DNA from: Dehalococcoidia bacterium
Lineage (GTDB): Bacteria > Chloroflexota > Dehalococcoidia > Lucifugimonadales > Australimonadaceae
Assembly (NCBI GenBank): GCA_034422075.1
Contig: DAOUJX010000006.1
Span: 462-64,461 of the forward strand
Direction of reading: 5' to 3'
Length of the DNA stretch: 64,000 bases
Shown here: positions 1 through 64,000 of the stretch, in pieces
How positions within the stretch are numbered: the first letter of the stretch is position 1
Layout of the letters: every line of letters starts with the position of its first letter
Made by a program: the position numbers and the translations under genes
The notes under the pieces: generated by a model
What the model saw: the letters and a program-made list of their open reading frames with translations, nothing else
Databases searched by the model: none
Told to the model about the DNA's origin: nothing

Positions 1-495
1 GCTCACGGGCAGAATGCCCATGTTGGCGCCGTGGCGCTTGCCGCCCTGTGTAATCATGTCGGATACGTTGGAGAGCATCTCCAGCACGGCGATTGCACCG
101 CACGCTTCGCCGTGGGTCGTCGAGATGTGCGAGCCGCGGCCGCGCAAGCGCCCGAACGAGTAACCTGTGCCACCTCCGTACTTCTGCACCATGGCGGTGG
201 TGGTGGCTGCCGCCATTATCGACTCCATCGTGTCTTCGATGGGAATCACGAAGCAGGCCGACAGCGTGCCCTGCCCGGTACCTGCGTTGAAGAGCGTCGG
301 GGAGTTAGGCATGAAGCGCCCGGACGCCATCATCTCGTAGAAGCGCTCAGCCCACGCAGCCCGACCTTCCTCTTCAACACTTGCAACGGCGTCTGCCACG
401 CGATGGAAGAGGCCGGTGGGCGATTCGCCGGCGAGCAGGTAGCGCGCCTTGAGGATGCGCAGCGCATTGTCGCTCAACTGCGGGGTAGTGGCCAT
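1..495 (-). CDS. nrdJ: Class II (adenosylcobalamin-dependent) ribonucleotide reductase, N-terminal 165 aa; runs off window start (not in ORF track)
   Basis: Manual translation from ATG at 495: MATTPQLSDNALRILKARYL...FMPNSPTLFNAG...LSACFV...GGGTG...QGGKRHGANMGIL; directly downstream of nrdR. Confidence 0.9.
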   Translation of the reverse strand, partial: MATTPQLSDNALRILKARYLLAGESPTGLFHRVADAVASVEEEGRAAWAERFYEMMASGRFMPNSPTLFNAGTGQGTLSACFVIPIEDTMESIMAAATTTAMVQKYGGGTGYSFGRLRGRGSHISTTHGEACGAIAVLEMLSNVSDMITQGGKRHGANMGILPVS

Positions 496-523
496 AGCGC
501 AATTCTACATTGCGCGAACCTGC

Positions 524-1090
524 TTAGGGCTGTGGAACCATGATGCTGGGCTTGCGCCCTCGCCGCAGCCTGGGCTTGGGCGGCGCCGCCGATTCATTGG
601 GGATCAGCGTCAACTGACCCGTGTCGTCAATCTCGCCACTAGCCTCAGCCGACTCTAGCGCCTGTATCTCGCGGATGAACATGTCAAGGTCGGCGAAGTC
701 GCGGTAGACGCTCGCGTAGCGCAGGTAGGCGACGGGGTCGAGGGTACGCAGGCGCTCCATGGTGATCTCACCGACACGAGCCGCCTTTACTTCTGCGCGG
801 CCAATCCGCCGGATGTCGCTCTCGATCTCATCCGCCAGCTTGTCGACCGCTCCCGTTGGCAATGGGCGCTTGACGCATGCCAGGCGGAGGGAGCGTAGCA
901 GCTTTTCGCGCAGGAACTCCTCCCGCCGTCCGTCGCGCTTCTCGATGAGCAGCACCTCCTGCTGGATGCGCTCATAGGTGGTGAAGCGTGCACCGCATGC
1001 GTTGCACTCGCGACGGCGCCGGATCTCGTTGCCGGTATCGCGCGAGTCGGTGACTCGAGAGTCGGGGTCGCCACAATGCGGACAGTGCAT
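524..1090 (-). CDS. nrdR: Transcriptional repressor NrdR (Zn ribbon + ATP cone) with C-terminal extension
   Basis: MHCPHC...RRRRECNAC..RFTTYE, VAYLRYASVYRDF; start placed at ATG 1090 (ORF track starts at GTG 1096). Confidence 0.97.
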   Translation of the reverse strand: MHCPHCGDPDSRVTDSRDTGNEIRRRRECNACGARFTTYERIQQEVLLIEKRDGRREEFLREKLLRSLRLACVKRPLPTGAVDKLADEIESDIRRIGRAEVKAARVGEITMERLRTLDPVAYLRYASVYRDFADLDMFIREIQALESAEASGEIDDTGQLTLIPNESAAPPKPRLRRGRKPSIMVPQP

Positions 1091-1159
1091 AGTCACCCTG
1101 TTGGGCGACCCCCGCCGTTGTTAAGGCGAACGGGGGCCGCCACATCGTCAGGTTGTGTA

Positions 1160-1175
1160 CGCCAATATATTGTAT
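1160..1175. promoter_or_regulatory. NrdR box
   Basis: cgcCAATATATTGtat matches consensus acaCwAtATaTwGtgt with palindromic core CAATATATTG, 70 bp upstream of nrdR-nrdJ. Confidence 0.8.
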
Positions 1176-1350
1176 GTAAACGTGCTGCGGCTACCAGATA
1201 CCAGCGCCGCTCCCCCAGTTTTGAGGGATTGGCTAGTTATCACAGCCGCAGCAGCGTCTGTCAAGTGGTGTGCTCTTTGATTCCACCACATACTCGGAAG
1301 ATGAAACCCATAAATCCTATATTTAGTGCAATATCTGAAGTTGTTCCGAA

Positions 1351-1428
1351 CTCTCGCCCCAACCCTCCGGTGGGGAGAGGTAGAAAGAGCCCCTGCTCTC
1401 TCCCAAGGGGGGGGAGGAGAGAGCAGGG
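1351..1428. repeat. REP-like palindromic element(s)
   Basis: ctctcgccccaaccctccggtggggagagg (1351-1380), then perfect 13-bp inverted repeat ccctgctctctcc (1391-1403) / ggagagagcaggg (1416-1428). Confidence 0.6.
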
Positions 1429-1562
1429 CGGGGAGAGTGGGGTTCTTCCACCGAGCCTGCCCCTGGGCCGATCCTTTGTCAGCCCAGGGAACAGTGCTCG
1501 GTAAGCAGCGCATGGAAGGAGGCTGTACCAGCGGCGCTGCAGGGGATTGTCCGTGCTGTCGA

Positions 1563-2654
1563 CTAGATGCGAAGCGACCTTGCCGAGCGCAGGAACGGCG
1601 GCAGGTCCATCTCCGCTTCCTCTCCCAGCGCACTGCGGAGGAAGGAGGAGATGGAGTCGTCGTCGCGCGTCAACAGGCTGCCAGCCTCGGCTGTCGGGAG
1701 ACCGGTAGCGATGATGGTCACACGCACCTCGTCCTCCATCTTCATGTCAGGCACCATGCCGAAGATGATGTTGGCGTCAGGGTCGACGACCTGGCCGATG
1801 GTGTTGGCCGCGGCCTGCACCTCGCGCAACGTAAGGTCGTTGCCGCCGGTGATGTTGAAGAGGATGCCGCGCGCGCCCTCGATGCTCACATCAAGCATCG
1901 GGCTCCTGATGGCGTTGCGGGCTGCTTCGACCGCCCGGTTCTCGCCGCTGGCCGTGCCGATGGCCATCCAAGCGGGGCCTGCCCCGCTCATGATGGTCTT
2001 AACGTCGGCGAAGTCGAGGTTGATCTCGCCGGGCACGGTGACGAGCTCGGCAATGGACTGAACGCCCTGCCGCAGCACGTCGTCAGCCACCTTGAAGGCC
2101 TGCTCAGCCGTGACCTCCTCCTCGCACATCGAGGTAAGGCGGTCGTTGGGGATGATGATGAGGGTGTCGACCCGCTCCTGTAGGAGAGCGAGGCCGTCAT
2201 CAGCATTCTTGCCGCGCTTGCGACCCTCGAAGCTGAAGGGCCTGGTGACGACGGCGATGGTCAGCGCTCCTGTCTCCTTGGCCACCTCGGCCATGACGGA
2301 GGCCGCGCCCGTGCCGGTCCCGCCGCCCATTCCGGCAGCGATGAAAATCATGTCGGCACCGCGCACTGCCTCGTAGAGTTCCTCCCGCGACTCCTCCGCT
2401 GCGTCCCTGCCGATTGAGGGGTCGCCGCCGACGCCGAGTCCGCGGGTGAGCTTGTCACCGATACGGATCTTGACCGGCACCTCCGAGCGGAGCAGGTGCT
2501 GGGTGTCGGTGTTGACCGCTAGGTACTCGACTCCCGGCACACGCTCCCGGTACATGCGGTTAACCGCATTGCAACCACCGCCGCCTACGCCGATGACCTT
2601 GACCTGGGCCATCCCGTCAGCGGGGGGTAAATGATTCACTCCGTACATATTCAT
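1563..2654 (-). CDS. ftsZ: Cell division protein FtsZ
   Basis: VIGVGGGGCNAV, tubulin signature GMGGGTGTGA, NLDFADVKTIM, C-terminal DLPPFLR; start ATG 2654 or 2648 (ORF track 2717). Confidence 0.98.
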   Translation of the reverse strand: MNMYGVNHLPPADGMAQVKVIGVGGGGCNAVNRMYRERVPGVEYLAVNTDTQHLLRSEVPVKIRIGDKLTRGLGVGGDPSIGRDAAEESREELYEAVRGADMIFIAAGMGGGTGTGAASVMAEVAKETGALTIAVVTRPFSFEGRKRGKNADDGLALLQERVDTLIIIPNDRLTSMCEEEVTAEQAFKVADDVLRQGVQSIAELVTVPGEINLDFADVKTIMSGAGPAWMAIGTASGENRAVEAARNAIRSPMLDVSIEGARGILFNITGGNDLTLREVQAAANTIGQVVDPDANIIFGMVPDMKMEDEVRVTIIATGLPTAEAGSLLTRDDDSISSFLRSALGEEAEMDLPPFLRSARSLRI

Positions 2655-2749
2655 CTCTTCCTTCTCCTTTACCCTTTTGCTCCTGGCGTTCGTTTCCCTG
2701 CGTTGACGGCGGCCCACCGCTTCGGCTCGGGCCGCGAGTGGTGGTGTAC

Positions 2750-3979
2750 TTAGGCAGGCACCTTGCTCCGGTCATCCGACGGCCTGCTCCCAAACCAGCT
2801 GCGCATCCGCTTGCCGATCGAAATCGGCGCGGAGGTGTCGAGCGCCACAGCGCCCGCGTGCTGGTGGCGGATTCCCCACAGGAGCAGCCCAACTGCCGTG
2901 GAGTACGATGCGTCCTTCATCGCGGCTGGGACGCCTAGCGTGGTGGTGGGCGCTCCGAGGCGTACGGAGCATGCCCCGTGCTCCGCCAACAGTCCGGCAA
3001 GCCCCGGCAGCTTGGAAGTGCCGCCGGTCAAGACGACGCCGCCCGGGGGTACGCGCGAAAAGCCGGCGTCGCGGACGCGTCCGAGTATTAGCCGCACCAG
3101 TTCCTCCGCACGCTCGTTCAGGAGCTTGCTAATGGTCTCGGAGACGTGCGGGTCCACCTCCTTGTTGTTGGCAAGGGCGGCGGAGTAGCGCAGCTTGGCC
3201 TCCTCTGCCTGCTCAGACGTCAGGCCGAGCGCAAGCGCGAGGTCGTTGGTGAAGTGGTAGCCGGCAATCGGGATCGCCGAGGTGTAGCAGACCGCCCCGT
3301 CGGTGAAGATGGCCACGTCGGTCGTGCCGCCCCCGCTGTCGGCCAGGACGACGCCGACCTCGCGTTCGTGGGCCGTGAGGACGGACTCGGCGCTGGCAAG
3401 ATGCTCGAGCACCATGCCCTTTACAGGAACGCCCGCCTTTCGTACGACGCGTGCGATGCTGCGCAGTTCCTCGCGGTCGCCTAGAACCACGTGCGACTCA
3501 GCGCTCAAGCGCGTGCCGTTGAGGCCGATGGGGTTGCGCACACCCACCTCTCCATCCATTCCATCGACGACGTAGGTGCGCGGAATGATGTGCACCATCC
3601 GCCGCGCAGTGCTTACCTGCTTCCCGTCAAGTGACGAACTGAGCAGCTTGTTGACGTCGGAGTCGGACACCGCCTGGTCGCCGTCGTCGCGCATGATGCT
3701 GGCTTCGACGTTAACGCAGCTCAAGTGCGCGCCTGTGACGCCAACGAATGCTGGCGGCAAGGGCTTGCCGTAAACCTCCTTCGCATCCGCAATCGACTGG
3801 CGGACGGACCTGCTGAGTTCGTCAGGATCGACGACCAAGCCCTTTTGCATGCCGAACGAGGTGGAGTATCCGGCGGCCAATATCTCCACGCCGCCGTTGG
3901 GCGAGACCCTGGCAACGAGGGTGACGACCTTGGTCGTACCGACGTCGATAGCCGTGTAGAGCGTCTCTCGGTTCATCAT
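2750..3979 (-). CDS. ftsA: Cell division protein FtsA
   Basis: AIDVGTTKV, ADSGGGTTDVAIF, VLTGGTSKLPG, YSTAVGLL; adjacent to ftsZ. Confidence 0.96.
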   Translation of the reverse strand: MMNRETLYTAIDVGTTKVVTLVARVSPNGGVEILAAGYSTSFGMQKGLVVDPDELSRSVRQSIADAKEVYGKPLPPAFVGVTGAHLSCVNVEASIMRDDGDQAVSDSDVNKLLSSSLDGKQVSTARRMVHIIPRTYVVDGMDGEVGVRNPIGLNGTRLSAESHVVLGDREELRSIARVVRKAGVPVKGMVLEHLASAESVLTAHEREVGVVLADSGGGTTDVAIFTDGAVCYTSAIPIAGYHFTNDLALALGLTSEQAEEAKLRYSAALANNKEVDPHVSETISKLLNERAEELVRLILGRVRDAGFSRVPPGGVVLTGGTSKLPGLAGLLAEHGACSVRLGAPTTTLGVPAAMKDASYSTAVGLLLWGIRHQHAGAVALDTSAPISIGKRMRSWFGSRPSDDRSKVPA

Positions 3980-4866
3980 GCTGCACGTGCCTCCTCCGAC
4001 GCGATCTTCTGAGCAGTACGCAAGCGCGCGCTGCGGCTACGTCGGTTTGCTGCAATTTCACTTGGCTCGGGCTTGACGACTCGCTTGGTCAATGGCTCGA
4101 GACGTGCATCGTTGCGGACAAGTGACTTGACGATGCGGTCCTCGAGGGAGTGGTAGGCAATAGTGACGAGGCGCCCGCCCTCGACCAGGATTTCGACTGC
4201 CCGCGCGAGCCCCGCACGGAGCGCGTCCAATTCGTCGTTCACCGCTATGCGCAGAGCCTGAAAGGTGCGCGTAGCGGGGTGAGTGCGGCCGCGCCGGTAG
4301 CCAGAAGCACGAGCTACGGTCTCCGCCAGCCGCGCGGTGTCTGTGATGGGCCGCGCCTGCACGATGGCGCGCGCGATCCTTCGGGAGCGCGGCTCCTCGC
4401 CGTACTGGTACAGCAAGTCGGCCAGCGCGCCCTCGTCCAATGTGTTGACTATCTCCTCCGCCGTCGGTCCTCCGTCCTGCCCGAACCGCATGTCGAGTGG
4501 CTCGCTCTGCCGGAAGGAGAAGCCCCGCCGCGCGACGTCCAGTTGGCGAGACGAGACGCCGAGGTCGAAGAGGACGCTGTCGGCCGGAACGAATCCTTCC
4601 GCGTGGGCGACGCTGCCGAGGTCGCGGAAGTTGGCGTTGACAATGCGGATTCGCTCGCCGTAGGGCGCAAGCGTCGATGCCGCGACGTCGATGGCCTCGG
4701 CGTCCGCATCGAGGCCGAGCAGCTTGCCGGTGGGTGCACAGGCCTGAGCAATGCGCGCAGCGTGACCACCGTTCCCGAGCGTGCAGTCGATGTAGGCGCC
4801 GCCATCACGGGGAGCCATGGCATCTAACACTTGTCTACTCAAAACCGGCGTGTGAAGACCTTCCAT
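3976..4866 (-). CDS. rsmH: 16S rRNA m4C1402 methyltransferase RsmH (MraW)
   Basis: HTPVL, DCTLGNGGHA, FDLGVSSRQLD..RGFSF, HPATRTFQALRIAVNDEL, YHSLEDRIVK, NRRSRSARLR. Confidence 0.98.
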   Translation of the reverse strand: MEGLHTPVLSRQVLDAMAPRDGGAYIDCTLGNGGHAARIAQACAPTGKLLGLDADAEAIDVAASTLAPYGERIRIVNANFRDLGSVAHAEGFVPADSVLFDLGVSSRQLDVARRGFSFRQSEPLDMRFGQDGGPTAEEIVNTLDEGALADLLYQYGEEPRSRRIARAIVQARPITDTARLAETVARASGYRRGRTHPATRTFQALRIAVNDELDALRAGLARAVEILVEGGRLVTIAYHSLEDRIVKSLVRNDARLEPLTKRVVKPEPSEIAANRRSRSARLRTAQKIASEEARAA

Positions 4867-5317
4867 CGTCTTCCTCTGGTGGGGCCCAATGGGGCGAGAT
4901 TACCTAAACCGAGCACGGCCAAAATTAGTCGTTATATAAGAAACAGTCAATTAACTTTCTATGCATTTTCCGAATTATAGACCCAATTCATCACCGTATT
5001 TAGTAGTCTATAGACTGATAAATTGGCAGTAGTGTGTTGGATTATTCAAGCAGGTTGTGCCTGACATATGGTCAAATACTAAACTTTGTATAAAAGTTCA
5101 AAATGAGTGTCCAAAACCCTCGTCTTTCCATGCCGCCTCCTACCCATGTCTCGATGCGGGTAGTCGCTGCGCAGCTGGCGCCAGCAGGCGGTCAGGACGG
5201 GGCTAACCGCGCTCATGCTCTGCTGCTATACTCCGCTTTCGGCCTGCCCAGTCAGTAGTGGAGGACAGGCCAGATCCCACTGCTCCGCATGATGATTGCG
5301 GTCCGTATGGACGGGTG

Positions 5318-6502
5318 ATGGAACGCTACCAGTCGGAATTTGTGCCGCCTGCGCGTGTGCTCATGGGCGCAGGGCCGAGCAACGTCCACCCGCGCGTCAT
5401 CCGCGCGATGACCGCTTCGCTGCTCGGCCACATGGACCCCGACTTCCTACAGGTGCTGGACGACGTGAACGCGATGCTGCGCGTCGTGTTTCGCACCAGC
5501 AACGCCTTCACGTGGCCGGTTTCGGGCACTGGCACCGCCGGTATGGAGGCCGCCATCGTCAACATCGTCGAGCCGGGCGACACGGTGGTGGTCGCGGCCA
5601 ACGGCTACTTCGGCGAGCGTCTTTCCGAAATTGCGCGCAGGGCGGGCGCGAACGTCGCCACGGTGCACTTTGCGTACGGCGAGCCAGCCTCGTCTGAGCG
5701 CATCCGCGACGAGCTAACGCGCCACCGTTCGGTCAAGGCGGTCGCGGTCGTCCATGCCGAGACGTCCACCGGTGTGCTCTCGGACGTGAAGGCGGTGGCG
5801 GAGGCCGCGCACGACCATGGCGCACTCGTCATCGTCGACGCTGTTACCTCGCTGGGCGGAGTGGAGTTGCAGGTGGGCGCGTGGGACATCGACGTGGCCT
5901 ACTCGGGCACACAGAAGTGCCTGGCATGCCCGCCGGGGCTCGCACCCATAACGTTGAGCGAGCGGGCGGTCGAGACGCTCCGGCTCCGTAAGACGCCCGT
6001 CCAGAGCTACTACCTAGACATGAACCAGTTGCGCTCCTACTTCGAACTGCGTGGCTACCATCACACGGCACCCATCAGCAACCTCTACGGGCTGCGAGAG
6101 GGATTGCGGGTGCTCTTGGAAGAGGGCGTCGAGAATAGCTGGCGGCGGCATGCGCGCGCGGCGGACGGCCTACAGGCCGGCCTCGAGGCGATGGGCTTGA
6201 GCCTGTTCGCCAGCGAGCCGAATCGCCTGCCGTCGCTGACGACCATCAACGTCCCGGAAGGCGTCGACCCGGCGGCAGTCCGCAAGCATCTGCTCGACCG
6301 CCACAGCCTCGAGATCAGCTCCGGGTTGGGGGAGATTGCCAATTCCGTCTGGCGCGTGGGGCTGATGGGCTACAACGCAACGGAAACGAACGTCTTCCTG
6401 TTCCTCTCGGCGTTGGAGGAGGCACTGCTGGCGCAGAGCTTCGAACTACCGGCGGGCGCGAGCCTTGCGGCGGCGCAACGCGCGATGCTGAACGGCGCCT
6501 AA
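5318..6502 (+). CDS. Alanine-glyoxylate / serine-pyruvate aminotransferase family (class V PLP enzyme)
   Basis: LMGAGPSNV, VHAETSTGV, VDAVTSLGG, SGTQKCLACPPGL (PLP lysine), WRVGLMG; start ATG 5318 preferred. Confidence 0.9.
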   Translation: MERYQSEFVPPARVLMGAGPSNVHPRVIRAMTASLLGHMDPDFLQVLDDVNAMLRVVFRTSNAFTWPVSGTGTAGMEAAIVNIVEPGDTVVVAANGYFGERLSEIARRAGANVATVHFAYGEPASSERIRDELTRHRSVKAVAVVHAETSTGVLSDVKAVAEAAHDHGALVIVDAVTSLGGVELQVGAWDIDVAYSGTQKCLACPPGLAPITLSERAVETLRLRKTPVQSYYLDMNQLRSYFELRGYHHTAPISNLYGLREGLRVLLEEGVENSWRRHARAADGLQAGLEAMGLSLFASEPNRLPSLTTINVPEGVDPAAVRKHLLDRHSLEISSGLGEIANSVWRVGLMGYNATETNVFLFLSALEEALLAQSFELPAGASLAAAQRAMLNGA

Positions 6503-7278
6503 AGCTTTTCGGCGCGCAGCACCAGCACGTCCCAACCCCACCTGATCGTGTCATCGTCGCGCTCCATGGCGAACGCCGCAACGTGATCCGGCCCGACGTC
6601 GCGAAAGTCGACCTCCAACGCGCGCGTCTCCTCTTCAGACACGTGTGCGCGCGCACACCAGTCGACGAACTCCAGCCAGACCCTAGTCATTGCCGTATCA
6701 GTAACTCGCATGCCAGCCGCCTCGACGGAGCGCTGCCAGCCGATGGGTGAGCGATTGCGGACATGACTGGGATCGCGGCGTTCCTCCACTTCGTTCATCC
6801 AGTCGGCGATAGCCCTATCTTCGGGCGAAACGGTGTCGCAGAAGATGAAGACGCCGCGCGGCTCGAGAACGCGCGTGACCTCTGCGAGCCATGCGTCGGG
6901 GTCGAGGAAGTGGTGAGCGGCGGTACGGCAGGTGAGCAGGTCGATCGAGGCATCGCGGAAGGGCAGCGACTCAGCGGCGACGAGAACGCGCTCGACGCCC
7001 TTGATTTCGCGCTCCTTGGCGACGCGGGTCACCTGCGTCAGCATCTCGCGCGTCAGGTCAGTAGCGAGTACGGTGTCGGCAAACGGCACGGTGGCGAAAG
7101 CAGTGAAGCCGGGGCCGGTGGCAATATCGACCGCCGTGGCAAAGCGCCGCCCGTCTTTGGCCAACGCCTCTTCCACGAGGCGCAAGCTATCACCGGTCCG
7201 GTGCGCTGCGCTGGTGACGTAGTTCGCCGCCGTCGCGCCGAACTGCTGCTGTGATGAGCGTTGGGGGGGCTGTTGCAT
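6499..7278 (-). CDS. Class I SAM-dependent methyltransferase (UbiE/Methyltransf_11-like)
   Basis: VDIATGPGFTA, AESLPFRDASIDLLTCRTAAHHF, RDPSHVR; start ATG 7278 preferred. Confidence 0.85.
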   Translation of the reverse strand: MQQPPQRSSQQQFGATAANYVTSAAHRTGDSLRLVEEALAKDGRRFATAVDIATGPGFTAFATVPFADTVLATDLTREMLTQVTRVAKEREIKGVERVLVAAESLPFRDASIDLLTCRTAAHHFLDPDAWLAEVTRVLEPRGVFIFCDTVSPEDRAIADWMNEVEERRDPSHVRNRSPIGWQRSVEAAGMRVTDTAMTRVWLEFVDWCARAHVSEEETRALEVDFRDVGPDHVAAFAMERDDDTIRWGWDVLVLRAEKL

Positions 7279-7315
7279 GTGCGCATCATAGCGCGGACTG
7301 AGAGTGCCTGCGCGC

Positions 7316-8170
7316 CTACGCAGTTTCAACGACCAGCACACGCTCGCGGCCCGCTAGGTCATGAGCAGCTCGGATGCGCGCTTTGGGAAACGCAACTCTC
7401 GCGGCTGCCTGTGCCTCCACCATCTGCGCCGAATCGAGTTCGCAAATTAGCGCGCCGCCGTCGCGCATAGCGCCAGGTGCGGATGCAAGGAGTGCGCGCA
7501 CGAGGTCGAGGCCGTCATCGCCGCCGTCGAGCGCCTCGCGCGGCTCGTAGCGGCTCACTTCCGGCTCTAGGAGTGGGATTTGCGACGCCGGCACGTAGGG
7601 CAGGTTGGCGACGATGACATTGACGCGCTCCTGCAACGGCTCCAGCAGGCTTCCATGGTGCAAATGCACGCGTGCCGATACGGCGTGGCGCTCTGCGTTG
7701 CGTGCCGTCAGGTTGAGTGCCGCTTCCGAAATGTCGATGGCATGGATACGCGCGCTCGGCAGCGCGACGGCGAGCGCGATGCTGAGCACGCCGCTCCCGC
7801 AACCCACGTCGGCGATGACGGCGGATACTTCGCCGGGGGGCCGCAGCAGGCGCAAGGCCTCCTCCACCAGGCTCTCGCTGTCGGGACGGGGAATGAGGAC
7901 CCCTGGCGCGACTAGGAAGTCAAGGCCGTAGAACTCCCGCTGCCCCAATAGGTAAGCGATAGGCTCGCGACGCAGCCGGCGTTGGAGTAGCGCATCGACG
8001 GCTTCGCACCCCGCGTCGCCCTGCTCGTCACCCAAACGCGCATATAAGGCGGCGCGGTCGATGCCCAGGGAGCACATGAGAAGCAACTCCGCCTCGAGTT
8101 GCGCGTCACCGATGCCCGCACGGGCGAGGCGCCGCTCCGTCGAGCGGAGCAGCACACGCACCGTCGTCAC
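7316..8170 (-). CDS. prmC: Release factor glutamine methyltransferase PrmC (HemK)
   Basis: REPIAYLLGQREFYG, VLIPRPDSE, ADVGCGSG, ANLPY, ALDGGDDGL; overlaps prfA stop. Confidence 0.96.
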   Translation of the reverse strand: MTTVRVLLRSTERRLARAGIGDAQLEAELLLMCSLGIDRAALYARLGDEQGDAGCEAVDALLQRRLRREPIAYLLGQREFYGLDFLVAPGVLIPRPDSESLVEEALRLLRPPGEVSAVIADVGCGSGVLSIALAVALPSARIHAIDISEAALNLTARNAERHAVSARVHLHHGSLLEPLQERVNVIVANLPYVPASQIPLLEPEVSRYEPREALDGGDDGLDLVRALLASAPGAMRDGGALICELDSAQMVEAQAAARVAFPKARIRAAHDLAGRERVLVVETA

Positions 8171-9237
8171 GCGACCGCCTCCCGGAGTAACCGCGCCTGC
8201 TCGTCTTCCAGCAGCGCTGTGATGACGCGGTCGAGCTTGCCGGCAAGTATGTCGTCGAGGCCATGGACTGTGAGGCCGACGCGATGGTCGGTCAGCCGGT
8301 CCTGCGGGAAGTTGTACGTACGCACCTTCTCGGAGCGCTCGCCCGTGCCGACCTGCGAGCGGCGCAACTGGCCGGTCCGTTCCTGCTCCTCACGCAGCTG
8401 CTGCTCCAAGAGGCGGGAGCGGAGAACGGTCATCGCCTTGGTCTTGTTCTTCAGCTGCGAGCGCTCGTCCTGCGAGGTGACGGTGAGGCCGGTAGGCAAG
8501 TGAACGATGCGCACCGCAGTGGCCACCTTGTTGACATTCTGGCCGCCCGGGCCGCCCGAGTGGTAGATGTCGATGCGCAGGTCGGCGTCCGCAATCTCAA
8601 CGTCCACCTCCTCCGCCTCGGGGAGGACGGCAACCGTGGCGGTGGAGGTGTGGATGCGCCCCTGCGCCTCCGTAGTAGGCACGCGCTGGACGCGATGCAC
8701 CCCGCTCTCGTGCTTGAGGCGCCCAAACGCGCCGTGCCCGTCCACCTCGAAGACGATTTCCTTGAAACCGCCCTGCTCGGTAATGCTGGAGCTAACGACG
8801 TCGACACGCCAGCTGTGTTCCTGGGCGTAGCGGGTGTACATACGGTAGAGGTCGGCGGAAAAGAGCGCCGCCTCGTCGCCGCCCGTCCCTGCGCGAACCT
8901 CCACGATGGCCTTCTTGTCGTCGTTCGGATCCTTGGGCGCTAGCGCTTGGGTCAGCTCCCCTTCCAACGCCGCGACGCGCTCCGATAGCGTGGCGTGCTC
9001 CGCCTCTGCCAGCTCCGCGAGGTCGAGGTCGTCGTCATTGGTGAGAGCGGCAGCCTCCTCGAGCGCACTCTTCGCCTCCTCAAGGCGCCCGTGCAGCAAC
9101 ACGACGGGCTGCAGTTCCGCGCGCTCCTTGGCAAGCTTGCCAACCCGCTCAGGGTCGGAGACGACATCAGGCTGTCCGAGCATCTCTTCAATCTCGGCGT
9201 TGCGCGCAATGATGGTCGCAAGCCTGTCGTTCGCCAT
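8167..9237 (-). CDS. prfA: Peptide chain release factor 1
   Basis: GPGGQNVNK (GGQ), PxT recognition loop RVPTTE, RTYNFPQDRLTDHR; start ATG 9237 preferred. Confidence 0.97.
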   Translation of the reverse strand: MANDRLATIIARNAEIEEMLGQPDVVSDPERVGKLAKERAELQPVVLLHGRLEEAKSALEEAAALTNDDDLDLAELAEAEHATLSERVAALEGELTQALAPKDPNDDKKAIVEVRAGTGGDEAALFSADLYRMYTRYAQEHSWRVDVVSSSITEQGGFKEIVFEVDGHGAFGRLKHESGVHRVQRVPTTEAQGRIHTSTATVAVLPEAEEVDVEIADADLRIDIYHSGGPGGQNVNKVATAVRIVHLPTGLTVTSQDERSQLKNKTKAMTVLRSRLLEQQLREEQERTGQLRRSQVGTGERSEKVRTYNFPQDRLTDHRVGLTVHGLDDILAGKLDRVITALLEDEQARLLREAVA

Positions 9238-9326
9238 GGCCTTACACCACAAAGCCCCCAAGGAGGGGGCTACTAGAGAAGTATACCACCGGGGCTCGCA
9301 CGGACGGTTGCCGTTACACTATAGGC

Positions 9327-10718
9327 GTGACGTCACTGCTATCGACCCGGCCTCGCAAGCGGCTACTGTTGGCGCTGCGCGCCGTGGTCGCCACAACTTT
9401 GCTCATTGCCGGGCTAACAGGCCTCGTGCGCGGCCAGTCGAGCGGCGGCGAAGCTGTCCTCATTCACCTGGACGATGCCGTCAACCCGACGACTGCCTCC
9501 TTTCTGGCCGGTGCGCTAGAAGAAGCGGTAGAGAACGGTGCGGTCGTAGCCATCGTGCGCATCGACACGCCGGGCGGGCGCGTTGATGCGATGCGAGATA
9601 TGGTCACCAGCCTGCTCGACGCCCAATTGCCGACTGTCGCCTATATCTCGCCTGCGGGAGCACGCGCGGCATCGGCGGGAACGTTTGTCACGGCGGCGGC
9701 GCACGTTGCGGCGATGGCGCCGGGCACCAACATAGGCGCCGCCTCACCCGTTGACACAACGGGCGAGGATCTGCCGGAGACGCTCGAGGGCAAGACGACG
9801 GAGGATCTGGCGGCGTTCATTCGCGAGGTCGCCGCCCTGCGAGGGCGCAACGCCGGCGCGCTAGAGGAAGCAGTACGCGAGGCCAAAGCCTACGGCGCTT
9901 CCGAAGCCGCCGAGCTAGGCGTCGTCGACCTAGTAGCAGTGGACGTGCCCGACCTATTGCGCCAGATTGACGGGCGCGCCTTCACCGTCAAAGCGGCTGA
10001 CGGCAGCGAGACGACGGTGACATTGCTGACAACAGGCCTAACGGTGACGGAGGTGCGCCCCACGCTGCTTAGCCGGATGCAGTCATTCCTTGCCGACCCC
10101 AGCATTGCCTACCTGTTACTCTCGCTCGGGTGGGTGCTGCTATGGGTGGAGGCGATAAGCGGCTTCTCCACTATCGTCGCTGGGCTGACGGGCGCTCTGC
10201 TGATGGGATTGGGCTTCGTGGGGCTGGTCAACCTGCCGTCGCAGTGGCTGGGCGCAGCGCTCATCGCGGCTGGAGTACTGCTGACCATCGGCGAGCTCAA
10301 CGTGGATGGATTCGGCGTGCTGGGGGGCGCGGCGATCATTGCCTTCATCGCCGGCTCCGTCGTCCTTCTGCTCCACTTCGGGACGCCGACGCCCGTGTGG
10401 AGTGGGCAGACGATCAACCTCGCCCTGTTTGTCCCGATCGTGAGCATTGTCACCGTAGGCGGCGGGCTAATGGTCTACAACATCGTCACCGCCCGGCGGC
10501 GCAAGTATCCTGTCGTTGCGCGGCGTATGCTTGTTGGAGCAACCGGGCGCACCAAGACGGCCTTATCGCCGGAAGGCGGCGTGTTCGTTCACGGGGAGGA
10601 CTGGCGCGGCAGGCTGGTAGGCGGTGGGCGCATCGAACGCGGGACTGAGGTCCGCATCGTCGGGGTGGACGGAGCCACGCTCCTCGTCACCCCTGCAGCA
10701 GAAGGGACTGGAACGTAG
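9327..10718 (+). CDS. nfeD: NfeD-family membrane-bound ClpP-class serine protease
   Basis: DTPGG, ARAASAG, AMAPGTNIGAASPV, TM region, C-terminal OB fold (VHGEDWRG); upstream of stomatin gene. Confidence 0.92.
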   Translation: MTSLLSTRPRKRLLLALRAVVATTLLIAGLTGLVRGQSSGGEAVLIHLDDAVNPTTASFLAGALEEAVENGAVVAIVRIDTPGGRVDAMRDMVTSLLDAQLPTVAYISPAGARAASAGTFVTAAAHVAAMAPGTNIGAASPVDTTGEDLPETLEGKTTEDLAAFIREVAALRGRNAGALEEAVREAKAYGASEAAELGVVDLVAVDVPDLLRQIDGRAFTVKAADGSETTVTLLTTGLTVTEVRPTLLSRMQSFLADPSIAYLLLSLGWVLLWVEAISGFSTIVAGLTGALLMGLGFVGLVNLPSQWLGAALIAAGVLLTIGELNVDGFGVLGGAAIIAFIAGSVVLLLHFGTPTPVWSGQTINLALFVPIVSIVTVGGGLMVYNIVTARRRKYPVVARRMLVGATGRTKTALSPEGGVFVHGEDWRGRLVGGGRIERGTEVRIVGVDGATLLVTPAAEGTGT

Positions 10719-10754
10719 CGAGAGAAGAGAGCGAGACGTTAAGGAGGATCTCAA

Positions 10755-11624
10755 ATGGTCTGGGGAGTAAACGTCATAAAGCAGTACGAGCGCATGATCG
10801 TGTTCACGTTCGGGCAGTACTCGGGGGTCCGCGGCCCGGGACTCCGCTGGCTATGGCCGTTCGTCAACAACGGCTCGTCGCGGGCGGACTTGCGCGAGGT
10901 GCCGATCCCGATTCCGCGTCAGACGAGCATTACGCGCGACAACGCACCCATCGACATCGACTTCTTCGTCTACATGCGCGTGCTGGAGGACAGGCCGGAG
11001 GATACGGTACTGCAGGTGAGCAACTTCGAGGCCGCAGCACAGGCGCTCGCCATGACCAGCCTGCGCGCTGTCATCGGCGAGATGGAAATCGACGAGGTGC
11101 TCTCCAAGCGCGAGGAGATCAACTCGCGTCTGCAGGTGAAGCTGGACGAGGTAACAGTGAACTGGGGCGTGAAGGTCACGCGCGTGGAGATACGCGAGGT
11201 CGAGCCGCCACGCGACGTGCAGGACGCGATGAACCGCCAGCTGTCGGCGGAACGCACACGGCGCGCAGCCGTCACTGAAGCGGAGGGCGAGCGCGACGCG
11301 GAGGTGAATCGTGCCGACGGCGAGAAGCGCGGCGCGATCTTGCGCGCGGAAGGCGCGCGCGAGTCGGCCATCCTTACTGCAGAGGGCGACCGTCAGGCAA
11401 CAATACTGCGCGCGGAAGGGTTCGCGCAGGCGCTCGAGCGCATCAACGCTGCCGCGAGCCAGGCCGACACGCGCACGATGAGCCTCCAGTACATGGAGAC
11501 GATGAAGGACATCGGCGCAAGTCCGTCGACCAAGTACATCTTCCCAATGGAGTTCACGAACCTGCTTGACCCCATCACCCGAATGACGCGCGGCGAGCGC
11601 CCTGACGGAGGGGAAGGAAACTAG
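10755..11624 (+). CDS. SPFH/band 7 (stomatin/QmcA-like) protein
   Basis: TSLRAVIGEMEIDEVLSKREEIN, WGVKVTRVEIREVEPP, coiled-coil AEG repeats; canonical nfeD-stomatin pair. Confidence 0.95.
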   Translation: MVWGVNVIKQYERMIVFTFGQYSGVRGPGLRWLWPFVNNGSSRADLREVPIPIPRQTSITRDNAPIDIDFFVYMRVLEDRPEDTVLQVSNFEAAAQALAMTSLRAVIGEMEIDEVLSKREEINSRLQVKLDEVTVNWGVKVTRVEIREVEPPRDVQDAMNRQLSAERTRRAAVTEAEGERDAEVNRADGEKRGAILRAEGARESAILTAEGDRQATILRAEGFAQALERINAAASQADTRTMSLQYMETMKDIGASPSTKYIFPMEFTNLLDPITRMTRGERPDGGEGN

Positions 11625-11631
11625 CCGAGGG

Positions 11632-12780
11632 CTAGTTCTCGACGGCGTTCAAATGCCGCTCGTACGCAAATATGCGCGCGCGGGCATGACCGGTGATTTC
11701 GCGGGCGATGCCGTGCTGCTCCAGCACCATCATCGCCGATGAAACGGCGGGGAAGGAGAGCCCCGTTCGGTTGCTCGCCTCGGTGATCGAGAGAATCGGG
11801 CACTCCTTCAGCGCCTCGTGCAGCCGAAGGGCGGATGCCGCACGGCGTCCGGCGTCGCGCTCGATGGCCGCGCCGTCATTCGCGAACACCTCTGACAGCC
11901 GCCGCGACGCCTCCGTTGCGTGCTCAGCCGTCTCACGCACGCCATCGACGAAGTAGGCCAGCCATGCCTCCCAATCGCCCGAACCCTGCGCCGCATTCAG
12001 CAGGTCGTAGTAGTCGCCGCGGCGGCGCAGGAAGTGGCGGCTCAGATAGAGCAGCGGTTGGCGCAGCACTCCCGCCTGGCACAGCACGAGCGTGACGAGC
12101 AGCCGCCCGATGCGGCCGTTGCCTTCCACGAAGGGGTGGATGGCCTCGAATTGAGCGTGAGCTAACCCTGCGCGCACTAGCACCGGCAAGCCCCAGCTGC
12201 GAGCGCTTAAGAAGGACTCCAACGCCCCCATGCAGTCGGGGACGGCAGCGGGCGGCGTCGGGACGTGGCGGGCGGTGGCAGGGTTCGGCCCGCCACCCCG
12301 CACCTGTACTCGCCGGAACTCACCGGGTGAACACTGCGCGTTCCTGTCGTGCGCGAATAGGACCGCATGCATCTCGCGCAGCAGCCGGTTCGACAGCGGA
12401 ATCCCCTCCTCCAGGCGGGATAGTCCGTGTTGCAAGGCGGCTACGCAACCGGCGGCCTCAGCTGCAGCGAGCGGCGCCGCCGGCGTCCCGTCCACCTCGT
12501 AGAGCAGCAGGTCAGACAGCGACGCTTCGACCCCCTCGATCTGCGAGGATAGTACGGCCTCCTTGCGGACGCAGGTATCAACGAAGACGCCCGGATCCGG
12601 CAACTGCATTGCGGCGCCGTCGAGCCTGCCGATAGCGAGCGTCGCGTCCTCGAGCGCCTGTTGCAGCGGCCCATCAAGCGCGATCGGCGGCGACGGCGGC
12701 AGCGCATCCGGGACGAAGGCGCGCACCTCCTCGCCCCCCACTCTTGCCGTCTCGTATCGCCCTACTGTCTCACGCCGCAC
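11632..12780 (-). CDS. Fic-family protein (class II) with C-terminal winged HTH
   Basis: Catalytic HPFVEGNGRIGR, N-terminal inhibitory motif SSQIEG; start GTG 12780 preferred (ORF track 12822). Confidence 0.93.
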   Translation of the reverse strand: MRRETVGRYETARVGGEEVRAFVPDALPPSPPIALDGPLQQALEDATLAIGRLDGAAMQLPDPGVFVDTCVRKEAVLSSQIEGVEASLSDLLLYEVDGTPAAPLAAAEAAGCVAALQHGLSRLEEGIPLSNRLLREMHAVLFAHDRNAQCSPGEFRRVQVRGGGPNPATARHVPTPPAAVPDCMGALESFLSARSWGLPVLVRAGLAHAQFEAIHPFVEGNGRIGRLLVTLVLCQAGVLRQPLLYLSRHFLRRRGDYYDLLNAAQGSGDWEAWLAYFVDGVRETAEHATEASRRLSEVFANDGAAIERDAGRRAASALRLHEALKECPILSITEASNRTGLSFPAVSSAMMVLEQHGIAREITGHARARIFAYERHLNAVEN

Positions 12781-12822
12781 CGACGCTACCCCATTACAAG
12801 AAGTCGAATACCGCGCGCCCAA

Positions 12823-12847
12823 TTAAACGTTAGCGGGGAACGTTTAA
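12823..12847. promoter_or_regulatory. Operator-like inverted repeat upstream of fic
   Basis: ttaaacgtt-N7-aacgtttaa perfect 9-bp inverted repeat. Confidence 0.45.
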
Positions 12848-12891
12848 CAACGGAGTTGGATCGCGGGAGTGGCGGGGATGCGTAGGAAGTC

Positions 12892-13446
12892 TTAGAGCAC
12901 TTCTTCCAGCAGATCTATGAACTTCTCCTTGTTGAGCAGGCCGGAGAAGCTGCGGTGGACGGCGCCGTCCGGGGTCAGGAAGATGGTGGTGGGCATGCCA
13001 AGAACTTCGAAATCACGGACAACCATCTCCTCGAACGTGGTGCCCGAGGGGTAGGTGATGCCCAGCTCGTCAAGCAGTGCCTGGCCGTCCTCACGCGTGC
13101 CCAGCAGCATGAAGGGGCCGATGTCTATACCAACGAGCAGGAAGTCGTCCGCACGCTCGTCATAGACCTCTTGGAAGTGCGGCATCTCGGCGCGGCAGGG
13201 GGGGCACAAGCCTGCCCAGAAGTTGAGGACGATCGGCTTGTCCGTGCGCTCAATCAACCGATGGAGGCTTACCTCCTCGCCACCAAAGACGTCCTGATTG
13301 TTGTAGGCGACGATGGTCACGTCGGGGACGCTAATCTCAGCATCGCTGCTGCCATTGCCGCCACCACAGGCGGAGCCAGCCCCAACGGTCGCCAGCGCGA
13401 GCACCAGCAGGGCGGCGCGGGCGCCTCTACGAAGACGCGGGGTCAT
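12892..13446 (-). CDS. TlpA/ResA-like thiol-disulfide oxidoreductase, probable lipoprotein
   Basis: VLNFWAGLCPPCRAEMP, GMPTTIFL (cis-Pro), N-terminal signal with AGSAC lipobox-like site. Confidence 0.9.
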   Translation of the reverse strand: MTPRLRRGARAALLVLALATVGAGSACGGGNGSSDAEISVPDVTIVAYNNQDVFGGEEVSLHRLIERTDKPIVLNFWAGLCPPCRAEMPHFQEVYDERADDFLLVGIDIGPFMLLGTREDGQALLDELGITYPSGTTFEEMVVRDFEVLGMPTTIFLTPDGAVHRSFSGLLNKEKFIDLLEEVL

Positions 13447-14570
13447 GCCCCGTCCTCCGGCGCGTGCAGTTCAGTGTCAGGGTAGAAATCGCTCCATGCA
13501 AACCAGAAGGAGACGAAGGAGCGGAGCTGCTGCAAGCGTTCACCCTTGAGCGGACCCGCGCTAGCCGAGCCGCTGAGGAGCGACCACGTTGAGCCGGTTT
13601 CGACGTCGCGCATAGCCTGTTGGTCAGGCTCGAATGTCAGGACACGTCCATCGGCGGGTGTGCGGCTGTAGACCGCGCTCGCAGCGGAATTGGGGTCGAA
13701 CACGACGACGATGGGCTGATCGCTGTAGGTGTCGTTGACGACGGGAGCAGATAGGAGTGAGCTGAAGTCGTAGGCGCGGGCGGTCTCGCCCCAATCGAGG
13801 CCGACAACGAGCTCTTTCGGCGGCAGGCGGTCGTCGGGATTGGTCTCGCCCTGTATGCCCGCTGAGTTGCGCAGGTAGTAGTCGTAGTACGGGTCGATTC
13901 GCGGCCCGCCGGAGAGGGAGCGATCGAGCAGCAGCGTGTCGGGGTGCTCCATCGACCAGCGCTCCCACGTCGTCAGTTGCGCAGGCAGCAGTTCCAGCTC
14001 CGTACCGGTTAGCGGCCCCTCGACCGCTTCGGTGAGGAACTGGCTCCAGAGCGTGTCGGTCTGATGATCGTAGAGCACCACGGCGTTCATGATCAGTTTA
14101 CCGGATACGCCGAAGGTGAGTTCCTTTCCCTCTATCTCGCGGGCAAAGACCATGCCCGTAAAGCAGAGCGGTCACCATGTCACCACGATGGGTCTGCCGC
14201 CGACAGTGTCGTTGACGACCTCGTGGGAAGAGAGCTGCGAGGTGGAGTAGGCGCGGTGGTCGCCGTCGATGGAGACGCCGATGACGAGGTCTTGCGGCAC
14301 CATTTGAGCGTCAGCCTCCGCGCCGCTGACGAATATGGGATTGAGGATGGCGGGAATGGCATCCTTGGGCAGCACCGTCCTGATGTCGAGCGAGCGGGCG
14401 GGCGTTGGCGTTGGCAGCGGCGCAATCGTGGGAGTCACCGTTGCAGGCGGCGTGGGCGTGGGCTCATCGCCGCCGTCGGACGTGGTGCAAGAGACGGCGG
14501 ATAGTAGGGCAATCGCACCGAACGCTACGGCGGCAGGGAGACCGCCGCGAGGCGGTGCTAGACGGCGCAC
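13443..14570 (-). CDS. DUF3179-family selenoprotein (UxxC), probable lipoprotein; one gene split by the ORF finder at an in-frame TGA
   Basis: ORFs 14172..14570 and 13443..14153 are in the same frame; read-through gives GRPIVVTW-U-PLCFTGMVFAR, matching the DUF3179 TxCPLC motif; SGKLIMNAVVLYDHQTDTLWSQ, FWFAW. Confidence 0.9.
14140..14158 (-). promoter_or_regulatory. Bacterial SECIS hairpin
   Basis: 13 nt after the TGA: CGGGCA-UGGUCUU-UGCCCG (6-bp stem, GGUCU in loop, resembling the E. coli fdhF SECIS apex GCAGGUCUGC). Confidence 0.8.
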
Positions 14571-16333
14571 TCGCCCTCGCCGCGCTCCAGCTTGTAAAGC
14601 ACCGTCTTGCCCCAGTCCATGTAGAAGTCGAGCGTGTCCTTGGAGAGCGGACCTATCTCCTTGAACTCGGCGAGTATGGCCTCGAATGCGTCGAGCCCCA
14701 CACGCTGGACGAAGTCGTTGAACTCCTCGCCCTGCGTGCGCTGGTCCTGGTAGTAGTCGAGCACCCGGCGCACGGCGGAAGGGACGTGCTTAGAGGGCAC
14801 CTTGACCTTGACGCGGTTGCCGTAGGCCAGCTGCCCTTCGTCATAGTGGCCGCCCAGGTAGACCTCGAACGCCGGTATCTGGTTGCCATCCGGCCCCTTG
14901 ATCGATGCGCCCTGAAAGCCGATGTGCGCCAGGTGATGGCGTCCGCAACCGTTGGGACACCCCGACGCCTTTATGTGTAGCTTCTTGACGAGCGGATCCT
15001 CCAGCAAGCCGTTCCAGCCGGCCATCGCGTCGGTGATCGCGCGATTGAGGCCCATCGACGACGTGATGCCCAGCTTGCACGAGTCGGTGCCCGGGCAAGC
15101 GGTCACATCGCTAATCGTGTGGACCTCTGCATCACCGAGGCCGATCCGCTCAAGCCCCTGCCAGACATCGTGAAGCTTGCCATCGGGCACCCAGCGCAGC
15201 GCGATGTTTTGCTCGGCGCCGAGAGCGATGGTGGAGGAGCCGTGCTCGCGAGCGAGTGCACCTAGCGCGTGGAACTGCTCGGGTGAGAGGTCGCCACGGG
15301 GCACCTTAGCGTAGACGACGTTGTAGCCTTGCTGCGTTTGGGCGAAGACGTTCGTCTGCTTCCAGAGCATATACGCCTTGACGTCACTGCCCGCGGCCGC
15401 GTCAGGGGCAAGAGACGGCGGCTCTTCCTGCGCGAAGGCCATGAGGGGTATCGGGTCGAAGTCGCCCTTGAGCGCCCACTCCTTCCCCAGCTCTTCTTCA
15501 ACGAGGGCGCGCACGGCGTCGATGCCCTTGCGGTGGATGAGCACCTTTATGCGCGCCATCATCTTGTTCTGGCGCAGCTCGTCGGCCTGGTTGAAGACGC
15601 GCAGCGCCGCCTCCGAGACGCGCAGGTAGTCATCGACAGGGACAAATTCGTAGAGCGTCGCGGCCTCCTTGGCCATGATGGAGGTGCCGCCGCCGATGAC
15701 CATCTTGAAGCCCTTGACGCCGTCGCGAACGCGCGCGACGAACCCAAGGTCGTGCATCCCAACGAGCGCCGGGTCGTGCTCGCCCGACGAGAAGGCCGTC
15801 TTGAACTTGCGCGGCATCGACTGCGTAACTGGATGGCGAACGAAGCGGCGCACAAAGGCGACGAGGTAAGGGGTGATGTCGAAGACCTGCTGAGGGTCGA
15901 CGCCGATCATGGGGTCGGCGATGACGTTGCGGACGGTGTTGCCGCACGCCTCGCGCGTACTCAGGCCCGCCTCGCCGAGCACGCGCATGACGGATGCAGC
16001 ATCTTCCAGCTTGATGTGGTGCAACTGGATGTTCTCACGAGTGGTGATATGCCCCCTCTTGAGTGGGGCGTAGCGCTCGACGACGTCGGCCATCGCGTCT
16101 AGCTGATCGGCAGTGCCGAGTCCGCCGGGAAACTTGATGCGCATCATCTGAGCGTCAGGCTGGCGCTGTCCGTAGACGCCGCGTCGCAGCCGCCACGGCT
16201 GGAACGTTGTTTCGTCAATGGCTCCCGATCGCAGGCGGGCGAGTTCCGCCTCAAACTCGTCGGGCTCGACCGCGAGGTAGGGGATGACACCCTTGGTGTT
16301 ATCCATCAGACCGGGTTGAGAGGGGGTGGCCAT
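14558..16333 (-). CDS. Siroheme/[4Fe-4S] sulfite (or nitrite) reductase, ferredoxin-type hemoprotein
   Basis: HITTRENIQ, ACGNTVRNV, PRKFK, CPGTDSC (Cx5C) and SGCPNGCG (Cx3C) ligands, C-terminal GEGECAV; start ATG 16333 preferred. Confidence 0.92.
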   Translation of the reverse strand: MATPSQPGLMDNTKGVIPYLAVEPDEFEAELARLRSGAIDETTFQPWRLRRGVYGQRQPDAQMMRIKFPGGLGTADQLDAMADVVERYAPLKRGHITTRENIQLHHIKLEDAASVMRVLGEAGLSTREACGNTVRNVIADPMIGVDPQQVFDITPYLVAFVRRFVRHPVTQSMPRKFKTAFSSGEHDPALVGMHDLGFVARVRDGVKGFKMVIGGGTSIMAKEAATLYEFVPVDDYLRVSEAALRVFNQADELRQNKMMARIKVLIHRKGIDAVRALVEEELGKEWALKGDFDPIPLMAFAQEEPPSLAPDAAAGSDVKAYMLWKQTNVFAQTQQGYNVVYAKVPRGDLSPEQFHALGALAREHGSSTIALGAEQNIALRWVPDGKLHDVWQGLERIGLGDAEVHTISDVTACPGTDSCKLGITSSMGLNRAITDAMAGWNGLLEDPLVKKLHIKASGCPNGCGRHHLAHIGFQGASIKGPDGNQIPAFEVYLGGHYDEGQLAYGNRVKVKVPSKHVPSAVRRVLDYYQDQRTQGEEFNDFVQRVGLDAFEAILAEFKEIGPLSKDTLDFYMDWGKTVLYKLERGEGECAV

Positions 16334-16392
16334 AAGGGCTCCTTGCCGTTGCACTGACGCTGGCTTCACCAACTAGCACGGGCTCTGATATC

Positions 16393-16427
16393 AAAAGCGC
16401 CCCGTGAGCGAGAGCGTCACAGGGCGC
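16393..16427 (-). terminator. Intrinsic terminator / attenuator in the reductase leader
   Basis: GCGCCCTGTGA-cgctctcgc-TCACGGGGCGC-TTTTG on the minus strand, 60 nt upstream of the reductase ATG. Confidence 0.7.
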
Positions 16428-16453
16428 AGCACCGCCGCGGGGCGGTTCCGGCC

Positions 16454-16510
16454 CTAGTGCATCGTGGGACAGCAGCGCTTGTCCATGCGCTTACAGTAGC
16501 AGTCGTGCAT
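16454..16510 (-). CDS. Cys-rich leader peptide MHDCYCKRMDKRCCPTMH (18 aa)
   Basis: ATG 16510 to TAG 16454; 4 Cys codons including tandem TGC-TGT; stop lies 26 nt before the terminator hairpin. Confidence 0.65.
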   Translation of the reverse strand: MHDCYCKRMDKRCCPTMH

Positions 16511-16655
16511 CCCGCCCGTCAACGACACAACACCTGCCCAAAATAGGAATGCGAAAGCCATAGGGGCTGTTCTACGGGGTTCCTATACTCGTGTGTGGGC
16601 AACTCCGGCACTGCACGGAGTATTTCCGCGTCAACGAATGCAAGGGAGGCCGCTC

Positions 16656-17060
16656 ATGTCGATCGCTATACGTCTCCTATCCATCTACCTCAGTCTCGTG
16701 GGGCTCGCGGTGGCAGTACATTTCATCGCCGTCGCCTGGTACCACCCTGGTGGGGATGAGTCGTATCCCATCTGGGAGATTCTGGACTACTTCATGGCTA
16801 TTGCCTTGCTCATCAGCATCGTCAGCGCGTTCGTTCACAAGCAGCGCTACGACCGCGGCGAGGGTGCAGACCTCCCGGGATTCACAAGCGTCAACGCCAT
16901 CTTCTACGGCACGCTTGCCGTGGCGATCCTCTTCTTCTGGAACTGGTCCCACTTGCTGCGGGAGACTGGAGACGCCGACTGGCTGGTCTGGAACTTCCTG
17001 GACGTTGGAATACCGCTGGCACTGGCCGCAGCCGGCAGGCAGCTGTGGCGTTCCGCCTGA
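16656..17060 (+). CDS. Hypothetical 4-TM membrane protein, paralog 1 of tandem array
   Basis: GGGAGG RBS before ATG 16656; four hydrophobic segments; shares motifs with next ORF. Confidence 0.8.
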   Translation: MSIAIRLLSIYLSLVGLAVAVHFIAVAWYHPGGDESYPIWEILDYFMAIALLISIVSAFVHKQRYDRGEGADLPGFTSVNAIFYGTLAVAILFFWNWSHLLRETGDADWLVWNFLDVGIPLALAAAGRQLWRSA

Positions 17061-17118
17061 AAGCGACCGGTGGACTGAAGGCCTAACGCCGAGCCTCGGA
17101 CATTAGGAGATAACAACC

Positions 17119-17544
17119 ATGGCCATACTGCTGAGATTGCTCTCCGTCTACACGGTGCTGGTGGCGCTGCTAGTGGCCATCAAATTCATCTTCGGCGTCG
17201 ATCAGCCTGAATGGTCGGTTATCAACTGGCTCATGGCTGCCGGGGTCATCATCGCGGTAGGTGGCGCGCTTTACTGCAAGAATCAAATGGAAGCAGACGA
17301 GGGCGCAGGGAATGACGCACGGCGCTTTCTCGACGTAAACGTTCCCTTCTATGCCTCCATGGCTCTCCTGATCGCCTTTGCATTCCAGTGGTCGGCTGAG
17401 CTAAACGACCACGTGCAGCAGACGGTGGTGGCAAACGGCGAGGAGATGTCCATCGGCAGCCTCTGGGCGTACATCGACACGCTCTACATCGTGCTCACCG
17501 GCATGATTGGCGTGCGCATCTGGAGAGCCGCAGGCAAGGTGTAG
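17119..17544 (+). CDS. Hypothetical 4-TM membrane protein, paralog 2
   Basis: AGGAG RBS; LLRLLSVY, W.VINWLMA, VNVPFY, LWAYIDT motifs shared with paralog 1. Confidence 0.8.
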   Translation: MAILLRLLSVYTVLVALLVAIKFIFGVDQPEWSVINWLMAAGVIIAVGGALYCKNQMEADEGAGNDARRFLDVNVPFYASMALLIAFAFQWSAELNDHVQQTVVANGEEMSIGSLWAYIDTLYIVLTGMIGVRIWRAAGKV

Positions 17545-17633
17545 GAAGCAAAGCGCCAGCGAGCAGCAACAGGGCGTCACGAGCGGAGCCGCCTAATACG
17601 ACGGTGGCCCTAGAGAACGCCCACGGCTGGAGC

Positions 17634-18040
17634 ATGCCTACTCACCTTCTCCTTGGCGTTGACAGGCCTCGCAGTCGCAGCGTACTTCATCGTCGTTTCG
17701 AGGCAGTACTCTGGAACCGACCAACCGTACCCCGTCGAGCCATCTCCCGCGTGGGAACTGCTGCACTGGCTAATGGCGATCGCCATCATCATCGCCCTGC
17801 GCAGCGCTCTTGCTCAGGGGAGCGGCGGCTCGGCTCAGGCAGCAGCGAGCCTAAGCAGGGCACCTCCGTCACCGCCTTTTCTTGCTCTGTGCTCGCGGTT
17901 GGCTCGGTGCTCTTCTGGAGCTGGCCCGCCCTGCTACGAGGAGGAGAACAGGACCTGCTGGTGTGGGGCACCATCAACATGACGCTTCCTATCATCGTTG
18001 CCGCCGCCATATGGCTGTGGGGGCAAGGCATCGCGGAACA
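17634..18040 (+). pseudogene. Frameshifted paralog 3 of the 4-TM family
   Basis: LTGLAVAAYFIVV...WELLHWLMAIAIII in one frame, then VLAVGSVLFWSWPALLR...LLVWG...AAAIWLW in another; both align to paralog 1. Confidence 0.7.
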
Positions 18041-18118
18041 CGGTAGGTCATGTCCGTTTCCGCATGCCGAGGTGCACCATTCATACAAGCACCGATAGGG
18101 CCCCTCGCCGCCTACAAC

Positions 18119-18496
18119 ATGCTGGTAGCTCCTGGCGTAGCGGTGAAGTCGGTATTCGACGCGCCCAACCGGACTGTGGACTCTTGAGGTGGCCAATGGC
18201 TCCAGCAGTCGTCATCTCGCTGGCCACCGCCTACTCTGACAAGCGGTGCTACGACGCCGAAAGCCAGGCCGGAGCAGGCACGGCACGCTTCCTTAGCGTG
18301 AACGTGCCTTTCAATACAGCGGCAGTCCCGCCAATCTGCTACGGCTTCCGGTGATCGGCATACCTGAACAACCTGTCATGGGGGGCGGCCTGGCCTCTCC
18401 AACACCGGCTCACTCTGGATATGCGTCGACACGGTTGTCATCATCGTTGCCGAGATGACGGGCCCACGGCTATGGATCGCTGCACGCAAGATGTAG
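18119..18496 (+). pseudogene. Degraded paralog 4 of the 4-TM family
   Basis: RFLSVNVPFN vs paralog 2 RFLDVNVPFY; GSLWICVDTVVIIVAEMTGPRLWIAARKM* vs GSLWAYIDTLYIVLTGMIGVRIWRAAGKV*; internal TGA at 18352-18354 and frame change. Confidence 0.7.
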
Positions 18497-18506
18497 CACG
18501 GGTACA

Positions 18507-19418
18507 ATGTCCTCAATGGCTGATCTGCTTGAGGCGCGCGGGCTGACGAAGCATTACGGACCCACTATCGCGCTCGACAACGCGTCCTTCAGCGTCCAGT
18601 CCGGCATTACCGGCCTGCTTGGGCCCAACGGCGCGGGCAAGAGCACGGCCATGAAGCTTTTCCTCGGACTGATTCGCCCCACGTCCGGCACCGCCACCAT
18701 CATGGGCGCAGAGCCGTACGGCTCGCCGGACGGGCGCGCACGGGTCGGCTACATGCCAGAACATGACGCGCTGCCGCCCAACGTGACGGCGACGGAGTTC
18801 CTGATGCACATGGCGCAGGTAAGCGGGCTGCCCCCAGCGTTCGCACGTATGCGCACCGCTGACACCCTGCGCCACGTTGGGCTGGAGGAGGAGCGCTACC
18901 GCCCGCTTGGCGGCTACTCCACAGGTATGAAGCAGCGCGTCAAGCTGGCGCAGGCGCTAGTCCACGACCCCGTACTGGTGCTGCTGGATGAGCCGACGGC
19001 GGGTCTCGACCCGTCGGGGCGCGACGAGATGCTCGACTTGATCAAGCGCACGAGGCGCGCCTTCAACATCAGTATCATGCTCTCGACCCACCTGTTGGGC
19101 GATGTGGAGCGGGTGGCGGATGCCGTCGTCGTGCTTGAATCGGGAGCCGTCTCGCGCCAGGGTTCGGTCGCGCAGTTCACGGCGGAGACGGAGTCGCTGC
19201 TGGTGGAGGTCGCCGATAGGCGTGATGAGTTCACCGCCGCGCTGCGCGCCAAAGGTGTGGAGCCCATCGAGAGAGGGCACATGCTCGTCGTCGAGGGAGC
19301 TGGCGACGCGGAATACGACCTGATACGCGATGCAGTGGTTGAATCGAGCGCGCGGTTGCGCAGACTCACGCCACAGCGAGGTACCCTCACAGACATCTTC
19401 CGAGACGGCCCCGCATGA
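18507..19418 (+). CDS. ABC exporter ATP-binding subunit
   Basis: GPNGAGKS, YSTGMKQR, LLDEPT, STH. Confidence 0.95.
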   Translation: MSSMADLLEARGLTKHYGPTIALDNASFSVQSGITGLLGPNGAGKSTAMKLFLGLIRPTSGTATIMGAEPYGSPDGRARVGYMPEHDALPPNVTATEFLMHMAQVSGLPPAFARMRTADTLRHVGLEEERYRPLGGYSTGMKQRVKLAQALVHDPVLVLLDEPTAGLDPSGRDEMLDLIKRTRRAFNISIMLSTHLLGDVERVADAVVVLESGAVSRQGSVAQFTAETESLLVEVADRRDEFTAALRAKGVEPIERGHMLVVEGAGDAEYDLIRDAVVESSARLRRLTPQRGTLTDIFRDGPA

Positions 19419-20362
19419 CGATGCAGGGCCAAGCAGAAATCTATGACCTCGGCTACCAATCGTACGATGGGCCGAGAGAGGGCCGTAGCCGTGCGCGGCG
19501 GGCGGTATTCGAGAACGGTGTGCGCACGCTCTTGGGCATCGGGCGCGGCGGGCGGGCCAAGATTCTGCCCGTGCTGCTCTTCCTTGGCGCAATCTCCCCT
19601 GCGCTCGTCTTCGTCCTCATCCTCTCCGTCGTGTCCGAAGGTGATTTCGTGCCCGGCCCGTCCGACTACTACGGCATTGTGGGCACGCTGCTCGTCATCT
19701 TTGCAGCAGTCATGGCGCCCGAGTTGCTGTTGTCCGACCGCCAATACAACGTGCTGCAACTCTACCTGGTGCGTCCGCTGACCTCGACCGACTACCTTGT
19801 GGCGCGCTTCCTCGCCTTCTTCATCGTCGTGCTGGCGCTGGTGTACTCCGGCCAGATCATCCTGCAAGCGGGCCTCATCCTTACGGCAGACGAGCAGCTG
19901 GAGTATCTGCGCGATAACTGGCTGGACATCCCGCGCTTCCTTGCAGCGGGCGTCGTGTACGCGCTGTTCATCACGGCAATCCCACTGGCAGTAACAACGG
20001 TGATTTCGCGGCGCGCCTACGTGGCCGCGCTCGTCATCGGCGCCTTCCTCGTCTCCTCGTTTTTCACCGACGGCCTCATCGCAGGGGACTGCACTGAGAC
20101 GGTAGCAGTACAAGGAGACGAGATTACTCGAGAAGTGGAATGCACGCCTATCATCGGCGATTCGGCGCCGTACGTTGCGCTGGCCAACCTCTTTCAGACG
20201 CCTGCCAACATTAGCGACCTGATCTTCGATGTAGAGCCGGGGTCGCCGTCGGGCACCGAGGTGGCCAAGCTAAACGCAGCCTTCCCGGTCGCAACGTACA
20301 TTGCGCTGACACTACTGCCGTGCCTGCTGCTGTGGCGACGCTACAGGAGGCTGGCCTTATGA
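19415..20362 (+). CDS. ABC-2 type permease
   Basis: Multiple TM helices; ELLLSDRQYNVLQLYLVRPL; ATGA overlap with ATPase. Confidence 0.85.
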   Translation: MTMQGQAEIYDLGYQSYDGPREGRSRARRAVFENGVRTLLGIGRGGRAKILPVLLFLGAISPALVFVLILSVVSEGDFVPGPSDYYGIVGTLLVIFAAVMAPELLLSDRQYNVLQLYLVRPLTSTDYLVARFLAFFIVVLALVYSGQIILQAGLILTADEQLEYLRDNWLDIPRFLAAGVVYALFITAIPLAVTTVISRRAYVAALVIGAFLVSSFFTDGLIAGDCTETVAVQGDEITREVECTPIIGDSAPYVALANLFQTPANISDLIFDVEPGSPSGTEVAKLNAAFPVATYIALTLLPCLLLWRRYRRLAL

Positions 20363-21282
20363 CGACATACGCATCGCCCACCATCCAGGTGAACGCGGTG
20401 TCCAAGTGGTACGGCAACGTGGTGGCGGTGAACGACGTGACGTTCGACGTCCACCCGGGCATCTCCGGCATCCTGGGGCCGAACGGCGCCGGCAAGACGA
20501 CGCTGCTGCACATCATTGCCGGACTCGCAGCGCCGTCGGAGGGTGAGGTGCGGGTGCTGGGAGAACCGTCGCGCGGCAACCCGGAGCTCTACCGGCGCAT
20601 CGGCGTGATGGCGGAGCATGACGCGCTGTACCCCTTCATGACAGGCCGCGAGTTCGTGACGTTCGCCGCGCGTCTGCAGGGCGTACAGGACAGCGATGCG
20701 GTCGACGAAGCGATTCGTGCAGTCGACTTGGTGGAAGCACAAGGGCGGCGCATCGGGGGCTACTCCCGCGGCATGCGCCAGCGCATCCGCATGGCGGCGT
20801 CCCTCGTGCACGACCCGGAGGTGCTGATACTGGACGAGCCGCTCAACGGCACCGACCCGCGCCAGCGCCTCCACTTCGGCGAGATGGTGCAGCGATTCGC
20901 CGCCTCCGGCAAGACCGTGCTCATCTCCTCGCACATCCTGGAGGAGGTGGAGGCGCTGGCGGAGCGCATCCTGCTGATGGTGAGCAGCAAGCTGGCGGCG
21001 TCCGGCGACTACCGCGCTATCCGTGAGAAGCTGGACGAGCGCCCGTTCATGGTGCGCGTGGTGGCTTCCAAGCAGCGCGACATGGCCGCAGCGCTGGTGC
21101 GCAACCCCGCTGTCGAATCGATATCGCTCGCCGACGGCGCGATCGACGTGCAGACGGGCAACATCGGCGAGTTCCAGAGCGTGGTCGCGCGGTTGGCGCA
21201 AGAGGTCGGCAGCCGCCTCTACCGCGTCGAGCCGCTGGACGACTCACTGGAGAGCGTCTTTACCTACGTGGTGCAGCGGTGA
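20359..21282 (+). CDS. ABC exporter ATP-binding subunit 2
   Basis: GPNGAGKTT, YSRGMRQR, ILDEPL, SSH; start ATG 20359 overlapping previous stop. Confidence 0.95.
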   Translation: MTTYASPTIQVNAVSKWYGNVVAVNDVTFDVHPGISGILGPNGAGKTTLLHIIAGLAAPSEGEVRVLGEPSRGNPELYRRIGVMAEHDALYPFMTGREFVTFAARLQGVQDSDAVDEAIRAVDLVEAQGRRIGGYSRGMRQRIRMAASLVHDPEVLILDEPLNGTDPRQRLHFGEMVQRFAASGKTVLISSHILEEVEALAERILLMVSSKLAASGDYRAIREKLDERPFMVRVVASKQRDMAAALVRNPAVESISLADGAIDVQTGNIGEFQSVVARLAQEVGSRLYRVEPLDDSLESVFTYVVQR

Positions 21283-21998
21283 ACGGCGCGCTCTTCTTGG
21301 TCTCACTGCGGCAGGCGGCGAGCCTGAAGCGACTGGCGGTCATCGTCGTGTTTGCGTTGGTCCCGCTGGGCACGGCCATTGCCATTAGCGCGTTGGCAGA
21401 TGGCGAAGACCTGGTCAACAGCGTGCTTGACCCGTTGGTCATCGCAACCTTCTTGCCGATAACGGTAATGACCATAGCGACGACGGCGTTCGGGAACGAA
21501 GTCGAGGACCGTACGCTGGGCCTGCTCACGATGAAGCCGGTTTCGCGGTTGGCCATCGTGCTCGCCAAGCTGGGCGCGACGCTGTCGGTAACGGCGCCGC
21601 TGGCCGTGCTCGTCGCCATCGTCGTCACCGTGTTGGGGAGCGACGATGAGAGCGTGGGGTCTGCGGCAGTTGCTGCGGGCGTTGCGGCAGCCATGGGCGC
21701 GGCGGCCTACAGTTCGATTTTCACGTGGGCGGGCCTCATGAATACACGCGCACTCGGCTTTGGATTGGTCTACGTGCTGCTCTGGGAGGCCCTGCTCGTG
21801 ACCTTCATCGAAGGCTTGCGCTACTTGAGTGTGCGCAGCTACATCATCGGCGTGATGCACGGAATGGAGGAGAGCGCCTTCAGTGAGTTGGCCGACCGCT
21901 CCATCGAGCTGCCTGCGGCGCTGGCCGGAGCGATACTCGCCACCGTCGTATTCGCTTACCTAACCGTGCGCCGATTGCAGACAATGGACGTGCCATAG
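21279..21998 (+). CDS. ABC-2 type permease 2
   Basis: Six hydrophobic segments, FGNEVEDRTLGLLTMKPVSR. Confidence 0.85.
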   Translation: MNGALFLVSLRQAASLKRLAVIVVFALVPLGTAIAISALADGEDLVNSVLDPLVIATFLPITVMTIATTAFGNEVEDRTLGLLTMKPVSRLAIVLAKLGATLSVTAPLAVLVAIVVTVLGSDDESVGSAAVAAGVAAAMGAAAYSSIFTWAGLMNTRALGFGLVYVLLWEALLVTFIEGLRYLSVRSYIIGVMHGMEESAFSELADRSIELPAALAGAILATVVFAYLTVRRLQTMDVP

Positions 21999-22105
21999 GT
22001 ATAGAGCTTTGGTGCACAGTCCCTTGGTCAGAGCGCCCTTGACGCAAGAGCACGCGCGGGCCCGATGTCCGAGATGCCGCCTGAGCATCAGATAGCGGGG
22101 TTGTC

Positions 22106-22279
22106 ATGAAGCGTGAAGATGCCAAAGTCGTGGGCGTAGTGTCGCTCATAGCCATTGCCGCCACCTTCTTTACCAGCCTTGGCGTGCTGGTGGACACGGC
22201 CTTTGCCGTCATCGGCTTGGGGTTGTCCGTTCTGGCCGCACTGCTCTTCGTCTACTGGTACATCCGATTCGGGCGCTAG
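22106..22279 (+). CDS. Small 2-TM membrane protein (57 aa), below ORF-track cut-off
   Basis: MKREDAKVVGVVSLIAIAATFFTSLGVLVDTAFAVIGLGLSVLAALLFVYWYIRFGR*; two clean hydrophobic helices with charged ends. Confidence 0.65.
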   Translation: MKREDAKVVGVVSLIAIAATFFTSLGVLVDTAFAVIGLGLSVLAALLFVYWYIRFGR

Positions 22280-22598
22280 CCCCGAGTCTCGCCTAGGTCG
22301 AGGCGATAGGGTGGCGGAATTGGCATTCGATGCACGTTCATTGCCGAGGGAAGGTGTTGTAGCCGTTGAGCACCTAGCAAAGGAGTGGACCGGCAGAGAT
22401 GAACGCATCCCCTTCACTTGGGTCTGCACCACCCTGCAGCACGCTTCGGCCGGGTTCGGACCTGGCCATATGGATGGTCACAGGCATCATCCCCTCCGGT
22501 CAGCACGGCGTAGTCCACCAGGCGCCATCTGCGACTATTGGGTCACGTGCGCGGCTTTTGAACCAGAAGGGTTTGTTGAATCGGAGCTGTGAAGAGTA

Positions 22599-22627
22599 TT
22601 GACACCCATTTGCAAGGCGCGTAGGCT
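22599..22627 (+). promoter_or_regulatory. Sigma70-type promoter for rpoBC
   Basis: TTGACA (22599-22604)-N17-TAGGCT (22622-22627). Confidence 0.65.
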
Positions 22628-22768
22628 ATGCTATTCGGGAGAGGTATGCCCTCCGCTGAAGCGCGCCCGCAACTCTGCCTCACACATTAGCGTTTTCTCA
22701 TTTGGCCTAGCTCATCACTAGGCCTTCTTGCCGTTGACGACGATAGGTAGCAGACCAAGGAGTTCTTG

Positions 22769-26632
<3,864 letters not shown>

Positions 26633-26695
26633 CGGCGGTCGAATTGCCAATCGAGCGGGGCTACTGCAAGCCCGCTGAGGAGAAACGAGAACAAC

Positions 26696-30883
<4,188 letters not shown>

Positions 30884-30919
30884 TAGGCGCTAAGACACAG
30901 GCATACCAAGGAGGCAGGG

Positions 30920-31639
30920 ATGGCGACGGTGCAAGAAATGGTCGACATAAGAGTTGGCGACGACACGATGGCAACCTACGTTTTCCGCCCGGACGACGAC
31001 ACGGCGCACCCCGCGGTCATCGTCATCCAGGAGATCTTCGGCGTGAACGCCAACATCCGCGGCATCTCCGAGCGCTTTGCCCAAGAGGGCTACGTCGCGT
31101 TCGCGCCCGACGTCTTCCACCGCTCCGGGCGGCTGATGGAGGTGCCGTACAGCGACATGGACACGGCGCGTGGGCTGGCTGGAACGGTCACCGACGACGC
31201 ACTCGTCGGCGACCTGAGCACATTGGTGCGCCATATCCAAGGCTATCCGCAAGCGCTGCAGGGGCGCATCGGCATCACAGGCTACTGCTTCGGCGGGCGC
31301 GTGTCGTTCCTCGCGGCAACCTCCGTGCCGGGGATCAGCGCCGCAGCAGTCTACTACGGCGGGCGCATCAATGCAGAGGGCGGCCCTATCGAGAAGGCGG
31401 CCAACATCTCCGCTCCCATCATCGGACTGTTCGGCAACGAGGATCAGAACCCGTCGCCCAGCGACGTAGCGGCCATCGATGCGGAGTTGACGCGGCTGGG
31501 CAAGGCGCACGAGTTCCACGCCTACGACGGCGCGGGCCACGGTTTCATGTGCGAAGACCGCGGCTCGTGGCGCGAGGATGCGGCCAAAGACGCGTGGGAC
31601 AAGACGCTCGCCTTCTTCAAGCAACACCTCGCCGCCTAG
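30920..31639 (+). CDS. Dienelactone hydrolase family protein
   Basis: IQEIFGVN, nucleophile GYCFGG, YDGAGHGF. Confidence 0.93.
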   Translation: MATVQEMVDIRVGDDTMATYVFRPDDDTAHPAVIVIQEIFGVNANIRGISERFAQEGYVAFAPDVFHRSGRLMEVPYSDMDTARGLAGTVTDDALVGDLSTLVRHIQGYPQALQGRIGITGYCFGGRVSFLAATSVPGISAAAVYYGGRINAEGGPIEKAANISAPIIGLFGNEDQNPSPSDVAAIDAELTRLGKAHEFHAYDGAGHGFMCEDRGSWREDAAKDAWDKTLAFFKQHLAA

Positions 31640-31649
31640 GCGTGCCACC

Positions 31650-32381
31650 GTGGTGGACGTTCGGCTCGCCAACGTAACCAAGCGTTACGACGGTGTCTCG
31701 GCGCTTGACGACCTCTCGCTAAGTGTTGCCTCGGGCGAGTTCATGGTCGTCGTGGGGCCGTCGGGCAGCGGCAAGACGACGATGCTCCGTTGCATCGCGG
31801 GGCTTGACGAGCCCGACTCTGGCGACATCTTCATCGGCGGGCGCTGGGCGAACGATATCCCAGTCGGCAAGCGCGACGTGCAGATGATCTTCCAGACGCT
31901 TGCGCTCTGGCCGCACATGCGCGTATTGGATGAGCAGAAGTGGACCAACGTCAGCTTCCCATTGCGGGTTCGCGGGTGGGCGGTCGAGCAGGTACGCGAG
32001 CGCGTCGGGAGTGTCGCGCGCCGTGTCGGCCTGAAACGCTGGATGTACGACCGGCGCCCGGACGAACTCTCCGGTGGCGAACGCCAGCGCGTCGCGCTCG
32101 CCCGTGCGCTGACGGCGATGCCGTCCGTCTATCTGATGGACGAGCCGATGAGCAACATGGATCCCATCGCCCGTGTGAGTATGCGCGAGGAGATCAAGAC
32201 GATTCATCGCGATATCGGCGCGACGACGCTGTACGTAACGCACAACATGGCGGACGCGCGCGCCATGGCCGATCGCGTAGCGATGATGGATGAGGGGCGC
32301 ATCGTCCAAGTCGGCACCATAGACGAGCTCGAACACCAGCCTGTATCGCCGTGGGTTACGGCATTCTTGCGGACGGCGTAG
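31650..32381 (+). CDS. ABC ATP-binding protein (MalK/PotA-like, no C-terminal regulatory domain)
   Basis: GPSGSGKT, LSGGERQR, LMDEP, YVTH; start GTG 31650 preferred. Confidence 0.9.
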   Translation: MVDVRLANVTKRYDGVSALDDLSLSVASGEFMVVVGPSGSGKTTMLRCIAGLDEPDSGDIFIGGRWANDIPVGKRDVQMIFQTLALWPHMRVLDEQKWTNVSFPLRVRGWAVEQVRERVGSVARRVGLKRWMYDRRPDELSGGERQRVALARALTAMPSVYLMDEPMSNMDPIARVSMREEIKTIHRDIGATTLYVTHNMADARAMADRVAMMDEGRIVQVGTIDELEHQPVSPWVTAFLRTA

Positions 32382-32392
32382 GTATCTTGTCA

Positions 32393-32434
32393 CCTCTCCC
32401 CTGGGGAGGGGTCGCCGCTTGCGGCGGATGAGGG
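32393..32434. repeat. REP-like double hairpin between convergent genes
   Basis: cctctccc-ct-ggggaggg, then cgccgc-tt-gcggcg, then gatgaggg. Confidence 0.6.
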
Positions 32435-32460
32435 CTCTCCCCCAGGATGAGGACGCGCAG

Positions 32461-34050
32461 CTAGCGCAGCATCCGTCGCAGCACGTTGGCGGTGATTCGC
32501 GAGACCGCGTCATCGGGCCAGAGCGCGGATATGTAGCAAATCGACCCGGCGGCAAAAACGGCGCCGCCGCTCGGCGTTTCGTACAGGGCCATCTCCGCAC
32601 CGCCATCGTTCGGGTTGAGGCCCTTGGCCAGCAACCGCACGCTTTGGGGTGAATTGGCCGGCGATATCTTGTCCGTCTCATGGCCGGAGGCGCCGCCGGG
32701 GATGCGCATGTGTTGCGTGCGCTCGCCAAAGCGGTGCCCATCCTCCAGCCCCGTGCCCTCAAATACCCAGTGGGAGGCGTCGCGCACCTCGTACGGCGCT
32801 GCCGTCATGATGCCGCGCTTATCGTACACCACGCCGAGCAAGCTCGCCTCCGGCTCGACGCGCGCGTGGAAGCGGCTCTCCCAGTTGCGCGTCACTTCCT
32901 CTGTTACGCCGTTGTGGTGGACGACCGCCTTCCCGTCATCGACCAGCTCGACCTCGCAGTTGACGCCGTTGCCGCCAAGATAAAGCAGGCGTCCACCGCG
33001 TCCGTGCACCCACTTCTTCAGGCGGAAGTACATGTCGCGCGTCCAGTACTCGGGGTGCGGGCCAGTGATAACGACCTTGTATGAGTCGAGGTCGAGCATG
33101 CCCTTGGCAAACTGGCTCTCAGCGTAGAGGTCGTAAGCGAAGCCCTCACGCTCGAGCCAGCCAAGCAGCCGCCACTCCGCGGGCGCGATGTGGTTCGGTG
33201 CCCGCCCCTCGATGGGGTCGGTGATGCGCTCGCCCTCCGGAAGGTGGTTTATGAGCTCGGGGCGGTCGAGCGAGAGCGGCGCGTAGTCGTTGACGACATA
33301 GCCTGCCCGCTCAGGGTGCAAGTAACGATCGAGCTCCATGCGCGCGTTCGCAGTGGGCACGGCGGGCATCCCCTCAGGGTGAATGTAGTTGGAGCGCCCG
33401 CCGAAGTTGTTGTAGGCGTTCCAGTTGAGGTCGCCTGCGAGCACGGCAATCGGCGCCGACGGCCTCTCCGGCGCAACTACCCAGGGGAATGAGAAGAATG
33501 CGCCTGACTCGCCCTTGGCCTGAAAGTAGTAGAGGCCAGTGCGCGGCGGTGCAGTGACGTACTGAACGTGGTCGGGATTGGCATAGCCCACGCTGTTCCA
33601 GCGCACGCCCGTCTGCGAGTAGTCGCCATCCGGGCTGATTTGCATGGTCGCACGTGGCCCGTGCTCGTCGTACCAGCCCAGCGGAATGACGAGCGCCTTC
33701 TCGCGCCCGTAGCGCCACAATTCGAGGCGGTACTGCTCCGGAGAGTGGACGCGGAACTCGGCGCGTTCTCCGGCACGCACGGCCTTTGGCCACGCATATC
33801 CCCACAGCGCATCTGGCAGTAGCCTGAATTGGTGCGGCTGCGCGGCAGGCAGCGTAATCGGCACGCGCTTTGCGCCGTAGCCGTCCTTGTTCAGCACCGC
33901 GACGTAGTCGCCTGCCGGCGCGTCGGTGTGCAGCGACCCTGACGCACGGGACGCGAATGCGTAAGATGCACCGTCCGCGCCCAGCAGCTCGACGTGAACG
34001 CCCGCAAGCGCGACGTAGCGATGGTCCGAGACATACCCGACAAGCGCCAT
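32461..34050 (-). CDS. N,N-dimethylformamidase large (beta) subunit-like protein with N-terminal carboxypeptidase-regulatory-like domain
   Basis: NWNAYNNFGG, GPHPEYWT, LYLGGN, GAVFAAGSI motifs typical of DmfA2-like family. Confidence 0.75.
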   Translation of the reverse strand: MALVGYVSDHRYVALAGVHVELLGADGASYAFASRASGSLHTDAPAGDYVAVLNKDGYGAKRVPITLPAAQPHQFRLLPDALWGYAWPKAVRAGERAEFRVHSPEQYRLELWRYGREKALVIPLGWYDEHGPRATMQISPDGDYSQTGVRWNSVGYANPDHVQYVTAPPRTGLYYFQAKGESGAFFSFPWVVAPERPSAPIAVLAGDLNWNAYNNFGGRSNYIHPEGMPAVPTANARMELDRYLHPERAGYVVNDYAPLSLDRPELINHLPEGERITDPIEGRAPNHIAPAEWRLLGWLEREGFAYDLYAESQFAKGMLDLDSYKVVITGPHPEYWTRDMYFRLKKWVHGRGGRLLYLGGNGVNCEVELVDDGKAVVHHNGVTEEVTRNWESRFHARVEPEASLLGVVYDKRGIMTAAPYEVRDASHWVFEGTGLEDGHRFGERTQHMRIPGGASGHETDKISPANSPQSVRLLAKGLNPNDGGAEMALYETPSGGAVFAAGSICYISALWPDDAVSRITANVLRRMLR

Positions 34051-34164
34051 GCCGCGATTCTAGCGCAGCGGAGAGGGCCGGCTAATGGGCGCTTGTGAAG
34101 GCTGGTTGCGCACGCATCGCTCGAAAGGAGTAGAATCGCCACACCTTGTGAGGAGGGATAGAGC

Positions 34165-35250
34165 ATGGTCACGGAAATTGGTCCTGAGTCTGGAAGCCGT
34201 GGGCTAACAGAGGAGGGCATCGTCCACATTCCGGGGCTTGCCAGCCGATGGGTGCGCTTGGCGAACGGCGCAAAGGCGCACTACATGACGGCCGGCGACA
34301 CTGGCCCGGCGGTGGTGCTGCTCCACGGCGGCATCAACGGGTCGTCCGGTACGGCGGGCTGGCGCTTCATGGCGCCGTTCCTCGGCGCGAACGGTTTCCG
34401 CGTCTACTGTCCCGACATGCCCGGATTCGGGCTGTCGGACACGCGTGAGGAGCACTGGCCGAAGTTGGGGACGCTGAGCCACGTGCAGTTCATCAAGGAC
34501 TTCATGGACGCGCTGTGCATCGACAAGGCGCACATCTCCGGTAACTCCATGGGCTGCACCAACTCGGTCATCTTCACCACCACGCACCCCGACCGCGTGC
34601 TCAGCTTCGCGCTGATCGCTGGCGGCGTCGGTGACCTCGTCGACCCCTCGCGACGCGTTGAGCCGAAGGACGGCAAGTTCACGCCCAACCCCGGCTACGT
34701 CCGACCCGACTGGGACGGCACCGAGGAGAGCATGCGCGTGCTGATGGAAGGCATCATCTACAAAGAGGGCGTGATTTGGCCGGAACTGATCACCATGCGC
34801 AACATGGCGGCGCTGCGCAACAAGGACTCCTACAACTCGCAGGTTGCAGCACGCGAGTTGCTCCAGACCGAGCCCAACTTGCGGCAGAAGATGACCACCA
34901 AGGAGCGCTTCAACCGGATGACCATTCCGGGCATCTACCTCTACGGCAAGCAGGATGTCTTGATCCCCTTGGAGAACGGCTGGATGCAGGAGGACGTCGG
35001 GTTCGACAACATTCAATTCTTCTACCCCGACGAGTGCGGCCACCAAGGCCAGTCCGACCAGCCGGAAATGTTCAACCAAGCGCTGCTTGAGTTCTTCAAG
35101 TACGGCAAGGTCAGCAAGGAGACGGCGGAGTGGGCCGGCGTGTCCGACCGCAAGCCCGTCAACTCCGACCTCGTCGACCTCGACGGCAGCGTCGTACCTG
35201 CCGACGAGATTGCGCTGAAGGGCGAACTGATCCCCGGAGTGCGTGTCTAG
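34165..35250 (+). CDS. Alpha/beta hydrolase (meta-cleavage product hydrolase-like)
   Basis: LLHGG, DMPGFGLS, GNSMG nucleophile elbow, CGHQGQ catalytic His. Confidence 0.88.
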   Translation: MVTEIGPESGSRGLTEEGIVHIPGLASRWVRLANGAKAHYMTAGDTGPAVVLLHGGINGSSGTAGWRFMAPFLGANGFRVYCPDMPGFGLSDTREEHWPKLGTLSHVQFIKDFMDALCIDKAHISGNSMGCTNSVIFTTTHPDRVLSFALIAGGVGDLVDPSRRVEPKDGKFTPNPGYVRPDWDGTEESMRVLMEGIIYKEGVIWPELITMRNMAALRNKDSYNSQVAARELLQTEPNLRQKMTTKERFNRMTIPGIYLYGKQDVLIPLENGWMQEDVGFDNIQFFYPDECGHQGQSDQPEMFNQALLEFFKYGKVSKETAEWAGVSDRKPVNSDLVDLDGSVVPADEIALKGELIPGVRV

Positions 35251-35945
35251 AGAGCATTACGGGCGGCGGTCGGCACCTCGCTAAGCGAGCTGACCGTCGC
35301 CCTGCTCCACTCCAGCGCCTCCTGCTTGTACGTTACCGATTCGGGCGGCTCGTACGGCACGCAGATGAGCAGCGGCGTCATCCCGACGCGCTGCGCGCCG
35401 TGCAATTCGTAATCGCCGCCGTCGCCGACGTAGAGGCAGTCTTCCGGCTCGACGCCGAGGCGCGCGCAAGCGAGGCGGTAGATGCGCGCATCCGGCTTGA
35501 CCAGTCGCACCGCCGCCGACAGCACGGGGTTCTCGATGAGCGGCGCGATACCGCCATCCTCCCAAACCTCCGCAACGTCGATAGTGCAGTTGCTGACCAT
35601 GCCGACGGCTAGCCCCGTCTCCCGCAAAGCGGCGATAGTGGGCGCTGCGTCGGGGCGGGGCGTGAGCGCGCGCACGGTTGCCTCGCGGCGCAGCGCCGTC
35701 CCCCGCGCAACGTGGCTTTCGTCGAAATCGACGCCCAATTGCCCGAACACATGGCGTATCGATTCCTCGCCGGTGGCAAAGAGGCCACGCATTCGCTCGG
35801 ACGCAGATTCGCGCCAGATGCGGGCAAATTCACCCGCGTCCGCGCCGACTATCTCGGCGATGCGCTCATTCAGTCCGGTGTAGAACGCCGTCGGCTCGTC
35901 GGCGAGTGTGCCGAACATGTCGAATATGACCGCGCGGAAGGCCAC
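35247..35945 (-). CDS. HAD-superfamily hydrolase
   Basis: VIFDMFGTL, MVSN, VKPDARIY, YVGDGG; start GTG 35945 preferred. Confidence 0.9.
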   Translation of the reverse strand: MAFRAVIFDMFGTLADEPTAFYTGLNERIAEIVGADAGEFARIWRESASERMRGLFATGEESIRHVFGQLGVDFDESHVARGTALRREATVRALTPRPDAAPTIAALRETGLAVGMVSNCTIDVAEVWEDGGIAPLIENPVLSAAVRLVKPDARIYRLACARLGVEPEDCLYVGDGGDYELHGAQRVGMTPLLICVPYEPPESVTYKQEALEWSRATVSSLSEVPTAARNAL

Positions 35946-35946
35946 G

Positions 35947-36528
35947 CTAGACCCGTCCGCGCGGCGGCAGCGGCCTAGTAGGTGTGATGCGCTTGGCCAT
36001 GAAGATGTCAGGCTTGCCGCGCCCATTGGCATCCGGCATGACGCCGATGGTGCTGAACCCTGCGGCGCGGTAGAAGCCGAAAGGATGCGTCCCCGGCTCG
36101 ATGCGCGCCAGCTTGCCCGGCAGGTTGTCGTAGAGGTCTGCGCCGCCGAGCGAGGTGCGATAATCCTCGTCGTCGGTGCCGACGAAGAGCGTCAGCGCCC
36201 CGCGCGCAGCAACGTGCTCTTCAATGTCTTCCACCAGCGCCAAGCCGATGCCCTCGCCCTGGCGGTCGGCACGGACGACGAGGGGGTGCAGCTCCCAGAC
36301 GTGGCCGTCATAGGCGGGCTGCGCGCAGCAAATGCCGACGAGCGAATCGCCATCGAAGGCGCCGCGGCTGACGCGCGTAGGGCCGGTCACGTCGGCTATC
36401 TCGTTGCGCGCCTCTTCAATGGTGTGATAGGCCGCGCTGTGGGGCGAGACCTCGCTCACGAGCAGCGCGGCGGCCTGCTCGCATGCGGCCTCGTCATCTG
36501 GGTGTAGATCGGCGATCCGTACGACCAT
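35947..36528 (-). CDS. GNAT acetyltransferase, AAC(6')-Ia-like
   Basis: WELHPLVVR, GTDDEDYRTSL, HPFGFY, PDANGRGKPDIFMAK; start ATG 36528 preferred. Confidence 0.82.
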   Translation of the reverse strand: MVVRIADLHPDDEAACEQAAALLVSEVSPHSAAYHTIEEARNEIADVTGPTRVSRGAFDGDSLVGICCAQPAYDGHVWELHPLVVRADRQGEGIGLALVEDIEEHVAARGALTLFVGTDDEDYRTSLGGADLYDNLPGKLARIEPGTHPFGFYRAAGFSTIGVMPDANGRGKPDIFMAKRITPTRPLPPRGRV

Positions 36529-36538
36529 GCGGCGCGGC

Positions 36539-37330
36539 CTACCCCTCCTCGACAATGCGTGCGCCCCTGGCGAGGCGGCCAAAGATGTCGGTGCCCGAGG
36601 TGAGTGCGCCGTCGGCCGGCAGGTTCGCGCCGCTGATGAAGGAGGCGTCATCGGAGGCAAGGAAGGCGATGGCGCTCGCGATCTCCCCGGGCTCGGCGAC
36701 GCGGCGCAGGGGGTAGAGCGCACCGACGCGCTCCCAGTAGCCCTCATCGCGTGGCCCGCCGCCGATGGTTGTGCGCACGGTGCCTGGTGATACGACGTTG
36801 CAGCGCAGCCCGCGCGGCCCGTAAGTGGCGGCGATGGTGCGCGTAAGCGATGTAACGCCTGCCTTGGCCGCGCTGTAGCCGTCTTGTGCGATGGCCATCA
36901 TTCCATTGACGGACGACACGTTGACGATGCTCGCGCCCGGGCAGCGCTCAAGTAGGCGCGGCAGCGCGAGCCTTGTGCAGAGGTAGAAGCTCTTGAGATT
37001 GACGTCCAGTTCCCACTGCCACTCGGCTTCGGTCATGTCGGCGAGCGCCTTGCCGGTAGTCGAGCCCGCGTTGTTGACCAAGATGTCCACGCCGCCGAAT
37101 CGCGCGACCGCAGCCTCGACCATCGCGGCAACGTCAGCCTCGATGGTGGCATCTGCATGGACGTAGGCAGCCTTGTCGCCAAGCGACTTGGCCAGCGCCG
37201 CGCCCGCATCGTCATCAACGTCGGCTAGCAGCACGTGTGCGCCCTCATCAACGAATCGCCGGACGGTCGCTGCGCCGATGCCCTTGGCGCCGCCGGTGAC
37301 GAGCGCGGTCTTGCCCTTGAACCGCGCCAC
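36539..37330 (-). CDS. Short-chain dehydrogenase/reductase (classical SDR)
   Basis: TGGAKGIG, NNAG, NVSS, YSAAK, ISGANLPADG. Confidence 0.95.
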   Translation of the reverse strand: MARFKGKTALVTGGAKGIGAATVRRFVDEGAHVLLADVDDDAGAALAKSLGDKAAYVHADATIEADVAAMVEAAVARFGGVDILVNNAGSTTGKALADMTEAEWQWELDVNLKSFYLCTRLALPRLLERCPGASIVNVSSVNGMMAIAQDGYSAAKAGVTSLTRTIAATYGPRGLRCNVVSPGTVRTTIGGGPRDEGYWERVGALYPLRRVAEPGEIASAIAFLASDDASFISGANLPADGALTSGTDIFGRLARGARIVEEG

Positions 37331-37674
37331 TAAGCCGACTTCACGTCGCCGACCAGCACGTCGTCACCCTCTACCCTCAGCTCGTAGGTGGCGATCGTGT
37401 GGGCATTGCGCTCGCCCTGGCCGGTGGTGGCGTTGAACATCCAGCCGTGCCAAGGGCAGGTGACGACACCGTCCCTGATGGTGCCGGCGCCAAGCGTGCC
37501 GCCCATATGAGGGCAGACGTAGTTGGTAGCGTAGAAGTTGCCGCCATCGTTGAAGACGGCCATCGGCTTCATGCGCCACGGGCCGCCGGTGGCTGTCACC
37601 GGGCGCCCCTCTCCGTCGGGCACGTCCGACACCTGACAAACCTTCGTGTACTCCGCAGGCGTTTCGCTAGTCAT
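37330..37674 (-). CDS. Rieske [2Fe-2S] ferredoxin
   Basis: CPHMGG...CPWHGW. Confidence 0.93.
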   Translation of the reverse strand: MTSETPAEYTKVCQVSDVPDGEGRPVTATGGPWRMKPMAVFNDGGNFYATNYVCPHMGGTLGAGTIRDGVVTCPWHGWMFNATTGQGERNAHTIATYELRVEGDDVLVGDVKSA

Positions 37675-39714
37675 TTGCGCCTCCTAGGCGTGAGTAGGGA
37701 ATGCCAAGCCTCCACCGCGCCAATATACAACAGTGGGAGGGGAGGTTAGGAGTAGAGCCTGGGGCACCGGCTCTTCTATGCCGACTCGTACAGCCACGGG
37801 AGCATTACAGCCTATGTCAAACCAACGTTGAGCGGCCCAAAGACTCAGCATAGACGATCAGCGAAGTGATGGCTGCAAGACTGTTCACAGCGGTTGGGAA
37901 GTGAAGAGATTCTCGACGGCACTCCTGGAATAGTAGTCCCATGGAACTCTCGGCAAAACTGAGCAAGTGGAGATTCAGCAATTGCTGAGTCCTTACTGGT
38001 CACTGCTGTTGCCATGCCAGTTGCTATTCTGCTCATGGAAGCTGCACTTCTTGCAGTAACTGCCTATCGAGCTGGCTTGTCGGCAACCGAGATCTTGGGA
38101 AGCTTCATCTTCGGGTCCGCCGAACCGCTCGCCAAAGCCTACACAGGACCTTTCGTAGCTGGCCATGTCATCGTCGGCGTGCTTTGCTTCCCCCTCCAAT
38201 TCATCTGGTAAGGTGTGACCTCCAGCTGCCTAGCTGTTGGGATCTGTGCAAATGCATTGGCGCTAGGTCGGCTTCTACCTTCGTTAAATGCCGCCAAAAC
38301 AGTGCCACGATTTGAGCCTAACCGTGTCTTCGGATTCCGTACCGCATCCACATGATGGCTAAAGAGGCATCATCTATGGCGGCCGACACTTCTCAGTTGG
38401 AATGGAGTCGAGCCCTTCTTGTGCCTTGAGCAGGTACGCCTTCGGCTATCCTGAATTCGCGCAGCTCGTCGCGAAAAGGCATTGCCGCGAACAGGAGGAA
38501 GTTCATGAGGCTTCAAGTAGCGGCCATAGCTGGCGTCATTGGCTTCTATTGCCATGTCCATGCTTTGGGTCGTGCTATCGACCGTAGCCTTTCTGCAGGT
38601 ACGGGCTGGCTGCCATGTCACGAGGGCCTCGATTACAGCGGCGTCATTCTTCGAGTTTGCGCTGCGGGGCTTGTTCACCCCCGACTCCTCTAAGCGCGCT
38701 GCTTGCACGTCATTCGTCTTCGCTAGCCAGGCTCTCGGGACGACAGCCATTCTCTGAATGGCGTTTCCCATTTGTACCTTAGGACAGGGCCACCCCGACG
38801 TTCATTGATTCCGCAGTTTGTCCAACTGTTGCTTCCATCTTGGCTGCCCGCATGCACAACCTAATTCTTGATCTGCTCGACTTGAAAGATTACTGGCGCA
38901 CCTACGCCCGTGAGATTGAAGAACACGATGTGGGGCTCTGAAGTTGGGGGATGGGATTGCTTCTTGAACTTTCCTATGGCATCTATCAAGGCATCATCGG
39001 ATTTGTTGTAAGGGCCAGGACTCGGTTCTCCTACATCCCCCAAGATGGCTCTTCAAGCACGCATACACGGCATTCGCAGAGCCTCCTCGTCTGAGGTGTG
39101 AAGCGCCTTGGCACCTATCCAACTACCCGTTTCCAAGAATAGGTCAGGCGTTCCTTCTGCAGCCCAGAACTCCGGGGTTCCCAGGCCACGGTAGGGGCCC
39201 CTAGCAAATGCACAATCCTCCATAATCGCTGCACCCTTTGGTTATGTTGGCTGTTGCGGACGCTCTCCATCGGATACTCTCGCTTGACCTTAGCCCCCAA
39301 TGGTTGTTTCGCTCCATTCCTGAACTTTCCTAAGGGCCTCCGATAGGGCTTGCGTTTCCTGCCGTTGCTTGCTGGTTGCATTGGCGATCCAGCATTCGCC
39401 AGCAGTAACTGGATCGGGGACTCCAGGAGATACGCCACTCAAGAAATCACGTAGCGTTCCCTCCTCTCTCTGGCCTGCCGCTCGGTTTTGGACCACCGAT
39501 GTCGAGGGCCTGCAAGCGCCCCGTTTCACCCCGTGTCCTTAGCGAGATTCAGTTTCCCGATTTCACCGGTACCCAAGTACACCAGGCCCGATTCAGCCTT
39601 ACCCGGCCCCCAACCCCGCTCCCTCGAGCGTTGCGAGATAGTACTATGGCGCGGGGTGACTGCGGCCCGCCGCAGCACCCTAGATCCGAAGTACAGCCTT
39701 AGCGAGGAGCTGCA

Positions 39715-40248
39715 ATGATAGGCAGAATGCTGGGCGCGGCCCAACTGAAGGCCGCCACTTACGAAGAGGTGGAGCACGACCAGAGCGCCATGGTACAGGC
39801 GCTCCTCGTGGTGATCATTGTCACCATAGCTACCATTGTCGGCCAGCTCTTGGGGAGTACGGACGATGTCGACGCAGTGAGAGCGTTGGGCATCGGCATC
39901 GTGCGAGGAGTGGCGGGTTGGGCGCTGTGGGCGCTCGTCATCTGGATAATTGGGGGCGCGATACTGAAGACGGAGCACACCGAAGCCAACTGGGGACAGA
40001 TAGCGCGCGGCACTGGGTTCGCCCAGACTCCCGGCATCTTGAATGTGCTTGTCTTTATCTCGGCAATCGGCCTGCTCATCGGCCTGGTGACATTCGTCTG
40101 GACATTCGTGGCTACGCTCATTGCCGTACGTCAGACCCTTGACTACACGTCCACCTGGCGAGCGTTCTTCGTCATCCTGCTCGCCCTCATCCCGGTGGCC
40201 ATTCTGAACATCATCGTCTTCTTCCTCACGGGTGGGAGCATAGACTGA
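39715..40248 (+). CDS. YIP1-family membrane protein
   Basis: GAGGAG RBS; five hydrophobic segments, RGTGFAQTPG, AVRQTLDY. Confidence 0.75.
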   Translation: MIGRMLGAAQLKAATYEEVEHDQSAMVQALLVVIIVTIATIVGQLLGSTDDVDAVRALGIGIVRGVAGWALWALVIWIIGGAILKTEHTEANWGQIARGTGFAQTPGILNVLVFISAIGLLIGLVTFVWTFVATLIAVRQTLDYTSTWRAFFVILLALIPVAILNIIVFFLTGGSID

Positions 40249-40374
40249 GCGATGTCCTAGCCTCTCACGCCCGAGGAAAGCACGTTAGGCGGCGCAGGCA
40301 CTAGGTCGCACACGAGTTCGCCGTTCTACGGGCTCGCTTGATGGCGCGTCCCAACCGTCGCCGTCGAGGCCCGG

Positions 40375-40977
40375 CTACTTGCTCTCGAAAAAGTCCAGGT
40401 CGACTGCGAATGCGGCAGCCAAGACGAGGGCTTGGAAGTCATCGTCACCGTGCATGGCCGGCAACTCCACCTGGAAGGTGTCTGCGTCTGTGAACGTCTC
40501 CCTGCCAATGCCGCTCCACTGTTTCGTGATCTTGCCTGTCTCCTGACCGTTCTGCCTAACCGTGAAGGTATAGCGCCTGAACAGAGGGCCGGTAACCTCA
40601 GCCACAGCGCGCCCGTGCGCATCTTCGATTGACAGCCTCCGAGTCGGAAAACTGAGCCTGCGGCGTATTGCGCCGATGGGCCGGCCATTGCCATCGTGCA
40701 ATCTCAAATGCGAGAAGAACCAGAAGAAGTTGCGGCTCGCCACCAGGATGTCCCGGCCATCCAGACCGGCGATGTGCAGCGTCAGGGGCCGATTTCGCTT
40801 CAGAAATACCCTGCTCAAGCCCCCCGACTCTTCATAGGCCCACAACACCGTCTGGCCGGCAGGTGTGAGCACTTCGTAGCGGTTTCTTGTCTCGATGCCC
40901 GTAATGGCCTCCAAGCCTTCGATTCTCTGCTTGACGACAAGCCGACCATCCGGCGCTATATCCCGTATGGACACCAC
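40375..40977 (-). CDS. Phospholipid scramblase / LURP-one-like protein
   Basis: GIETRNRYEV, GKITKQWSG, FTDADTF, AAFAVDLDFFE. Confidence 0.85.
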   Translation of the reverse strand: MVSIRDIAPDGRLVVKQRIEGLEAITGIETRNRYEVLTPAGQTVLWAYEESGGLSRVFLKRNRPLTLHIAGLDGRDILVASRNFFWFFSHLRLHDGNGRPIGAIRRRLSFPTRRLSIEDAHGRAVAEVTGPLFRRYTFTVRQNGQETGKITKQWSGIGRETFTDADTFQVELPAMHGDDDFQALVLAAAFAVDLDFFESK

Positions 40978-41265
40978 AGCCTCCTTTCGGTTGTAGGCAT
41001 TCCAGCCTGTCCAGCTCCTCGTCCTAACTGCCCATTAGACGAAACGCGCCTGAGAGGGAGCCGCGCGAAGAGAAAGGTGGGGTGGACTGTCTCTCGCTCT
41101 CGGGCGCGTAGCCTTAACGATTTCACCCGATACGCGGCATTGTACCAGCGCTTTGGGAGAGCACATGAGGCAATATGGTCATGCTTGCAGGTGCGAGCCG
41201 GAGCCCCGAGAACCGGGCCGGGGTTGGCCCGTTGATATGGTCGCCTCCCGCGCTCCTGGCAACAC

Positions 41266-42192
41266 TCACCCCGAAAGGCTTAGATCCTTGCGCGCGTACG
41301 TCGTGATGCCGTCCGACCAATCGAAGCGCCGCGCGACCCAGTGCATCGCACGCAGGAGCGGCGCGGAAGGGCCCAGGAGCCGCGTCTTGTGCAGGAGGCG
41401 TACCGGCGCGTAGAGCCCCTCGTTGGTATCGTCTGCATCCACCACGCCGGCCAGCGTCGCTGTTTCGGTCACCCGGAACGTTTCGAGCCCGACGTCGGCC
41501 AACATCCGGGTCAGCGTGCGGCGAGAAAAGTAGTAGACGTGCTCTGGCATGCTGTAGTGCCGCCAGCGAGCCCCTATCACCCGAGGCCACAGCCCTTCTA
41601 CGTCGTGCGTTCCCACGATAAGCACCCCGCCTGGCTTCAACAGCCGATGGACCGACCGCAACACGCTCTTGGGGTCCGGCAGGTGCTCGATGGTCAGAAG
41701 CATCGTCACGAGGTCGACGCTGTCGGACGGGAGAGCCACGTCGTCCATGGTGCCGGTGAAGACCTCCAGCTCGAACTCGCGGCGAGCGTATTCCGTCGCG
41801 TACGCAGACACGTCCACGCCGTAGGGCGCCCAGCCTCTCCGGCGCAGCTGGTCTAGCACGATGCCCATGCCGCAGCCGACATCCAGCGCCACGCCAGGCG
41901 TCACACCCTTGAGCGGACGCAGCAGCTCGCCGACCACGAACCGTAGGTGGTTCGTCAGCGCCATGTAGTTGGAGTAGCCAACACGCAGCTTGTCGTATTC
42001 GCTGCCGCCGCCGTAGTAGTCGCCCTCGTTGTAGATTGTCGCAAGCTCCCTTGCAGCCGGACGGGGATTGATGAACACCAAGCGGCACTCGCGGCACCGC
42101 ACGACCGTATAGCCCTTGATAACGTGCAGCGGCGAGTGCTCCTCTGACCCGCACAAATTGCAGGCCACGGTCTCATAGCGCGTCTGCGTCAT
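41266..42192 (-). CDS. Class I SAM-dependent methyltransferase with N-terminal Zn-binding CxxC...CxxC
   Basis: CNLC...CREC, LDVGCGMG, TIEHLPDP, PEHVYYFS. Confidence 0.88.
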   Translation of the reverse strand: MTQTRYETVACNLCGSEEHSPLHVIKGYTVVRCRECRLVFINPRPAARELATIYNEGDYYGGGSEYDKLRVGYSNYMALTNHLRFVVGELLRPLKGVTPGVALDVGCGMGIVLDQLRRRGWAPYGVDVSAYATEYARREFELEVFTGTMDDVALPSDSVDLVTMLLTIEHLPDPKSVLRSVHRLLKPGGVLIVGTHDVEGLWPRVIGARWRHYSMPEHVYYFSRRTLTRMLADVGLETFRVTETATLAGVVDADDTNEGLYAPVRLLHKTRLLGPSAPLLRAMHWVARRFDWSDGITTYARKDLSLSG

Positions 42193-42285
42193 GCGATGCC
42201 TCCGTGTTGCGCTTGCGTTGGCAACGTAGACATGAGTCTAGCCGGCGCTTTCGCCAGAATGAGGAGAAGGGTGGCGTGCGGCGCT

Positions 42286-42299
42286 TGGCGGAGGGAGTG
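42286..42299 (-). other. tRNA 3' fragment (probably Ser), att-like site
   Basis: Minus strand CACTCCCTCCGCCA = acceptor-stem 3' strand + G discriminator + CCA; no T-loop or 5' half present. Confidence 0.55.
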
Positions 42300-42630
42300 T
42301 CATCCGCACTACAGCTGGTTTGGGCGTGAACTGGAAGCTTATTGGCCTCTTATCCCACAATTCATCCCACAGCTTCGGCTTGGTGAGACCGGCTAGAGGG
42401 AAAACCAGTCAAAGTACCAGCCGTGATGCCAGGTTCGATAGATGGTACCCACGACTACAACTCATTGGTATCCGGCTCAGTTACCTAGCGTCCCCAAACG
42501 CAACCCACGCGCGTTCGAATTCAGCACGGTGGGCCGAAGTGTACTGAACTGCGAACGCTTCGCTGGGGGGGGGGGGCTGCAACAAGTCGGACGGCCGACC
42601 CAAGTAGAGAGCAAGGCTCCGGCTGCCTCG

Positions 42631-43593
42631 CTAAAGCAGAATCCTCTCACTAATTTGCGTGCCGTTAGCATTTTCAAAAATAATGTCGTTCACTGCTGAA
42701 AGAGGTATGTCCCCCGCCTCGTATCTTTTGATGACCTCCTCGACTTCAGTTGGAGTATACAGGCCGCGGGCGGTTACGCGGGCTTTGAAGTCGCACCTCT
42801 CCCCTGCGATAGCTAATACCTGCTGTAGCGCCTTTTCAGCGCGTTCCCTCATTGACGACCTGAAGTGGAGGAATCGAAGTTCTCGCCAGTAGAAGTAATA
42901 GTCGCCCAGATTACGGTTTTCCCCGTAGTAGATTTCCCGAGCTGCCCACCCTATCGGAAGCGTGGCTTGCAGGATGCGAAGCCTTTGGGTCCGCGTGGCT
43001 TCACTAAAGTCAAACGCAGGTGTATTCCTGCGTTGCCCAGTCATCTTTTCCATGGCCCACTGGGGCATTAGGTTATCGTTAACATCGACCTCAACCAGGT
43101 CTTCGACTAACCTCTTGAGTAATCCGCTGGGATATTTTTCAGGAAGGTAAACATGAACCATGCATTTGTCATCTAGCTCAACCGTCTCGAGGTGCGGGTA
43201 GTTCGGCGATCCTGGCGATTCTGCGGTAGGTATCTCCTGGATCAGGTTGCCGTTTGTTGTTTTTCTCACGCCGTGGACGAGTACCGGTCTGAAAGGCAGC
43301 CCATCTCGGTCGTCGGGTGTGAATACCACTTCCAGCCACGCCTCGTGTTCTGTCAGGAGCGTGGTTGCCACAGAGCTAACAAAGCTGTCCGTCCCGCGTC
43401 CGTTATCCCACAGTGAGAGGGCCTTCTTGATCTGACTGCCGGATATTCCTTGGGCTGACAACTCGTACGCACCTCCCATGTCACGATGTGGGACAATGTG
43501 GAGATTGAAGTCCTCTAGGAGGAGGAACGTTTGGGTTGAATGATGCCATATCCCTGGTTCGCGTGGAAACCAACGTGAAGTACGGCTTGTCAT
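42631..43593 (-). CDS. Hypothetical 320-aa protein, possible phage-portal-like fold
   Basis: Long open frame with ATGA overlap to the upstream gene; segment pattern recalls HK97-type portals (see findings); unverified. Confidence 0.6.
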   Translation of the reverse strand: MTSRTSRWFPREPGIWHHSTQTFLLLEDFNLHIVPHRDMGGAYELSAQGISGSQIKKALSLWDNGRGTDSFVSSVATTLLTEHEAWLEVVFTPDDRDGLPFRPVLVHGVRKTTNGNLIQEIPTAESPGSPNYPHLETVELDDKCMVHVYLPEKYPSGLLKRLVEDLVEVDVNDNLMPQWAMEKMTGQRRNTPAFDFSEATRTQRLRILQATLPIGWAAREIYYGENRNLGDYYFYWRELRFLHFRSSMRERAEKALQQVLAIAGERCDFKARVTARGLYTPTEVEEVIKRYEAGDIPLSAVNDIIFENANGTQISERILL

Positions 43594-46193
43594 GAGAGGC
43601 CGTCCTGCGTGTCGTCGAAAACGGTCTCTGCGGCTTCGTCATTCCCGTTGTCATTCTGTGCAGTCATAGAGTCCTTCTTCTCGAAATAGTGTCGTAGGCT
43701 ACGGCGGTTTCTCAGGGTATCCTCTGCTTCTCCACTAAGTGGTCCGATTATCTCTGCAGCGAAAATAGTGCGAGGTTTCAGAAATATTGACCGCAATTGT
43801 TCAGTTACACCAAGCATCTTGATGAGTGGTGGCGCATTCCAGGCAGGCTGCTCTTCAACGAAAGGAATGAATTCGGGAGCCGCAAATCCAGCCTCAACAA
43901 TTTTGCCAGTTAGGTGGATTTCCCAATCAGTCCTCGCTACATCCCTTGGTGAGATATTCAGCGAGGTATAGCCATCTTTCAGTTCTAGCCAATCCAAGAT
44001 CCGCCTTGCGGCCTGGTCTGGTTGAGGAAACGACTGGATACGGTTTATCCAAGCTTGGCGGATAGGGATGTCCGACTGGTCGCCCCGAAGCGTCGCGTAT
44101 ATGATTGCTAGTCCAGAGAGCTCAAGGATATCAACGGTTGGGTCCAAGATGGAGGCATTCACTTGGTGGGTTGGGGCCTGATAGGTTGAGAGTACGTGGT
44201 TCTGCAAGACAAGGCTGGCGGACAGGGCCTTAGGGAAGACCGCCTTAACCAAGGCGACATCTCCGGTCGCAATCGCTTCCTCTGTGTGGTGAATGAGGAT
44301 AAATGAGGCTTCACCAAATAGGTCTGGTTCGGACTTTGTTTGGTCCGGTCGAAGCTGTGTAAGGGCCTCGGCGATTCGCTGAAGGACTTCTGTTCTGCAG
44401 GTTTTCACAAGCTGGCCTATCTCTTCGAATTCCTCGGTCTCTTGCCGGTCGCCTCCCACACGCAGAGTTTCAAGGGCATCTGCTGCTTGAGGTAGGGCGC
44501 CAGCGATGAGCTGGACTTTCACGAGAGCTTGAAGGGCTTGTGACCCTGCCATGGCGTTGACTTCTGGCGACAGACCCGTAGAGGTTGGCTTGAGAAAGCT
44601 ATCTAGATGCTTGGGGAGCTCCTTGGCGAACTCTCGAAGTGAGAAGATACACACGTTCGCCAAGGCAAACCTTAGATACCAGTCAGGAGTCCCGCGGCGT
44701 CCCTGAATGTCTTGCTCCGCTTTAACTTCGCTTAGTAACTGCTGAGCGGCCTTCCACACGCGGTCAGAGCCACGGACTCGGACTGTATTCGTGGTCCTGT
44801 GGTCCCACTTGGTATCATTGACGACCGCCTTAATCACATCCGGCCAGTCGATAATAGCTTCTCGCCATCCCAAGAGGAGACTTGTCAGAAACAGAGGAGG
44901 CGCTGCAGCTGCAGCGACCGCCGCAGGGTTCTCTACCTCAATGCTCCAGCAGCGGTCTCTAACAATGGCTGAAAATGCGATGGCATCATCAATGCGGTAG
45001 TTTTTCGCCAAGATGTGAGCCGTCGTCGCAACTTGGTTTGTGATTCGGAGGACCGAGTTTCGATCATTCGCGTCAACGCAAGCCTCTAGAGCGGTTGAGG
45101 CAACCTCCGCCGACCGCCTTTCGAGCCAGCTAGTCGAAGGCTCCAAACGGGCCTGAAGCGGGGTTGAAGTCTGCAGTGCCATAGAAGTCTCTGAATGGCT
45201 GGCTTCTACCCACTTTGGGTAAACGGGTTCTCGAATGAACCACTCGCTAGTCGGAGCCAGCAAGTGTTTCCTCTGAGCATAGTGTTGAACGAGGGCAAGA
45301 AGCTTTTCGACCATATCAACAAGGCGTTCTCGGTCAACTGAACCACGGGAGCTAGTCAAGCCTATGAGTTCTGCCAAGACTAGCAATGCTCCATTTGCTT
45401 CTAGAGAAGCAACTCGTAACACTGCTTCGTTTTTGCCTAGTCCCTCCGAGCCGAGTCGGTCAATTGCTCTATACAGTGCCAGTAGCGGCACCCGGCCAAG
45501 CACAATCGGGTCGAATAGATTGAAAGCACCAATAGCGAGTCGAAAGAATGCCCAGCCACTGAATACGACCAAAAGACCGTAGCCGGCCACTGTGAAGTAT
45601 CCGTACGGTATCCCCAAGCTCTGCAGCAAAATAAGCGATAGGCCAGCGCCAATGGCTATGCCAACTGACTTTAGGTACAATCCTACACTGGGACTTCCAA
45701 GCACCAACTCTCTTACATTAGCTGAGACGTTGCTGTACGATTGGCCTAATACGATGCTTACGCTAGCGAGGTAAAATCCCAAGAGACTCGCCGAGACTTG
45801 GACCGCTAGAGTTGGGAATGTCCCTAGTGGTGGAATCGGCTCTTCTGACGGAATGAGATTAGGCCAAAAGTACTGGGCCAGAAGAAACTCTGTTAGTAGG
45901 AGAGTGGCGAAGAGGGTAGCTCCAATGAGGAAAGCGCGAATTAGCAAAAAGAAAGAACTTCTGATTATTCCTATATCGCGCCAGAAGAAATCAACAAGAG
46001 AGCCAATACGGTATCTCTGTGCGATGATCCGGAGTCTGCCAGAAGCGGCCCTCTCTCGATTGAGCCAGTAGTCCTCCGTTGACTGCTCTCTTACTCGGCG
46101 ACCCAGATTGCGAGCCTTAGAGCCGAAAGGCCAGCGGCACTCTGCTCTAGCCTCTTTCAGAATGGCCATGTATTCCCGAAACACCGTTTTCAT
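43590..46193 (-). CDS. Hypothetical 867-aa protein, N-terminal 4-TM (DUF2254-like) region + large helical cytoplasmic region
   Basis: Four hydrophobic segments within residues ~80-230, remainder soluble and Ala/Leu/Glu-rich; no catalytic motif recognised. Confidence 0.7.
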   Translation of the reverse strand: MKTVFREYMAILKEARAECRWPFGSKARNLGRRVREQSTEDYWLNRERAASGRLRIIAQRYRIGSLVDFFWRDIGIIRSSFFLLIRAFLIGATLFATLLLTEFLLAQYFWPNLIPSEEPIPPLGTFPTLAVQVSASLLGFYLASVSIVLGQSYSNVSANVRELVLGSPSVGLYLKSVGIAIGAGLSLILLQSLGIPYGYFTVAGYGLLVVFSGWAFFRLAIGAFNLFDPIVLGRVPLLALYRAIDRLGSEGLGKNEAVLRVASLEANGALLVLAELIGLTSSRGSVDRERLVDMVEKLLALVQHYAQRKHLLAPTSEWFIREPVYPKWVEASHSETSMALQTSTPLQARLEPSTSWLERRSAEVASTALEACVDANDRNSVLRITNQVATTAHILAKNYRIDDAIAFSAIVRDRCWSIEVENPAAVAAAAAPPLFLTSLLLGWREAIIDWPDVIKAVVNDTKWDHRTTNTVRVRGSDRVWKAAQQLLSEVKAEQDIQGRRGTPDWYLRFALANVCIFSLREFAKELPKHLDSFLKPTSTGLSPEVNAMAGSQALQALVKVQLIAGALPQAADALETLRVGGDRQETEEFEEIGQLVKTCRTEVLQRIAEALTQLRPDQTKSEPDLFGEASFILIHHTEEAIATGDVALVKAVFPKALSASLVLQNHVLSTYQAPTHQVNASILDPTVDILELSGLAIIYATLRGDQSDIPIRQAWINRIQSFPQPDQAARRILDWLELKDGYTSLNISPRDVARTDWEIHLTGKIVEAGFAAPEFIPFVEEQPAWNAPPLIKMLGVTEQLRSIFLKPRTIFAAEIIGPLSGEAEDTLRNRRSLRHYFEKKDSMTAQNDNGNDEAAETVFDDTQDGLS

Positions 46194-46332
46194 GTCGCGT
46201 GATCTCGAGTCTCGTCGCTGTTGCGATTGGATTCTATAGGCAAAGGATTGTTGGCATCCATCTCATGGCTTCCGTCTGGGTCTGTCTCCACAGACGTATC
46301 GACGAGGAGTCGGGTTGGATGACGTTCCCTGA

Positions 46333-46720
46333 CTATGGCAGTTCTCCCATAGGACGATAATCCGTCAGAGCTATTCTACAGCCTCCGGTAGATAGGCTGC
46401 GTGTGTCCAAGACAGGAAGCTCCTCCGGGTCGGCCTTCTTCATGGCAGCCCAACCACCTTCTGTACTGGTCCGCTGTGTCAGGATGGTCAACAGCCCTAG
46501 GGTGGAGTTCAGCCAGGCTACAAGGGTCTTCTCGGCTAGCACGTCCCCAACTCTGGTGGGCCACCACACATTAGACAGCACTCTCGTTTCTGATCGCATT
46601 TCAACGACTCTTGTGGTGTCGAGCCTCAGCCCTTCGGCGACGAGAAGACGTCCGGCCTTCGGCCATAGCTGAGCAACCGGCTCGAGTTAAACCAGCCTGA
46701 GCTCTGGCAAGCGGAGCCAG
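46333..46720 (-). pseudogene. C-terminal remnant of a type IIG restriction-modification enzyme (TRD region)
   Basis: LWPKAGRLLVAEGLRL...VLSNVWWP...EKTLVAWLNSTLGLL...GGWAAMKKAD.EELPVLD; upstream in-frame stop, no MTase or nuclease part. Confidence 0.6.
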
Positions 46721-46806
46721 GTGTTTGTCCGGTACGAAGACCAAATGCCTTCTTTGACCGGTGTGGTGATTCTCCATCATCGATAGGTAGTCATGGCACA
46801 GTACGC

Positions 46807-46961
46807 TCAAAGCCGTCCCACGCGACCGCTCTCGGCTTCGTCCACGTACTCGCGGGCCACCGAGTAGTGGTTGGACTTCGCGTAGTCCTTGAGCGCCCGC
46901 AACTGCACGGACAAGTCCACGTCCTGCCGGCCGCTTGACACCCTAGCGCATCGGGCCGCAT
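46807..46961 (-). pseudogene. N-terminal remnant of a serine recombinase
   Basis: ARVSSGRQDVDLSVQLRALKDYAKSNHYSVAREYVDEAESGR then TGA; ATG at 46961 is out of frame. Confidence 0.75.
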
Positions 46962-47053
46962 AGGTCAGGGGCTAGGAGTGTAGGCGCCCCTGCTTCTTCG
47001 TCATATCGGCCCACCTGGTTGGCCTGTTTCGCGTGTCAGATTCCAAGCGTTCT

Positions 47054-47482
47054 TTAGGCGGTGACCTCGACCTTGAGGCTGCAGCCCACTGCTCGGAGCG
47101 CCTTTTGGACCTGATTCATGTGGGAACGATGGTCCGGGTTGGCCAGCTTGCGCACGGCTGACTCACTCACACGCAGCCTATCGGCAAGCTCCACCTTGGT
47201 GATGTGCTGCGCTCTCATAGCCGAGTACAGGGCCAGCTTGGCGGCAACGACGGTTGGGACGGGCACCGACACCTGACCGTCAACCGCCTCGCTGGGGGCA
47301 GGGATGTCCCACTTCTCGTGGACGTATCCTGCCAATGCCGTAGCCAGGGCGTCCTCTGCCATATCCAGCGCCTCGGAGCGATCTCTTCCGCCGGCAATGG
47401 CCTCCGGCACATCGGGGAAGGTGGCTACCAGTCCCCCGTCTTCTTCATCGAGGGTCAGTTGACATGGGTATGCGTAGATCAT
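47054..47482 (-). CDS. hicB: HicB antitoxin with C-terminal HTH
   Basis: VATFPDVPEAIAGG..RSEALDMAEDAL...DIPAPS, TKVELADRL. Confidence 0.92.
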   Translation of the reverse strand: MIYAYPCQLTLDEEDGGLVATFPDVPEAIAGGRDRSEALDMAEDALATALAGYVHEKWDIPAPSEAVDGQVSVPVPTVVAAKLALYSAMRAQHITKVELADRLRVSESAVRKLANPDHRSHMNQVQKALRAVGCSLKVEVTA

Positions 47483-47485
47483 GGC

Positions 47486-47692
47486 TCAGAACTCCCTTCG
47501 GTCGATGTTCAACTGACGCAGCATCGCGGCCAGCATGCCCTTCTTCAACTCGCCTCGCTGCACCGTGGTGAAGCGGGAACCGACATAGACTCTGCCGTGA
47601 CTGCCCTTGCCGAGAGCCGGGTCGAACCGAAAAGACTGTCCTGTACGGCGAGCATACTCCCTGGCTCGACTGATGAACTCACGGCTGGTCAT
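47486..47692 (-). CDS. hicA: HicA mRNA interferase toxin
   Basis: 68 aa, GKGSHG catalytic His motif, ELKKGMLAAMLRQL; directly upstream of hicB. Confidence 0.88.
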   Translation of the reverse strand: MTSREFISRAREYARRTGQSFRFDPALGKGSHGRVYVGSRFTTVQRGELKKGMLAAMLRQLNIDRREF

Positions 47693-47785
47693 AGTCTCAT
47701 TATCGCACCTTTATATGCGACCCGAAAGTGGAGATACTACGGTTCAATCAGCGAATCCCACATATCCGCAGAGTGGGGTTGCCGG

Positions 47786-50644
47786 TCACTTGGATCTGTG
47801 CTCGCGTTCCACTGGAATGTCCTTGGTGTACCGGCACGGTGGGTTGGCAAAGTACTCGGTGCAGCCCCAGAAGGGGCCATGCGTACCATCTATCACCCGT
47901 AGGACGCCCAAGCCGCAACGAGGACAGACGATGGGAGGACGACGACAAGCTTGATTGGTACATGAGGCTACTCGCCCTCCGACCAGTGCGTAGCCGACAT
48001 TGCAGTTCGGGCAGCGGGGCGCACGGTGATCACATCTATAGTTGGAGCAAATGAGATGCCTTGGGTTCTGTGATGGGTCGGGGTGCAAGCGACCCTTGAA
48101 ACAGCGGGGGCACTCCGGCGCAAGCTCCCCGATCTGGCGCAACTCGTCGGACTCCTTCAGCAACTCCGTCACAAACGTGGATGGGCGCACCGGATCCGTC
48201 ACCAGGTAGGCACCGATTCGTGCCCGGGTCATCGCCACGTAGAGGAGACGGCGCTCTTCCGCGAACGGGTACGCTCCCCCGGAAACCGGGGGCAACACGA
48301 GGTCCAGCAGTGGATCGTCCTCTACCTTGGAGGGAAAACCCCAACGACCGTCGTTGAGGTCGAGCACGATCACGTAGTCCGCCTCACGGCCCTTCGCCCC
48401 ATGGACGGTGCTGAACTCCACTTTTGGCGACGCTCCCTGTGGTGACCTGGGAAGCTCGTCCCAGCGTTGACGGTAGCGGCCAAGCACCAAGACGGCCTGC
48501 TGGCCTCGTGCCTTTGCCTTGATGTCCGACAAAGCCTGCGCCACCCCGCCTGCCGAATCGGGGTCGACGACGACGGCGATGCCCTCATCTTCGGCTTCGC
48601 TCGCGGGCAGTAACGGTCGCTGGGTCTGCTCCGGGTTCCGCTTCACGAACGCAGTTGAAGGGCCGAGAATCCCTTCGGCGAACCGGAAGGTCTGGCTCAA
48701 TGCCCGCAGCTCCACGTGGCCAAGCAGATTGCCGCAATCACGCAGGAGAGCAACGTCGCTCCCCGCGAATCTGTAAATCGACTGCCAGTCGTCTCCAACC
48801 AGGAAGTAGGCGATGTCCTGACCCTTCAGGGCTTGCAGTAGGGCCATCCGCCCCGCGGATATGTCTTGGAACTCGTCGACCAACACATATCGGTACTTGA
48901 GCTTCCACCGGCCCTCGCGGATGTGCCCAACGGCGAGGTTGATGAGGTCATGGAAGTCCAGTTCATCCTCATCCGCGAGCAGCTTTTGATAGCGGGTACG
49001 CACCTGCTCAAAGACATCCAGGAACCTCTGGTTGCGCCAATGGTCTCCGGTCTGTACGGCGCGTGTGCGCAGCGTGGCGAGGGATAGGCTGGCACCCTTG
49101 ACGTGATCCAAGAATTTCGCCAGCAGTTCTGTTAGCCATGACACCCGCTCGCTCCCCAGTCGTTTGACCAGCGTCTGAGCAGGCACGCGCTCGAATGCGA
49201 CGCCTTCATCCTCAAGCTGAGCACGCAACTCCGAGAAGAGGCGCCCTTGTGAGTGTTGCCAACTGTACGTCTCTATCAACCTTGAGCCAAATTGCTTATG
49301 AATGCCCCTCTTCCACCAGACGCCTTCGAGGTATCCACCCCAACCCGCCGGAGGCAACCCCATCTCGTCCAGCGCGAAGTGCTCGATGTAGATGCCGTAG
49401 GCGGACAGGAAGAAGTCCGGCTGGTACTGGCGGCGTTCCCGCGTCGCGGTCTTGTACTCGTATCGTCTCTCGTACTCGAACTCGATGCCGTACTCCGTGA
49501 GATAGTTGGCAATGGCCAACTCCTCGAAGCTCTTCACGAGGTCTCCGCTCAGCGTCCGCAGCTCGACGTTCCGGACGTACTGTTCGTACTCGTCAGGCGT
49601 TGCAAAGTCGAAGACCGATCGGTACGGAGCATGGTGATAGGCGATGAAGTCGATCACGGCCTTCGACTGCTCTGGGTCGTTGAGGAGCTCTTCGATAATG
49701 GTGGCGAAGGCACGCCTAGACACCATTTCGTCCGTCGCGAACTTGGAAATGCTGGGGGCGACCTCGGACTGGGCTATGACGCGGCGCCCGAAACTGTGGA
49801 AGGTGTGGACGTGCGCCGCCGAGAGGTCCCCTTTGAGCCGTCCTCTTATCTCGGCGACTGCTTTGCGGTTGAACGCCAGGACCAGCACTTCGTCGGGGGA
49901 GACGCCCTGGTTGCGAACGAGGTGGGCGACTCTCCCGACGATGACCGAGGTTTTGCCCGTTCCCGCACCCGCCAGTACGAGGGTCACGTCCTCGTCAGTG
50001 GCGACAGCTTCGGCCTGTTCGTTCGTTAGGGGGTTCTGCAGCGTCTCTAGCGCGACTGTTTGCACAACAGGGGCGCTCTTCGAAGTGAAGAGGCTGTTCG
50101 CACGCCTCCTCGCTTTCTCAAACTCCTCGACTGGTTCCAGAGCTGCAAGTCGCCCGGCCGCCTCTGCCGCTTCTTGGTCAAGTCGCCCTCGGATAAGCCC
50201 TCTGCACTCCTGCAGCACCGGCGCGAGTGCCTCGTGAAGCCTTTTGGAGTCGCTATACCGGGCGTAGCGGTCACCGGCGAAGTGTCGGCGCAGTCGTTCG
50301 TCAAGCTGCTTCAGCCGAGGGCTCAGCGCCTTGGCGACTCGGCCTGCTCTCTCAATCGCCCCATCCCTGACCCATGCTGCTCCCTTCGCGTCAAGGCCTC
50401 CGACTGAGTGCTCTGTTCCGTCCCCGAGGCGAATGGTCAACCGGTGCCAGAACCACGAGGGTCGAACCGTGATCGAGTCGATGGCTCCTACAGAAACCGT
50501 ACGGGTCCCACCACCTGAGATTCCATCGAAGTGAAGAGTATCCCTGATCAGCGATACCCGCGTTGGCCCAGCAGCGAACAGACGATGGAGACGGGCGCTC
50601 TCGGCGGTAATGTGCTTATGGGGTTCGATGCCTACTTCAGCCAT
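47786..50644 (-). CDS. UvrD-family (helicase IV-like) helicase with inserted PD-(D/E)xK-like segment and C-terminal Zn ribbons
   Basis: AGAGTGKT, VDEFQD, VGDDWQSIYRFAG, TFRF, TVHGAKGREAD, EERRLLYVAMTRAR; YQPDFFL..IYIEHF insert; several CxxC at C terminus. Confidence 0.9.
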   Translation of the reverse strand: MAEVGIEPHKHITAESARLHRLFAAGPTRVSLIRDTLHFDGISGGGTRTVSVGAIDSITVRPSWFWHRLTIRLGDGTEHSVGGLDAKGAAWVRDGAIERAGRVAKALSPRLKQLDERLRRHFAGDRYARYSDSKRLHEALAPVLQECRGLIRGRLDQEAAEAAGRLAALEPVEEFEKARRRANSLFTSKSAPVVQTVALETLQNPLTNEQAEAVATDEDVTLVLAGAGTGKTSVIVGRVAHLVRNQGVSPDEVLVLAFNRKAVAEIRGRLKGDLSAAHVHTFHSFGRRVIAQSEVAPSISKFATDEMVSRRAFATIIEELLNDPEQSKAVIDFIAYHHAPYRSVFDFATPDEYEQYVRNVELRTLSGDLVKSFEELAIANYLTEYGIEFEYERRYEYKTATRERRQYQPDFFLSAYGIYIEHFALDEMGLPPAGWGGYLEGVWWKRGIHKQFGSRLIETYSWQHSQGRLFSELRAQLEDEGVAFERVPAQTLVKRLGSERVSWLTELLAKFLDHVKGASLSLATLRTRAVQTGDHWRNQRFLDVFEQVRTRYQKLLADEDELDFHDLINLAVGHIREGRWKLKYRYVLVDEFQDISAGRMALLQALKGQDIAYFLVGDDWQSIYRFAGSDVALLRDCGNLLGHVELRALSQTFRFAEGILGPSTAFVKRNPEQTQRPLLPASEAEDEGIAVVVDPDSAGGVAQALSDIKAKARGQQAVLVLGRYRQRWDELPRSPQGASPKVEFSTVHGAKGREADYVIVLDLNDGRWGFPSKVEDDPLLDLVLPPVSGGAYPFAEERRLLYVAMTRARIGAYLVTDPVRPSTFVTELLKESDELRQIGELAPECPRCFKGRLHPDPSQNPRHLICSNYRCDHRAPRCPNCNVGYALVGGRVASCTNQACRRPPIVCPRCGLGVLRVIDGTHGPFWGCTEYFANPPCRYTKDIPVEREHRSK

Positions 50645-50705
50645 ACGCTTATCGCCTAGAGTTCGGGGGGCCAGCTCTTAACTGCAACACCGTGCCCGCC
50701 AACTC

Positions 50706-51158
50706 TTACACGAACAGCCTCCACGTGAGCAGGCCGACGACCACCAGCAGCACGAGGATCACCACGCGGGCGATGTTGAACAGTTGGTTGGTCACCTTGT
50801 GCTCGTCAATCTCCTTCTCGTGCGCCCACTCGAGCTCAAGAAGGGCCCGCCGGCCGGCTGAGGCGGCCTCCTTGGCCTCATCCCGTTCCTGCTCCAACTC
50901 GGACGCTCTGTGCTCCGCCTCGGACAGCTTCCGCTCCAACTCCCGCACGGTCCGCTCAAGCTCGTCCTGCCTGACGATTGCCCGGTCCAGCAGCTCCTCG
51001 TCGGTGATGTAATTCCCCACCATGCGCACGTAGACCCGACGCCCCTCCCTACGGACCTCGACCTCTCCCGTCCTGATCTTCCGGTCGAGGGTGGACAGGG
51101 AGACCTCCAGTTCCTCCGCTGCATCCGCTTTTGTCACCCACCGGACGCGTTCATTCAT
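50706..51158 (-). CDS. Excisionase/MerR-like HTH + coiled coil + C-terminal TM helix
   Basis: WVTKADAAEELEVSLSTLDRKIRTG, heptad-rich middle, VVILVLLVVVGLLTWRLFV tail; start ATG 51158 preferred. Confidence 0.75.
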   Translation of the reverse strand: MNERVRWVTKADAAEELEVSLSTLDRKIRTGEVEVRREGRRVYVRMVGNYITDEELLDRAIVRQDELERTVRELERKLSEAEHRASELEQERDEAKEAASAGRRALLELEWAHEKEIDEHKVTNQLFNIARVVILVLLVVVGLLTWRLFV

Positions 51159-51179
51159 AGCTATTCCCTCTCCTACCGG

Positions 51180-51297
51180 CTGACACGTCAGGGTTGCAAA
51201 AGTGCGATCGAGATCTTCCCCAGAGCCGCCATTCAGTTTAGTCCAGGTTCGCATTTTGGAGCCTGACACGTCGCAACGTGTCAGGGTGATACGTCAG
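51180..51297. repeat. TGACACGT motif array with 10-bp inverted repeat
   Basis: TGACACGTCAG 51181-51191; cctgacacgt-cgca-acgtgtcagg 51262-51285; TGATACGTCAG 51287-51297. Confidence 0.7.
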
Positions 51298-51438
51298 CCC
51301 CGTTTCATGGCCGATCAGGGGCAAATCGGCATCACCGCGGCGGCGCCTAACCCCGAAAAAGCGCAACTTGCAGCCCCCAGACGCCCTTTGGGGCAGATGG
51401 CGATGTGTCATCGCCATCGACGTGTCACTTCATGCCTC

Positions 51439-53166
51439 CTACAGGACAGCCGCCCCCTCTATAGGACTGGATTCCATCCGGTGGAAGAGCGAGTCCCACC
51501 GGTAGGCCCGCAGGCCGGACAGCGCCAGGCGGGGAGACTCCGGTTCCCACAACGGCCGCCACGACCTTCGAAGTATCCCCGTGCGGTCCAGCACGGGGAT
51601 ACTCGATACCAGGATGGGCAGCGACATCCGGTTCATCCGGTCGACGGTGCGCACGTAGGTGTCCTCCACCTCCTCGGTACCCACCACGAACAGCGTGACG
51701 GGGAACGGCGGCTGGTCCTCGCCCGGTTCGTTCGACCAGTAGTAGCTTCTGTAGGGAAGCAGGCGGGCGATAACCCCCTGCGGATGCCGGGCGCGCAACT
51801 CATGCTCGAGGTAGAACGGTATCCCAAGTCCATCGGCGGTCATCTGACCCACGGCGTCGGGGGCGATGGCGGAGCGGCCCCAGTTGTAGGCCCGGTCGGA
51901 ACGGGCGGTGGGAACGGACCACTCCAGTGCAGAACGCGGGGCGTCTCTGGTCTCTGCCTTAAGCTGCGAGAGGAACCAAGTGATGCCGTCGGCGTGCTTC
52001 GTCTGCCGCGCCCACGTCTCGATCCGGTGGCCCACGTGACGGCGACGGCCCTGTCTGTCGGTGGTGAGGGCTGTGCTCCAGGCACCCCGCGTGGTCGGCA
52101 GCTCGGCGCGGTCCCGGTGCGTGACGTAGCGGATGCCCTCGTTGGACAGCGTGTAGCGGCTGTCCCCGCGTTTGCCCCGGCGCTCGATGAGGCCCCAGGT
52201 CTTCACAAGGCCGTGCAGAATCTGGCTGATTCTTCCTTTGGAAACACCAAGCCATAGAGCCAGGTGCTCGCGGGGGATCATCGGGTAGTCGGTGATGAGG
52301 TCCAGCGTGCGCTTCTCCGAAGGCGTGAGGCCGAAGGCCGGCGAGGCCTGCATCATCCGCTCGGGCCGGGGTAGGGAGGCGCGTTTGCGCTCTGGCGATG
52401 CCGCTCGACTTCCTCCGCCCCCGCTACGGCTCGCCTCGGCGATGACGCCCTCCAATGTGCGGTACCGCCCACCAATCAGGAACCAGGTACTCAGCCAGAC
52501 GTGGCCGCCTCGTCTCTCCAGCGCCTCCCGCGACTCCACGGCGACGAAGCAGCCCCGGAGGTCCCGCTGCTCGCAGAACTGCGCCGTCAACCGCTGCTCC
52601 CAGACGCTGGGAACGAGGACCAGGACCATGCCTGGGCGGCGCCGGTAGTCGTACTCCGCTATGGCCCTCAGCCGGTCGTAGAGCGACCTTCGGCGCAGGG
52701 CCAGACCCTGACGCACTACGCCGAAGCTGTCGCCGTCGTGCAGGGTGATGGTGGCGTCGAAGCGGCCACGGCGATGGAACTCCACGCGAGTGCGCAGCCG
52801 CCCGTCACCGCCGGGGGAAAGTGATGAGGCCAGGCGATAGACGGAAGCCGCGGCGTCCATCCGGCGTAACAGCAGCGTCAGCCACTCCCTCGACATCGGG
52901 TAGGCCCGCACGAAGTCCGAGGGCGTGTCGAAGCCCAGGACCTCAGCGGCCTGCCTGATGCCCTTCGCCGTCAGGCAGTATCGACCGCTCGGCGGCAGGT
53001 GGGCGGTGCCGTGGATGACACGCTCGACTACGCCGACATCCAGCAGGCCGGTCAGGTGGCGGTGGACGGTCGAGTGCGGCTCGCCGAGGATGAGCGCCAG
53101 CTCCGTCGATTCGACGAACGGCATCCGGCTGAGGAAATGAAGCAACTGTCGGTCGGTGAGGCGCAT
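51439..53166 (-). CDS. Replication-relaxation family protein, tandem duplicated domain
   Basis: Two wHTH-led halves (LLHFLSRMPFV...YCLTAKG; TLDLITDYPMI...YTLSNEG); second half has HADGITWF, IAPDAVG, FYLEHE. Confidence 0.72.
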   Translation of the reverse strand: MRLTDRQLLHFLSRMPFVESTELALILGEPHSTVHRHLTGLLDVGVVERVIHGTAHLPPSGRYCLTAKGIRQAAEVLGFDTPSDFVRAYPMSREWLTLLLRRMDAAASVYRLASSLSPGGDGRLRTRVEFHRRGRFDATITLHDGDSFGVVRQGLALRRRSLYDRLRAIAEYDYRRRPGMVLVLVPSVWEQRLTAQFCEQRDLRGCFVAVESREALERRGGHVWLSTWFLIGGRYRTLEGVIAEASRSGGGGSRAASPERKRASLPRPERMMQASPAFGLTPSEKRTLDLITDYPMIPREHLALWLGVSKGRISQILHGLVKTWGLIERRGKRGDSRYTLSNEGIRYVTHRDRAELPTTRGAWSTALTTDRQGRRRHVGHRIETWARQTKHADGITWFLSQLKAETRDAPRSALEWSVPTARSDRAYNWGRSAIAPDAVGQMTADGLGIPFYLEHELRARHPQGVIARLLPYRSYYWSNEPGEDQPPFPVTLFVVGTEEVEDTYVRTVDRMNRMSLPILVSSIPVLDRTGILRRSWRPLWEPESPRLALSGLRAYRWDSLFHRMESSPIEGAAVL

Positions 53167-53384
53167 AATCGGGTCCTAGTACCACGCTGCTCTGTATTCG
53201 GGCACTCGCTTTGGGCGGTAGTTGCCTAACTAGCCAATTGTCGTCAGGCAAGACGTCGCATGTAATGTCTCGCAAACCATTGTGCCGAAGGCAATTCTGT
53301 GCCAAATGCGAAGGGTAGTTGCCCATTAGCAGACATGCACCATGAGCCCTGCCAGTGGTTGAAGGGGAGCACCGGGTCGATGGT

Positions 53385-53684
53385 CTACCTCGCTATGTCG
53401 TGCTGTCTCCAGTCGGGCACGTGCGCCGTCATGAGCGCCTTGAAGAGTTTCCCGTGGTTTGGAACTCGCAGGTGTAGTAACTCGTGTGCGATTACAAAGT
53501 TCTGGAATTCAACATCTTGATTGCCCAGATCGGCCGCGAGAGTGATCGTTCCAGCCGTCGAGCAGGAGCCCCACTTGCGGTTCATGCCCTGGACTCGCAC
53601 GCGCGGTGCGGGTACGTGGAGGCGCTCCGCCCAATGCTCTACCCGTTGCCGCAGTGCCTCCGAACTGTCGTCACGCCTCGGCAT
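53385..53684 (-). CDS. YgjP/DUF45-like Zn metallopeptidase (short form)
   Basis: [21 protein letters not shown] (HExxH); usual position after hsdR. Confidence 0.88.
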
Positions 53685-56664
53685 CGGCGCCCCCGCCCAG
53701 TAGTATCTCTAGGGTCTGTTCCACGATCCGGCCCCGCTCACGGCTCTCCACCTTCAATAGCGGGTTGTACAGCGAAGTCCTGAGCCGTCGGTGCTCGTCG
53801 GCGTTCACGGCGGCGTTGGGAAAGCGTTCCGCAAGCGCCTGCGCCTCTTCTGCGAACCCTATTGCGCCCACACCAGCGGCTTGGAGGGCAACGTCGTCCT
53901 TCAGCGTCCAGTACACCCCGAACGCTCTTGAAGGAAGTGTGCTGTCTCTCGCGGCGGCGGCGGCGGCTTCCTTGTCTTTGGCAAGAGCCTCAAGCATGTC
54001 CAATGCCGCGAGTCCAGTTGTCGTGCGCTCTTCAAGGTCCTTAAGCACGGACTCTGCGCGTTCCTTGAGAGGCCGCAGCACGGATTCTAGCCCCGGCTCG
54101 CTCTCTACCTCCGCTTGGAGGCCGCGCACCAGGTTGAATACCTTGGCCTCATCGGAACCGGACTCCTTCCGCATAGCAGCGAGGGTGCGAAGGTCGAAGG
54201 TCACGGATTTGGTCAGGTTGCCCAAGCCATGCATCGCTGCCGACTCTTCCACAAGCCTACGGGTCTTGTGAGCCAGATCCGCCACAAAGTCGGGGCGGTC
54301 GGCGTAGGCGTTGCGGACTACAGCGTAGAGCTGGGTGAGGCGCCTGAAAGTGTCGATGTGGTTGCGCAGCTCAGCCGATGGCGAGAGTATCTCCCAGAGC
54401 GCCTCTATCTCCTTGTAGGCTGAGAAGAGCTTCTTGCGAGCGTTGGGATCGAGGAAGCGCGTGTACACAATCTGCTCCAAGCGTGGGTCTGCGCTTCCTT
54501 CAGCGATGGCATGGGTTGCCTGCGCCCCGGCTACTTGGTCGCCATCCTCGCTGCCGAGATAGGTCGCCTTTGCTTCGGCGATCTTGTCCTGGAAGTCATG
54601 CATCAGCAGGTCAAGGCCCTCGATCACTCCGCTCACGTCGGAGGAATCGAACTGCAGCGCCTTTCTCAGCTCGCGCAGCACGCCCACGAAGTCCACGACA
54701 AGTCCGATGGGCTTGCTGTGACCTTCTCCGTCCACATACGGTCGGTTTACGCGTGCGACGGCTTGAAGCAGTACGTGGTCGCGCATCGGCTTATCCAAGT
54801 ACATGCAGTACAGCAGCGGCGCGTCGAAGCCGGTCAGCAGCTTATCAGTGACGATGAGTAGCTTCGGATCATCGTTCGCCTTCTTGAACATCAGGCGAAC
54901 GTCCTTCTCCCGCTCCTCCGAAAGCTGAAGTCTGGCAACCAGCGGCCGTTCCACAACATCATTGGCGTTCTCCGAGTACACCGGCTCGCTCCACTCGGGC
55001 GGAAGCAGCTTATCTAGTGCCTGCTTGTACTTTGCGCAGGCTTCCCGGTTTACTCCTACCAGGAACGCCTTGTAGCCCATCGGCAAGACGTTCTCCTGGA
55101 AGTGCTGCGCTACGAATGCTGCCACCTTCTCTATCCGGTCGTCGGCGGTGAGGAAAGTGCGCAAGCCTACGGCCCGGTCCAGCACGCGGTTGAGTTCGTC
55201 GATGTCGGTGACGCCTTCCATCTCGGCTAGGGCGAAGAACTCCCGGTCGAGCTGGGCCGCGGGCACAGTCATCTCGCTGGGCGCCATCATGTGCCGGATG
55301 GGGAGGGTAGTCTCGTCCTTGATGGACTCGGCTATCGAATACTTGTCCAGGTAGCCTTGCTCGTCGTCGGCGCCGAAAACCTTGAAGGTGCCCTCCCCGT
55401 GCTCCGTTCGTGCTATCGGCGTACCCGTGAAGCCGACAATGGTCGAGTTGGGCAGCGCGGCCATGAGGTATGTGCCAAGTTCCCTAGCCACGGAGCGGTG
55501 GGCCTCGTCGATGAACACGTAGATGTTGTCGCGGGAGTTGGCGTCCTTCTCGATGCCCTCGAATTTGTGAATCATCGAGATGATCAGTCCTCTCCTATCG
55601 GTAGCGAGCAACTCTCGCAGCGCTTCCTTCGAGCCGGCGCGCCAGATGGCGATGTCCTGCTGCTGCATCTCGCCCAGCAGCCGCTCGACCCAGCCCGCAA
55701 GCTGACCTTCCAGCTCCGTACGGTCCACCACGACCACCACCGTCGGGTTGCGGTACTCCTCCTTGGCCTCTAGAACCAGCCGGGCGGCGGTGAGCAGGGT
55801 GAAGGTTTTGCCTGCTCCCTGCGTGTGCCAGACGAGGCCCCGGCGCTTCACTGGCTCGGCGCAACGCTCGACGATGCGATCCACGGCCCGGCGTTGGTGC
55901 TGCCTTAGCACGGTCTTCCGCATCTCGCCGTCCTCCACGTAGAAGAGGACCCAATCCCTTAGTGTGCGCAGGAAGTCTGTCGGCTCGAAGAAGGACTGGA
56001 CGGCGAAGCGGTAGCTCTCTTCCTGGGTCTCCTTCCACCGGGCCATGAAGCGGCGCGACAGGTTCCAGGTGGCGCCGTACCAGTAGTCGAGCAGGTGTGT
56101 CACGTTGAAGAGCTGTGCCGCGCCCATCAGCTCGGGCGTCTCGACCTCGTAGCGGCGCAGCTGTGTGACGCCCCGCTCGATGGCGTCGGCGTCCGTCGGG
56201 TTCTTGTGCTCGACGATGGCGACCGGTACGCCGTTGACCACGAACATAACGTCGGCGCGGTTGCCCTTGCGGGCCGGCGGCTTGAGCCGCCACTCCCAGG
56301 TCACGTGCAGGACGTTAGTCGACACATCGTCGAAGTCGACCAGTCTGACCTGTCGGTGCCGCTCTTCGGCCTCGTCATACCACTGCCGCTCGCCTCGCAG
56401 CCAGGCCAGCATCTGGCGGTTGCCTTCAATGGTCGGCGGAAGCGCTTGGAGGTTCTCGACCACTGAGCGGATGACGTTGTCCGTCATCCAGGGGTTGAAT
56501 CGGCGGAGTGCCTCCTCGACCTCGCCGCGAAACAGCAGTCCGGCTTCGCCCCCTCGCATAGCTAGGGCATTCTTGGGGGAAAGCGGCGTCCAGCCGACCT
56601 CCGCCGCGTGGCGGATCATCGGGAACTGGACACTGCCTGCTTCGGTTACGTTGAGTTCAGTCAT
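53671..56664 (-). CDS. hsdR: Type I restriction endonuclease subunit R
   Basis: [18 protein letters not shown] nuclease motif, [35 protein letters not shown]. Confidence 0.96.
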
Positions 56665-56768
56665 AGCTTGCTCTTGACACCCTGGGAGTGGGGCCCGTCC
56701 GATAACGCCCCCATCGTGCCCCTATCTCGCCCCCAGTAATGCTGCTTGATGACGCCTATATCTCGCTC

Positions 56769-58196
56769 CTATCGCGCTCCCATCGCACCCCTATCTCGCC
56801 CCCGCCTCCAGCGGGTCAACGGCCCGCGCTTCGTAGACAAGACTAGACCTTGTTTCCTCAACTCCTCCAGCGCCCTCCGTACCTGACGCTCGCTGACGCC
56901 ATGACCCAAACGTGCGCGAACCTCGCGGCGAGTCAAGCCCTCCTCCGCACCGTCTAGCAGGGCAAGAATCGTCTCGCGTCTTCCTTCAGGATCGCTTACG
57001 TCTCTGGTGATAGGCCGAGGGACGCACTGGCTGTGCCGGAATCGCACGGTGACGGCTCCCCCCTCGTCGTCTATCTCCGGGACCGGGAGTCCCGCCCTGC
57101 TCGCCATATCCGCCATCTTGAGCGTTCCGCTGCCCCACTCCTCAATGATCCCGCGACGGTAGAAGGTACGGGCGATCAACGGGTTCCATGGCCGTGACTC
57201 GTGCGGTACGAACAGCTTCTCCGGCGTTAGGCCGAAGTGCAGAGAACCGGAGGAGGTAATCTCCAAGCGGTCGTCGTAGACTGCTATGCCGACCGAACCG
57301 CCTCCAATGGAGTAGTCGCGATGGCACAGAGCGTTCGCTAGCGCCTCTCGTGTGGCCAGAGGTGGATACAGGGGCTCGTCGATGCGCTCGAATCTGCCCT
57401 GCTCGAACCGCCCGGCGATGGGCAGGGTGTCGCGTAGGAAGCGCTCCGCGTTCGTGAGAAGCGTGAACGCGTTGCCGTTGAACTGGCGATTGTCCAGAAA
57501 CTCCTTCCTCTCCGTTCCACGAAAGCGTGCGACTCGCAACAGGCACTGCGGCATCTCAAATTCAAGCCGCTCTGTACTGCCGAACAGCGCCGCTGCAGCC
57601 CGAAGCAGCACGCCGTCGCGCAGAAGCCCGAGCCCGCGCAGCAGGTCGGAGGCCTCGCTGCTTACAGGCTCTTCAAGCCGCCCGCGCCGGACAGCCTCGG
57701 CAACCGTCCGCCGAATCTCCGCCACGTCGAGGTCGTCGATAGACCACCCGGAGGCGGGTTGGTTCTCCCAGCGTTGCTCGCTATGCAGCCGCTCGAAGAG
57801 CACCCGGTTGTACTCTTCGGCGGACATAGCCAGCGTGGTGTTCCCGACGCGGCGGTAGGCGGTGCCACGGTAGCTATATGGCCTTGATGCACCCTGGCCA
57901 GTGCTGACGACGATGATTTCACGGCCATCGTCCGTGGGGAGCCGCTCGATCTCTGGAAACGCCGGGGGATCGATTCTCTGAAGCTCGGCGCTCAACTCCT
58001 CGATAGTGTGCTCGCTGACCTGTTGCCCAGTTGTTACCCCGTCTGGCCTCACGCCGAACAGCACTTGTCCGCCGCGCTGGTTCAGAAAAGCGCACATCGT
58101 CGCGGCAGCCTCCCGGCGCGTCCCTGTCGTCTCCTTGAACTCTAGTGTCTCGGATTCACCGGATGCGGCTAGCGCTGTGATGTGTTCAATGCTCAT
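56769..58196 (-). CDS. Schlafen/AlbA_2 + HATPase_c_4 + HTH protein
   Basis: GESETLEFK..CAFLNQRGG.VLFGV (AlbA_2), REALANALCHRDY, RNPL-like WNPLIARTF, EEWGSG, C-terminal HTH. Confidence 0.88.
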   Translation of the reverse strand: MSIEHITALAASGESETLEFKETTGTRREAAATMCAFLNQRGGQVLFGVRPDGVTTGQQVSEHTIEELSAELQRIDPPAFPEIERLPTDDGREIIVVSTGQGASRPYSYRGTAYRRVGNTTLAMSAEEYNRVLFERLHSEQRWENQPASGWSIDDLDVAEIRRTVAEAVRRGRLEEPVSSEASDLLRGLGLLRDGVLLRAAAALFGSTERLEFEMPQCLLRVARFRGTERKEFLDNRQFNGNAFTLLTNAERFLRDTLPIAGRFEQGRFERIDEPLYPPLATREALANALCHRDYSIGGGSVGIAVYDDRLEITSSGSLHFGLTPEKLFVPHESRPWNPLIARTFYRRGIIEEWGSGTLKMADMASRAGLPVPEIDDEGGAVTVRFRHSQCVPRPITRDVSDPEGRRETILALLDGAEEGLTRREVRARLGHGVSERQVRRALEELRKQGLVLSTKRGPLTRWRRGRDRGAMGAR

Positions 58197-58210
58197 ATGT
58201 GGCGCGCTTC

Positions 58211-59800
58211 CTACCCGAAAATGTCATGCTTCAGTTCCTCGTACACTGCCATTCCAGGCTTGACCAGTGGAGCGAGGGTGTCGCGCATAAATGTCTTAGT
58301 GTCGTTTCCAGGATTTGCAAGGTTCAACATCTGCTTGCAGGCGACGTAAATCTCGCCACTTGCGGGCTTAAGGTCATCTGTGGCGTCGTCCGGCCTCGCG
58401 GTACGGATGCTTTCCTTCATTGAGAGAAGTCCCTCAATCATGCCGCCTTGATCTGTAGATTCTGCGAGGGCGTACAGAACCTGGTCATCAAATAAATAGG
58501 ATTCCAGATTGCGGCGCGAGATCACCCTAACACCAGTCTCCCTCAACTCCGCGACTTCTTCAGGAGACCTGGCGTCTCGGTCAATGAGTCTTAGGACTTC
58601 GGTACCCTGGGTCAGTACCCCAAGTACATATGCGATGCCCCGTTTGTCCTCAACAACTTCCCCAGCGTTCCCACCAGGGACAAATTGTGTCTCGGGCAAC
58701 TCATCCTCGAAAATGCGTTCAAGACAACGCGCATCGTGAGAGTAATTGTTCCCGGCATTCCTGTTCCTCGGCTCGCCTTCACATATCACCACTCGCTCAG
58801 GTGCAACAAGTGCCGCCAAGTCGCCAATTGCAACCTCATAATTGGTGTTCCAGAATACACGGTCTGGGATGGTGGGTTCGATTACCACCGTCTCATCAAA
58901 GTTCCTTCCATCAAAGTCAAGAAACACGACGCTGCCCGGGCTGGTGGCTTCAATGTCTCTCGCTCGGCGCATCATTCCGATAGAGTGTGTCGCCAGCATC
59001 AACTGGCAGCTCTCGGGGACGAGTTCATAGAATACCGACAAGAGTTCAGCCTGTAAGCGTGCATGCATGTGTGCCTCAGGTTCGTCAATGCAAAACATCG
59101 TATCGTCGTAAGCACGCTTTGCCACAACGAAGTCCAGCACCAAGTCGAACACTGCCTTTTCGCCGCCAGATAGGTTCTTGAAGGAGAAACCTTTACTCGC
59201 GCCTTTGGTAAAACGGAATGTCCCATCTTCTAACGGATTCCCAAGGCTATTGAGTTCAATGTCCGGGAAAAGCCTGGAGAAGGCCACTTTGATATCTCCA
59301 ATGACCGATTCTTTGAATGCATCTAGAGTCACTGATCCATCCTCAGGATCAAAGACATCCTCAATTGCCTGACTCACAAGGCGCTGAAAGTTCTTGGCAA
59401 CAGCCCCGTCGTTATCGATCATGCGTGGTGCTCGTATTTCGTTCAGTGGGTCTCCAACTCGTTGGAGATTGTGTACCTGAAACTCAGGATCGTTCCTGTA
59501 AGCCGACCTTATGAAGAAGGATTTCTTAGTATCAGAGACCGGGACATGAAACTCCACTTGGACATCATTCCGCCACTGTTCATGACCAGTGGAGCCAGCT
59601 TTGACGTGGTAATCCGTTTCCCACACCCGATGTTTCCTCGAAGTCCATCCGTGCCACGTAAGAAGCGCATCGAAGAAGGATGACTTGCCACTGCCGTTTG
59701 GTCCGGCAAGCATGATGAGGCGCGCCGTTTGCGGAATACCCTGGAGGGTCAGGTCTGTGAAACGCTTGAAGTCCTTGATAACAGCACTCTTGAATCTCAC
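58211..59800 (-). CDS. ABC-type ATPase fused to TOPRIM (OLD / PARIS AriAB-fusion-like) nuclease
   Basis: GPNGSGKS, LSGGEK, IDEPEAHMH, ATHS; TOPRIM VICEG, LIDRD, RRNLESYL. Confidence 0.85.
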   Translation of the reverse strand: MRFKSAVIKDFKRFTDLTLQGIPQTARLIMLAGPNGSGKSSFFDALLTWHGWTSRKHRVWETDYHVKAGSTGHEQWRNDVQVEFHVPVSDTKKSFFIRSAYRNDPEFQVHNLQRVGDPLNEIRAPRMIDNDGAVAKNFQRLVSQAIEDVFDPEDGSVTLDAFKESVIGDIKVAFSRLFPDIELNSLGNPLEDGTFRFTKGASKGFSFKNLSGGEKAVFDLVLDFVVAKRAYDDTMFCIDEPEAHMHARLQAELLSVFYELVPESCQLMLATHSIGMMRRARDIEATSPGSVVFLDFDGRNFDETVVIEPTIPDRVFWNTNYEVAIGDLAALVAPERVVICEGEPRNRNAGNNYSHDARCLERIFEDELPETQFVPGGNAGEVVEDKRGIAYVLGVLTQGTEVLRLIDRDARSPEEVAELRETGVRVISRRNLESYLFDDQVLYALAESTDQGGMIEGLLSMKESIRTARPDDATDDLKPASGEIYVACKQMLNLANPGNDTKTFMRDTLAPLVKPGMAVYEELKHDIFG

Positions 59801-61095
59801 ACAGGTTCTCCTGTTGGTTTAGGTTGAACAGTGTCCCCACTTCCGTCATCTCGCTTCTCCCCAAGGCAAAACTCCCCCACCCGTACCTCTCCCGTCATCA
59901 ACTTGTGCAGGAGTGTCTTGAACAGCTCCTCCAGCACGGCGCGCTTCCTCCGATGCAGGTCTGTCTTGCGGTCAATAACGTCGAGGATGGCAACGATCTC
60001 TCGCTGCTCATCTATCGGTGGTGTGGGGACCGTCTGCTCTTTGACCATGCGATCGGTCACCGCCGGGTAGCTTGCGCCGGTTTCGATCTCGGCGAGTTGA
60101 TTGACGAACTGGTCACGCTGGACAAGGTAGTAGATGAACCTGTCTACCACCTTCTTCGCGTCACGGCGGAGGACACAGAAAGCAGTCGAACATACATGGT
60201 TGTCCAACTCCTTTGGGACGATGGCGGTGCGAAGCAGCGTTGGTCTTACGGTCGCAAAGATTACATCGTCAGAAAAGATTTGCTTCCTCGCACGGCCAGG
60301 CGCTTCTTTGAGTATGTGTTGGGACGTTGTTTCGATTTGTAGGTAGTCGCGAGAGATAGACGAGACATCCACGTATTCGATTGTCCGGTCACCTTCGGAC
60401 CGCAGATCAACCGAATCAGTGGACTCGCAGAGTGCGCCTAGGGACGATGTCCCCCACCCCAATGGCATCGGTCCGATCTCGGTCTCCTTCTGCGGCTCGC
60501 CCCGGAGGCCACGGGTGAACAGGGTTTGCATCGCAGCGCGCTTCAAGTCCTGTGCGACAGCAACGCTCCGGCCTTGTGCTTTTATCGCTTCGCGTACCTG
60601 ACCGAGTGCAGCACTGATCGCCTGCTGCTCGTCATGCGGCGGCTGGGGCACGTCTAGCCCTGCCAGACGGCTGCGTGACAGGTTCGGTATCGTCGTCTTG
60701 TTGCCCGCACCCTCGAAGATACCGAGCTGTGTAAAAGCGGATTGCAGGAAAAACACATAGAAATGTGGCTCGACGTTGGGATCAATTGGCCGGAGTCGGT
60801 GCAAGTGGTTCTGGAACGACATCGTTTCCACTTCGCCATTCCAGATCGCCGCCCTTCCTATCTCACCGCCCTCGCAGACCAACAGGTCGCCTTGCCTCAG
60901 CAGCTTGGCAGGCAGCTCGTGCCCTGGGATCGACATCTCGTCAATAGACGACAGGTCGACCTCGTCCCAGAGCACGTTGGATGTTCGCAGGAATGGCGTC
61001 TTGTCAAGGCCGTTGCGAGCGGCGGCGGACATCGTCTTGCCCGCGCCTATCTCGAAAAGCTCCCCAAGGGGACGCCATGTCCACGCTTCGCTCAT
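59797..61095 (-). CDS. hsdS: Type I RM specificity subunit S (two TRDs)
   Basis: [49 protein letters not shown]. Confidence 0.95.
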
Positions 61096-62933
61096 CGTAA
61101 GTTCACCAACATCTTCGCCAACCGCTCGTCGATGTCGCGGGCCTCTTCATCTAGGCGCTGCATATCAGCAATAATCTCTGGGATGGGGCGCTGATCCACA
61201 TCATCAGTCTGGCCCACCCACCGGCTTGGACTGAGGTTGTAGTCAGCCTCCTGCGCCTGCTCTCTGGTGATGACCGCAACCTCCCCCTGCACCGCCTCGC
61301 CCTTCAGGAAGGTAGTCGCTACGGGGCGGATGTCATCCTCTGGAATGTAGTTCTTGGGGCGGCCCTTGCCAACGCGACGGCTGGCGTTGACGAGCACGAT
61401 CTTGTCTTTTCGGGCCTCGGGCTTCCGCTTGGACAGCACAACGATGATGCCGGCGGCGCTAGTATTGTAGAAGAGGTTGTCCGGCAGCAGGATCACGCCA
61501 TCTATCAGGTCCCGCTCCACGAACCACTTTCGGATGTTGCGCTCCCGGTCCTCGTGTCTCGCGCCGGAGCCGCGCGTCACCGCGCCGGTGTCCAGCACAA
61601 CCGCTGCCCGTCCGCGCTCGTTCAGGCAGGACAGCGTGTGTTGGAGCCACGCCCAGTCGCCCTTGCCGGTGGTGACGCCTCCAGCAGTGCGGAAGCGGTC
61701 GAAGGGGTCGTTCTCGAAGATGTCTTGGTTGAAGTCCTGGTTCCACATGGGATTGGCGACCACGATGTCGTGGCCGGTGATGCGGCCTGCGGCGTCCTTG
61801 AACTTGGGGTTGATCATGGTGTCGCCTCGCTCTATCTGAACCTCCATGTCGTGGATGATGGCGTTCATGTGGGCTATGCCATAGCTGTCGGCCTGTAGTT
61901 CCTGTCCAGAGAGCTTGAGAGGAACGCGGCTGGTGGGATCGGTATCGCGGGCAATGAGTTGGAGCTTGATAAGCAGTCCAGCCGAGCCACAGGCGTAGTC
62001 GTGGCACGTTTCGCCGGGCCTTGGCCGCATGAGATGCGCTATGAGAAATCCGACCTCGGTGGGTGTGAATTGCTCGCCTGCGCTCTGACCTGCCCCTTCC
62101 GCGAATTTGCGGAGAAGGTACTCGTAGGCGCGGCCCAGGAAGTCGGGCTGCACATCGGCTAGGCCCAAGCGGTAGCGGGGATCGGAGAAGGTCTCTACGA
62201 CGGCGGCGAGCCGGGCCGGGTTGAGTTCGCGCTCGCCGTTGCGCTCCGATGCAAAGTCCACAAGATCTATCACACCGGAGAGAGTGGGGTTGTAGCGCAC
62301 GACAGCTCGCACGGCGCTGGTCAGGTGCTCGCCGATGTCGCGGGGGCGGGTGCTTCGGCCCTGGGCGTCGAGGGGCCAGTCGTGGGTCTCCCGGCCGCTG
62401 ACCACGCTCCACCGGGCCTCCGGCGGCAGATAGAAACGAAGCAGGTCGTGGTCACTCTCCGCAATCTCCTGCGCGACTGCCCGATCCCCAAACTCCTCGG
62501 CCAGGCGGTCGATCTCGTCGTCGAACACGTCGGAGAGGCGCTTGAGGAAGAGTAGAGGCAGCAGGTAGTCCTTGAACTTGGCTGCGTCCTTGGCGCCTCT
62601 GATCGAGCAGGCGGCGTCCCACAGCATCTGCTCCATAGGCTTGGTGGTGGGAACGGCGTCGTTCCGGCGACGGGACCGTCGACGAGTCACTTGGGCTGCG
62701 GACTCTGCTTCATCAACGGCTGGCTCAGCGGCGTCGATGCCCGCCTCGGCAGCAAGTGCGGTGATGGCCGTCCGCGCCGCCTTCTGGGGCAGGGCAACGC
62801 CGCCCTCCCAACGATTCACCGTCGCAAACGACACGCCAAGCCGCTCAGCGAGTTGCTCCTGCGTCAAGTCCAGCCTGGCACGGATGGCCTGAAGGGTTGG
62901 ACTGATGGACCGCCCATCTGTTATATTTGTCAT
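61092..62933 (-). CDS. hsdM: Type I RM methyltransferase M with N-terminal XRE HTH fusion
   Basis: [24 protein letters not shown]; [43 protein letters not shown]; start ATG 62933 preferred. Confidence 0.93.
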
Positions 62934-62939
62934 GTTTGT

Positions 62940-62968
62940 AGTATAGGCACTGCAGGCCAATGGGTCAA
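62940..62968 (-). promoter_or_regulatory. Strong sigma70-type promoter for the hsdM operon, probably leaderless
   Basis: TTGACC (62968-62963)-N17-TATACT (62945-62940), 6 nt, then ATG 62933; no RBS. Confidence 0.75.
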
Positions 62969-63013
62969 CGGCAGTATGCACTAATCCTTGTGTGACGGTG
63001 CGAGAAGGAAGAC

Positions 63014-63892
63014 ATGGCTATTCCGGAATCCCAACTTAGCAGGTGGTCCGACCACGGGGCGCAGGACACTGCCAAACGCACGCATGAAGCAATCAAGAGG
63101 GTGCTGGACGCCCACCGATGGCCACAGGGAATGACCTACGACTTCTACCTACAGGGCTCCTACCGAAACGATACCAATATCCGGGGAGACAGCGATGTTG
63201 ATGTCGTGCTGGAGATGACCTCAGCGTTCAACCATGACACCAGTTCACTTTCTCAATTCGAGCAGCAGGCGCTTGCCTCGTCTTTCCAGCCAGCCACCTA
63301 CGATTGGAACGACTTCAGACGTGAAGTGCTCAAGGCCCTAGAGGGCGGATTCGGCAAAGACATTGTGGCACAGGGCAACAAGTCGATCAAGCTGAAGGCG
63401 GACCCCCCGAGGCTGGCGGCCGATGTAGTTGTTTGCATGGGGTACAGGCGGTATCACACCTCTTACTCATACGCAGAAGGCATCACCTTCTACGCTCTCC
63501 ACGACAAGCGCTGGGTCGTCAACTACCCGAAAGAGCACTACAAGAACGGTGCGGCCAAGAGCAGTAGGACAGGCGACCGATTCAAGCGAACTGTGCGAAT
63601 GTTCAAAAACGCCCGGAATCATTTGGAGTCCACCGGCAGGATCAGCGCTGACCTTGCTCCGTCCTACTTCGTCGAGTGCTTAATCTACAATGCGCCGGAC
63701 TCGGCGTTTCAGTACAGCTTCCAGGAAACCTACCGCTCCATCGTCAACTGGATGGTTGAGTCCGCTCTCGACAGGCTCGTCTGTCAGAATGGGGAGCAGT
63801 GGCTGTTCGGTCCATCCCCTGAGCAGTGGTCGGTGGAGGATGCAAAGGCATTTGCGAATGAACTGGTATCACTATGGAACAACTGGAGGTAG
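63014..63892 (+). CDS. cdnE: CBASS CD-NTase, CdnE-like
   Basis: [75 protein letters not shown]. Confidence 0.95.
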
Positions 63893-63901
63893 CCACCTCG
63901 G

Positions 63902-64000
63902 ATGCACCCCTACGAGGTAGAAGGCCAAAGGAAGGTGGTGGTAGCGCTCGCTGCCGCCAGCATCCTGATGGTTTGGCTCGTCCACGTCGTGCTGGACGTT
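63902..64000 (+). CDS. CBASS 2-TM effector (Cap15-like), N-terminal 33 aa; runs off window end
   Basis: MHPYEVEGQRKVVVALAAASILMVWLVHVVLDV: MHPY start plus first TM helix, 9 nt after the CD-NTase stop. Confidence 0.7.
   Translation, partial: MHPYEVEGQRKVVVALAAASILMVWLVHVVLDV

Follow-up and report, generated by a model that had tools for sequence, protein, structure and literature searches.

Here we report a gene in a Dehalococcoidia bacterium (Chloroflexota) that is very probably a single DUF3179 selenoprotein gene, split by annotation, in which an in-frame UGA would be recoded by way of a SECIS element just downstream. The window, by which we mean the whole 64-kb stretch of DNA that was analysed, carries on its minus strand one frame with one in-frame TGA (Table 1), across which the translation runs as ...GGRPIVVTW*PLCFTGMVFAREIEG..., the asterisk marking the TGA. 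A mechanical list of open reading frames presents this frame as two pieces (14172..14570, 132 aa, and 13443..14153, 236 aa), and gene calls in the public records of the source contigs cut the gene into the same 132 aa and 236 aa, each of which matches PF11376, the Pfam family of DUF3179. When the two are fused and U is written as C, the 375-aa product matches positions 1-292 of the 292 in PF11376 (301 bits, cut-off 27, E 1.2e-89) and the alignment columns run without a break through the TGA, while NCBIfam models gave no match to the product. The first-pass annotation had taken the two annotated ORFs for one frame interrupted by TGA and had expected standard annotation to split it; translation and the end-to-end domain match bear out the former, and the public calls the latter, as do dozens of database entries for DUF3179 relatives that are shortened to 232-244 aa with a common start point. 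As far as sequence can tell, the two adjoining frames are one DUF3179 gene for an exported protein. Once the pieces are merged the protein is corrected, and the organism would count as a user of selenium. A GC3 scan of the window for further TGA-interrupted coding frames returned this gene and otherwise one candidate, at 53929-53931, which was discounted as weak and short.

Table 1. Features of the DUF3179 locus, in window coordinates.
Feature	Position	Strand	Description
Putative full-length Sec-containing DUF3179 CDS	13443..14570	-	375 codons including Sec; start GTG 14570; stop TGA 13445-13443
In-frame TGA, read as Sec	14172..14174	-	residue 133; motif U-P-L-C
Predicted SECIS hairpin	14140..14158	-	5' arm CGGGCA 14158-14153; loop UGGUCUU 14152-14146; 3' arm UGCCCG 14145-14140
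Predicted N-terminal export signal, VRRLAPPRGGLPAAVAFGAIALLSAVSC	14487..14570	-	lipobox-like A-V-S-C, then Pro/Thr-rich linker to about residue 58; prediction from the translation
TlpA/ResA-like thioredoxin-fold lipoprotein, motif CPPC	12892..13446	-	downstream of DUF3179; Pfam AhpC-TSA, Thioredoxin and Redoxin above cut-offs
NirA/sulfite-reductase-like gene	14558..16372	-	upstream of DUF3179; Pfam NIR_SIR, NIR_SIR_ferr

A single substitution turns TGT or TGC into TGA and the source is a metagenome assembly, either of which would suit a pseudogene or a sequencing or assembly error, with the TGA as a recent nonsense mutation or a miscalled Cys codon. The comparative data effectively refute such an origin, whose probability we regard as negligible. 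The identical protein, TGA included, is found on five contigs assembled independently from different samples. The codon aligned with that of the W-U-P-L-C motif is TGA in 79 of 80 species-representative Chloroflexota genomes, whose orthologues span 48-93% amino-acid identity (93% for the orthologue in OZ220670.1), and also in most of the relatives from JGI metagenomes; it has been kept across 139 distinct sequences with synonymous divergence (dS) up to ∼1. Both upstream and downstream of the TGA dN/dS is 0.1-0.4, which indicates purifying selection on both halves, and the covarying hairpin described below accompanies TGA forms only. Of the full-length homologues retrieved from databases, every one of the 44 reads [W/Y/F]CPLC at the aligned position, forming a Sec/Cys pair with the TGA forms, so that the earlier placement of the TGA exactly at the first Cys of CPLC stands. 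On these grounds the in-frame TGA almost certainly encodes selenocysteine.

The hairpin that we propose as the SECIS element begins 13 nt after the TGA (CCGCUCUGCUUUA), which puts the loop 19 nt from the UGA. By itself the local hairpin, with its 6-bp stem and 7-nt loop, folds at -10.8 kcal/mol; the fold of 61 nt comes to an MFE of -20.3 kcal/mol (z = -2.0), a value matched by 6 of 200 shuffles. Every constraint of the published bacterial SECIS model is satisfied, namely a loop of 3-9 nt, a stem of 4-16 bp, a G at loop position 1 or 2, a spacing of 16-37 nt and an MFE of at most -7.5 kcal/mol (PMC13188914, Fig. 2A). Taken alone the hairpin is weak evidence, because a comparable G+C-rich one (at least 6 bp, G at the loop start) follows 7.8% of the 1,726 TGA trinucleotides in the window, and its excess over chance is apparent only from comparison with relatives. 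Rfam searches gave no match for the whole window at gathering thresholds, and for the 201 nt surrounding the site, with matches allowed to E = 10, no SECIS family and only a chance HTH-XRE match on the opposite strand.

Across relatives this hairpin is the sole consensus structure returned by RNAalifold, with 96.8% of cells paired and a covariation score reached by none of 500 shuffles; slid registers gave just 14-51% paired. Compensatory double changes occur in 4 of the 6-7 pairs, in 19 cells, a figure that counts cells in related sequences and not independent events. Among the 139 distinct Sec-type sequences the in-register pairs number 6/6 in 122, 5/6 in 15 and 4/6 in 2, whereas the hairpin is absent, judged by the same pairing, from the 15 Cys-type sequences, which have 1-5 pairs (Mann-Whitney p = 3.5e-19). 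Some of the compensatory changes alter the protein, FTGIVYAR becoming FTAIVYGR or ...YSR, which argues for selection on the RNA, and the constraint that a coding-region SECIS places on protein sequence is clearly visible in the DUF3179 data. Within the loop only GU is kept family-wide (NGUNN). A longer lower helix, predicted when the window sequence is folded by itself, is not conserved and was left out of the consensus. The proposal that this hairpin acts as a SECIS thus gains from the model fit, from the covariation among Sec-type relatives and from its absence in Cys-type ones; so does the suggested likeness to the E. coli fdhF element, since the pentamer GGUCU does lie at the apex of the fdhF SECIS (CAGGUCUGC, UGA codon 140).

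It could be supposed instead that the UGA is a true stop and that the 236-aa ORF is translated separately from the AUG at 14153, seven codons past the TGA, where gene callers place its start. That ATG consists of the final base of the 5' arm of the hairpin and the first two loop bases, and it is not conserved: Met is replaced by Ile (ATH) or Val in about three-quarters of Sec-type orthologues (FTGIVYAR), most of which would therefore lack a start for a second polypeptide. The Pfam domain is moreover continuous across the TGA, the C-terminal piece would have neither the export signal nor the conserved UxxC loop, and the Cys-type homologues are single chains, all of which makes two polypeptides improbable. 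Under selenium limitation, termination at the UGA probably does give some of the 132-aa fragment, as in bacterial Sec decoding generally.

Equally improbable, in our judgement, is that read-through of the codon gives a residue other than Sec, whether by near-cognate insertion of Cys or Trp or by genome-wide reassignment of UGA. In favour of such a reading, we infer both the insertion of Sec and the sel genes of the window's genome. Against it, TGA terminates 10 of the 33 long ORFs in the window, the DUF3179 gene among them, so UGA keeps its usual meaning; the hairpin agrees with the bacterial SECIS model for SelB-dependent decoding; Sec in place of the first Cys of CxxC is usual in bacterial selenoproteins and has been reported for the DUF3179 family; and relatives possess a Sec-type selD with a SECIS of its own. 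The last point comes from a tblastn search of the window and 169 loci (1.2 Mb) with SelA, SelB and SelD of E. coli as queries, which found no SelA or SelB and matches to SelD only in L006, L087-L089 and L171. In L006, L087 and L171 selD has its own in-frame TGA, at the position of E. coli Cys17, together with a covarying hairpin, and in L006 and L087 it lies ∼4 kb from the DUF3179 orthologue.

Recoding to Sec, the reading that we prefer, presupposes SelA, SelB, SelD and tRNA-Sec in the genome from which the window comes. The search for them there covered the 64-kb window, within which there is no selA, selB, selD or tRNA-Sec gene. ARAGORN likewise found no tRNA-Sec in the window and 60 loci, a miss that is not decisive because the tRNA-Sec of Chloroflexi may have an unusual 8/4 structure (PMC5389517). 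Chloroflexi with the Sec trait and with tRNA-Sec have been described (PMC1794560, PMC5389517), and the genome of locus L052, a carrier of the DUF3179 gene, has a BSepDB entry with 46 selenoprotein genes (PMC13326102).

We therefore envisage, as a model, that SelB, loaded with Sec-tRNA(Sec), is brought to the ribosome by the hairpin and that translation continues through the UGA with Sec inserted there. The product would be a protein of ∼375 aa, its U-P-L-C centre standing in the place of the C-P-L-C of Cys-type homologues, exported and held by a lipid or membrane anchor, and mainly beta in structure with a two-repeat domain. Its export, claimed earlier as probable, holds as a prediction: the N-terminus of the window protein has a hydrophobic stretch, signal-like or lipobox-like, whose lipobox is non-canonical, with Ala at -3, and among 80 orthologue N-termini 26 have a lipobox and 42 a hydrophobic anchor, that is 68 of 80 with one or the other. 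Of the 12 with neither, most have a wrongly chosen start or a truncated locus.

No member of DUF3179 is known to have been characterised, and a search of the PDB by sequence gave no match to the product. With Sec at the first position of the sole conserved CxxC, this loop stands out as the functional centre; other conserved residues are E, N, D, R, W and Q, at residues 117, 120, 121, 144, 175 and 177 of the window protein. The next gene downstream, on the same strand, is the TlpA-like gene (motif context WAGLCPPC), the ATG of which overlaps the DUF3179 stop (ATGA), suggesting translational coupling. Its product is best described as a family-level relative of TlpA/ResA and not as an equivalog, given its sequence scores against the NCBIfam models, which fall below cut-off for ResA (59.5 versus 170) and TlpA (38.3 versus 230) and also far below for StoA. 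The arrangement recurs in the 8 closest genome loci (8 of 80) and in L087, and clustering of the neighbourhoods of the 80 loci disclosed no conserved partner besides this gene in the nearest clade. Upstream, the last 13 nt of the NirA-like gene, stop included, are also the first 13 nt of the DUF3179 gene with its GTG start, so the two may share an operon; the NirA-like gene is upstream only in L001, L002, L003 and L005. Neither this gene nor a nearby selD recurs regularly enough among the loci to argue for a role in the metabolism of selenium or sulfur.

With its predicted export signal and TlpA-like partner, the DUF3179 protein would belong to extracytoplasmic redox or metal chemistry. On the redox reading, the UxxC selenylsulfide or selenol-thiol couple would be an extracytoplasmic redox centre, kept reduced by the TlpA-like thioredoxin lipoprotein, which would be co-transcribed. 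From the UxxC motif and the neighbouring gene we give about even chances to an extracytoplasmic selenol/thiol redox protein with a TlpA-like reductant. A rather unlikely alternative, though one to be taken seriously, is that UxxC is a binding site for soft metals or metalloids, for example Cu(I), Hg or selenium species, which the protein would traffic or detoxify outside the cytoplasm, with no catalysis of thiol/selenol-disulfide exchange. Other UxxC/CxxC selenoproteins in the same published tables handle metals (MerT-like, heavy-metal ATPase and CobW-like proteins), the weak fold matches considered below are to the metal-centre domains of Rieske proteins, and the sulfite/nitrite-reductase-like gene upstream and the nearby selD of two relatives could be viewed in the same light. 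However, the Rieske His ligands are not conserved, profile comparison with a Rieske protein was negative, and the sole recurrent partner is a thiol:disulfide oxidoreductase, which suggests redox maintenance of the UxxC site and is compatible with a metal site too. TlpA reduces ScoI and CoxB.

The Rieske lead arose from an AF2 model (pLDDT 89) of the Cys-type homologue P0003, which is 53-56% identical to the window protein. In a Foldseek search of the PDB with this model the best matches were Rieske domains, with probability ∼1 and a target-normalised TM-score of ∼0.6 over ∼95 residues and E-values of merely 0.01-0.1. Box II of Rieske proteins is CPCH, of which the CPLC loop of DUF3179 is reminiscent. 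However, the ligand pattern CxH...CxxH is not present in DUF3179, which keeps only the CxxC and has no conserved His ligands, the His of LSxHE being variable, and hhalign of DUF3179 against a Rieske protein profile gave a probability of 0.6%. We have accordingly rejected DUF3179 as a Rieske [2Fe-2S] protein and keep the likeness as a lead only; judged from a predicted model, it would be a fold-level resemblance at most.

A broader proposal, which we advance tentatively, is that the Sec form may be the dominant one for DUF3179 in many Chloroflexota (Dehalococcoidia including SAR202, Tepidiformaceae and Anaerolineae relatives, in marine and terrestrial metagenomes), as a signature exported selenoprotein of the phylum that serves as client or terminal catalyst of a TlpA-type, selenol-using extracytoplasmic electron relay, with a SECIS under enough constraint to drive paired amino-acid swaps (G..A to A..G). 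If true, this would offer a tractable route to the function of DUF3179 and to why selenium is spent outside the cytoplasm.

Comparison with the E. coli fdhF element and the consensus bacterial SECIS shows the same stem-loop, internal to the coding sequence and immediately 3' of the UGA, with G then G/U opening a small apical loop, a spacing in the range of 16-37 nt and, in the case of fdhF, GGUCU in common with the loop in the window. It differs in that the conserved stem here is merely 6-7 bp, with no conserved lower helix or bulged U detected, and in that the loop sequence is variable across the DUF3179 family and the binding of SelB is a prediction. With TlpA/ResA systems the locus shares a lipoprotein-type thioredoxin-fold CPPC protein that would be translationally coupled to an exported CxxC/UxxC protein, as expected of a reductase and its client. 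Here, in contrast, a DUF3179 protein takes the place of cytochrome c, ScoI or CoxB as the putative client, and the pairing is limited to the nearest clade.

The closest comparison is with the published DUF3179 selenoproteins. DUF3179 (PF11376) is tabulated as a UxxC/T selenoprotein family in reviews of 2022 (PMC9312934) and 2026 (PMC13188914), both of which credit the family to Zhang & Gladyshev 2007 (NAR 35:4952), from the metagenome of Olavius symbionts. The published examples are MBW1804167.1 and MDJ0986319.1. The description of this gene as a hidden selenoprotein consequently holds for its split annotation and fails for the family, which was already listed; what we describe is a mis-annotated further member and no new kind. 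Since family, motif and recoding mechanism are all documented, knowledge is unchanged in kind, and orthologues may already be included in BSepDB. The window protein has the Pfam domain and, as first residue of the CxxC-type motif (U-P-L-C), the putative Sec, the place given for the published UxxC/T family, to which we assign it by shared Pfam family and motif; a SECIS stem-loop directly after the UGA and the existence of Cys-type homologues are further points in common. Chloroflexota are not discussed for DUF3179 selenoproteins in either review, and neither describes how nearly universal the Sec form is among close relatives in the Chloroflexota, nor a partner of TlpA type or covariation in the SECIS. 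The hosts also differ, the published DUF3179 selenoprotein belonging to a deltaproteobacterial symbiont and that described here to an uncultured member of the Dehalococcoidia (Chloroflexota).

The minus-strand DUF3179 gene is a single reading frame interrupted once by TGA, as the first-pass annotation had proposed, and its translation around the interruption reads ...NDTVGGRPIVVTW*PLCFTGMVFAREIEGKELTFGVSGK.... With cysteine substituted for the stop, the product is 375 aa long and spans the whole PF11376 (DUF3179) model (1-292/292, 301 bits). A mechanical ORF list splits the frame into 132 aa and 236 aa, which are parts of one domain, and the expectation that standard annotation would divide the gene is borne out by public calls on the source contigs, where the same 132-aa and 236-aa products each match PF11376. 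The exact protein occurs on five independently assembled contigs, including ENA ERZ23495130 scaffold_27 (485,553 bp) and ERZ25072353 contig_2 (189,871 bp). The domain is internally duplicated (residues ~81-216 versus ~229-366, 27-37% identity by tblastn), with the C/UxxC loop kept in the first repeat only.

Coordinates of the DUF3179 gene, its recoding element, neighbouring genes and selD homologues in loci fetched from relatives (L006, L087, L171)
Feature	Position	Strand	Remark
DUF3179 coding frame	GTG 14570 to stop 13445-13443	minus	one interruption, TGA 14174-14172
Spacer	13 nt directly 3' of TGA	minus	CCGCUCUGCUUUA
Hairpin	5' arm CGGGCA 14158-14153; loop UGGUCUU 14152-14146; 3' arm UGCCCG 14145-14140	minus	
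TlpA/ResA-like thioredoxin lipoprotein	12892-13446		CPPC motif; next gene, ATG overlaps DUF3179 stop
NirA/sulfite-reductase-like gene	14558-16372		13 nt overlap with selenoprotein gene start
selD	L006:7095-8135	minus	in-frame TGA at E. coli Cys17 position
selD	L087:~9911-10939		TGA at E. coli Cys17 position
selD	L171:~9899-10939		Sec-type; no DUF3179 pair in L171
Large ORFs without annotation	42631-43593, 43590-46193		lower-G+C stretch
UvrD-like helicase	47786-50644		lower-G+C stretch
Replic_Relax/MarR protein	51439-53166		lower-G+C stretch
Type I restriction-modification	HsdR 53671-56664, HsdS 59797-61095, HsdM 61092-62981		lower-G+C stretch
Schlafen/AlbA_2 protein	56769-58196		lower-G+C stretch

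Protein searches returned two classes of relative: full-length proteins of about 345-430 aa (41-56% identity), and dozens of 232-244 aa proteins (55-91% identity) that all start MVFAR... and are thus truncated at the same point. The TGA lies where homologues were said to have the first Cys of CPLC, and [W/Y/F]-C-P-L-C occupies the aligned site in 44/44 full-length homologues retrieved. Scanning a single genome for each GTDB species yielded 80 loci, all from Chloroflexota MAGs or SAGs (mostly Dehalococcoidia, also Tepidiformaceae, Ardenticatenaceae, Promineifilaceae, Anaerolineales and SAR202), with TGA at the aligned codon in 79 and TGT in one (L044); a JGI metagenome scan seeded with Cys-type proteins again recovered mostly TGA forms. 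That the TGA is a pseudogene mutation or sequence error is excluded, because it is kept across sequences with synonymous divergence up to about 1, and dN/dS is 0.1-0.4 both upstream and downstream of it. The 132-aa and 236-aa pieces cannot be two separate proteins, since roughly three quarters of orthologues have Ile (ATH) or Val in place of the internal Met and the domain is continuous across the TGA. Reassignment of UGA is excluded as well, because TGA terminates 10 of the 33 long ORFs in the window, the DUF3179 gene among them. The window gene is almost certainly a real, mis-annotated selenoprotein gene, and the original call was correct.

Some relatives carry tandem copies. Immediately upstream of the full-length Sec gene, L019 (~4900-5510) has a short DUF3179 paralogue that is restricted to the first domain half (query residues 74-215), and L020, L025, L033 and L042 have one at the same position. 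The paralogue too is interrupted by an in-frame TGA (VTY*PLCDTGVVYAR), with a hairpin, CGGGCG-UGGUCUA-CGCCCG, in the same register as in the full-length gene, so that such genomes have two Sec-containing family members arranged in tandem. In L071 a Sec-type copy with TGA and hairpin (5749-6849) is directly followed by a Cys-type copy (6941-8053; WCPVCFTAL, TGT) without the hairpin, a natural Sec/Cys pair in one locus.

The 61-nt fold (MFE -20.3 kcal/mol, z = -2.0) is unremarkable alone, because 7.8% of the 1,726 TGA trinucleotides present in the window have a comparable hairpin on their 3' side. The start codon (ATG) chosen by gene callers for the 236-aa product spans the boundary between the hairpin's 5' arm and loop. 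Across 80 Sec-type sequences, the alignment of 74 nt surrounding the TGA is ungapped, and RNAalifold finds exactly one consensus helix, the very hairpin first proposed. Its cells are 96.8% paired, with both-side changes in four pairs (19 cells), values reached by 0/500 shuffles, and sliding the 3' partner by 1-3 columns leaves just 14-51% of cells paired. Stem variants comprise CGGGCA/UGCCCG (the majority), CGGCCA/UGGCCG, CGGGAA/UUCCCG, CGGCUA/UAGCCG, CUGGCA/UGCCAG and CGGGCG/CGCCCG, and several swaps alter the peptide (FTGIVYAR to FTAIVYGR or ...YSR), as predicted by selection on RNA pairing rather than on protein. Among 139 distinct Sec-type sequences from all fetched DNA, 122 keep 6/6 in-register pairs, 15 keep 5/6 and two keep 4/6, whereas 15 distinct Cys-type sequences have 1-5; mean local dG is -10.65 versus -4.69 kcal/mol (Mann-Whitney p = 3.5e-19 for pairs and 7.7e-7 for dG, values that overstate independence because the sequences are kin). 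Judged from these alignments, the hairpin is conserved, covaries and goes with the TGA, the contrast between Sec and Cys types being clear.

A fixed C.A mismatch (CGGCCA/UGACCG), often with an extra basal A-U pair, marks the stem of a YTAIVYDR subfamily (L108, L116, L120-L123, L125, L130, L140, L142, L147, L148, L155, L158, L160, L163), and reflects either a wobble pair that is tolerated or protonated or a SECIS whose geometry differs slightly. The Cys-type (TGT) relative at L132:1085 retains 5/6 pairs (CGGCCG-UGGUUUU-CAGCCG) and may have switched from Sec to Cys recently, its SECIS now decaying.

The 64-kb window contains no tRNA, no Rfam family and, by homology search and annotated ORFs, no SelA, SelB or SelD homologue; the evidence that relatives offer for Sec machinery is indirect but good. 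In L006, about 4.5 kb separate the Sec-DUF3179 gene from a selD homologue with 40.6% identity to E. coli SelD (E 2e-70). L006, L087 and L171 share the order FtsH, selD, JAB, PDZ, RecO and adenine glycosylase; a TlpA-like gene and DUF3179 come next in L006 and in L087 (a 280,712-bp contig). About 20 nt downstream of the selD TGA is a hairpin of 7-8 bp that covaries, its arms differing between contigs in a compensatory manner (GGAUCUC-GGC-GAGAUCC versus GGACCUC-GGC-GAGGUCC), and selD in these three loci is predicted to be itself a selenoprotein gene. The best 120 SelD relatives are all N-terminally truncated in the database (about 304-315 aa), which marks them as Sec-type, and four of them lie on contigs whose lengths match those of DUF3179 hits. 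The genome supplying L052 is in the top-ten list of BSepDB, the bacterial selenoprotein database, with 46 selenoprotein genes, and an entry there needs at least two Sec-pathway genes (PMC13326102). Sec use and tRNA-Sec are documented in Chloroflexi (PMC1794560, PMC5389517).

The suggestion that the protein is probably exported agrees with its N-terminus, where VRRLAPPRGGLPAAVAFGAIALLSAVSC precedes a linker rich in Pro and Thr, an arrangement resembling a lipoprotein or anchor signal; a lipobox is clear in 26 of 80 orthologues, and another 42 have a hydrophobic anchor. We know of no characterised DUF3179 member, and a PDB search by sequence gave no relative. Modelled with AF2, a Cys-type homologue is mainly beta (pLDDT 89), with only weak Foldseek matches, to Rieske domains; the Rieske ligands are not conserved in DUF3179, and comparing profiles with a Rieske protein gave a negative result. 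The TlpA-like gene lies 3' of DUF3179 in L087 and in the eight genome loci closest to the window gene, and not in more distant loci. The favoured reading, at about even odds, is that the UxxC motif works outside the cytoplasm as a selenol/thiol redox centre, which the TlpA-like partner would keep reduced; the main alternative, a soft-metal-binding site, is less likely. The NirA-like gene is also upstream in L001, L002, L003 and L005, and a class-V aminotransferase (5258-6502; Aminotran_5, cysteine desulfurase/selenocysteine lyase-type fold) lies about 7 kb from the selenoprotein gene; a connection of either with the metabolism of sulfur or selenium is conceivable but unsupported. Elsewhere, 42000-64000 and 38000-40000 have lower G+C (53-59% versus about 64%) and look like a mobile or defence island.

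The gene was hidden in that it was annotated as two pieces, but its family was not: two reviews (PMC9312934, PMC13188914) already count DUF3179 among the selenoprotein families, with motif UxxC/T, and credit it to a 2007 Olavius symbiont study, so the window gene adds a member rather than a new family. BSepDB (2026) holds 57,630 bacterial selenoproteins, Dehalococcoidia MAGs included (PMC13326102). Sec-form dominance in Chloroflexota, the TlpA-like pairing and protein-altering SECIS covariation may be under-described. The description of the hairpin as a clear SECIS holds: the published bacterial model has a loop of 3-9 nt with G in its first two positions, a stem of 4-16 bp, a UGA-loop distance of 16-37 nt and an MFE no higher than -7.5 kcal/mol (PMC13188914, Fig. 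2A), and the window element falls within every limit (7-nt loop U-G-G-U..., 6 bp, 19 nt, local dG -10.8 kcal/mol). Its GGUCU apex was also rightly likened to that of E. coli fdhF, CAGGUCUGC, 3' of the UGA at codon 140; however, this likeness belongs to the window loop, and across the DUF3179 family only GU is constant, which is also part of a Val codon.

Follow-up and report, generated by a model that had tools for sequence, protein, structure and literature searches.

Putative cysteine-responsive attenuator ahead of sulfite reductase in a marine Chloroflexota bacterium and its relatives

Is the sulfite reductase gene (sir) of a marine Chloroflexota bacterium controlled by a ribosome that reads cysteine codons ahead of it? 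The question is raised by a 64,000-nt stretch of DNA (the window), the minus strand of which carries a short open reading frame (sORF) with tandem Cys codons, and then a hairpin with a T-run, before sir. The source organism is an uncultured marine Chloroflexota bacterium, known as a MAG. Leader-peptide attenuation is textbook biology and, to our knowledge, cysteine was long missing from the amino acids of attenuation. A preliminary description of this DNA had proposed an attenuator composed of a Cys-codon leader and a terminator before sulfite reductase, and our computational analysis supports that proposal while correcting the leader to a probably leaderless ORF of 10 codons. We consider it likely that transcription of the sulfite reductase operon is attenuated here by a ribosome-mediated mechanism that would respond to cysteine; sir is most likely the controlled gene, and it would most likely be turned on when cysteine is short.

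Promoter, leader ORF, and terminator ahead of sir

The sir gene (minus strand, ATG at 16333) and a small membrane-protein gene (plus strand, from 16656) are divergent and enclose an intergenic region of 323 nt. Read from the sequence of the minus strand, the elements follow in the order promoter, sORF, small hairpin, terminator, Shine-Dalgarno sequence (SD), and sir, and the architecture of promoter, sORF, terminator, and sir is plain. The features are as follows.

16522-16517, minus strand: -35 box TTGACG, read from the sequence and near-consensus
16498-16493, minus strand: -10 box TACTGT, with an 18-nt spacer to the -35 box and 6 nt before the sORF ATG
16486-16454, minus strand: likely leader sORF, ATG GAC AAG CGC TGC TGT CCC ACG ATG CAC TAG, encoding MDKRCCPTMH*
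16474-16469, minus strand: tandem, putatively regulatory Cys codons TGC TGT
16446-16431, minus strand: small hairpin, ACCGCC (16446-16441), loop CCGC, GGCGGT (16436-16431)
16427-16393, minus strand: intrinsic terminator, 11-bp stem of 16427-16417 with 16407-16397, 9-nt loop, U-run 16396-16393
16344-16339, minus strand: sir SD AAGGAG, 5 nt before the ATG and ~50 nt beyond the terminator
16333-14558, minus strand: sir, nitrite/sulfite reductase of 591 aa (Pfam NIR_SIR, 2.8e-46; NIR_SIR_ferr, 1.8e-32)

The preliminary description had read the leader as an 18-codon ORF running from ATG 16510 to TAG 16456-16454 (MHDCYCKRMDKRCCPTMH*, 4 Cys in 18 codons). That ORF exists in the sequence, but its first eight codons did not hold up as coding sequence. 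The ATG at 16510 sits between the -35 and -10 boxes and is ACG in L001, the locus with the most similar Sir protein (96% identity), and a 35-codon extension from ATG 16561 is thrown out of frame there by a 1-nt indel; both longer ORFs were rejected as the leader. The first eight codons (MHDCYCKR; 16510-16487, minus strand) are therefore assigned to the promoter spacer and the -10 box, so that Cys codons 4 and 6 of the 18-codon ORF are promoter sequence. The internal ATG at 16486 and everything downstream of it are kept in L001 (MDKRCCPTMR*), and the 10-codon MDKRCCPTMH*, with 2 Cys, is the likely leader on the basis of these sequence comparisons.

The A of ATG 16486 is the seventh base after the -10 box. 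The gap between the -10 box and the start codon was 6 to 11 nt in 30 of the 31 leaders first compiled, and the motif TTGAC(A/G), a 17- to 18-nt spacer, and TAnnnT was found at the matching position in 30 of the 31 compiled relatives. This spacing places the predicted transcription start at or within ~4 nt of the start codon, where no SD fits. The sORF mRNA is probably leaderless or nearly so, with the start site deduced from the promoter spacing, and conservation of the frame suggests that the sORF is translated. In the 64-kb window, a promoter-like hexamer pair with a short ORF beginning 5 to 12 nt later occurs at three places, of which the leader locus is one.

The terminator of the preliminary description was borne out: the arms GCGCCCTGTGA and TCACGGGGCGC form its 11 bp, including one G-U pair, and TTTT follows directly. 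The hairpin has a folding energy of -24.7 kcal/mol (z = -6.85 versus dinucleotide shuffles, with 0 of 200 shuffles as stable) and was also flagged by a terminator scan; the U-run is short, at 4 U. It is not the terminator of an upstream gene, which is ruled out by the divergent orientation of the neighbor that starts at 16656.

Both strands of the window were scanned for ATG-initiated ORFs of 6 to 40 codons with CC or CxC and a terminator of at most -12 kcal/mol within 100 nt. Among 778 ATG-initiated ORFs, the combination of sORF, Cys motif, and terminator was found at one site (with three nested starts), plus one marginal match. A second possible Cys leader in the window, at +5215 (MLCCYTPLSACPV...), has a weak hairpin and neither a promoter nor a strong terminator and was judged to be due to chance; this CC-containing sORF overlaps the 5' end of a class-V aminotransferase ORF. 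Could the leader locus itself be a random short ORF that happens to lie beside an ordinary hairpin or terminator between two divergent genes? The low number of Cys codons in the window leader (two) and the ready folding of GC-rich DNA would allow it, but we regard chance as extremely improbable, for the combination is unique within the 64 kb, the divergent upstream gene means that the terminator ends no other gene, and the same arrangement recurs in ~60 loci of two phyla, comparative data that effectively refute this explanation.

Recurrence of the leader in Chloroflexota and Acidobacteriota

Conservation of the leader upstream of orthologs had been set beforehand as a test of the attenuator, and the Cys-rich sORF was found to recur. 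The Sir protein has matches in uncultured Dehalococcoidia, SAR202, and other Chloroflexota genomes (48-77% identity apart from L001). A promoter, a start codon 6 to 11 nt past the -10 box, a short ORF, a terminator, and sir follow one another in ~60 loci, from Dehalococcoidia/SAR202 and from Acidobacteriota (Candidatus Acidoferrum). Of 19 Chloroflexota genome loci, 15 have the Cys-rich sORF between promoter and terminator ahead of sir, and the module is likewise present in 15 marine metagenome loci, in 8 of 8 further close relatives of the window Sir (60-77% identity), and in 22 Acidobacteriota-type loci. Leader peptides from the first three groups are given below.

Chloroflexota genomes: MAHRIGCPCPM, MALLSCCPCPL, MNNICCCPQRA, MDAILTTCACTCT, MSYSSNICACT, and, in one clade, M...TCACMKGPRGR(A/V)
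Metagenomes, among others: MRPISINCCICTCPPT, MNLCFCPYCAC, MLKVNGNPCVSCCTCICYIGIR, MSSVVMAMTCCMCSCPCTLGGQEGHVI, and the GTG-initiated VNHFYQKTRACACCRTALRA
Eight further relatives: MNRTCCCPRPA, MSASNCCPCPD, MWWINPECCCCGP, MRYTTPVCCCCSP, MGVRTFACCCCFP, MRPSSPARCCTGVP, MWMMRRVLCSCTSWP, one TTG-initiated

In a large soil clade, a 31-codon leader with 5 to 8 Cys (M..CCQMMCCPCTCNAACRMTPISGQRSFRT) is present in 20 loci, and one locus (L090) has a different leader of 25 codons (MAEYLQRGMTMCCCCTFVPTCGGQA). The soil-clade Sir is ~41% identical to the Chloroflexota Sir and 88% identical to proteins labeled by NCBI as Candidatus Acidoferrum sp. (Acidobacteriota); a contig with exactly that Candidatus Acidoferrum sp. 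protein carries the leader, the terminator, sir, and a tetrapyrrole methylase gene. The sir loci without the module were L002/L030, L006, L019, the Vicinamibacteria and other Acidobacteriota genomes L020-L029, and several metagenome loci. The sORF is absent in L002, L006, and L019, and L006 and L016 keep the hairpin without an obvious ATG-initiated Cys ORF.

Across the 40 compiled leaders, 134 of 703 residues (19%) are Cys, with 2 to 8 per leader, and TGY triplets number 134, 29, and 11 in frames 0, +1, and +2 from the start codon, respectively; the set was chosen for at least 2 Cys, so these figures are descriptive, and the excess is far above that threshold. Together with the tandem TGC TGT before the sulfite reductase gene, this content agrees with the earlier statement that the regulatory amino acid matches the pathway. 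No cysH or cysDN gene (sulfate activation/reduction) was found near sir among the neighbors scanned. The genes that come after sir in relatives act in siroheme synthesis (HemD or TP_methylase). Since sulfite reductase makes sulfide for cysteine synthesis and the relatives link sir to siroheme genes, the logic of the pathway supports an attenuator that senses cysteine.

Apart from the Cys clusters, the peptides are unrelated across clades and range from 10 to 31 aa, and the layout is kept as well. Members of the L008-L017 clade differ in the N-terminal portion of the sORF, where indels of 3 or 6 nt occur, and share an invariant TGCGCCTGT; the 31-residue peptide of the Acidoferrum clade shows fair conservation. 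Where the C-terminus of the peptide is conserved, nucleotide conservation extends to synonymous sites, which points to a constraint at the RNA level. In several relatives the U-run of the terminator lies only ~10 nt from the sir SD; this leaves no room for a separate sir promoter, and sir in those relatives would be transcribed by read-through only. These observations bear on the idea that the sORF is a stand-alone small gene, ended by a terminator of its own, for a functional Cys-rich micropeptide (a peptide precursor, for instance, or a carrier of metal, Fe-S, or sulfur). Cys-rich small peptides do exist, and the conservation of the Acidoferrum-clade peptide would suit such a role, but the variation in length and sequence beyond the Cys clusters, the conserved synonymous sites, and the dependence of sir on read-through all speak against it, and we judge it highly improbable.

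The intrinsic terminator is the most conserved element among the leaders. A hairpin with a T-run was found in 40 of 40 compiled leaders, 16 to 52 nt after the sORF stop codon. In an alignment of 11 sequences from the window's clade, the terminator helix is 91.9% paired, with 3 pairs changed on both sides, and the covariation score of the same 11 sequences is 0.358 versus 0.246 for shuffles (0 of 500 reach the observed score).

A known RNA family (riboswitch, T-box, or leader family) was rejected as a candidate, as no Rfam 15 covariance model matched at its gathering score in the window or in 20 related loci. At E values up to 10, nothing relevant was found between 16250 and 16750, where the sole match with E < 10, of a miRNA model to the terminator hairpin, was meaningless. 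These results weigh against a different kind of regulated attenuator, in which a metabolite-binding RNA or an RNA-binding protein is the sensor and the sORF is untranslated. The hairpins of L006 and L016 would fit a sensor of this kind, as would the lack of covariation support for the antiterminator described below. The leader RNA, however, differs completely between clades while the in-frame Cys codons, the promoter-adjacent start, and the in-frame stop before the terminator are kept, and the indels preserve the reading frame. We consider a sensor other than the ribosome very unlikely.

Predicted alternative folds of the leader RNA

Ribosome-mediated attenuation calls up an antiterminator, the pairing of which the preliminary description could not see by eye. 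Folds were computed for transcripts ended before the 3' arm of the terminator, with a ribosome placed so that a Cys codon occupied the A site and masked through +10 nt. These masked folds do predict an antiterminator, at 16459-16418, although covariation does not support it. The segments concerned are as follows.

16479-16469, minus strand: region 1, AGCGCUGCUGU, which holds both Cys codons and pairs with GCGGCGGUGCU (16438-16428) in the minimum free energy (MFE) structure
16459-16418, minus strand: predicted antiterminator, in which CAC-UAG-GGCCGG (16459-16448) pairs with 16429-16418, with the apical hairpin ACCGCC/GGCGGT

The predicted pairing of CAC-U-AGGGCCGG with CUG-C-GCCCU-GUG gives a 42-nt stem-loop that overlaps 10 nt of the terminator 5' arm. 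The small hairpin that had been noted between the sORF and the terminator is present and is the predicted tip of this structure. By itself the 42-nt segment folds with -26.6 kcal/mol (z = -3.87). With the ribosome on the Cys codons in silico, the masked window transcript folds with -28 to -29 kcal/mol and 9 to 11 nt of the terminator 5' arm are paired, whereas moving the ribosome to the stop codon leaves none of that arm paired upstream. Over its full 94 nt, from the AUG to the U-run, the window leader folds at an MFE of -46.2 kcal/mol, with region 1 paired and the terminator formed. This MFE structure corresponds in the model to the classical 1:2 plus 3:4 state, in which the pairing of region 1 would serve as an anti-antiterminator. 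Across the 40 leaders, the Cys codons are paired with the post-stop region in 18 full-length MFE structures, so that this pairing is not universal, and 33 of these structures retain the terminator.

Relative to the stop codon, the 5' strand of the predicted antiterminator starts at -25 to +12 nt in 38 of the 40 leaders; it is predicted just past the stop in the window's clade and within the last codons in the L008 and Acidoferrum clades. Compared with shuffles, the energy of the antiterminator state has z = -2.6 to -3.9 for the window, a mean z of -2.2 in the window's clade (7 of 13 below -2), and a mean z of -1.4 over all 31 leaders first tested (10 below -2). In a fixed register the basal helix of the antiterminator is 69% paired, equal to shuffles, with no covariation, and only its UAG-GGG/CCC core is conserved; the Acidoferrum and L008-L017 clades are too conserved for a covariation test of the antiterminator. 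The number of terminator-arm bases paired upstream was also considered as proof of an antiterminator and was rejected, as GC-rich spacers, once shuffled, pair with the 5' arm of the terminator at about the same frequency and 29% of the shuffles reach the observed count. Because such counts do not discriminate, energies and z-scores were used instead. The exact antiterminator and anti-antiterminator pairings are plausible as modeled, folding energy being the one line of evidence for the antiterminator helix.

In the mechanism that we propose, a strong sigma-70-type promoter would start transcription at or beside the AUG of leaderless MDKRCCPTMH. When Cys-tRNA(Cys) is ample, the ribosome would reach the UAG and cover the antiterminator 5' strand, CAC-UAG-GGCCGG; the hairpin of the terminator (16427-16397) could then form, and RNA polymerase would stop at the U-run (~16393), before sir. 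After release of the ribosome, or at equilibrium on ribosome-free RNA, the Cys-codon segment would pair with 16438-16428 and leave the terminator free. When Cys-tRNA(Cys) is scarce, the ribosome would stall with UGC or UGU in the A site and with its footprint ending just before CAC-UAG. The antiterminator (16459-16418) would fold first and sequester 10 nt of the terminator 5' arm, and the polymerase would read through into sir and the genes behind it. In the window, the predicted co-transcriptional fold is still the antiterminator when no ribosome is present at all, so the off state would depend on efficient leaderless translation, which is presumed here for Chloroflexota.

A stalled ribosome could also act on translation, as in mycobacteria, by unmasking the ribosome-binding site of sir, in which case the hairpin and U-run would be incidental. 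The only experimentally dissected polycysteine leaderless sORF acts in this way (10.1101/834739), and the shortness of the window U-run would be in keeping with it. The sir SD, however, lies well beyond the terminator and in the MFE structure is engaged only in a 4-bp local hairpin; it is not paired with the Cys segment (16479-16469), which instead pairs with 16438-16428, and sequestration of the SD of the mycobacterial type was rejected for the window. Translational control would, moreover, leave unexplained the GC-rich hairpin and T-run of all 40 leaders and the covariation of the terminator helix. We consider it very improbable and retain transcription attenuation by the translating ribosome as the preferred mechanism.

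Relation to known leaders and significance

The principle of attenuation is already known; the phyla and the target gene are new. The E. coli trp, his, leu, thr, pheA, and ilv attenuators share with the present locus a short ORF rich in codons for the pathway amino acid and an intrinsic terminator before the first structural gene. They share also, as far as predicted here, a mutually exclusive antiterminator with a 5' strand that is covered by a ribosome completing the ORF, and the 1:2/3:4 ground state with the regulatory codons in region 1. The present leader differs in the amino acid (cysteine), in its probably leaderless sORF of 10 codons (2 of them regulatory) without an SD, and in its occurrence in Chloroflexota and Acidobacteriota, and it has no similarity in sequence or Rfam model. 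In contrast to the trp attenuator, its predicted ribosome-free co-transcriptional fold gives the antiterminator.

The closest experimentally studied system is that of the mycobacterial polycysteine leaderless sORFs. In the "Cys ribulon", such sORFs upstream of cysteine and sulfur genes sense the charging of tRNA(Cys) through stalling (Canestrari et al. 2020; 10.1101/834739). The dissected case is translational, the Cys tract sequestering the downstream SD by base pairing and no intrinsic terminator being involved (10.1101/834739), and the same study stated that uORF-mediated attenuation for cysteine had not previously been described (10.1101/834739). The leaders analyzed here resemble these sORFs in having at least two consecutive Cys codons, in being leaderless by promoter spacing, and in preceding a cysteine-related gene, and differ from them in the terminator of 40 of 40 leaders, in the window SD that is unpaired with the Cys tract, and in the phyla concerned.

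Two cysS leaders, which like ours are predictions (from computation or transcriptomics), also have a short uORF with two Cys codons and, after it, a terminator-type structure. For Deinococcus deserti a leaderless leader peptide of 10 aa with 2 Cys and a terminator was predicted (PMC4007540), and the window leader likewise is probably leaderless and has 10 residues; for Rhodobacterales the predicted motif uORFC-8-2 combines tandem Cys with a terminator (PMC8632094). Both would control cysteinyl-tRNA synthetase rather than sulfite reductase, in other phyla and with unrelated sequences. In Actinobacteria, sulfate-assimilation and cysteine operons were described as preceded by short ORFs with Cys runs near the stop codon (Seliverstov et al. 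2005; PMC1262725). These resemble the present sORFs in their runs of Cys codons before sulfur and cysteine genes but have no recognizable terminators, and Rho dependence was proposed for them (PMC1262725), whereas an intrinsic terminator is present here. The preliminary description had mentioned Cys leaders proposed for Actinobacteria and none for the lineage studied here; a search of the full-text literature outside most subscription journals, on leader peptides, attenuation, and cysteine in Chloroflexi or Acidobacteria, found none for these phyla.

We lean, with modest confidence, toward regarding the ~60 loci as an undescribed, phylum-spanning class of leaderless polycysteine transcription attenuators and as the first of the classical terminator/antiterminator type for Cys on a cysteine-biosynthetic gene. 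The class would comprise sir/siroheme operons of abundant uncultured marine Chloroflexota (SAR202 and other Dehalococcoidia) and of soil Acidobacteria (Ca. Acidoferrum), its layout having apparently arisen repeatedly with unrelated peptide and RNA sequences, and it may belong to a broader cysteine regulon sensed by the ribosome. With the antiterminator as a predicted component, the element has all parts of a classical transcription attenuator keyed to cysteine, on sulfite reductase, in lineages not yet cultured. If real, it would provide a link, readable from sequence, between cysteine supply and sir with its neighbors (a DUF3179 selenoprotein candidate, a thioredoxin-like gene, HemD, and CobA), and would support the view that Chloroflexota and Acidobacteriota use leaderless translation as a means of regulation. 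Cysteine or sulfur limitation could then be followed in marine and soil metatranscriptomes, with the ratio of terminated to read-through transcripts as the marker. Such sORFs are missed by gene callers and Rfam, and a covariance or pattern model could annotate them.

Stop codon and promoter context of the leader

Among the 40 compiled leaders (Cys-rich sORFs upstream of the nitrite/sulfite reductase gene, sir, in Chloroflexota, Acidobacteriota-type, and metagenome loci), TAG served as the stop codon in 29, and a high share of TAG among stops is unusual in GC-rich genomes. In alignment A3, which covers the window's clade, all 11 members had UAG as the stop with GG or GGG after it, and a Pro codon directly preceded the UAG in 6 of the 11. 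The UAG-GGG is part of the predicted antiterminator strand. Pro-stop contexts might in addition slow release and hold the ribosome at the stop. The leader stop of the window is located as follows.

16454-16456, minus strand: leader stop codon, UAG

The leader promoter was also inspected. An extra TTGAC-type box was found in many relatives, either ∼10 nt upstream of the -35 box or overlapping it, as exemplified by ATTGTTGACCAAGCGCGTTGACAAT and TTGACAATTGTTGACC, and the window carries only a degenerate copy.

Just 5' of the leader promoter in sir loci L112, L113, L114, L115, L116, L117, L018, L003, L041, L054, and L007: second TTGAC-type box
About 16531-16517: degenerate window copy, GTTGTGTCGTTGACG

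The second box may represent a tandem promoter or a site bound by a transcription factor, and either would add an extra layer of control.

Sir loci with an altered or absent leader

Three Tepidiformales-type sir loci (L019, L053, and L060) were found to be without a Cys leader. Their promoter region upstream of sir is covered by an 11-nt inverted repeat, ACTTTATCAAC ... GTTGATAAAGT, with the two arms ∼27 nt apart. The repeat looks like a repressor operator, and sir is therefore apparently under protein control in this lineage. At another locus, L016, the adjacent promoter and the ATG of the leader are gone, and a promoter-like site is present ∼380 nt upstream. The TGCGCCTGT Cys-Ala-Cys segment, the conserved RNA 3' of it, and the terminator are all retained (L016:2840-2960). 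In L016 the leader may have decayed, or it may be initiated in a different way.

Genes 3' of sir and an in-frame TGA

The genes situated 3' of Cys-led sir depend on the clade, with siroheme-synthesis genes in some (HemD in L047, L054, and L041; TP_methylase in L079 and L110). The window's clade has thiol-redox proteins there; an AhpC/thioredoxin-like gene follows sir in L003, L112, L114, and L116. Given these neighbors, control by the attenuator (the leader sORF plus terminator) probably extends to cofactor supply or redox partners. The window contains the following features.

13443-14570, minus strand: DUF3179 gene, directly 3' of sir
14174-14172, minus strand: in-frame TGA of the DUF3179 gene
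About 14157-14141, minus strand: hairpin after this TGA, GGGCA-UGGUCUU-UGCCC
12892-13446: thioredoxin/AhpC-like gene adjoining the DUF3179 gene

The TGA breaks the DUF3179 reading frame (...IVVTW-TGA-PLCFTG...). The in-frame stop is shared by L018, a relative with 74% Sir identity, and the ORF of L001, a 96%-identical relative, is divided at the matching position. All full-length DUF3179 homologues have Cys at this position within an invariant W-C-P-L-C motif, and many of the database homologues are 232- to 250-aa gene calls that begin directly past it. The hairpin lies 14 nt 3' of the UGA and is without differences among the three loci (window, L018, and L001). The DUF3179 gene with its in-frame TGA looks like a candidate selenocysteine (UxxC) form.

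An AT-rich intergenic stretch

A CC-containing sORF at 5215 was attributed to chance. It lies near a strongly AT-rich stretch of ∼230 bp (4900-5130) in a window of 62% GC overall; the stretch is intergenic and positioned 5' of a class-V aminotransferase gene.

Follow-up and report, generated by a model that had tools for sequence, protein, structure and literature searches.

Does an isolated 14-nucleotide piece of a tRNA 3' end mark the edge of an integrated element, and which tRNA gene and which recombinase would then have been involved? The question is raised by a stretch of 64,000 nt of Dehalococcoidia bacterium DNA (assembly GCA_034422075.1, contig DAOUJX010000006.1, positions 462-64,461), called here the window, in which the minus strand reads CACTCCCTCCGCCA from 42299 to 42286. 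A first-pass annotation had taken this word for a displaced tRNA acceptor 3' end marking the boundary of a genomic island. The word has a single exact copy in the window, and the one other match with at most 2 mismatches, at 882-895, agrees with chance expectation. No tRNA gene was detected in the 64 kb by ARAGORN, or by Rfam at the gathering score. When a genuine tRNA-Ser was searched against the window, the best match consisted of these 14 nt only, with an E-value of 0.015, and no further tRNA fragments were seen with this query. By itself, CACTCCCTCCGCCA, a 14-mer ending in CCA, would be weak evidence, and its meaning comes from comparison with related loci (designated by L numbers below).

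To the left of the junction lies ordinary chromosome, with rpoC-sized ORFs and genes for an SDR, a Rieske protein, a Yip1 protein, a scramblase and a SAM-methyltransferase. To the right, the GC content falls to 0.53 and then varies between 0.53 and 0.66. The features surrounding the junction are the following:

41266-42192, minus strand: SAM-dependent methyltransferase (Pfam Methyltransf_23/11/25), chromosomal flank outside the island, syntenic in L002, L020, L024 and L025
42193-42285, minus strand: native chromosomal spacer from the tRNA-Ser 3' end to the methyltransferase start codon (B' side of attB), homologous in L002, L020 and L024
42286-42299, minus strand: probable attR core, 14-bp direct repeat formed by the end of the T-stem, the acceptor 3' strand, G73 and CCA of tRNA-Ser(UGA)
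42300-42534, minus strand: conserved island arm of 235 bp (P arm of attR), common to the scaffold_27 island and absent from L024
42352-42359, minus strand: repeat 1, TGTGGGAT in tRNA sense, candidate arm-type site, 60 nt before the core
42364-42371, minus strand: repeat 2, TGTGGGAT, candidate arm-type site, 72 nt before the core and 12 bp from repeat 1
42565-42576, plus strand: G12 homopolymer, starting about 30 bp past the end of the conserved arm

A methyltransferase scan of species-representative genomes yielded 17 Dehalococcoidia/SAR202 loci, only the closest of which, L002 (92% methyltransferase identity), has a common upstream region. In this locus, a tRNA-Ser(tga) of 88 nt, starting with GGAGGGA and ending with GGGTTCGAATCCCACTCCCTCCGCCA, is located 88 nt before the methyltransferase ATG; the distance from the 14-mer to the methyltransferase ATG of the window is 94 nt. 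The same tRNA-Ser(UGA)-methyltransferase arrangement was found in a second relative, L020. The upstream neighbours of the L002 tRNA are a 607-aa RecB-like/RNase H-like protein, a tRNA-Gln, MsrA and L21; these genes were sought in the window and none was present, only paralogous ABC ATPases being matched. The loci L003 to L012 (87-90% methyltransferase identity) exhibit unrelated upstream regions, with neither a nearby tRNA-Ser nor the 12-mer core, and carry no information on this site. In L002, L020 and L024, the tRNA-Ser(UGA) that occupies the orthologous position ahead of the methyltransferase gene has CACTCCCTCCGCCA as its final 14 nt, as expected if 42286-42299 is a displaced acceptor end; the tRNA 3' end is identical to this segment in L002, L020, L021, L022 and L024. 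The target had been proposed to be a tRNA-Ser, or possibly a tRNA-Sec. The serine assignment stands, ARAGORN reading the anticodon tga in an 88-nt molecule with a long variable arm; the same call rules out a tRNA-Sec target (selC islands; anticodon UCA).

Conspecific sites, empty and occupied, were reached through the cluster members of the RecB-like protein. One of them, L024/L026, is contig_2 of ENA ERZ25072353. Positions 1-9826 of L024 match positions 32473-42299 of the window at 99.2% (blastn), and the match ends exactly at the inner edge of the 14-mer. In this locus the methyltransferase gene, an intact tRNA-Ser(UGA) starting with GGAGGGA and the RecB-like gene are adjacent to one another. 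As judged from the alignment, L024 is a precise conspecific empty site, which points to a recent gain or loss of the whole unit. The first-pass annotation had predicted an intact tRNA starting with GGAGGGA, and had proposed to look for a tRNA with a matching 3' end and for genomes with an empty site. All of these were recovered: the tRNA is the tRNA-Ser(UGA) of L002, L024 and others, it is present in conspecifics as well as in the same sample, and the homology between the empty site and the window extends to base 42299 and no further. Our interpretation of CACTCCCTCCGCCA follows from the orthologous position, the homologous flank and the homology ending at its inner edge. These alignments place the island boundary at 42299/42300, with core chromosome up to 42299 and accessory DNA from 42300. 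We consider it very probable that an island was integrated into the 3' end of tRNA-Ser(UGA) by site-specific recombination, 42286-42299 being the attR core at the distal junction.

An occupied conspecific site was found on scaffold_27 of ERZ23495130, which comprises the loci L025 (attR side) and L022 (attL side). Positions 1-12820 of L025 align with positions 29714-42534 of the window at 98.9% over 12.8 kb (blastn), ending at 42534, and the methyltransferase-side junction of scaffold_27 is that of the window. At its far end, scaffold_27 carries a 391-aa tyrosine integrase gene and then an intact tRNA-Ser, both on the minus strand, which is the geometry that had been predicted for the far end of the window's island. 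In L022, a gap of about 150 nt separates the intact tRNA-Ser from the integrase, which is downstream of it. The two cores are located at record positions 82931 and 105306, delimiting an island of 22,375 bp. They form a single pair of direct repeats, 22.4 kb apart on one contig, and, as the flanking bases do not match at either edge, the repeat is exactly 14 bp long. Therefore, CACTCCCTCCGCCA is precisely the att core. Such a core is short, which counts as a point against the integration reading. The junction sequences, written as left flank, core and right flank, are:

attB (L024): GAATCC, CACTCCCTCCGCCA, AGCGCC
attL (L022): GAATCC, CACTCCCTCCGCCA, TCCCCC
attR (L025 and window): GGATGA, CACTCCCTCCGCCA, AGCGCC

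The attB, attL and attR junctions are all represented, and the island is polymorphic for presence and absence within the species. Past the arm, the cargos of the two occupied sites differ: glycosyltransferases, a carbamoyltransferase and IS1595 are found in scaffold_27 versus a pair of 320-aa and 867-aa proteins in the window. Homology between the two islands returns only in the Schlafen gene (80% DNA identity) and in hsdM (86%), and stops at window position 63026. What the two islands share is limited to the arms, the integrase and portions of the type I restriction-modification (RM) locus. In the 17.8 kb visible out of 22.4 kb, the scaffold_27 cargo is composed of RM, ATPase, glycosyltransferase, carbamoyltransferase, IS1595 and HNH genes. 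The window's genes for a helicase, a Replic_Relax protein and an HTH_17 protein, a putative mobility module, are not found in the 17.8 kb of scaffold_27 that were read.

The integrase of L022 contains an N-terminal PF13356 domain (Arm-DNA-bind_3), followed by PF22022 (Phage_int_M) and PF00589 (Phage_integrase), and the same three-domain architecture was observed in P0131 to P0250. The same-sample integrase P0131 is 94% identical to that of L022 and matches PRK09692 at 5.9e-43, below the curated cut-off. Its putative catalytic motif, consistent with R...HxxR...H...Y, is made of R244 (TACRSGE), H329/R332 (HGLRSS), H356 (LAHEV) and Y366 (AAYFRSD), residues assigned by eye from the motif pattern in the alignment and not from a structural alignment, and invariant in the six integrases aligned. 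A 93%-identical integrase is located in L109 at a tRNA-Ser(GCT), whose 3' end shares CTCCCTCCGCCA, that is 12 bp of the core. A metagenome scan with the integrase gave only more remote relatives (39-49% identical), from unrelated metagenomes; in 21 of the 50 loci examined, the integrase is preceded, at 130-310 nt and in the same orientation, by a tRNA-Ser, so that tRNA-Ser targeting is an old habit of the clade. In eight of the loci devoid of this tRNA, the DNA available ahead of the integrase match is shorter than about 330 nt. The arm motif described below was not found in the loci of these 39-49% identical integrases.

The DNA next to the core had been described as containing repeats resembling integrase arm-type sites. 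The repeated word, ATCCCACA, is found on the plus strand at 42352 and 42364, 12 bp apart; it has 4 copies in the window against 1.1 expected, a count reached in 6 out of 100 shuffles. Written as TGTGGGAT, it occurs before the core, at -72 and -60, in the P arm of the window and in that of L025 alike, and the pair sits within a 43-nt block that shows no difference between the window and L025/L027. On the other side, L022 has in its P' arm an inverted TGCGGGAT at +138, GGTGGGAT at +151 and TGTGGGAT at +163, a cluster that immediately precedes the annotated integrase start and runs into it. Thus the motif pair with its 12-bp spacing recurs in the P' arms of L022 and L109, the P and P' arms being otherwise unrelated in sequence. 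The inverted copy of L109 matches ATCCCACA exactly. The P' arms of L109 and L022 are about 85% identical, and the 27-nt block bearing the two direct copies is the only such block to be invariant. An imperfect inverted repeat, AGTGCGGA ... TCCCCCACT, surrounds the reconstructed attP core; given its small length, it is indistinguishable from chance in GC-rich DNA. The TGTGGGAT copies are most likely integrase arm-type sites, bound by the N-terminal domain. Their proposed arm-like character is borne out insofar as they are kept in the P arm of the second island, reappear next to the integrase gene with an unchanged 12-bp spacing, and accompany an integrase endowed with Arm-DNA-bind_3.

The cargo had been expected to begin right after the boundary. 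Strictly, this is not the case since the 235-bp conserved arm comes in between; the cargo then follows, as listed here:

42631-46193, minus strand: overlapping pair of 320-aa and 867-aa proteins, first cargo, GC content about 0.53, also present on Logan contig L019
47054-47482, minus strand: HicB-like antitoxin (Pfam HicB_lk_antitox)
47486-47692, minus strand: HicA-like toxin (PHROG toxin match at 2.1e-6; weak Pfam HicA_toxin)
47786-50644, minus strand: UvrD/helicase IV-like SF1 helicase, 952 aa (Pfam UvrD-helicase 4.7e-46; GajB-like in PADLOC)
50706-51269, minus strand: 187-aa protein with an excisionase-type HTH (phrog_66, 'excisionase and transcriptional regulator', 3.4e-5)
51439-53166, minus strand: 575-aa protein with wHTH (MarR/IclR) and Replic_Relax (Pfam MarR_2 8.2e-11, Replic_Relax 2.5e-8)
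53385-62981, minus strand: type I RM locus with inserted genes (Pfam, PADLOC), made of the next six features
53385-53684, minus strand: YgjP-like peptidase, in the type I RM locus
53671-56664, minus strand: hsdR, in the type I RM locus
56769-58196, minus strand: Schlafen/AlbA_2 protein, inserted between hsdS and hsdR
58211-59800, minus strand: AAA_21 ATPase (Ptu/Ari-like), inserted between hsdS and hsdR
59797-61095, minus strand: hsdS, in the type I RM locus
61092-62981, minus strand: hsdM with an N-terminal HTH, in the type I RM locus
63014-63892, plus strand: CBASS-type oligonucleotide cyclase (CD-NTase) (PADLOC Cyclase PDLC00788 3.9e-110; weak Pfam SMODS)

A type I RM system, a CBASS cyclase, an AAA_21 ATPase, a Schlafen/AlbA protein and HicAB are thus clustered, as in a defence island. 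The first two cargo proteins matched no family in Pfam, PADLOC, NCBIfam or PHROGs; the 867-aa protein has a hydrophobic N-terminal region, and this (membrane) pair could be a new anti-phage system. The SF1 helicase reaches 8.7e-103 against NCBIfam helicase IV, below the cut-off. Similarly, the 187-aa protein scores 22 bits against Pfam HTH_17, below the cut-off of 27, and is a weak candidate for a recombination directionality factor or a regulator. The Replic_Relax protein, the SF1 helicase and the weak HTH_17 protein could belong to an integrative and conjugative or mobilisable element; they are present in the window, in which no type IV secretion system, coupling protein or FtsK-like translocase was detected. 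The remainder of the CBASS operon presumably lies past the window end.

The far end of the window's own island was approached from contigs of the same sample. Pfam detected no integrase within the 64-kb window, where the island extends over at least 21.7 kb (42300-64000), about 22 kb. The island is unfinished at the window end because the CBASS cyclase is missing from the empty site. In the same sample (SRR13587046), the RecB-like gene is accompanied by an intact tRNA-Ser(UGA) on L021. The Logan contigs L021 and L023 end exactly at the tRNA 3' end. L001 and L019, short-read contigs of SRR13587046, are identical to the window, and both break at G12, L001 starting at window position 42547 and L019 ending at about 42575. 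The cluster metadata assign a methyltransferase with exactly the window's sequence to a contig of 86,086 nt, and the same-sample RecB-like protein P0126 and the integrase P0131 each to a contig of 112,574 nt. Therefore, the two island ends are on different contigs in this assembly. We infer that the window's island is contiguous with the same-sample tRNA-integrase junction, which would place the tRNA and the integrase beyond base 64000. In scaffold_27, 2.6 kb separate the hsdM start from the tRNA, suggesting that the tRNA lies a few kb beyond 64000; the CBASS locus of the window stands where scaffold_27 has its HNH gene. A tandem or composite arrangement of the island ends may also occur.

Several other explanations of the locus were weighed. 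The 14-mer might be a chance match or the scar of a decayed tRNA pseudogene, at a boundary created by deletion or rearrangement. The match is indeed of 14 nt only, with a modest E-value when taken alone, in a window containing neither tRNA nor integrase. We nevertheless regard this explanation as extremely improbable: the 14-mer occupies the orthologous position with a homologous downstream spacer, it is an exact direct repeat of a related island having tRNA and integrase at its other end on one conspecific contig, and the chance or scar explanation is contradicted by the L024 empty site, precise to the base, together with the scaffold_27 junctions. Somewhat less remote, and still unlikely, is the idea that the junction is a relic and the island fixed or composite, the integrase beside the tRNA being part of a more proximal element, distinct from the one to which the DNA at 42300 belongs. 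The location of the two ends on different contigs, the heterogeneous GC content (0.53 to 0.66), the break of a Logan contig at window position 46855, where the GC content shifts, and the tandem islands documented at one t(m)RNA gene in Dehalococcoides (PMC3146451) speak in its favour. It is opposed by the island part of the window, in which no second core was found within 2 mismatches and no other tRNA fragment, by the single 14-bp repeat pair of the related island, and by the conspecific empty site with the recent turnover that it implies.

Alternatively, the attR would be genuine but the element viral in nature, either a prophage or a phage satellite like P4, instead of a non-viral defence island or an integrative mobilisable element. 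The P4 type of the integrase (PRK09692-like), the weak PHROG excisionase match, the part of the island lying unseen beyond 64000 and the anti-phage hotspots reported in P4-like satellites (PMC9122126) are compatible with such an origin. Against it, Pfam, PHROGs and NCBIfam revealed no capsid, portal, terminase, tail or satellite-specific gene in about 20 island proteins, and the 17.8 kb of scaffold_27 contain only RM, ATPase, glycosyltransferase, carbamoyltransferase, IS1595 and HNH genes. The probability of a phage or satellite origin is therefore low in our estimate. A prophage as such was rejected, no virion or packaging genes being found among the window's island proteins scanned. The function of the repeats is where doubt weighs most: the island being real, the TGTGGGAT/ATCCCACA words could be operators of int or sites for an excisionase or a host factor, or could simply be conserved because divergence is recent. 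We hold this to be a serious minority possibility, less probable than arm-type sites. The window and L025 arms are near-identical over their first 90 nt or so, and conservation there says little. Moreover, the +163 copy overlaps the annotated int start (ATG TGG GAT GAG), five of the six integrases having an MWDEM N-terminus, so that conservation at this position could be coding or regulatory. P0133, however, starts at a later Met, and the motif need not be coding. The 8-mer pair with its 12-bp spacing is found in both the P and P' arms despite their lack of other resemblance, it occupies the sole invariant block, of 27 nt, in P' arms whose overall identity is about 85% between elements inserted at different tRNA-Ser genes, and the integrase possesses the arm-binding domain PF13356.

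For the preferred reading, integration at tRNA-Ser(UGA), the following mechanism is proposed. The attP would contain CACTCCCTCCGCCA, identical to the 14 bp that end the tRNA gene, and strands would be exchanged within this block or at its edges by a P4-type tyrosine integrase whose gene would occupy the opposite end of the island. The tRNA-Ser would be rebuilt intact at attL, beside the integrase gene, and the original 14 nt would be left at attR, still joined to their native spacer and to the methyltransferase gene. From 42300 rightwards would then come the island, with the 235-bp P arm containing two TGTGGGAT 12 bp apart, followed by variable, mainly anti-phage cargo. The P-arm TGTGGGAT would act with the three P' copies, one inverted and two direct, near or overlapping the integrase start. 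Strand exchange at a precise point of the block, recognition of the repeats by the integrase and any present-day mobility of the island are inferences.

The element is a confirmed and ordinary case of the classical tRNA-targeted genomic island, a textbook event with the expected mechanism. Islands targeted to tRNA genes by P4-type tyrosine integrases include many enterobacterial pathogenicity and defence islands. The present island resembles them by its integration at a tRNA 3' end, the integrase beside the rebuilt tRNA as seen on scaffold_27, the short repeat at the far end, the variable, defence-dominated cargo and the presence/absence polymorphism among strains. It differs from them by its uncultivated Dehalococcoidia host, its core of only 14 bp and the use of a second isoacceptor, tRNA-Ser(GCT), by a 93%-identical relative of the integrase. 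In att sites of the phage lambda type, the core is flanked by P and P' arms bearing arm-type Int sites. Likewise, short motifs are found here in both arms away from the core (two in P and three in P'), together with a separate N-terminal arm-binding domain, PF13356. Unlike in lambda att, the motif has its own sequence, spacing and distances, and one P' site is inverted. Moreover, unlike lambda, the element is not a phage as far as visible.

Closer in host are the ssrA islands of Dehalococcoides mccartyi (McMurdie et al. 2011), which target the tmRNA gene with a 20-bp repeat and serine recombinases; their recombinase DsiB is a CcrB homologue and their cargo consists of reductive dehalogenase genes (PMC3146451). 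The host class is the same, and both kinds of islands use the 3' end of a structured-RNA gene, display a far-boundary repeat and combine a conserved integration module with variable cargo. The present island has a tRNA-Ser target, a 14-bp repeat, a tyrosine integrase and anti-phage cargo instead, and is not a member of the ssrA island family. Its P4-family integrase associated with swappable anti-phage cargo recalls the hotspots of P4-like satellites (PMC9122126), but no Psu, Delta, Sid, alpha primase or phage genes were found among the proteins scanned. More generally, PMC10121019 describes a non-random clustering of anti-phage systems in 'defense islands', mapped across more than 1,300 E. 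coli strains.

These results provide a full attB, attL and attR set for a family of mobile elements in a lineage without cultured members, whose mobile elements are little known. When annotating these metagenome-assembled genomes, the boundary separates core from accessory DNA, and it explains the assembly break at this place. The defined integrase and att pair is testable as a genetic tool. The main value of the analysis is a sound annotation and a pointer to the uncharacterised cargo pair beside attR. It is also of note that near-identical integrases use two tRNA-Ser isoacceptors. On this basis, a more speculative proposal, rather improbable in our opinion, is that a single narrow lineage of integrases, at least 93% identical in amino acids, could seed interchangeable defence hotspots and swap whole sets of cargo between them. 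Its conserved arms, 235 bp long for P and about 150 bp for P', with five TGTGGGAT-type sites in all, would be portable, and it would need only a 12-14-bp core common to at least two tRNA-Ser isoacceptor genes, UGA and GCT. The same proposal includes the 320-aa/867-aa pair as a possible new anti-phage system. If its hotspot part is true, uncultivated Dehalococcoidia would possess several defence-island hotspots per genome.

On the chromosomal side, the methyltransferase gene adjoining tRNA-Ser in a relative with no island (L020, 1660-2529) carries an in-frame stop and a deletion, is called as two pieces of 40 aa and 232 aa, and appears to be a pseudogene. Within the window, the stretch 37700-39700, located between the Rieske gene and Yip1, has a low GC content (0.57) and contains only small unannotated ORFs. 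It is conserved at 99% in conspecific contigs and therefore lies outside the island. The features recognised on the island side of attR, its distal junction, were as follows:

42565-42576, G12 homopolymer, starting about 30 bp past the point where the conserved island arm stops
42631-46193, minus strand, overlapping 320-aa and 867-aa gene pair, immediately inside attR, GC about 0.53
46333-46599, minus strand, 88-aa ORF without family match, between this pair and HicAB
47054-47692, minus strand, HicA/HicB toxin-antitoxin pair
61092-62981, minus strand, hsdM with an XRE-type HTH at its N-terminus (residues ~30-64)
63014-63892, plus strand, CBASS-type cyclase (PADLOC, 3.9e-110), divergent from hsdM

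Both SRR13587046 short-read contigs identical to the window (L001 and L019) break at the G12 homopolymer, which is absent from the related island of scaffold_27 (L025). The homopolymer could be variable in length, or a place where sequencing or assembly is prone to fail. The 3' end of tRNA-Ser (...CTCCGCC) is the exact end of the Logan contigs carrying the RecB-like gene in two runs, L021 (1-87, SRR13587046) and L023 (1-87, SRR13587050). These ends may reflect a graph branch past the tRNA, arising from mixed alleles or from several island variants. Unlike the tRNA-Ser 3' end, the attR junction is crossed without a break in L001 and in a further contig, L027.

Pfam, PADLOC, NCBIfam and PHROGs gave no match for the 320-aa/867-aa pair. 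The N-terminal region of the 867-aa protein is long and hydrophobic, and the pair could be an undescribed defence system. Beyond it, past the 88-aa ORF, Logan contig L019 ends at 46855, where the GC content rises from 0.53 to 0.60; this region may mark the border between two modules or hold what is left of a gene. In the HicAB pair that follows, the HicA ORF is only 68 aa long, shorter than the default ORF length filter.

At the other end of the window, the type I RM locus is split by an AAA_21 ATPase gene and a Schlafen/AlbA_2-HATPase_c_4 gene, positioned between hsdS and hsdR, and the fusion of an N-terminal XRE-type HTH to hsdM is uncommon. The effector of the CBASS-type cyclase presumably lies past the window end. 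The related island encodes an HNH endonuclease in place of this cyclase, the homology switching at 63026.

An integrase 93% identical was found in another genome (L109, 9760-21212) at tRNA-Ser(GCT), with a tRNA-Ala(ggc) located 6.5 kb inside the island. Its cargo is wholly different, consisting of a C5 DNA methylase with Vsr, a DUF87/HerA ATPase with a 711-aa partner, an N6_N4 methylase and an AAA_5 protein.

Follow-up and report, generated by a model that had tools for sequence, protein, structure and literature searches.

Gene content of the locus

The window, the whole 64,000-nucleotide stretch of Dehalococcoidia DNA that was analysed, contains a type I restriction–modification (RM) operon on the minus strand and, divergent from it, a two-gene type I CBASS operon on the plus strand that runs into the window end. 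In base composition, the window region forms an island of lower GC. The features of the two operons are as follows.

53385-53684, minus strand: YgjP-like HExxH metallopeptidase of 99 aa, the last gene of the operon (PF01863, E 2.3e-26)
53671-56664, minus strand: hsdR, 997 aa (Pfam HSDR_N, SWI2_SNF2, ResIII and T1R_D3-like)
56769-58196, minus strand: embedded protein of 475 aa with Schlafen/AlbA_2 and HATPase_c_4 domains (Pfam)
58211-59800, minus strand: embedded ABC/AAA_21-type ATPase, 529 aa (Pfam AAA_21 and SMC_N; AriA/PtuA-like in PADLOC)
59797-61095, minus strand: hsdS, 432 aa (Pfam Methylase_S in two stretches; 4-nt overlap with the hsdM stop)
61092-62933, minus strand: HTH-hsdM coding sequence, 613 aa (XRE HTH, linker, HsdM_N and N6-adenine methyltransferase)
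62637-62741, minus strand: disordered linker, HsdM residues 65-99, with a conserved basic patch VTRRR(S)RRR
62742-62915, minus strand: XRE-type HTH domain, HsdM residues 7-64 (Pfam HTH_3/HTH_31 and AlphaFold2 model)
62934-63013: intergenic region, 80 bp, separating the divergently oriented hsdM and CD-NTase genes, with the promoter of hsdM and, for the CD-NTase, a Shine-Dalgarno sequence AAGGA at 63005-63009
63014-63892, plus strand: CD-NTase of the two-gene type I CBASS, 292 aa (PADLOC Cyclase PDLC00788, E 3.9e-110, full length)
63902-64000, plus strand: N-terminus of the Cap15 membrane effector, 33 aa by translation, cut by the window end

The RM genes are arranged in the order hsdM, hsdS, ATPase, Schlafen protein, hsdR and peptidase, all on the minus strand. 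In relatives, hsdS directly follows hsdM in 71 of 80 loci, the Schlafen/AlbA_2 protein is found in 41 of 80, and the ATPase in 18 of 80. The window HsdM is a type I RM methyltransferase subunit by its domains and by its hsdS and hsdR neighbours: HsdM_N (PF12161, E 1e-22) covers residues 100-249, N6_Mtase (PF02384, E 3e-74) covers residues 262-577, the match to PADLOC MTase_I has an E value of 1e-146, and the translation contains DYACGSAG and ANPMW as the AdoMet motif and the NPPW-like catalytic motif. The score against the NCBIfam hsdM equivalog is 172 bits, under the cutoff of 243, and the protein is therefore placed in a divergent subfamily.

The initial annotation of this DNA held that the operon ends in an HExxH peptidase, and a 99-aa HExxH protein is indeed encoded at 53684-53385, covering positions 113-200 of the 207 in the PF01863 profile. 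The same kind of gene lies 3' of hsdR in a distant relative (L114) and after hsdR in the RptR islands (PMC12255303), and YgjP/M48-like peptidases accompany type I RM systems whether an HTH is present or absent (PMC12255303; cf. L114). An identity with CapP was considered and rejected, since PF01863 is a YgjP/M48-like family and not M78, and the capP match in PADLOC is confined to 41 residues around HExxH (E 2e-4). The annotation's analogy with CapH/CapP fails on this point: rather than an M78 CapP, the peptidase is of a kind usually found alongside type I RM.

The divergent neighbour of hsdM belongs to CBASS, as annotated, with a full-length PADLOC cyclase match followed by the Cap15 N-terminus, and the interval between the two genes is the 80 bp originally given. 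The CD-NTase translation contains the active-site pattern GSYRND...DSDVDVV (GS...DxD), and its scores fall under the cutoffs of NCBIfam NF053871 (314 bits against 350) and, just, of Pfam SMODS (25.9 bits against 26.5). At the Cap15 position relatives encode a full 192-aa Cap15 (Pfam Cap15_TM and Cap15_CD_rec, E 1.5e-31 for the latter), and Cap15 is carried by 28 of 30 related CD-NTase loci. The same hsdM/CD-NTase junction occurs in six relatives (L084, L085, L088, L095, L106 and L109).

The HTH-HsdM protein and its family

A mechanical list of open reading frames places the hsdM start at GTG 62981, upstream of ATG 62933 on the minus strand, where conservation among relatives begins and which is taken as the start here. 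From this ATG, the protein begins with a complete XRE HTH, in agreement with the initial annotation. Pfam HTH_3 matches residues 14-48 (E 1.6e-8; 34.9 bits against a cutoff of 23) and HTH_31 matches residues 13-61. The AlphaFold2 model of residues 1-100 has four helices (7-21, 25-32, 36-43 and 51-64) with pLDDT of 87-93, and its Foldseek neighbours are XRE/Cro-C1 proteins, among them the RM controller proteins C.BclI, C.AhdI, C.Kpn2I and C.Esp1396I and the N-terminal domain of CapH (7t5u; TM 0.68 on target). The HTH domain is nearly invariant among 47 aligned HTH-HsdM relatives. The linker that follows is modelled with pLDDT below 50 at residues 70-84, and RRRR is kept in the alignment.

The fusion is widespread: it occurs in more than 10 phyla, among them Chloroflexota, Latescibacterota, Acidobacteriota, Nitrospirota, Actinomycetota and Pseudomonadota, and at no fewer than 464 loci. 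All of the 120 closest protein clusters, at 86-93% identity, combine the HTH with HsdM_N and N6_Mtase. CBASS neighbours were counted over 80 species-level HTH-hsdM loci, and promoter geometry over 69 promoter-bearing loci. A tblastn search of 72,556 plasmids gave 2,249 HsdM matches; among the 25 best of these none covered the HTH, with alignments starting at residues 91-100 of the query, and there was no annotated cultured example. Literature searches found no description of HTH-HsdM or of a link between CBASS and hsdM. Stand-alone paralogues of the HTH were also considered and rejected, as the 62-74-aa matches to an HTH-only query that were inspected derive from HTH-hsdM genes broken by frameshifts in long-read assemblies of low coverage. 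Stand-alone HTHs are limited to stubs of 63-72 aa in type III CBASS loci, and most of these are decaying.

A predicted leaderless promoter and an array of 9-bp units

The control elements around the hsdM start are the following.

62963-62968, minus strand: -35 hexamer TTGACC of the hsdM promoter (10 of 12 matches in a consensus scan, 17-nt spacer)
62940-62945, minus strand: -10 hexamer TATACT of the hsdM promoter, ending 6 nt before the ATG
62913-62939, minus strand: candidate operator of tandem 9-bp units, spanning -6 to +21 of hsdM
62939-62931, minus strand: unit 1, ACAAACATG
62930-62922, minus strand: unit 2, ACAAATATA
62921-62913, minus strand: weak third unit, ACAGATGGG
62898-62927, plus strand: candidate CD-NTase promoter, TGGACT, 18 nt and a TG-extended TATATT, inside the first 12 hsdM codons; weak

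The near-consensus promoter claimed in the initial annotation is present: on the minus strand TTGACC (62968-62963) is followed by 17 nt, TATACT (62945-62940), ACAAAC and the ATG, with no Shine-Dalgarno sequence before ATG 62933. The consensus scan found two promoter-like sites in 62600-63300, against 0.2 +/- 0.4 in shuffled sequence. Since the -10 hexamer ends 6 nt before the ATG, the predicted hsdM mRNA is leaderless, and this spacing is conserved across phyla. In 51 of the 69 promoter-bearing relatives a -10 hexamer (TAnnnT before an in-frame ATG or GTG) lies 5-7 nt before the start codon, in 45 of them at exactly 6 nt, and 34 of these 51 re-anchored relatives have at least five of the six letters of TTGACA at 16-18 nt. 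The geometry is kept even in families of 55-57% identity (L114, with TTGACA-17-TATACT-gcagac-ATG, and L115). The operon promoter is of the sigma-70 type, and hsdM mRNA should be leaderless.

Directly over the -10 and the start lies an array of 9-bp units with the consensus GCAAAyATr, which has a background of 0.65 hits/kb. Across HTH-hsdM loci the array runs from -6 to about +17, and in the 64-kb window it is the only strong match to the position weight matrix (39.4 bits; the next, unrelated match has 9.3). The array is conserved as DNA across many phyla, even where it is non-coding. Within the coding part, A occupies third-codon position +6 in 66 of 69 loci, +12 in 47 and +15 in 63, while third positions further along the gene vary almost at random; isoleucine is encoded throughout by its rare codon ATA. 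In three loci (L023, L060 and L079) the ATG is shifted downstream by one 9-nt unit, and extra units are seen as N-terminal extensions of HsdM of the MANITNITNMT type. In five others (L078, L067, L061, L071 and L114) units are inverted within the spacer between -35 and -10, and at that location they are thus not a feature of the mRNA or the protein. A TATAnT with two units upstream of the cyclase is kept in 11 of 11 type III CBASS loci, and in four of these (L012, L015, L024 and L051) the units persist though the HTH stub reading frame has lost its start or all homology. Families only 55-57% identical share both the unit element and the recognition helix SFATVNRWE.

A simple palindrome, pairing TGyTATAnT at -15 to -7 with AATATAACA at +7 to +15, was also tried. 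It is perfect in 2 of 69 loci and matches at about 5-6 of 9 positions in most; because its left arm is merely an extended -10 and the dyad is poor in most loci, the 9-bp unit model was adopted instead. Positions -13 and +13 covary with p 0.003, a value that ignores phylogeny. A repeat finder run on the intergenic region returned a single 10-nt inverted pair, which is uninformative. The 9-bp period is unusual for XRE dimers.

We read the units as the candidate operator of an autorepressing "regulatory methyltransferase" whose HTH would bind them. Binding would probably take place within the M2S or R2M2S complex, which would bring two HTHs per complex, and the bound protein would occlude RNA polymerase and keep expression of the entire operon at a fixed level through negative autoregulation. 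We infer that this autorepression is likely, and that it would be a type I counterpart of that of the SsoII, Ecl18kI and EcoRII methyltransferases and functionally analogous to RptR. The initial suggestion that the HTH behaves like a built-in controller is borne out to the extent that a promoter of leaderless geometry and an operator-like array accompany it across phyla.

Association of HTH-hsdM with CBASS

CBASS adjoins HTH-hsdM in 17-19 of the 80 species-level loci, in five arrangements and with different cyclases, and has no such place in the remaining 61-63. Of all defence genes, only CBASS components recur among the two nearest upstream reading frames. In 10-11 loci a type III CBASS has a duplicate of the promoter/operator on one side and hsdM on the other and apparently forms a single operon with hsdM, which starts 16 nt after the CBASS with no terminator between them. 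The adjacency that the initial annotation predicted to be recurrent is so, but it is not specific to the HTH: in a type I hsdM family that lacks the HTH and comes from the same taxa, 8 of 80 loci also adjoin CBASS, several of them head-to-head and including type II CBASS with E1-E2. The HTH family shows an excess of about 2.4-2.8-fold over this, with a Fisher p of 0.03-0.08 that ignores phylogeny. Since the HTH-less family is also CBASS-adjacent, adjacency alone is no argument for coupling mediated by the HTH, and it was rejected as proof of coupling after this control.

In the window, the case for coupling lies in the arrangement of promoters. The candidate CD-NTase promoter is the only promoter-like site on the plus strand in 62600-63300 (9 of 12 matches with the TG present and a poor -35), and its predicted start at about 62934 gives a 5' UTR of about 80 nt. 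This start abuts that of hsdM at 62933, so that RNA polymerase footprints on the two promoters would overlap. The candidate -10 (62922-62927) corresponds to the reverse complement of unit 2, and HTH-HsdM bound to the array would lie across both promoters. With overlapping promoters under the unit array, HTH-HsdM plausibly represses CBASS along with RM, a proposal to which we give somewhat less than even weight for the window. The consensus scan did not find the candidate promoter in two relatives (L088 and L090). Three CD-NTase copies without hsdM (L087, L090 and L091) retain the segment through the extended -10 and a GTTGG motif, and they are paralogues from one truncation event. The candidate -10 is kept in every family member, with or without a divergent gene, and its conservation is therefore uninformative on CBASS.

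It is also quite possible, if somewhat doubtful, that the two systems are simply neighbours, with HTH-HsdM autoregulating RM, CBASS controlled independently and the 5' flank of RM systems serving as a preferred landing site in defence islands. The CBASS-linked loci of the HTH-less family fit this explanation, as do the 9 of 30 close CD-NTase/Cap15 loci that pair with that family, the lack of a robust difference between the two hsdM families, the scatter of CBASS-linked loci over the HsdM tree, the lower-GC setting of the window region and the weakness of the candidate CD-NTase promoter. Against it, the scan found no promoter-like site in the 80-bp intergenic region besides that of hsdM, and the type III CBASS loci, placed directly behind an HTH-type promoter/operator, leave hardly any room for independence. 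Shared control of RM and CBASS, as the initial annotation had proposed, is thus favoured by the gene order of the type III loci, where we consider it rather probable, while in the window it depends on one candidate promoter.

Regulatory model and alternative readings

As an explanation of the whole region, we consider reasonably probable a self-regulating HTH-HsdM control region by which CBASS is plausibly co-repressed. A further step, improbable in our estimate and drawn by analogy, would make the complex a titratable sensor: the HTHs would repress the shared region only while methylase complexes are free, and unmodified invader DNA would draw M2S or R2M2S away. The parallel we have in mind is M.EcoRII, which represses only when its sites are methylated. 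If titration does occur, restriction, the embedded ATPase and Schlafen proteins and the adjacent CBASS would be de-repressed together, and the recruitment of at least five kinds of CBASS cassette to the HTH-hsdM promoter would be explained.

The reading of the array as an operator has its own competitor, in which the element is a promoter discriminator or a 5'-terminal mRNA feature and the HTH serves another end, for example to tether the methylase to DNA. The part of the array from +1 to +17 would lie at the 5' end of the mRNA, where its A/CA-rich sequence could aid ribosome loading on a leaderless message; Martin-Farmer and Janssen reportedly observed in 1999 that CA-rich sequence downstream of the start enhances leaderless translation. 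This account is unlikely, as unit 1 lies upstream of +1, inverted units occur in the promoter spacer of five lineages, units are kept where no reading frame follows, and the element travels with the HTH in the 55-57%-identical families that share its recognition helix.

Two further mechanisms start from HTH-HsdM as a DNA-binding regulator. In promoter competition of the kind described for Ecl18kI and SsoII, HTH-HsdM would shut its own promoter and turn CBASS on once methylase accumulates. The starts at 62933 on the minus strand and about 62934 on the plus strand do put each -10 in the other's transcribed side, and the logic is documented for regulatory methyltransferases (PMC12707154), but the units cover the candidate CD-NTase -10, so that binding would be expected to block this -10 instead of freeing it, and constitutive CBASS activation at a housekeeping level of methylase has no obvious benefit; we regard this as very unlikely. 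Least credible is a switch of the CapH/CapP kind, in which the peptidase at the operon end would respond to a signal of damage or infection by cutting HTH-HsdM in its linker and so free RM and CBASS: the disordered linker and its conserved basic patch, the presence of a metallopeptidase gene in the operon, the CapH/CapP precedent (10.1101/2022.04.27.489752) and the RptR authors' own consideration of proteolysis (PMC12255303) speak for it, but the peptidase is YgjP-like, has just 99 aa that span part of the profile and accompanies type I RM with or without the HTH, and cleavage would leave an intact HTH still able to bind unless oligomerisation were lost.

Comparison with known systems

Regulatory methyltransferases are so far known only from type II systems (SsoII, Ecl18kI and EcoRII). 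Like M.SsoII, M.Ecl18kI and M.EcoRII, the window protein has an N-terminal HTH fused to a methyltransferase via a flexible linker (PMC12707154). Those enzymes autorepress from an operator in their own promoter, where the window has a candidate operator in the corresponding place. N-terminal-HTH regulatory methyltransferases bind between overlapping divergent promoters (PMC12707154), and the candidate CD-NTase promoter overlaps that of hsdM likewise. The differences are that the type II enzymes are C5-cytosine methyltransferases of two-gene systems and the window protein is an N6-adenine HsdM of a multi-gene type I system with a predicted leaderless mRNA, that the divergent partner in SsoII-type systems is their own endonuclease and not an unrelated CBASS, and that the candidate operator consists of 9-bp units over -10/+1. 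By analogy, HTH-HsdM would work like this family without being a member of it by descent.

Little is known of transcription control in type I RM (PMC12707154). RptR, the first dedicated type I regulator, was described only in 2025; in a type I island it recognises three direct repeats of 9 bp lying across the -10 (PMC12255303, NAR 2025), and HTH-HsdM would be a second, independent solution. The layout of the RptR island is the same, with regulator, hsdM, hsdS, embedded genes (e.g., an RNA-binding protein and an AAA ATPase), hsdR and an M48 peptidase (PMC12255303). RptR itself is a separate 79-aa four-helix dimer with no close PDB neighbour, found mainly in Gammaproteobacteria and with the site TAGCTA (PMC12255303), whereas here an XRE HTH is fused to HsdM and the unit is GCAAAyATr. 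A PDB sequence search gave no match relating RptR to the HTH.

The C proteins (C.PvuII, C.AhdI, C.BclI and C.Esp1396I) share the XRE fold of HTH-HsdM and control their own promoters, and the C.PvuII mRNA is leaderless. Unlike HTH-HsdM, they are stand-alone proteins of about 70-100 aa that are co-transcribed with the endonuclease and that activate and then repress from C-boxes upstream of or at -35. Here the HTH is part of a 613-aa HsdM, and the element lies over -10/+1, a purely repressive position.

CapH, an XRE-type HTH repressor, resembles HTH-hsdM in being encoded beside CBASS (10.1101/2022.04.27.489752; PMC13228613), but the window has no CapP (an M78 peptidase with a cysteine switch), and the HTH there forms part of HsdM without the oligomerisation domain of CapH. 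The CBASS operon of the window is in itself an ordinary type I CBASS with Cap15, a two-gene unit of CD-NTase and a two-TM beta-barrel effector; unlike the usual Cap15 CBASS, it starts 80 bp from a type I RM promoter and has no regulator gene of its own. HTH-hsdM comes as a cassette with a recognisable promoter/operator, and CBASS placed behind or against this cassette offers a concrete case for a shared switch among the anti-phage systems of one island. CBASS and type I RM are often arranged head-to-head in these Chloroflexota-rich genomes whether the HTH is present or absent, and this is a distinct lead on the organisation of defence islands.

The Type I Operon and Its Surroundings

The window is chromosomal, with rpoB and rpoC at 22.8–30.9 kb, and a lower-GC island extends from about 38 kb to its end. 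The part of this island that precedes the restriction-modification (RM) operon, 38000–53200, has a GC content of 0.53–0.59 against about 0.64; a search for tRNA genes within the window found none. Pfam assignments place the RM genes in one tightly packed operon on the minus strand, running from 62933 to 53385.

Genes of the lower-GC island, the RM operon (in order of transcription) and the adjoining CBASS
41266–42192, class I methyltransferase
42631–43593, 320-aa protein without Pfam match
43590–46193, 867-aa protein without Pfam match
47786–50644, UvrD-like helicase
51439–53166, MarR + Replic_Relax protein
Minus strand, hsdM, 613 aa, first operon gene
Minus strand, hsdS, start overlapping the hsdM stop by 4 nt
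Minus strand, ABC/AAA_21-type ATPase after hsdS, AriA/PtuA-like by PADLOC, local GC only 0.53
Minus strand, Schlafen/AlbA_2 + HATPase_c_4 protein after the ATPase; these two embedded genes span 56769–59800
Minus strand, hsdR
Minus strand, YgjP-like HExxH peptidase, 99 aa, final operon gene
Plus strand, from 63014, CD-NTase, 292 aa, PADLOC cyclase E 3.9e-110
Plus strand, from 63902, Cap15 N-terminus, first 33 residues, cut by the window end

Overlaps between successive RM genes of 14 nt (53671–53684), 4 nt (59797–59800) and 4 nt (61092–61095) suggest that translation may be coupled along the operon. The slot between hsdS and hsdR holds variable cassettes in the 80 relatives compared: the ATPase in 18, the Schlafen protein in 41, and other clusters elsewhere. 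A 123-aa ORF between hsdM and hsdS, which the window lacks, occurs in 17/80 relatives (e.g., L022, 7877–8248) and has weak matches to retroviral-type aspartyl proteases (Pfam E 2e-5).

The initial annotation correctly placed an HExxH peptidase at the end of the operon, but its analogy with CapH/CapP regulation is not supported for this protein. The peptidase belongs to PF01863 (YgjP-like), a common family for the last gene of type I operons, and PADLOC capP aligns with it over just 41 residues around HExxH (E 2e-4).

An HTH-Bearing HsdM with a Predicted Leaderless Promoter

The XRE helix-turn-helix (HTH) described for the HsdM N-terminus is borne out by Pfam (HTH_3, aa 14–48, 34.9 bits against a cutoff of 23), followed by HsdM_N (aa 100–249) and N6_Mtase (aa 262–577). 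An AlphaFold2 model of residues 1–100, built from 47 relatives, contains four confident helices (aa 7–64, pLDDT 87–93) and then a disordered linker that carries a basic RRRSRRR patch. The closest solved folds are ordinary XRE/Cro-C1 domains, among them the RM controller proteins C.BclI, C.AhdI and C.Kpn2I, P22 c2 and the N-terminal domain of CapH; their E-values are all weak, as expected for a domain of only 60 residues. All of the 120 closest protein clusters (86–93% identity) share the four-domain architecture, and the 25 best of 2,249 matches to plasmid-borne HsdM have no HTH.

The promoter and spacing were likewise as initially annotated, in every particular. TTGACC (62968–62963), 17 nt, TATACT (62945–62940) and ACAAAC lead directly into the hsdM ATG, with no Shine-Dalgarno sequence before it; a start point 7 nt past the -10 coincides with the first base of this ATG, and 80 bp separate it from the divergent CD-NTase gene. 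Scanning one genome per species yielded at least 464 HTH-hsdM loci, of which 80 were kept, from Dehalococcoidia and other Chloroflexota, Latescibacterota, Acidobacteriota, Nitrospirota, Acidimicrobiia, Gemmatimonadota, Binatia, Spirochaetia, Opitutales, and Alpha- and Gammaproteobacteria. Leaving out 11 loci with a co-directional upstream gene and one truncated locus, and adding the window, gave 69 promoters. TAnnnT stands 5–7 nt before an in-frame ATG/GTG in 51/69 (exactly 6 nt in 45), and 34 of these 51 also match at least five of six TTGACA positions at 16–18 nt. Distant HTH-HsdM families (55–57% identical, some also fused to HsdS) retain this geometry (L114, L115), as in the TTGACA-17-TATACT-gcagac-ATG of L114. 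In L114 (807–9737; 57% identical family), a single 823-aa fusion of the HTH, HsdM and half an HsdS stands ahead of hsdR and a YgjP-like peptidase, and 2 kb upstream there is an HTH + Peptidase_M78 (ImmA/IrrE-type) gene.

A 9-bp Unit Array as Candidate Operator

Comparison of the loci gives the consensus tg.TATA.TgCA.Ay immediately followed by ATG.CAaAtATaACAGA from -15 to +17, and several observations place the constraint here on DNA, not protein. Adenine occupies third-codon positions +6, +12 and +15 in 66, 47 and 63 of 69 loci, whereas the information at third positions between +33 and +45 is 0.05–0.23 bits, and the Ile codon is always the rare ATA. The array consists of 9-bp units with the consensus GCAAAyATr (background 0.65 hits per kb), two adjoining units at -6 and +4 being found in the main lineage. 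The start codon lies one unit further downstream in L023, L060 and L079; some relatives have extra units, which gene callers rendered as MANITNITNMT, and inverted units occur in the -35/-10 spacer of L078, L067, L061, L071 and L114. Within the 64-kb window the array has a single strong match (62917–62939, 39.4 bits; the next, unrelated, scores 9.3). We infer that the HTH binds these units, which makes the array its candidate operator.

CBASS Beside Type I RM

The initial annotation proposed that one fusion protein co-regulates RM and CBASS, and that the adjacency be surveyed for recurrence. With an iterated CD-NTase profile, cyclase ORFs are detected at 17/80 HTH-hsdM loci, or 17–19/80 if L030, whose cyclase is interrupted by an insertion, and the Cap15 remnant of L013 are considered. 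At the two nearest upstream ORF positions of the 80 loci, no defence genes other than CBASS parts recur, and the remaining ORFs are housekeeping or transposition genes.

Arrangements of CBASS at HTH-hsdM loci
(a) CD-NTase + Cap15, head-to-head, ~80 bp: window, L001, L002, L049, L026 (truncated); Cap15 is complete in relatives
(b) 253-aa cyclase + NucC, head-to-head: L032
(c) Truncated cyclase, head-to-head: L008
(d) Type III CBASS (cyclase, HORMA, TRIP13, NucC), co-directional, ending 16 nt before the hsdM ATG: L003–L006, L012, L015, L020, L021, L024, L051, L030
(e) Distant type III CBASS (36–54% identity to the L006 type), downstream of hsdM: L054 (Spirochaetia, 5788–12044), with no recognisable hsdS there

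The adjacency thus recurs, but it also occurs without the HTH. Among 80 control loci of an HTH-less type I hsdM family from the same taxa, 8 have an upstream cyclase, several head-to-head and some in type II CBASS with E1-E2; in these Chloroflexota-rich genomes, therefore, CBASS seems to neighbour type I RM as a general pattern. The comparison of 17–19/80 with 8/80 gives an odds ratio of 2.4–2.8 (p 0.08–0.03) with loci treated without regard to phylogeny, and CBASS adjacency alone does not show HTH-mediated coupling. In control loci L140, L143 and L161 (~2.7–5.3 kb), type II CBASS (cyclase + E1-E2/Cap2) is head-to-head with HTH-less hsdS-hsdM.

From the CBASS side, 7 of 30 close CD-NTase loci have the head-to-head junction with HTH-hsdM seen in the window, and 9/30 face a different type I operon, with hsdS first and an HTH-less HsdM, which is of the family sampled as control. 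The CD-NTase/Cap15 operon lies ~113 bp head-to-head from such an operon, beginning with a half-size hsdS, in L086, L089 (1740–5467), L094, L096, L104, L107 and L110; L093 and L113 also have this arrangement, and the ~113-bp spacer contains a conserved GTCAACACG motif.

Evidence for Possible Shared Control

Type III loci are the most informative and offer the best evidence both for a DNA-level function of the units and for the cassette's capacity to control CBASS. The promoter and unit array are duplicated upstream of the cyclase, where they open a 63–72-aa stub ORF repeating the HsdM HTH as far as the end of the domain. The stub is seemingly intact in L030, altered in L020 and L003–L006, and without a start or interrupted in L012, L015, L021, L024 and L051; despite this decay, TATAnT followed by two units is kept in 11/11 loci. 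On the simplest reading, the duplicated cassette would still drive the CBASS-RM unit, with the full-length HTH-HsdM encoded downstream as its repressor in trans, which would make the stub dispensable. Where the cassette has CBASS fused behind it, control shared with RM is reasonably likely. Two of these loci carry insertions: in L030 (910–3790), ~2.6 kb with a transposase-like ORF split the cyclase, and in L003 (2574–3863), ~1.2 kb have entered between cyclase and HORMA.

In the window itself, the 80-bp spacer contains the hsdM promoter only. The sole promoter-like site on the plus strand in 62600–63300, TGGACT (62898–62903), 18 nt and a TG-extended TATATT (62922–62927), lies inside the first 12 hsdM codons, and its -10 reads as unit 2 in reverse complement. 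The predicted CD-NTase start (~62934) abuts that of hsdM (62933), so polymerase footprints would overlap, and a unit-bound protein would lie across both promoters. Three paralogous CD-NTase/Cap15 copies in one genome (CBDBPQ01; L087, L090, L091) have lost hsdM but retain the spacer and, beyond a mutated ATG, the initial ~37 nt of hsdM, a stretch that takes in the extended -10 and a GTTGG motif. The retained segment, which counts as one event, would fit a promoter there, and the relics suggest that the CBASS module and its control region may have been duplicated or mobilised as a unit. In L088 and L090 the -35 is missing, and so a consensus scan fails to detect the site there. Shared CBASS control in the window is plausible, though tentative, and this promoter is a candidate only.

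Comparison with Known Systems

Little is known about transcription of type I systems (PMC12707154, section 20), and neither HTH-HsdM nor a CBASS link turned up in our searches of the literature. The fusion of an HTH to HsdM, with a leaderless and probably self-repressed promoter, quite probably represents a widespread type I version of the regulatory-methyltransferase concept that has apparently gone undescribed. In architecture, the closest precedent is the regulatory methyltransferases of type II systems, which likewise have an N-terminal HTH (PMC12707154, sections 10–11). In function, it is RptR: at a type I island with the gene layout of the window operon, embedded genes and a terminal M48 peptidase included, RptR occupies three 9-bp direct repeats that overlie the -10 (PMC12255303). 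RptR islands, also closed by a YgjP-like peptidase, embed DarTG2 or an "RNA-binding protein + AAA ATPase", similar to the ATPase/Schlafen slot here; RptR, however, has another fold and is a separate protein, whereas the HTH described here is part of HsdM.
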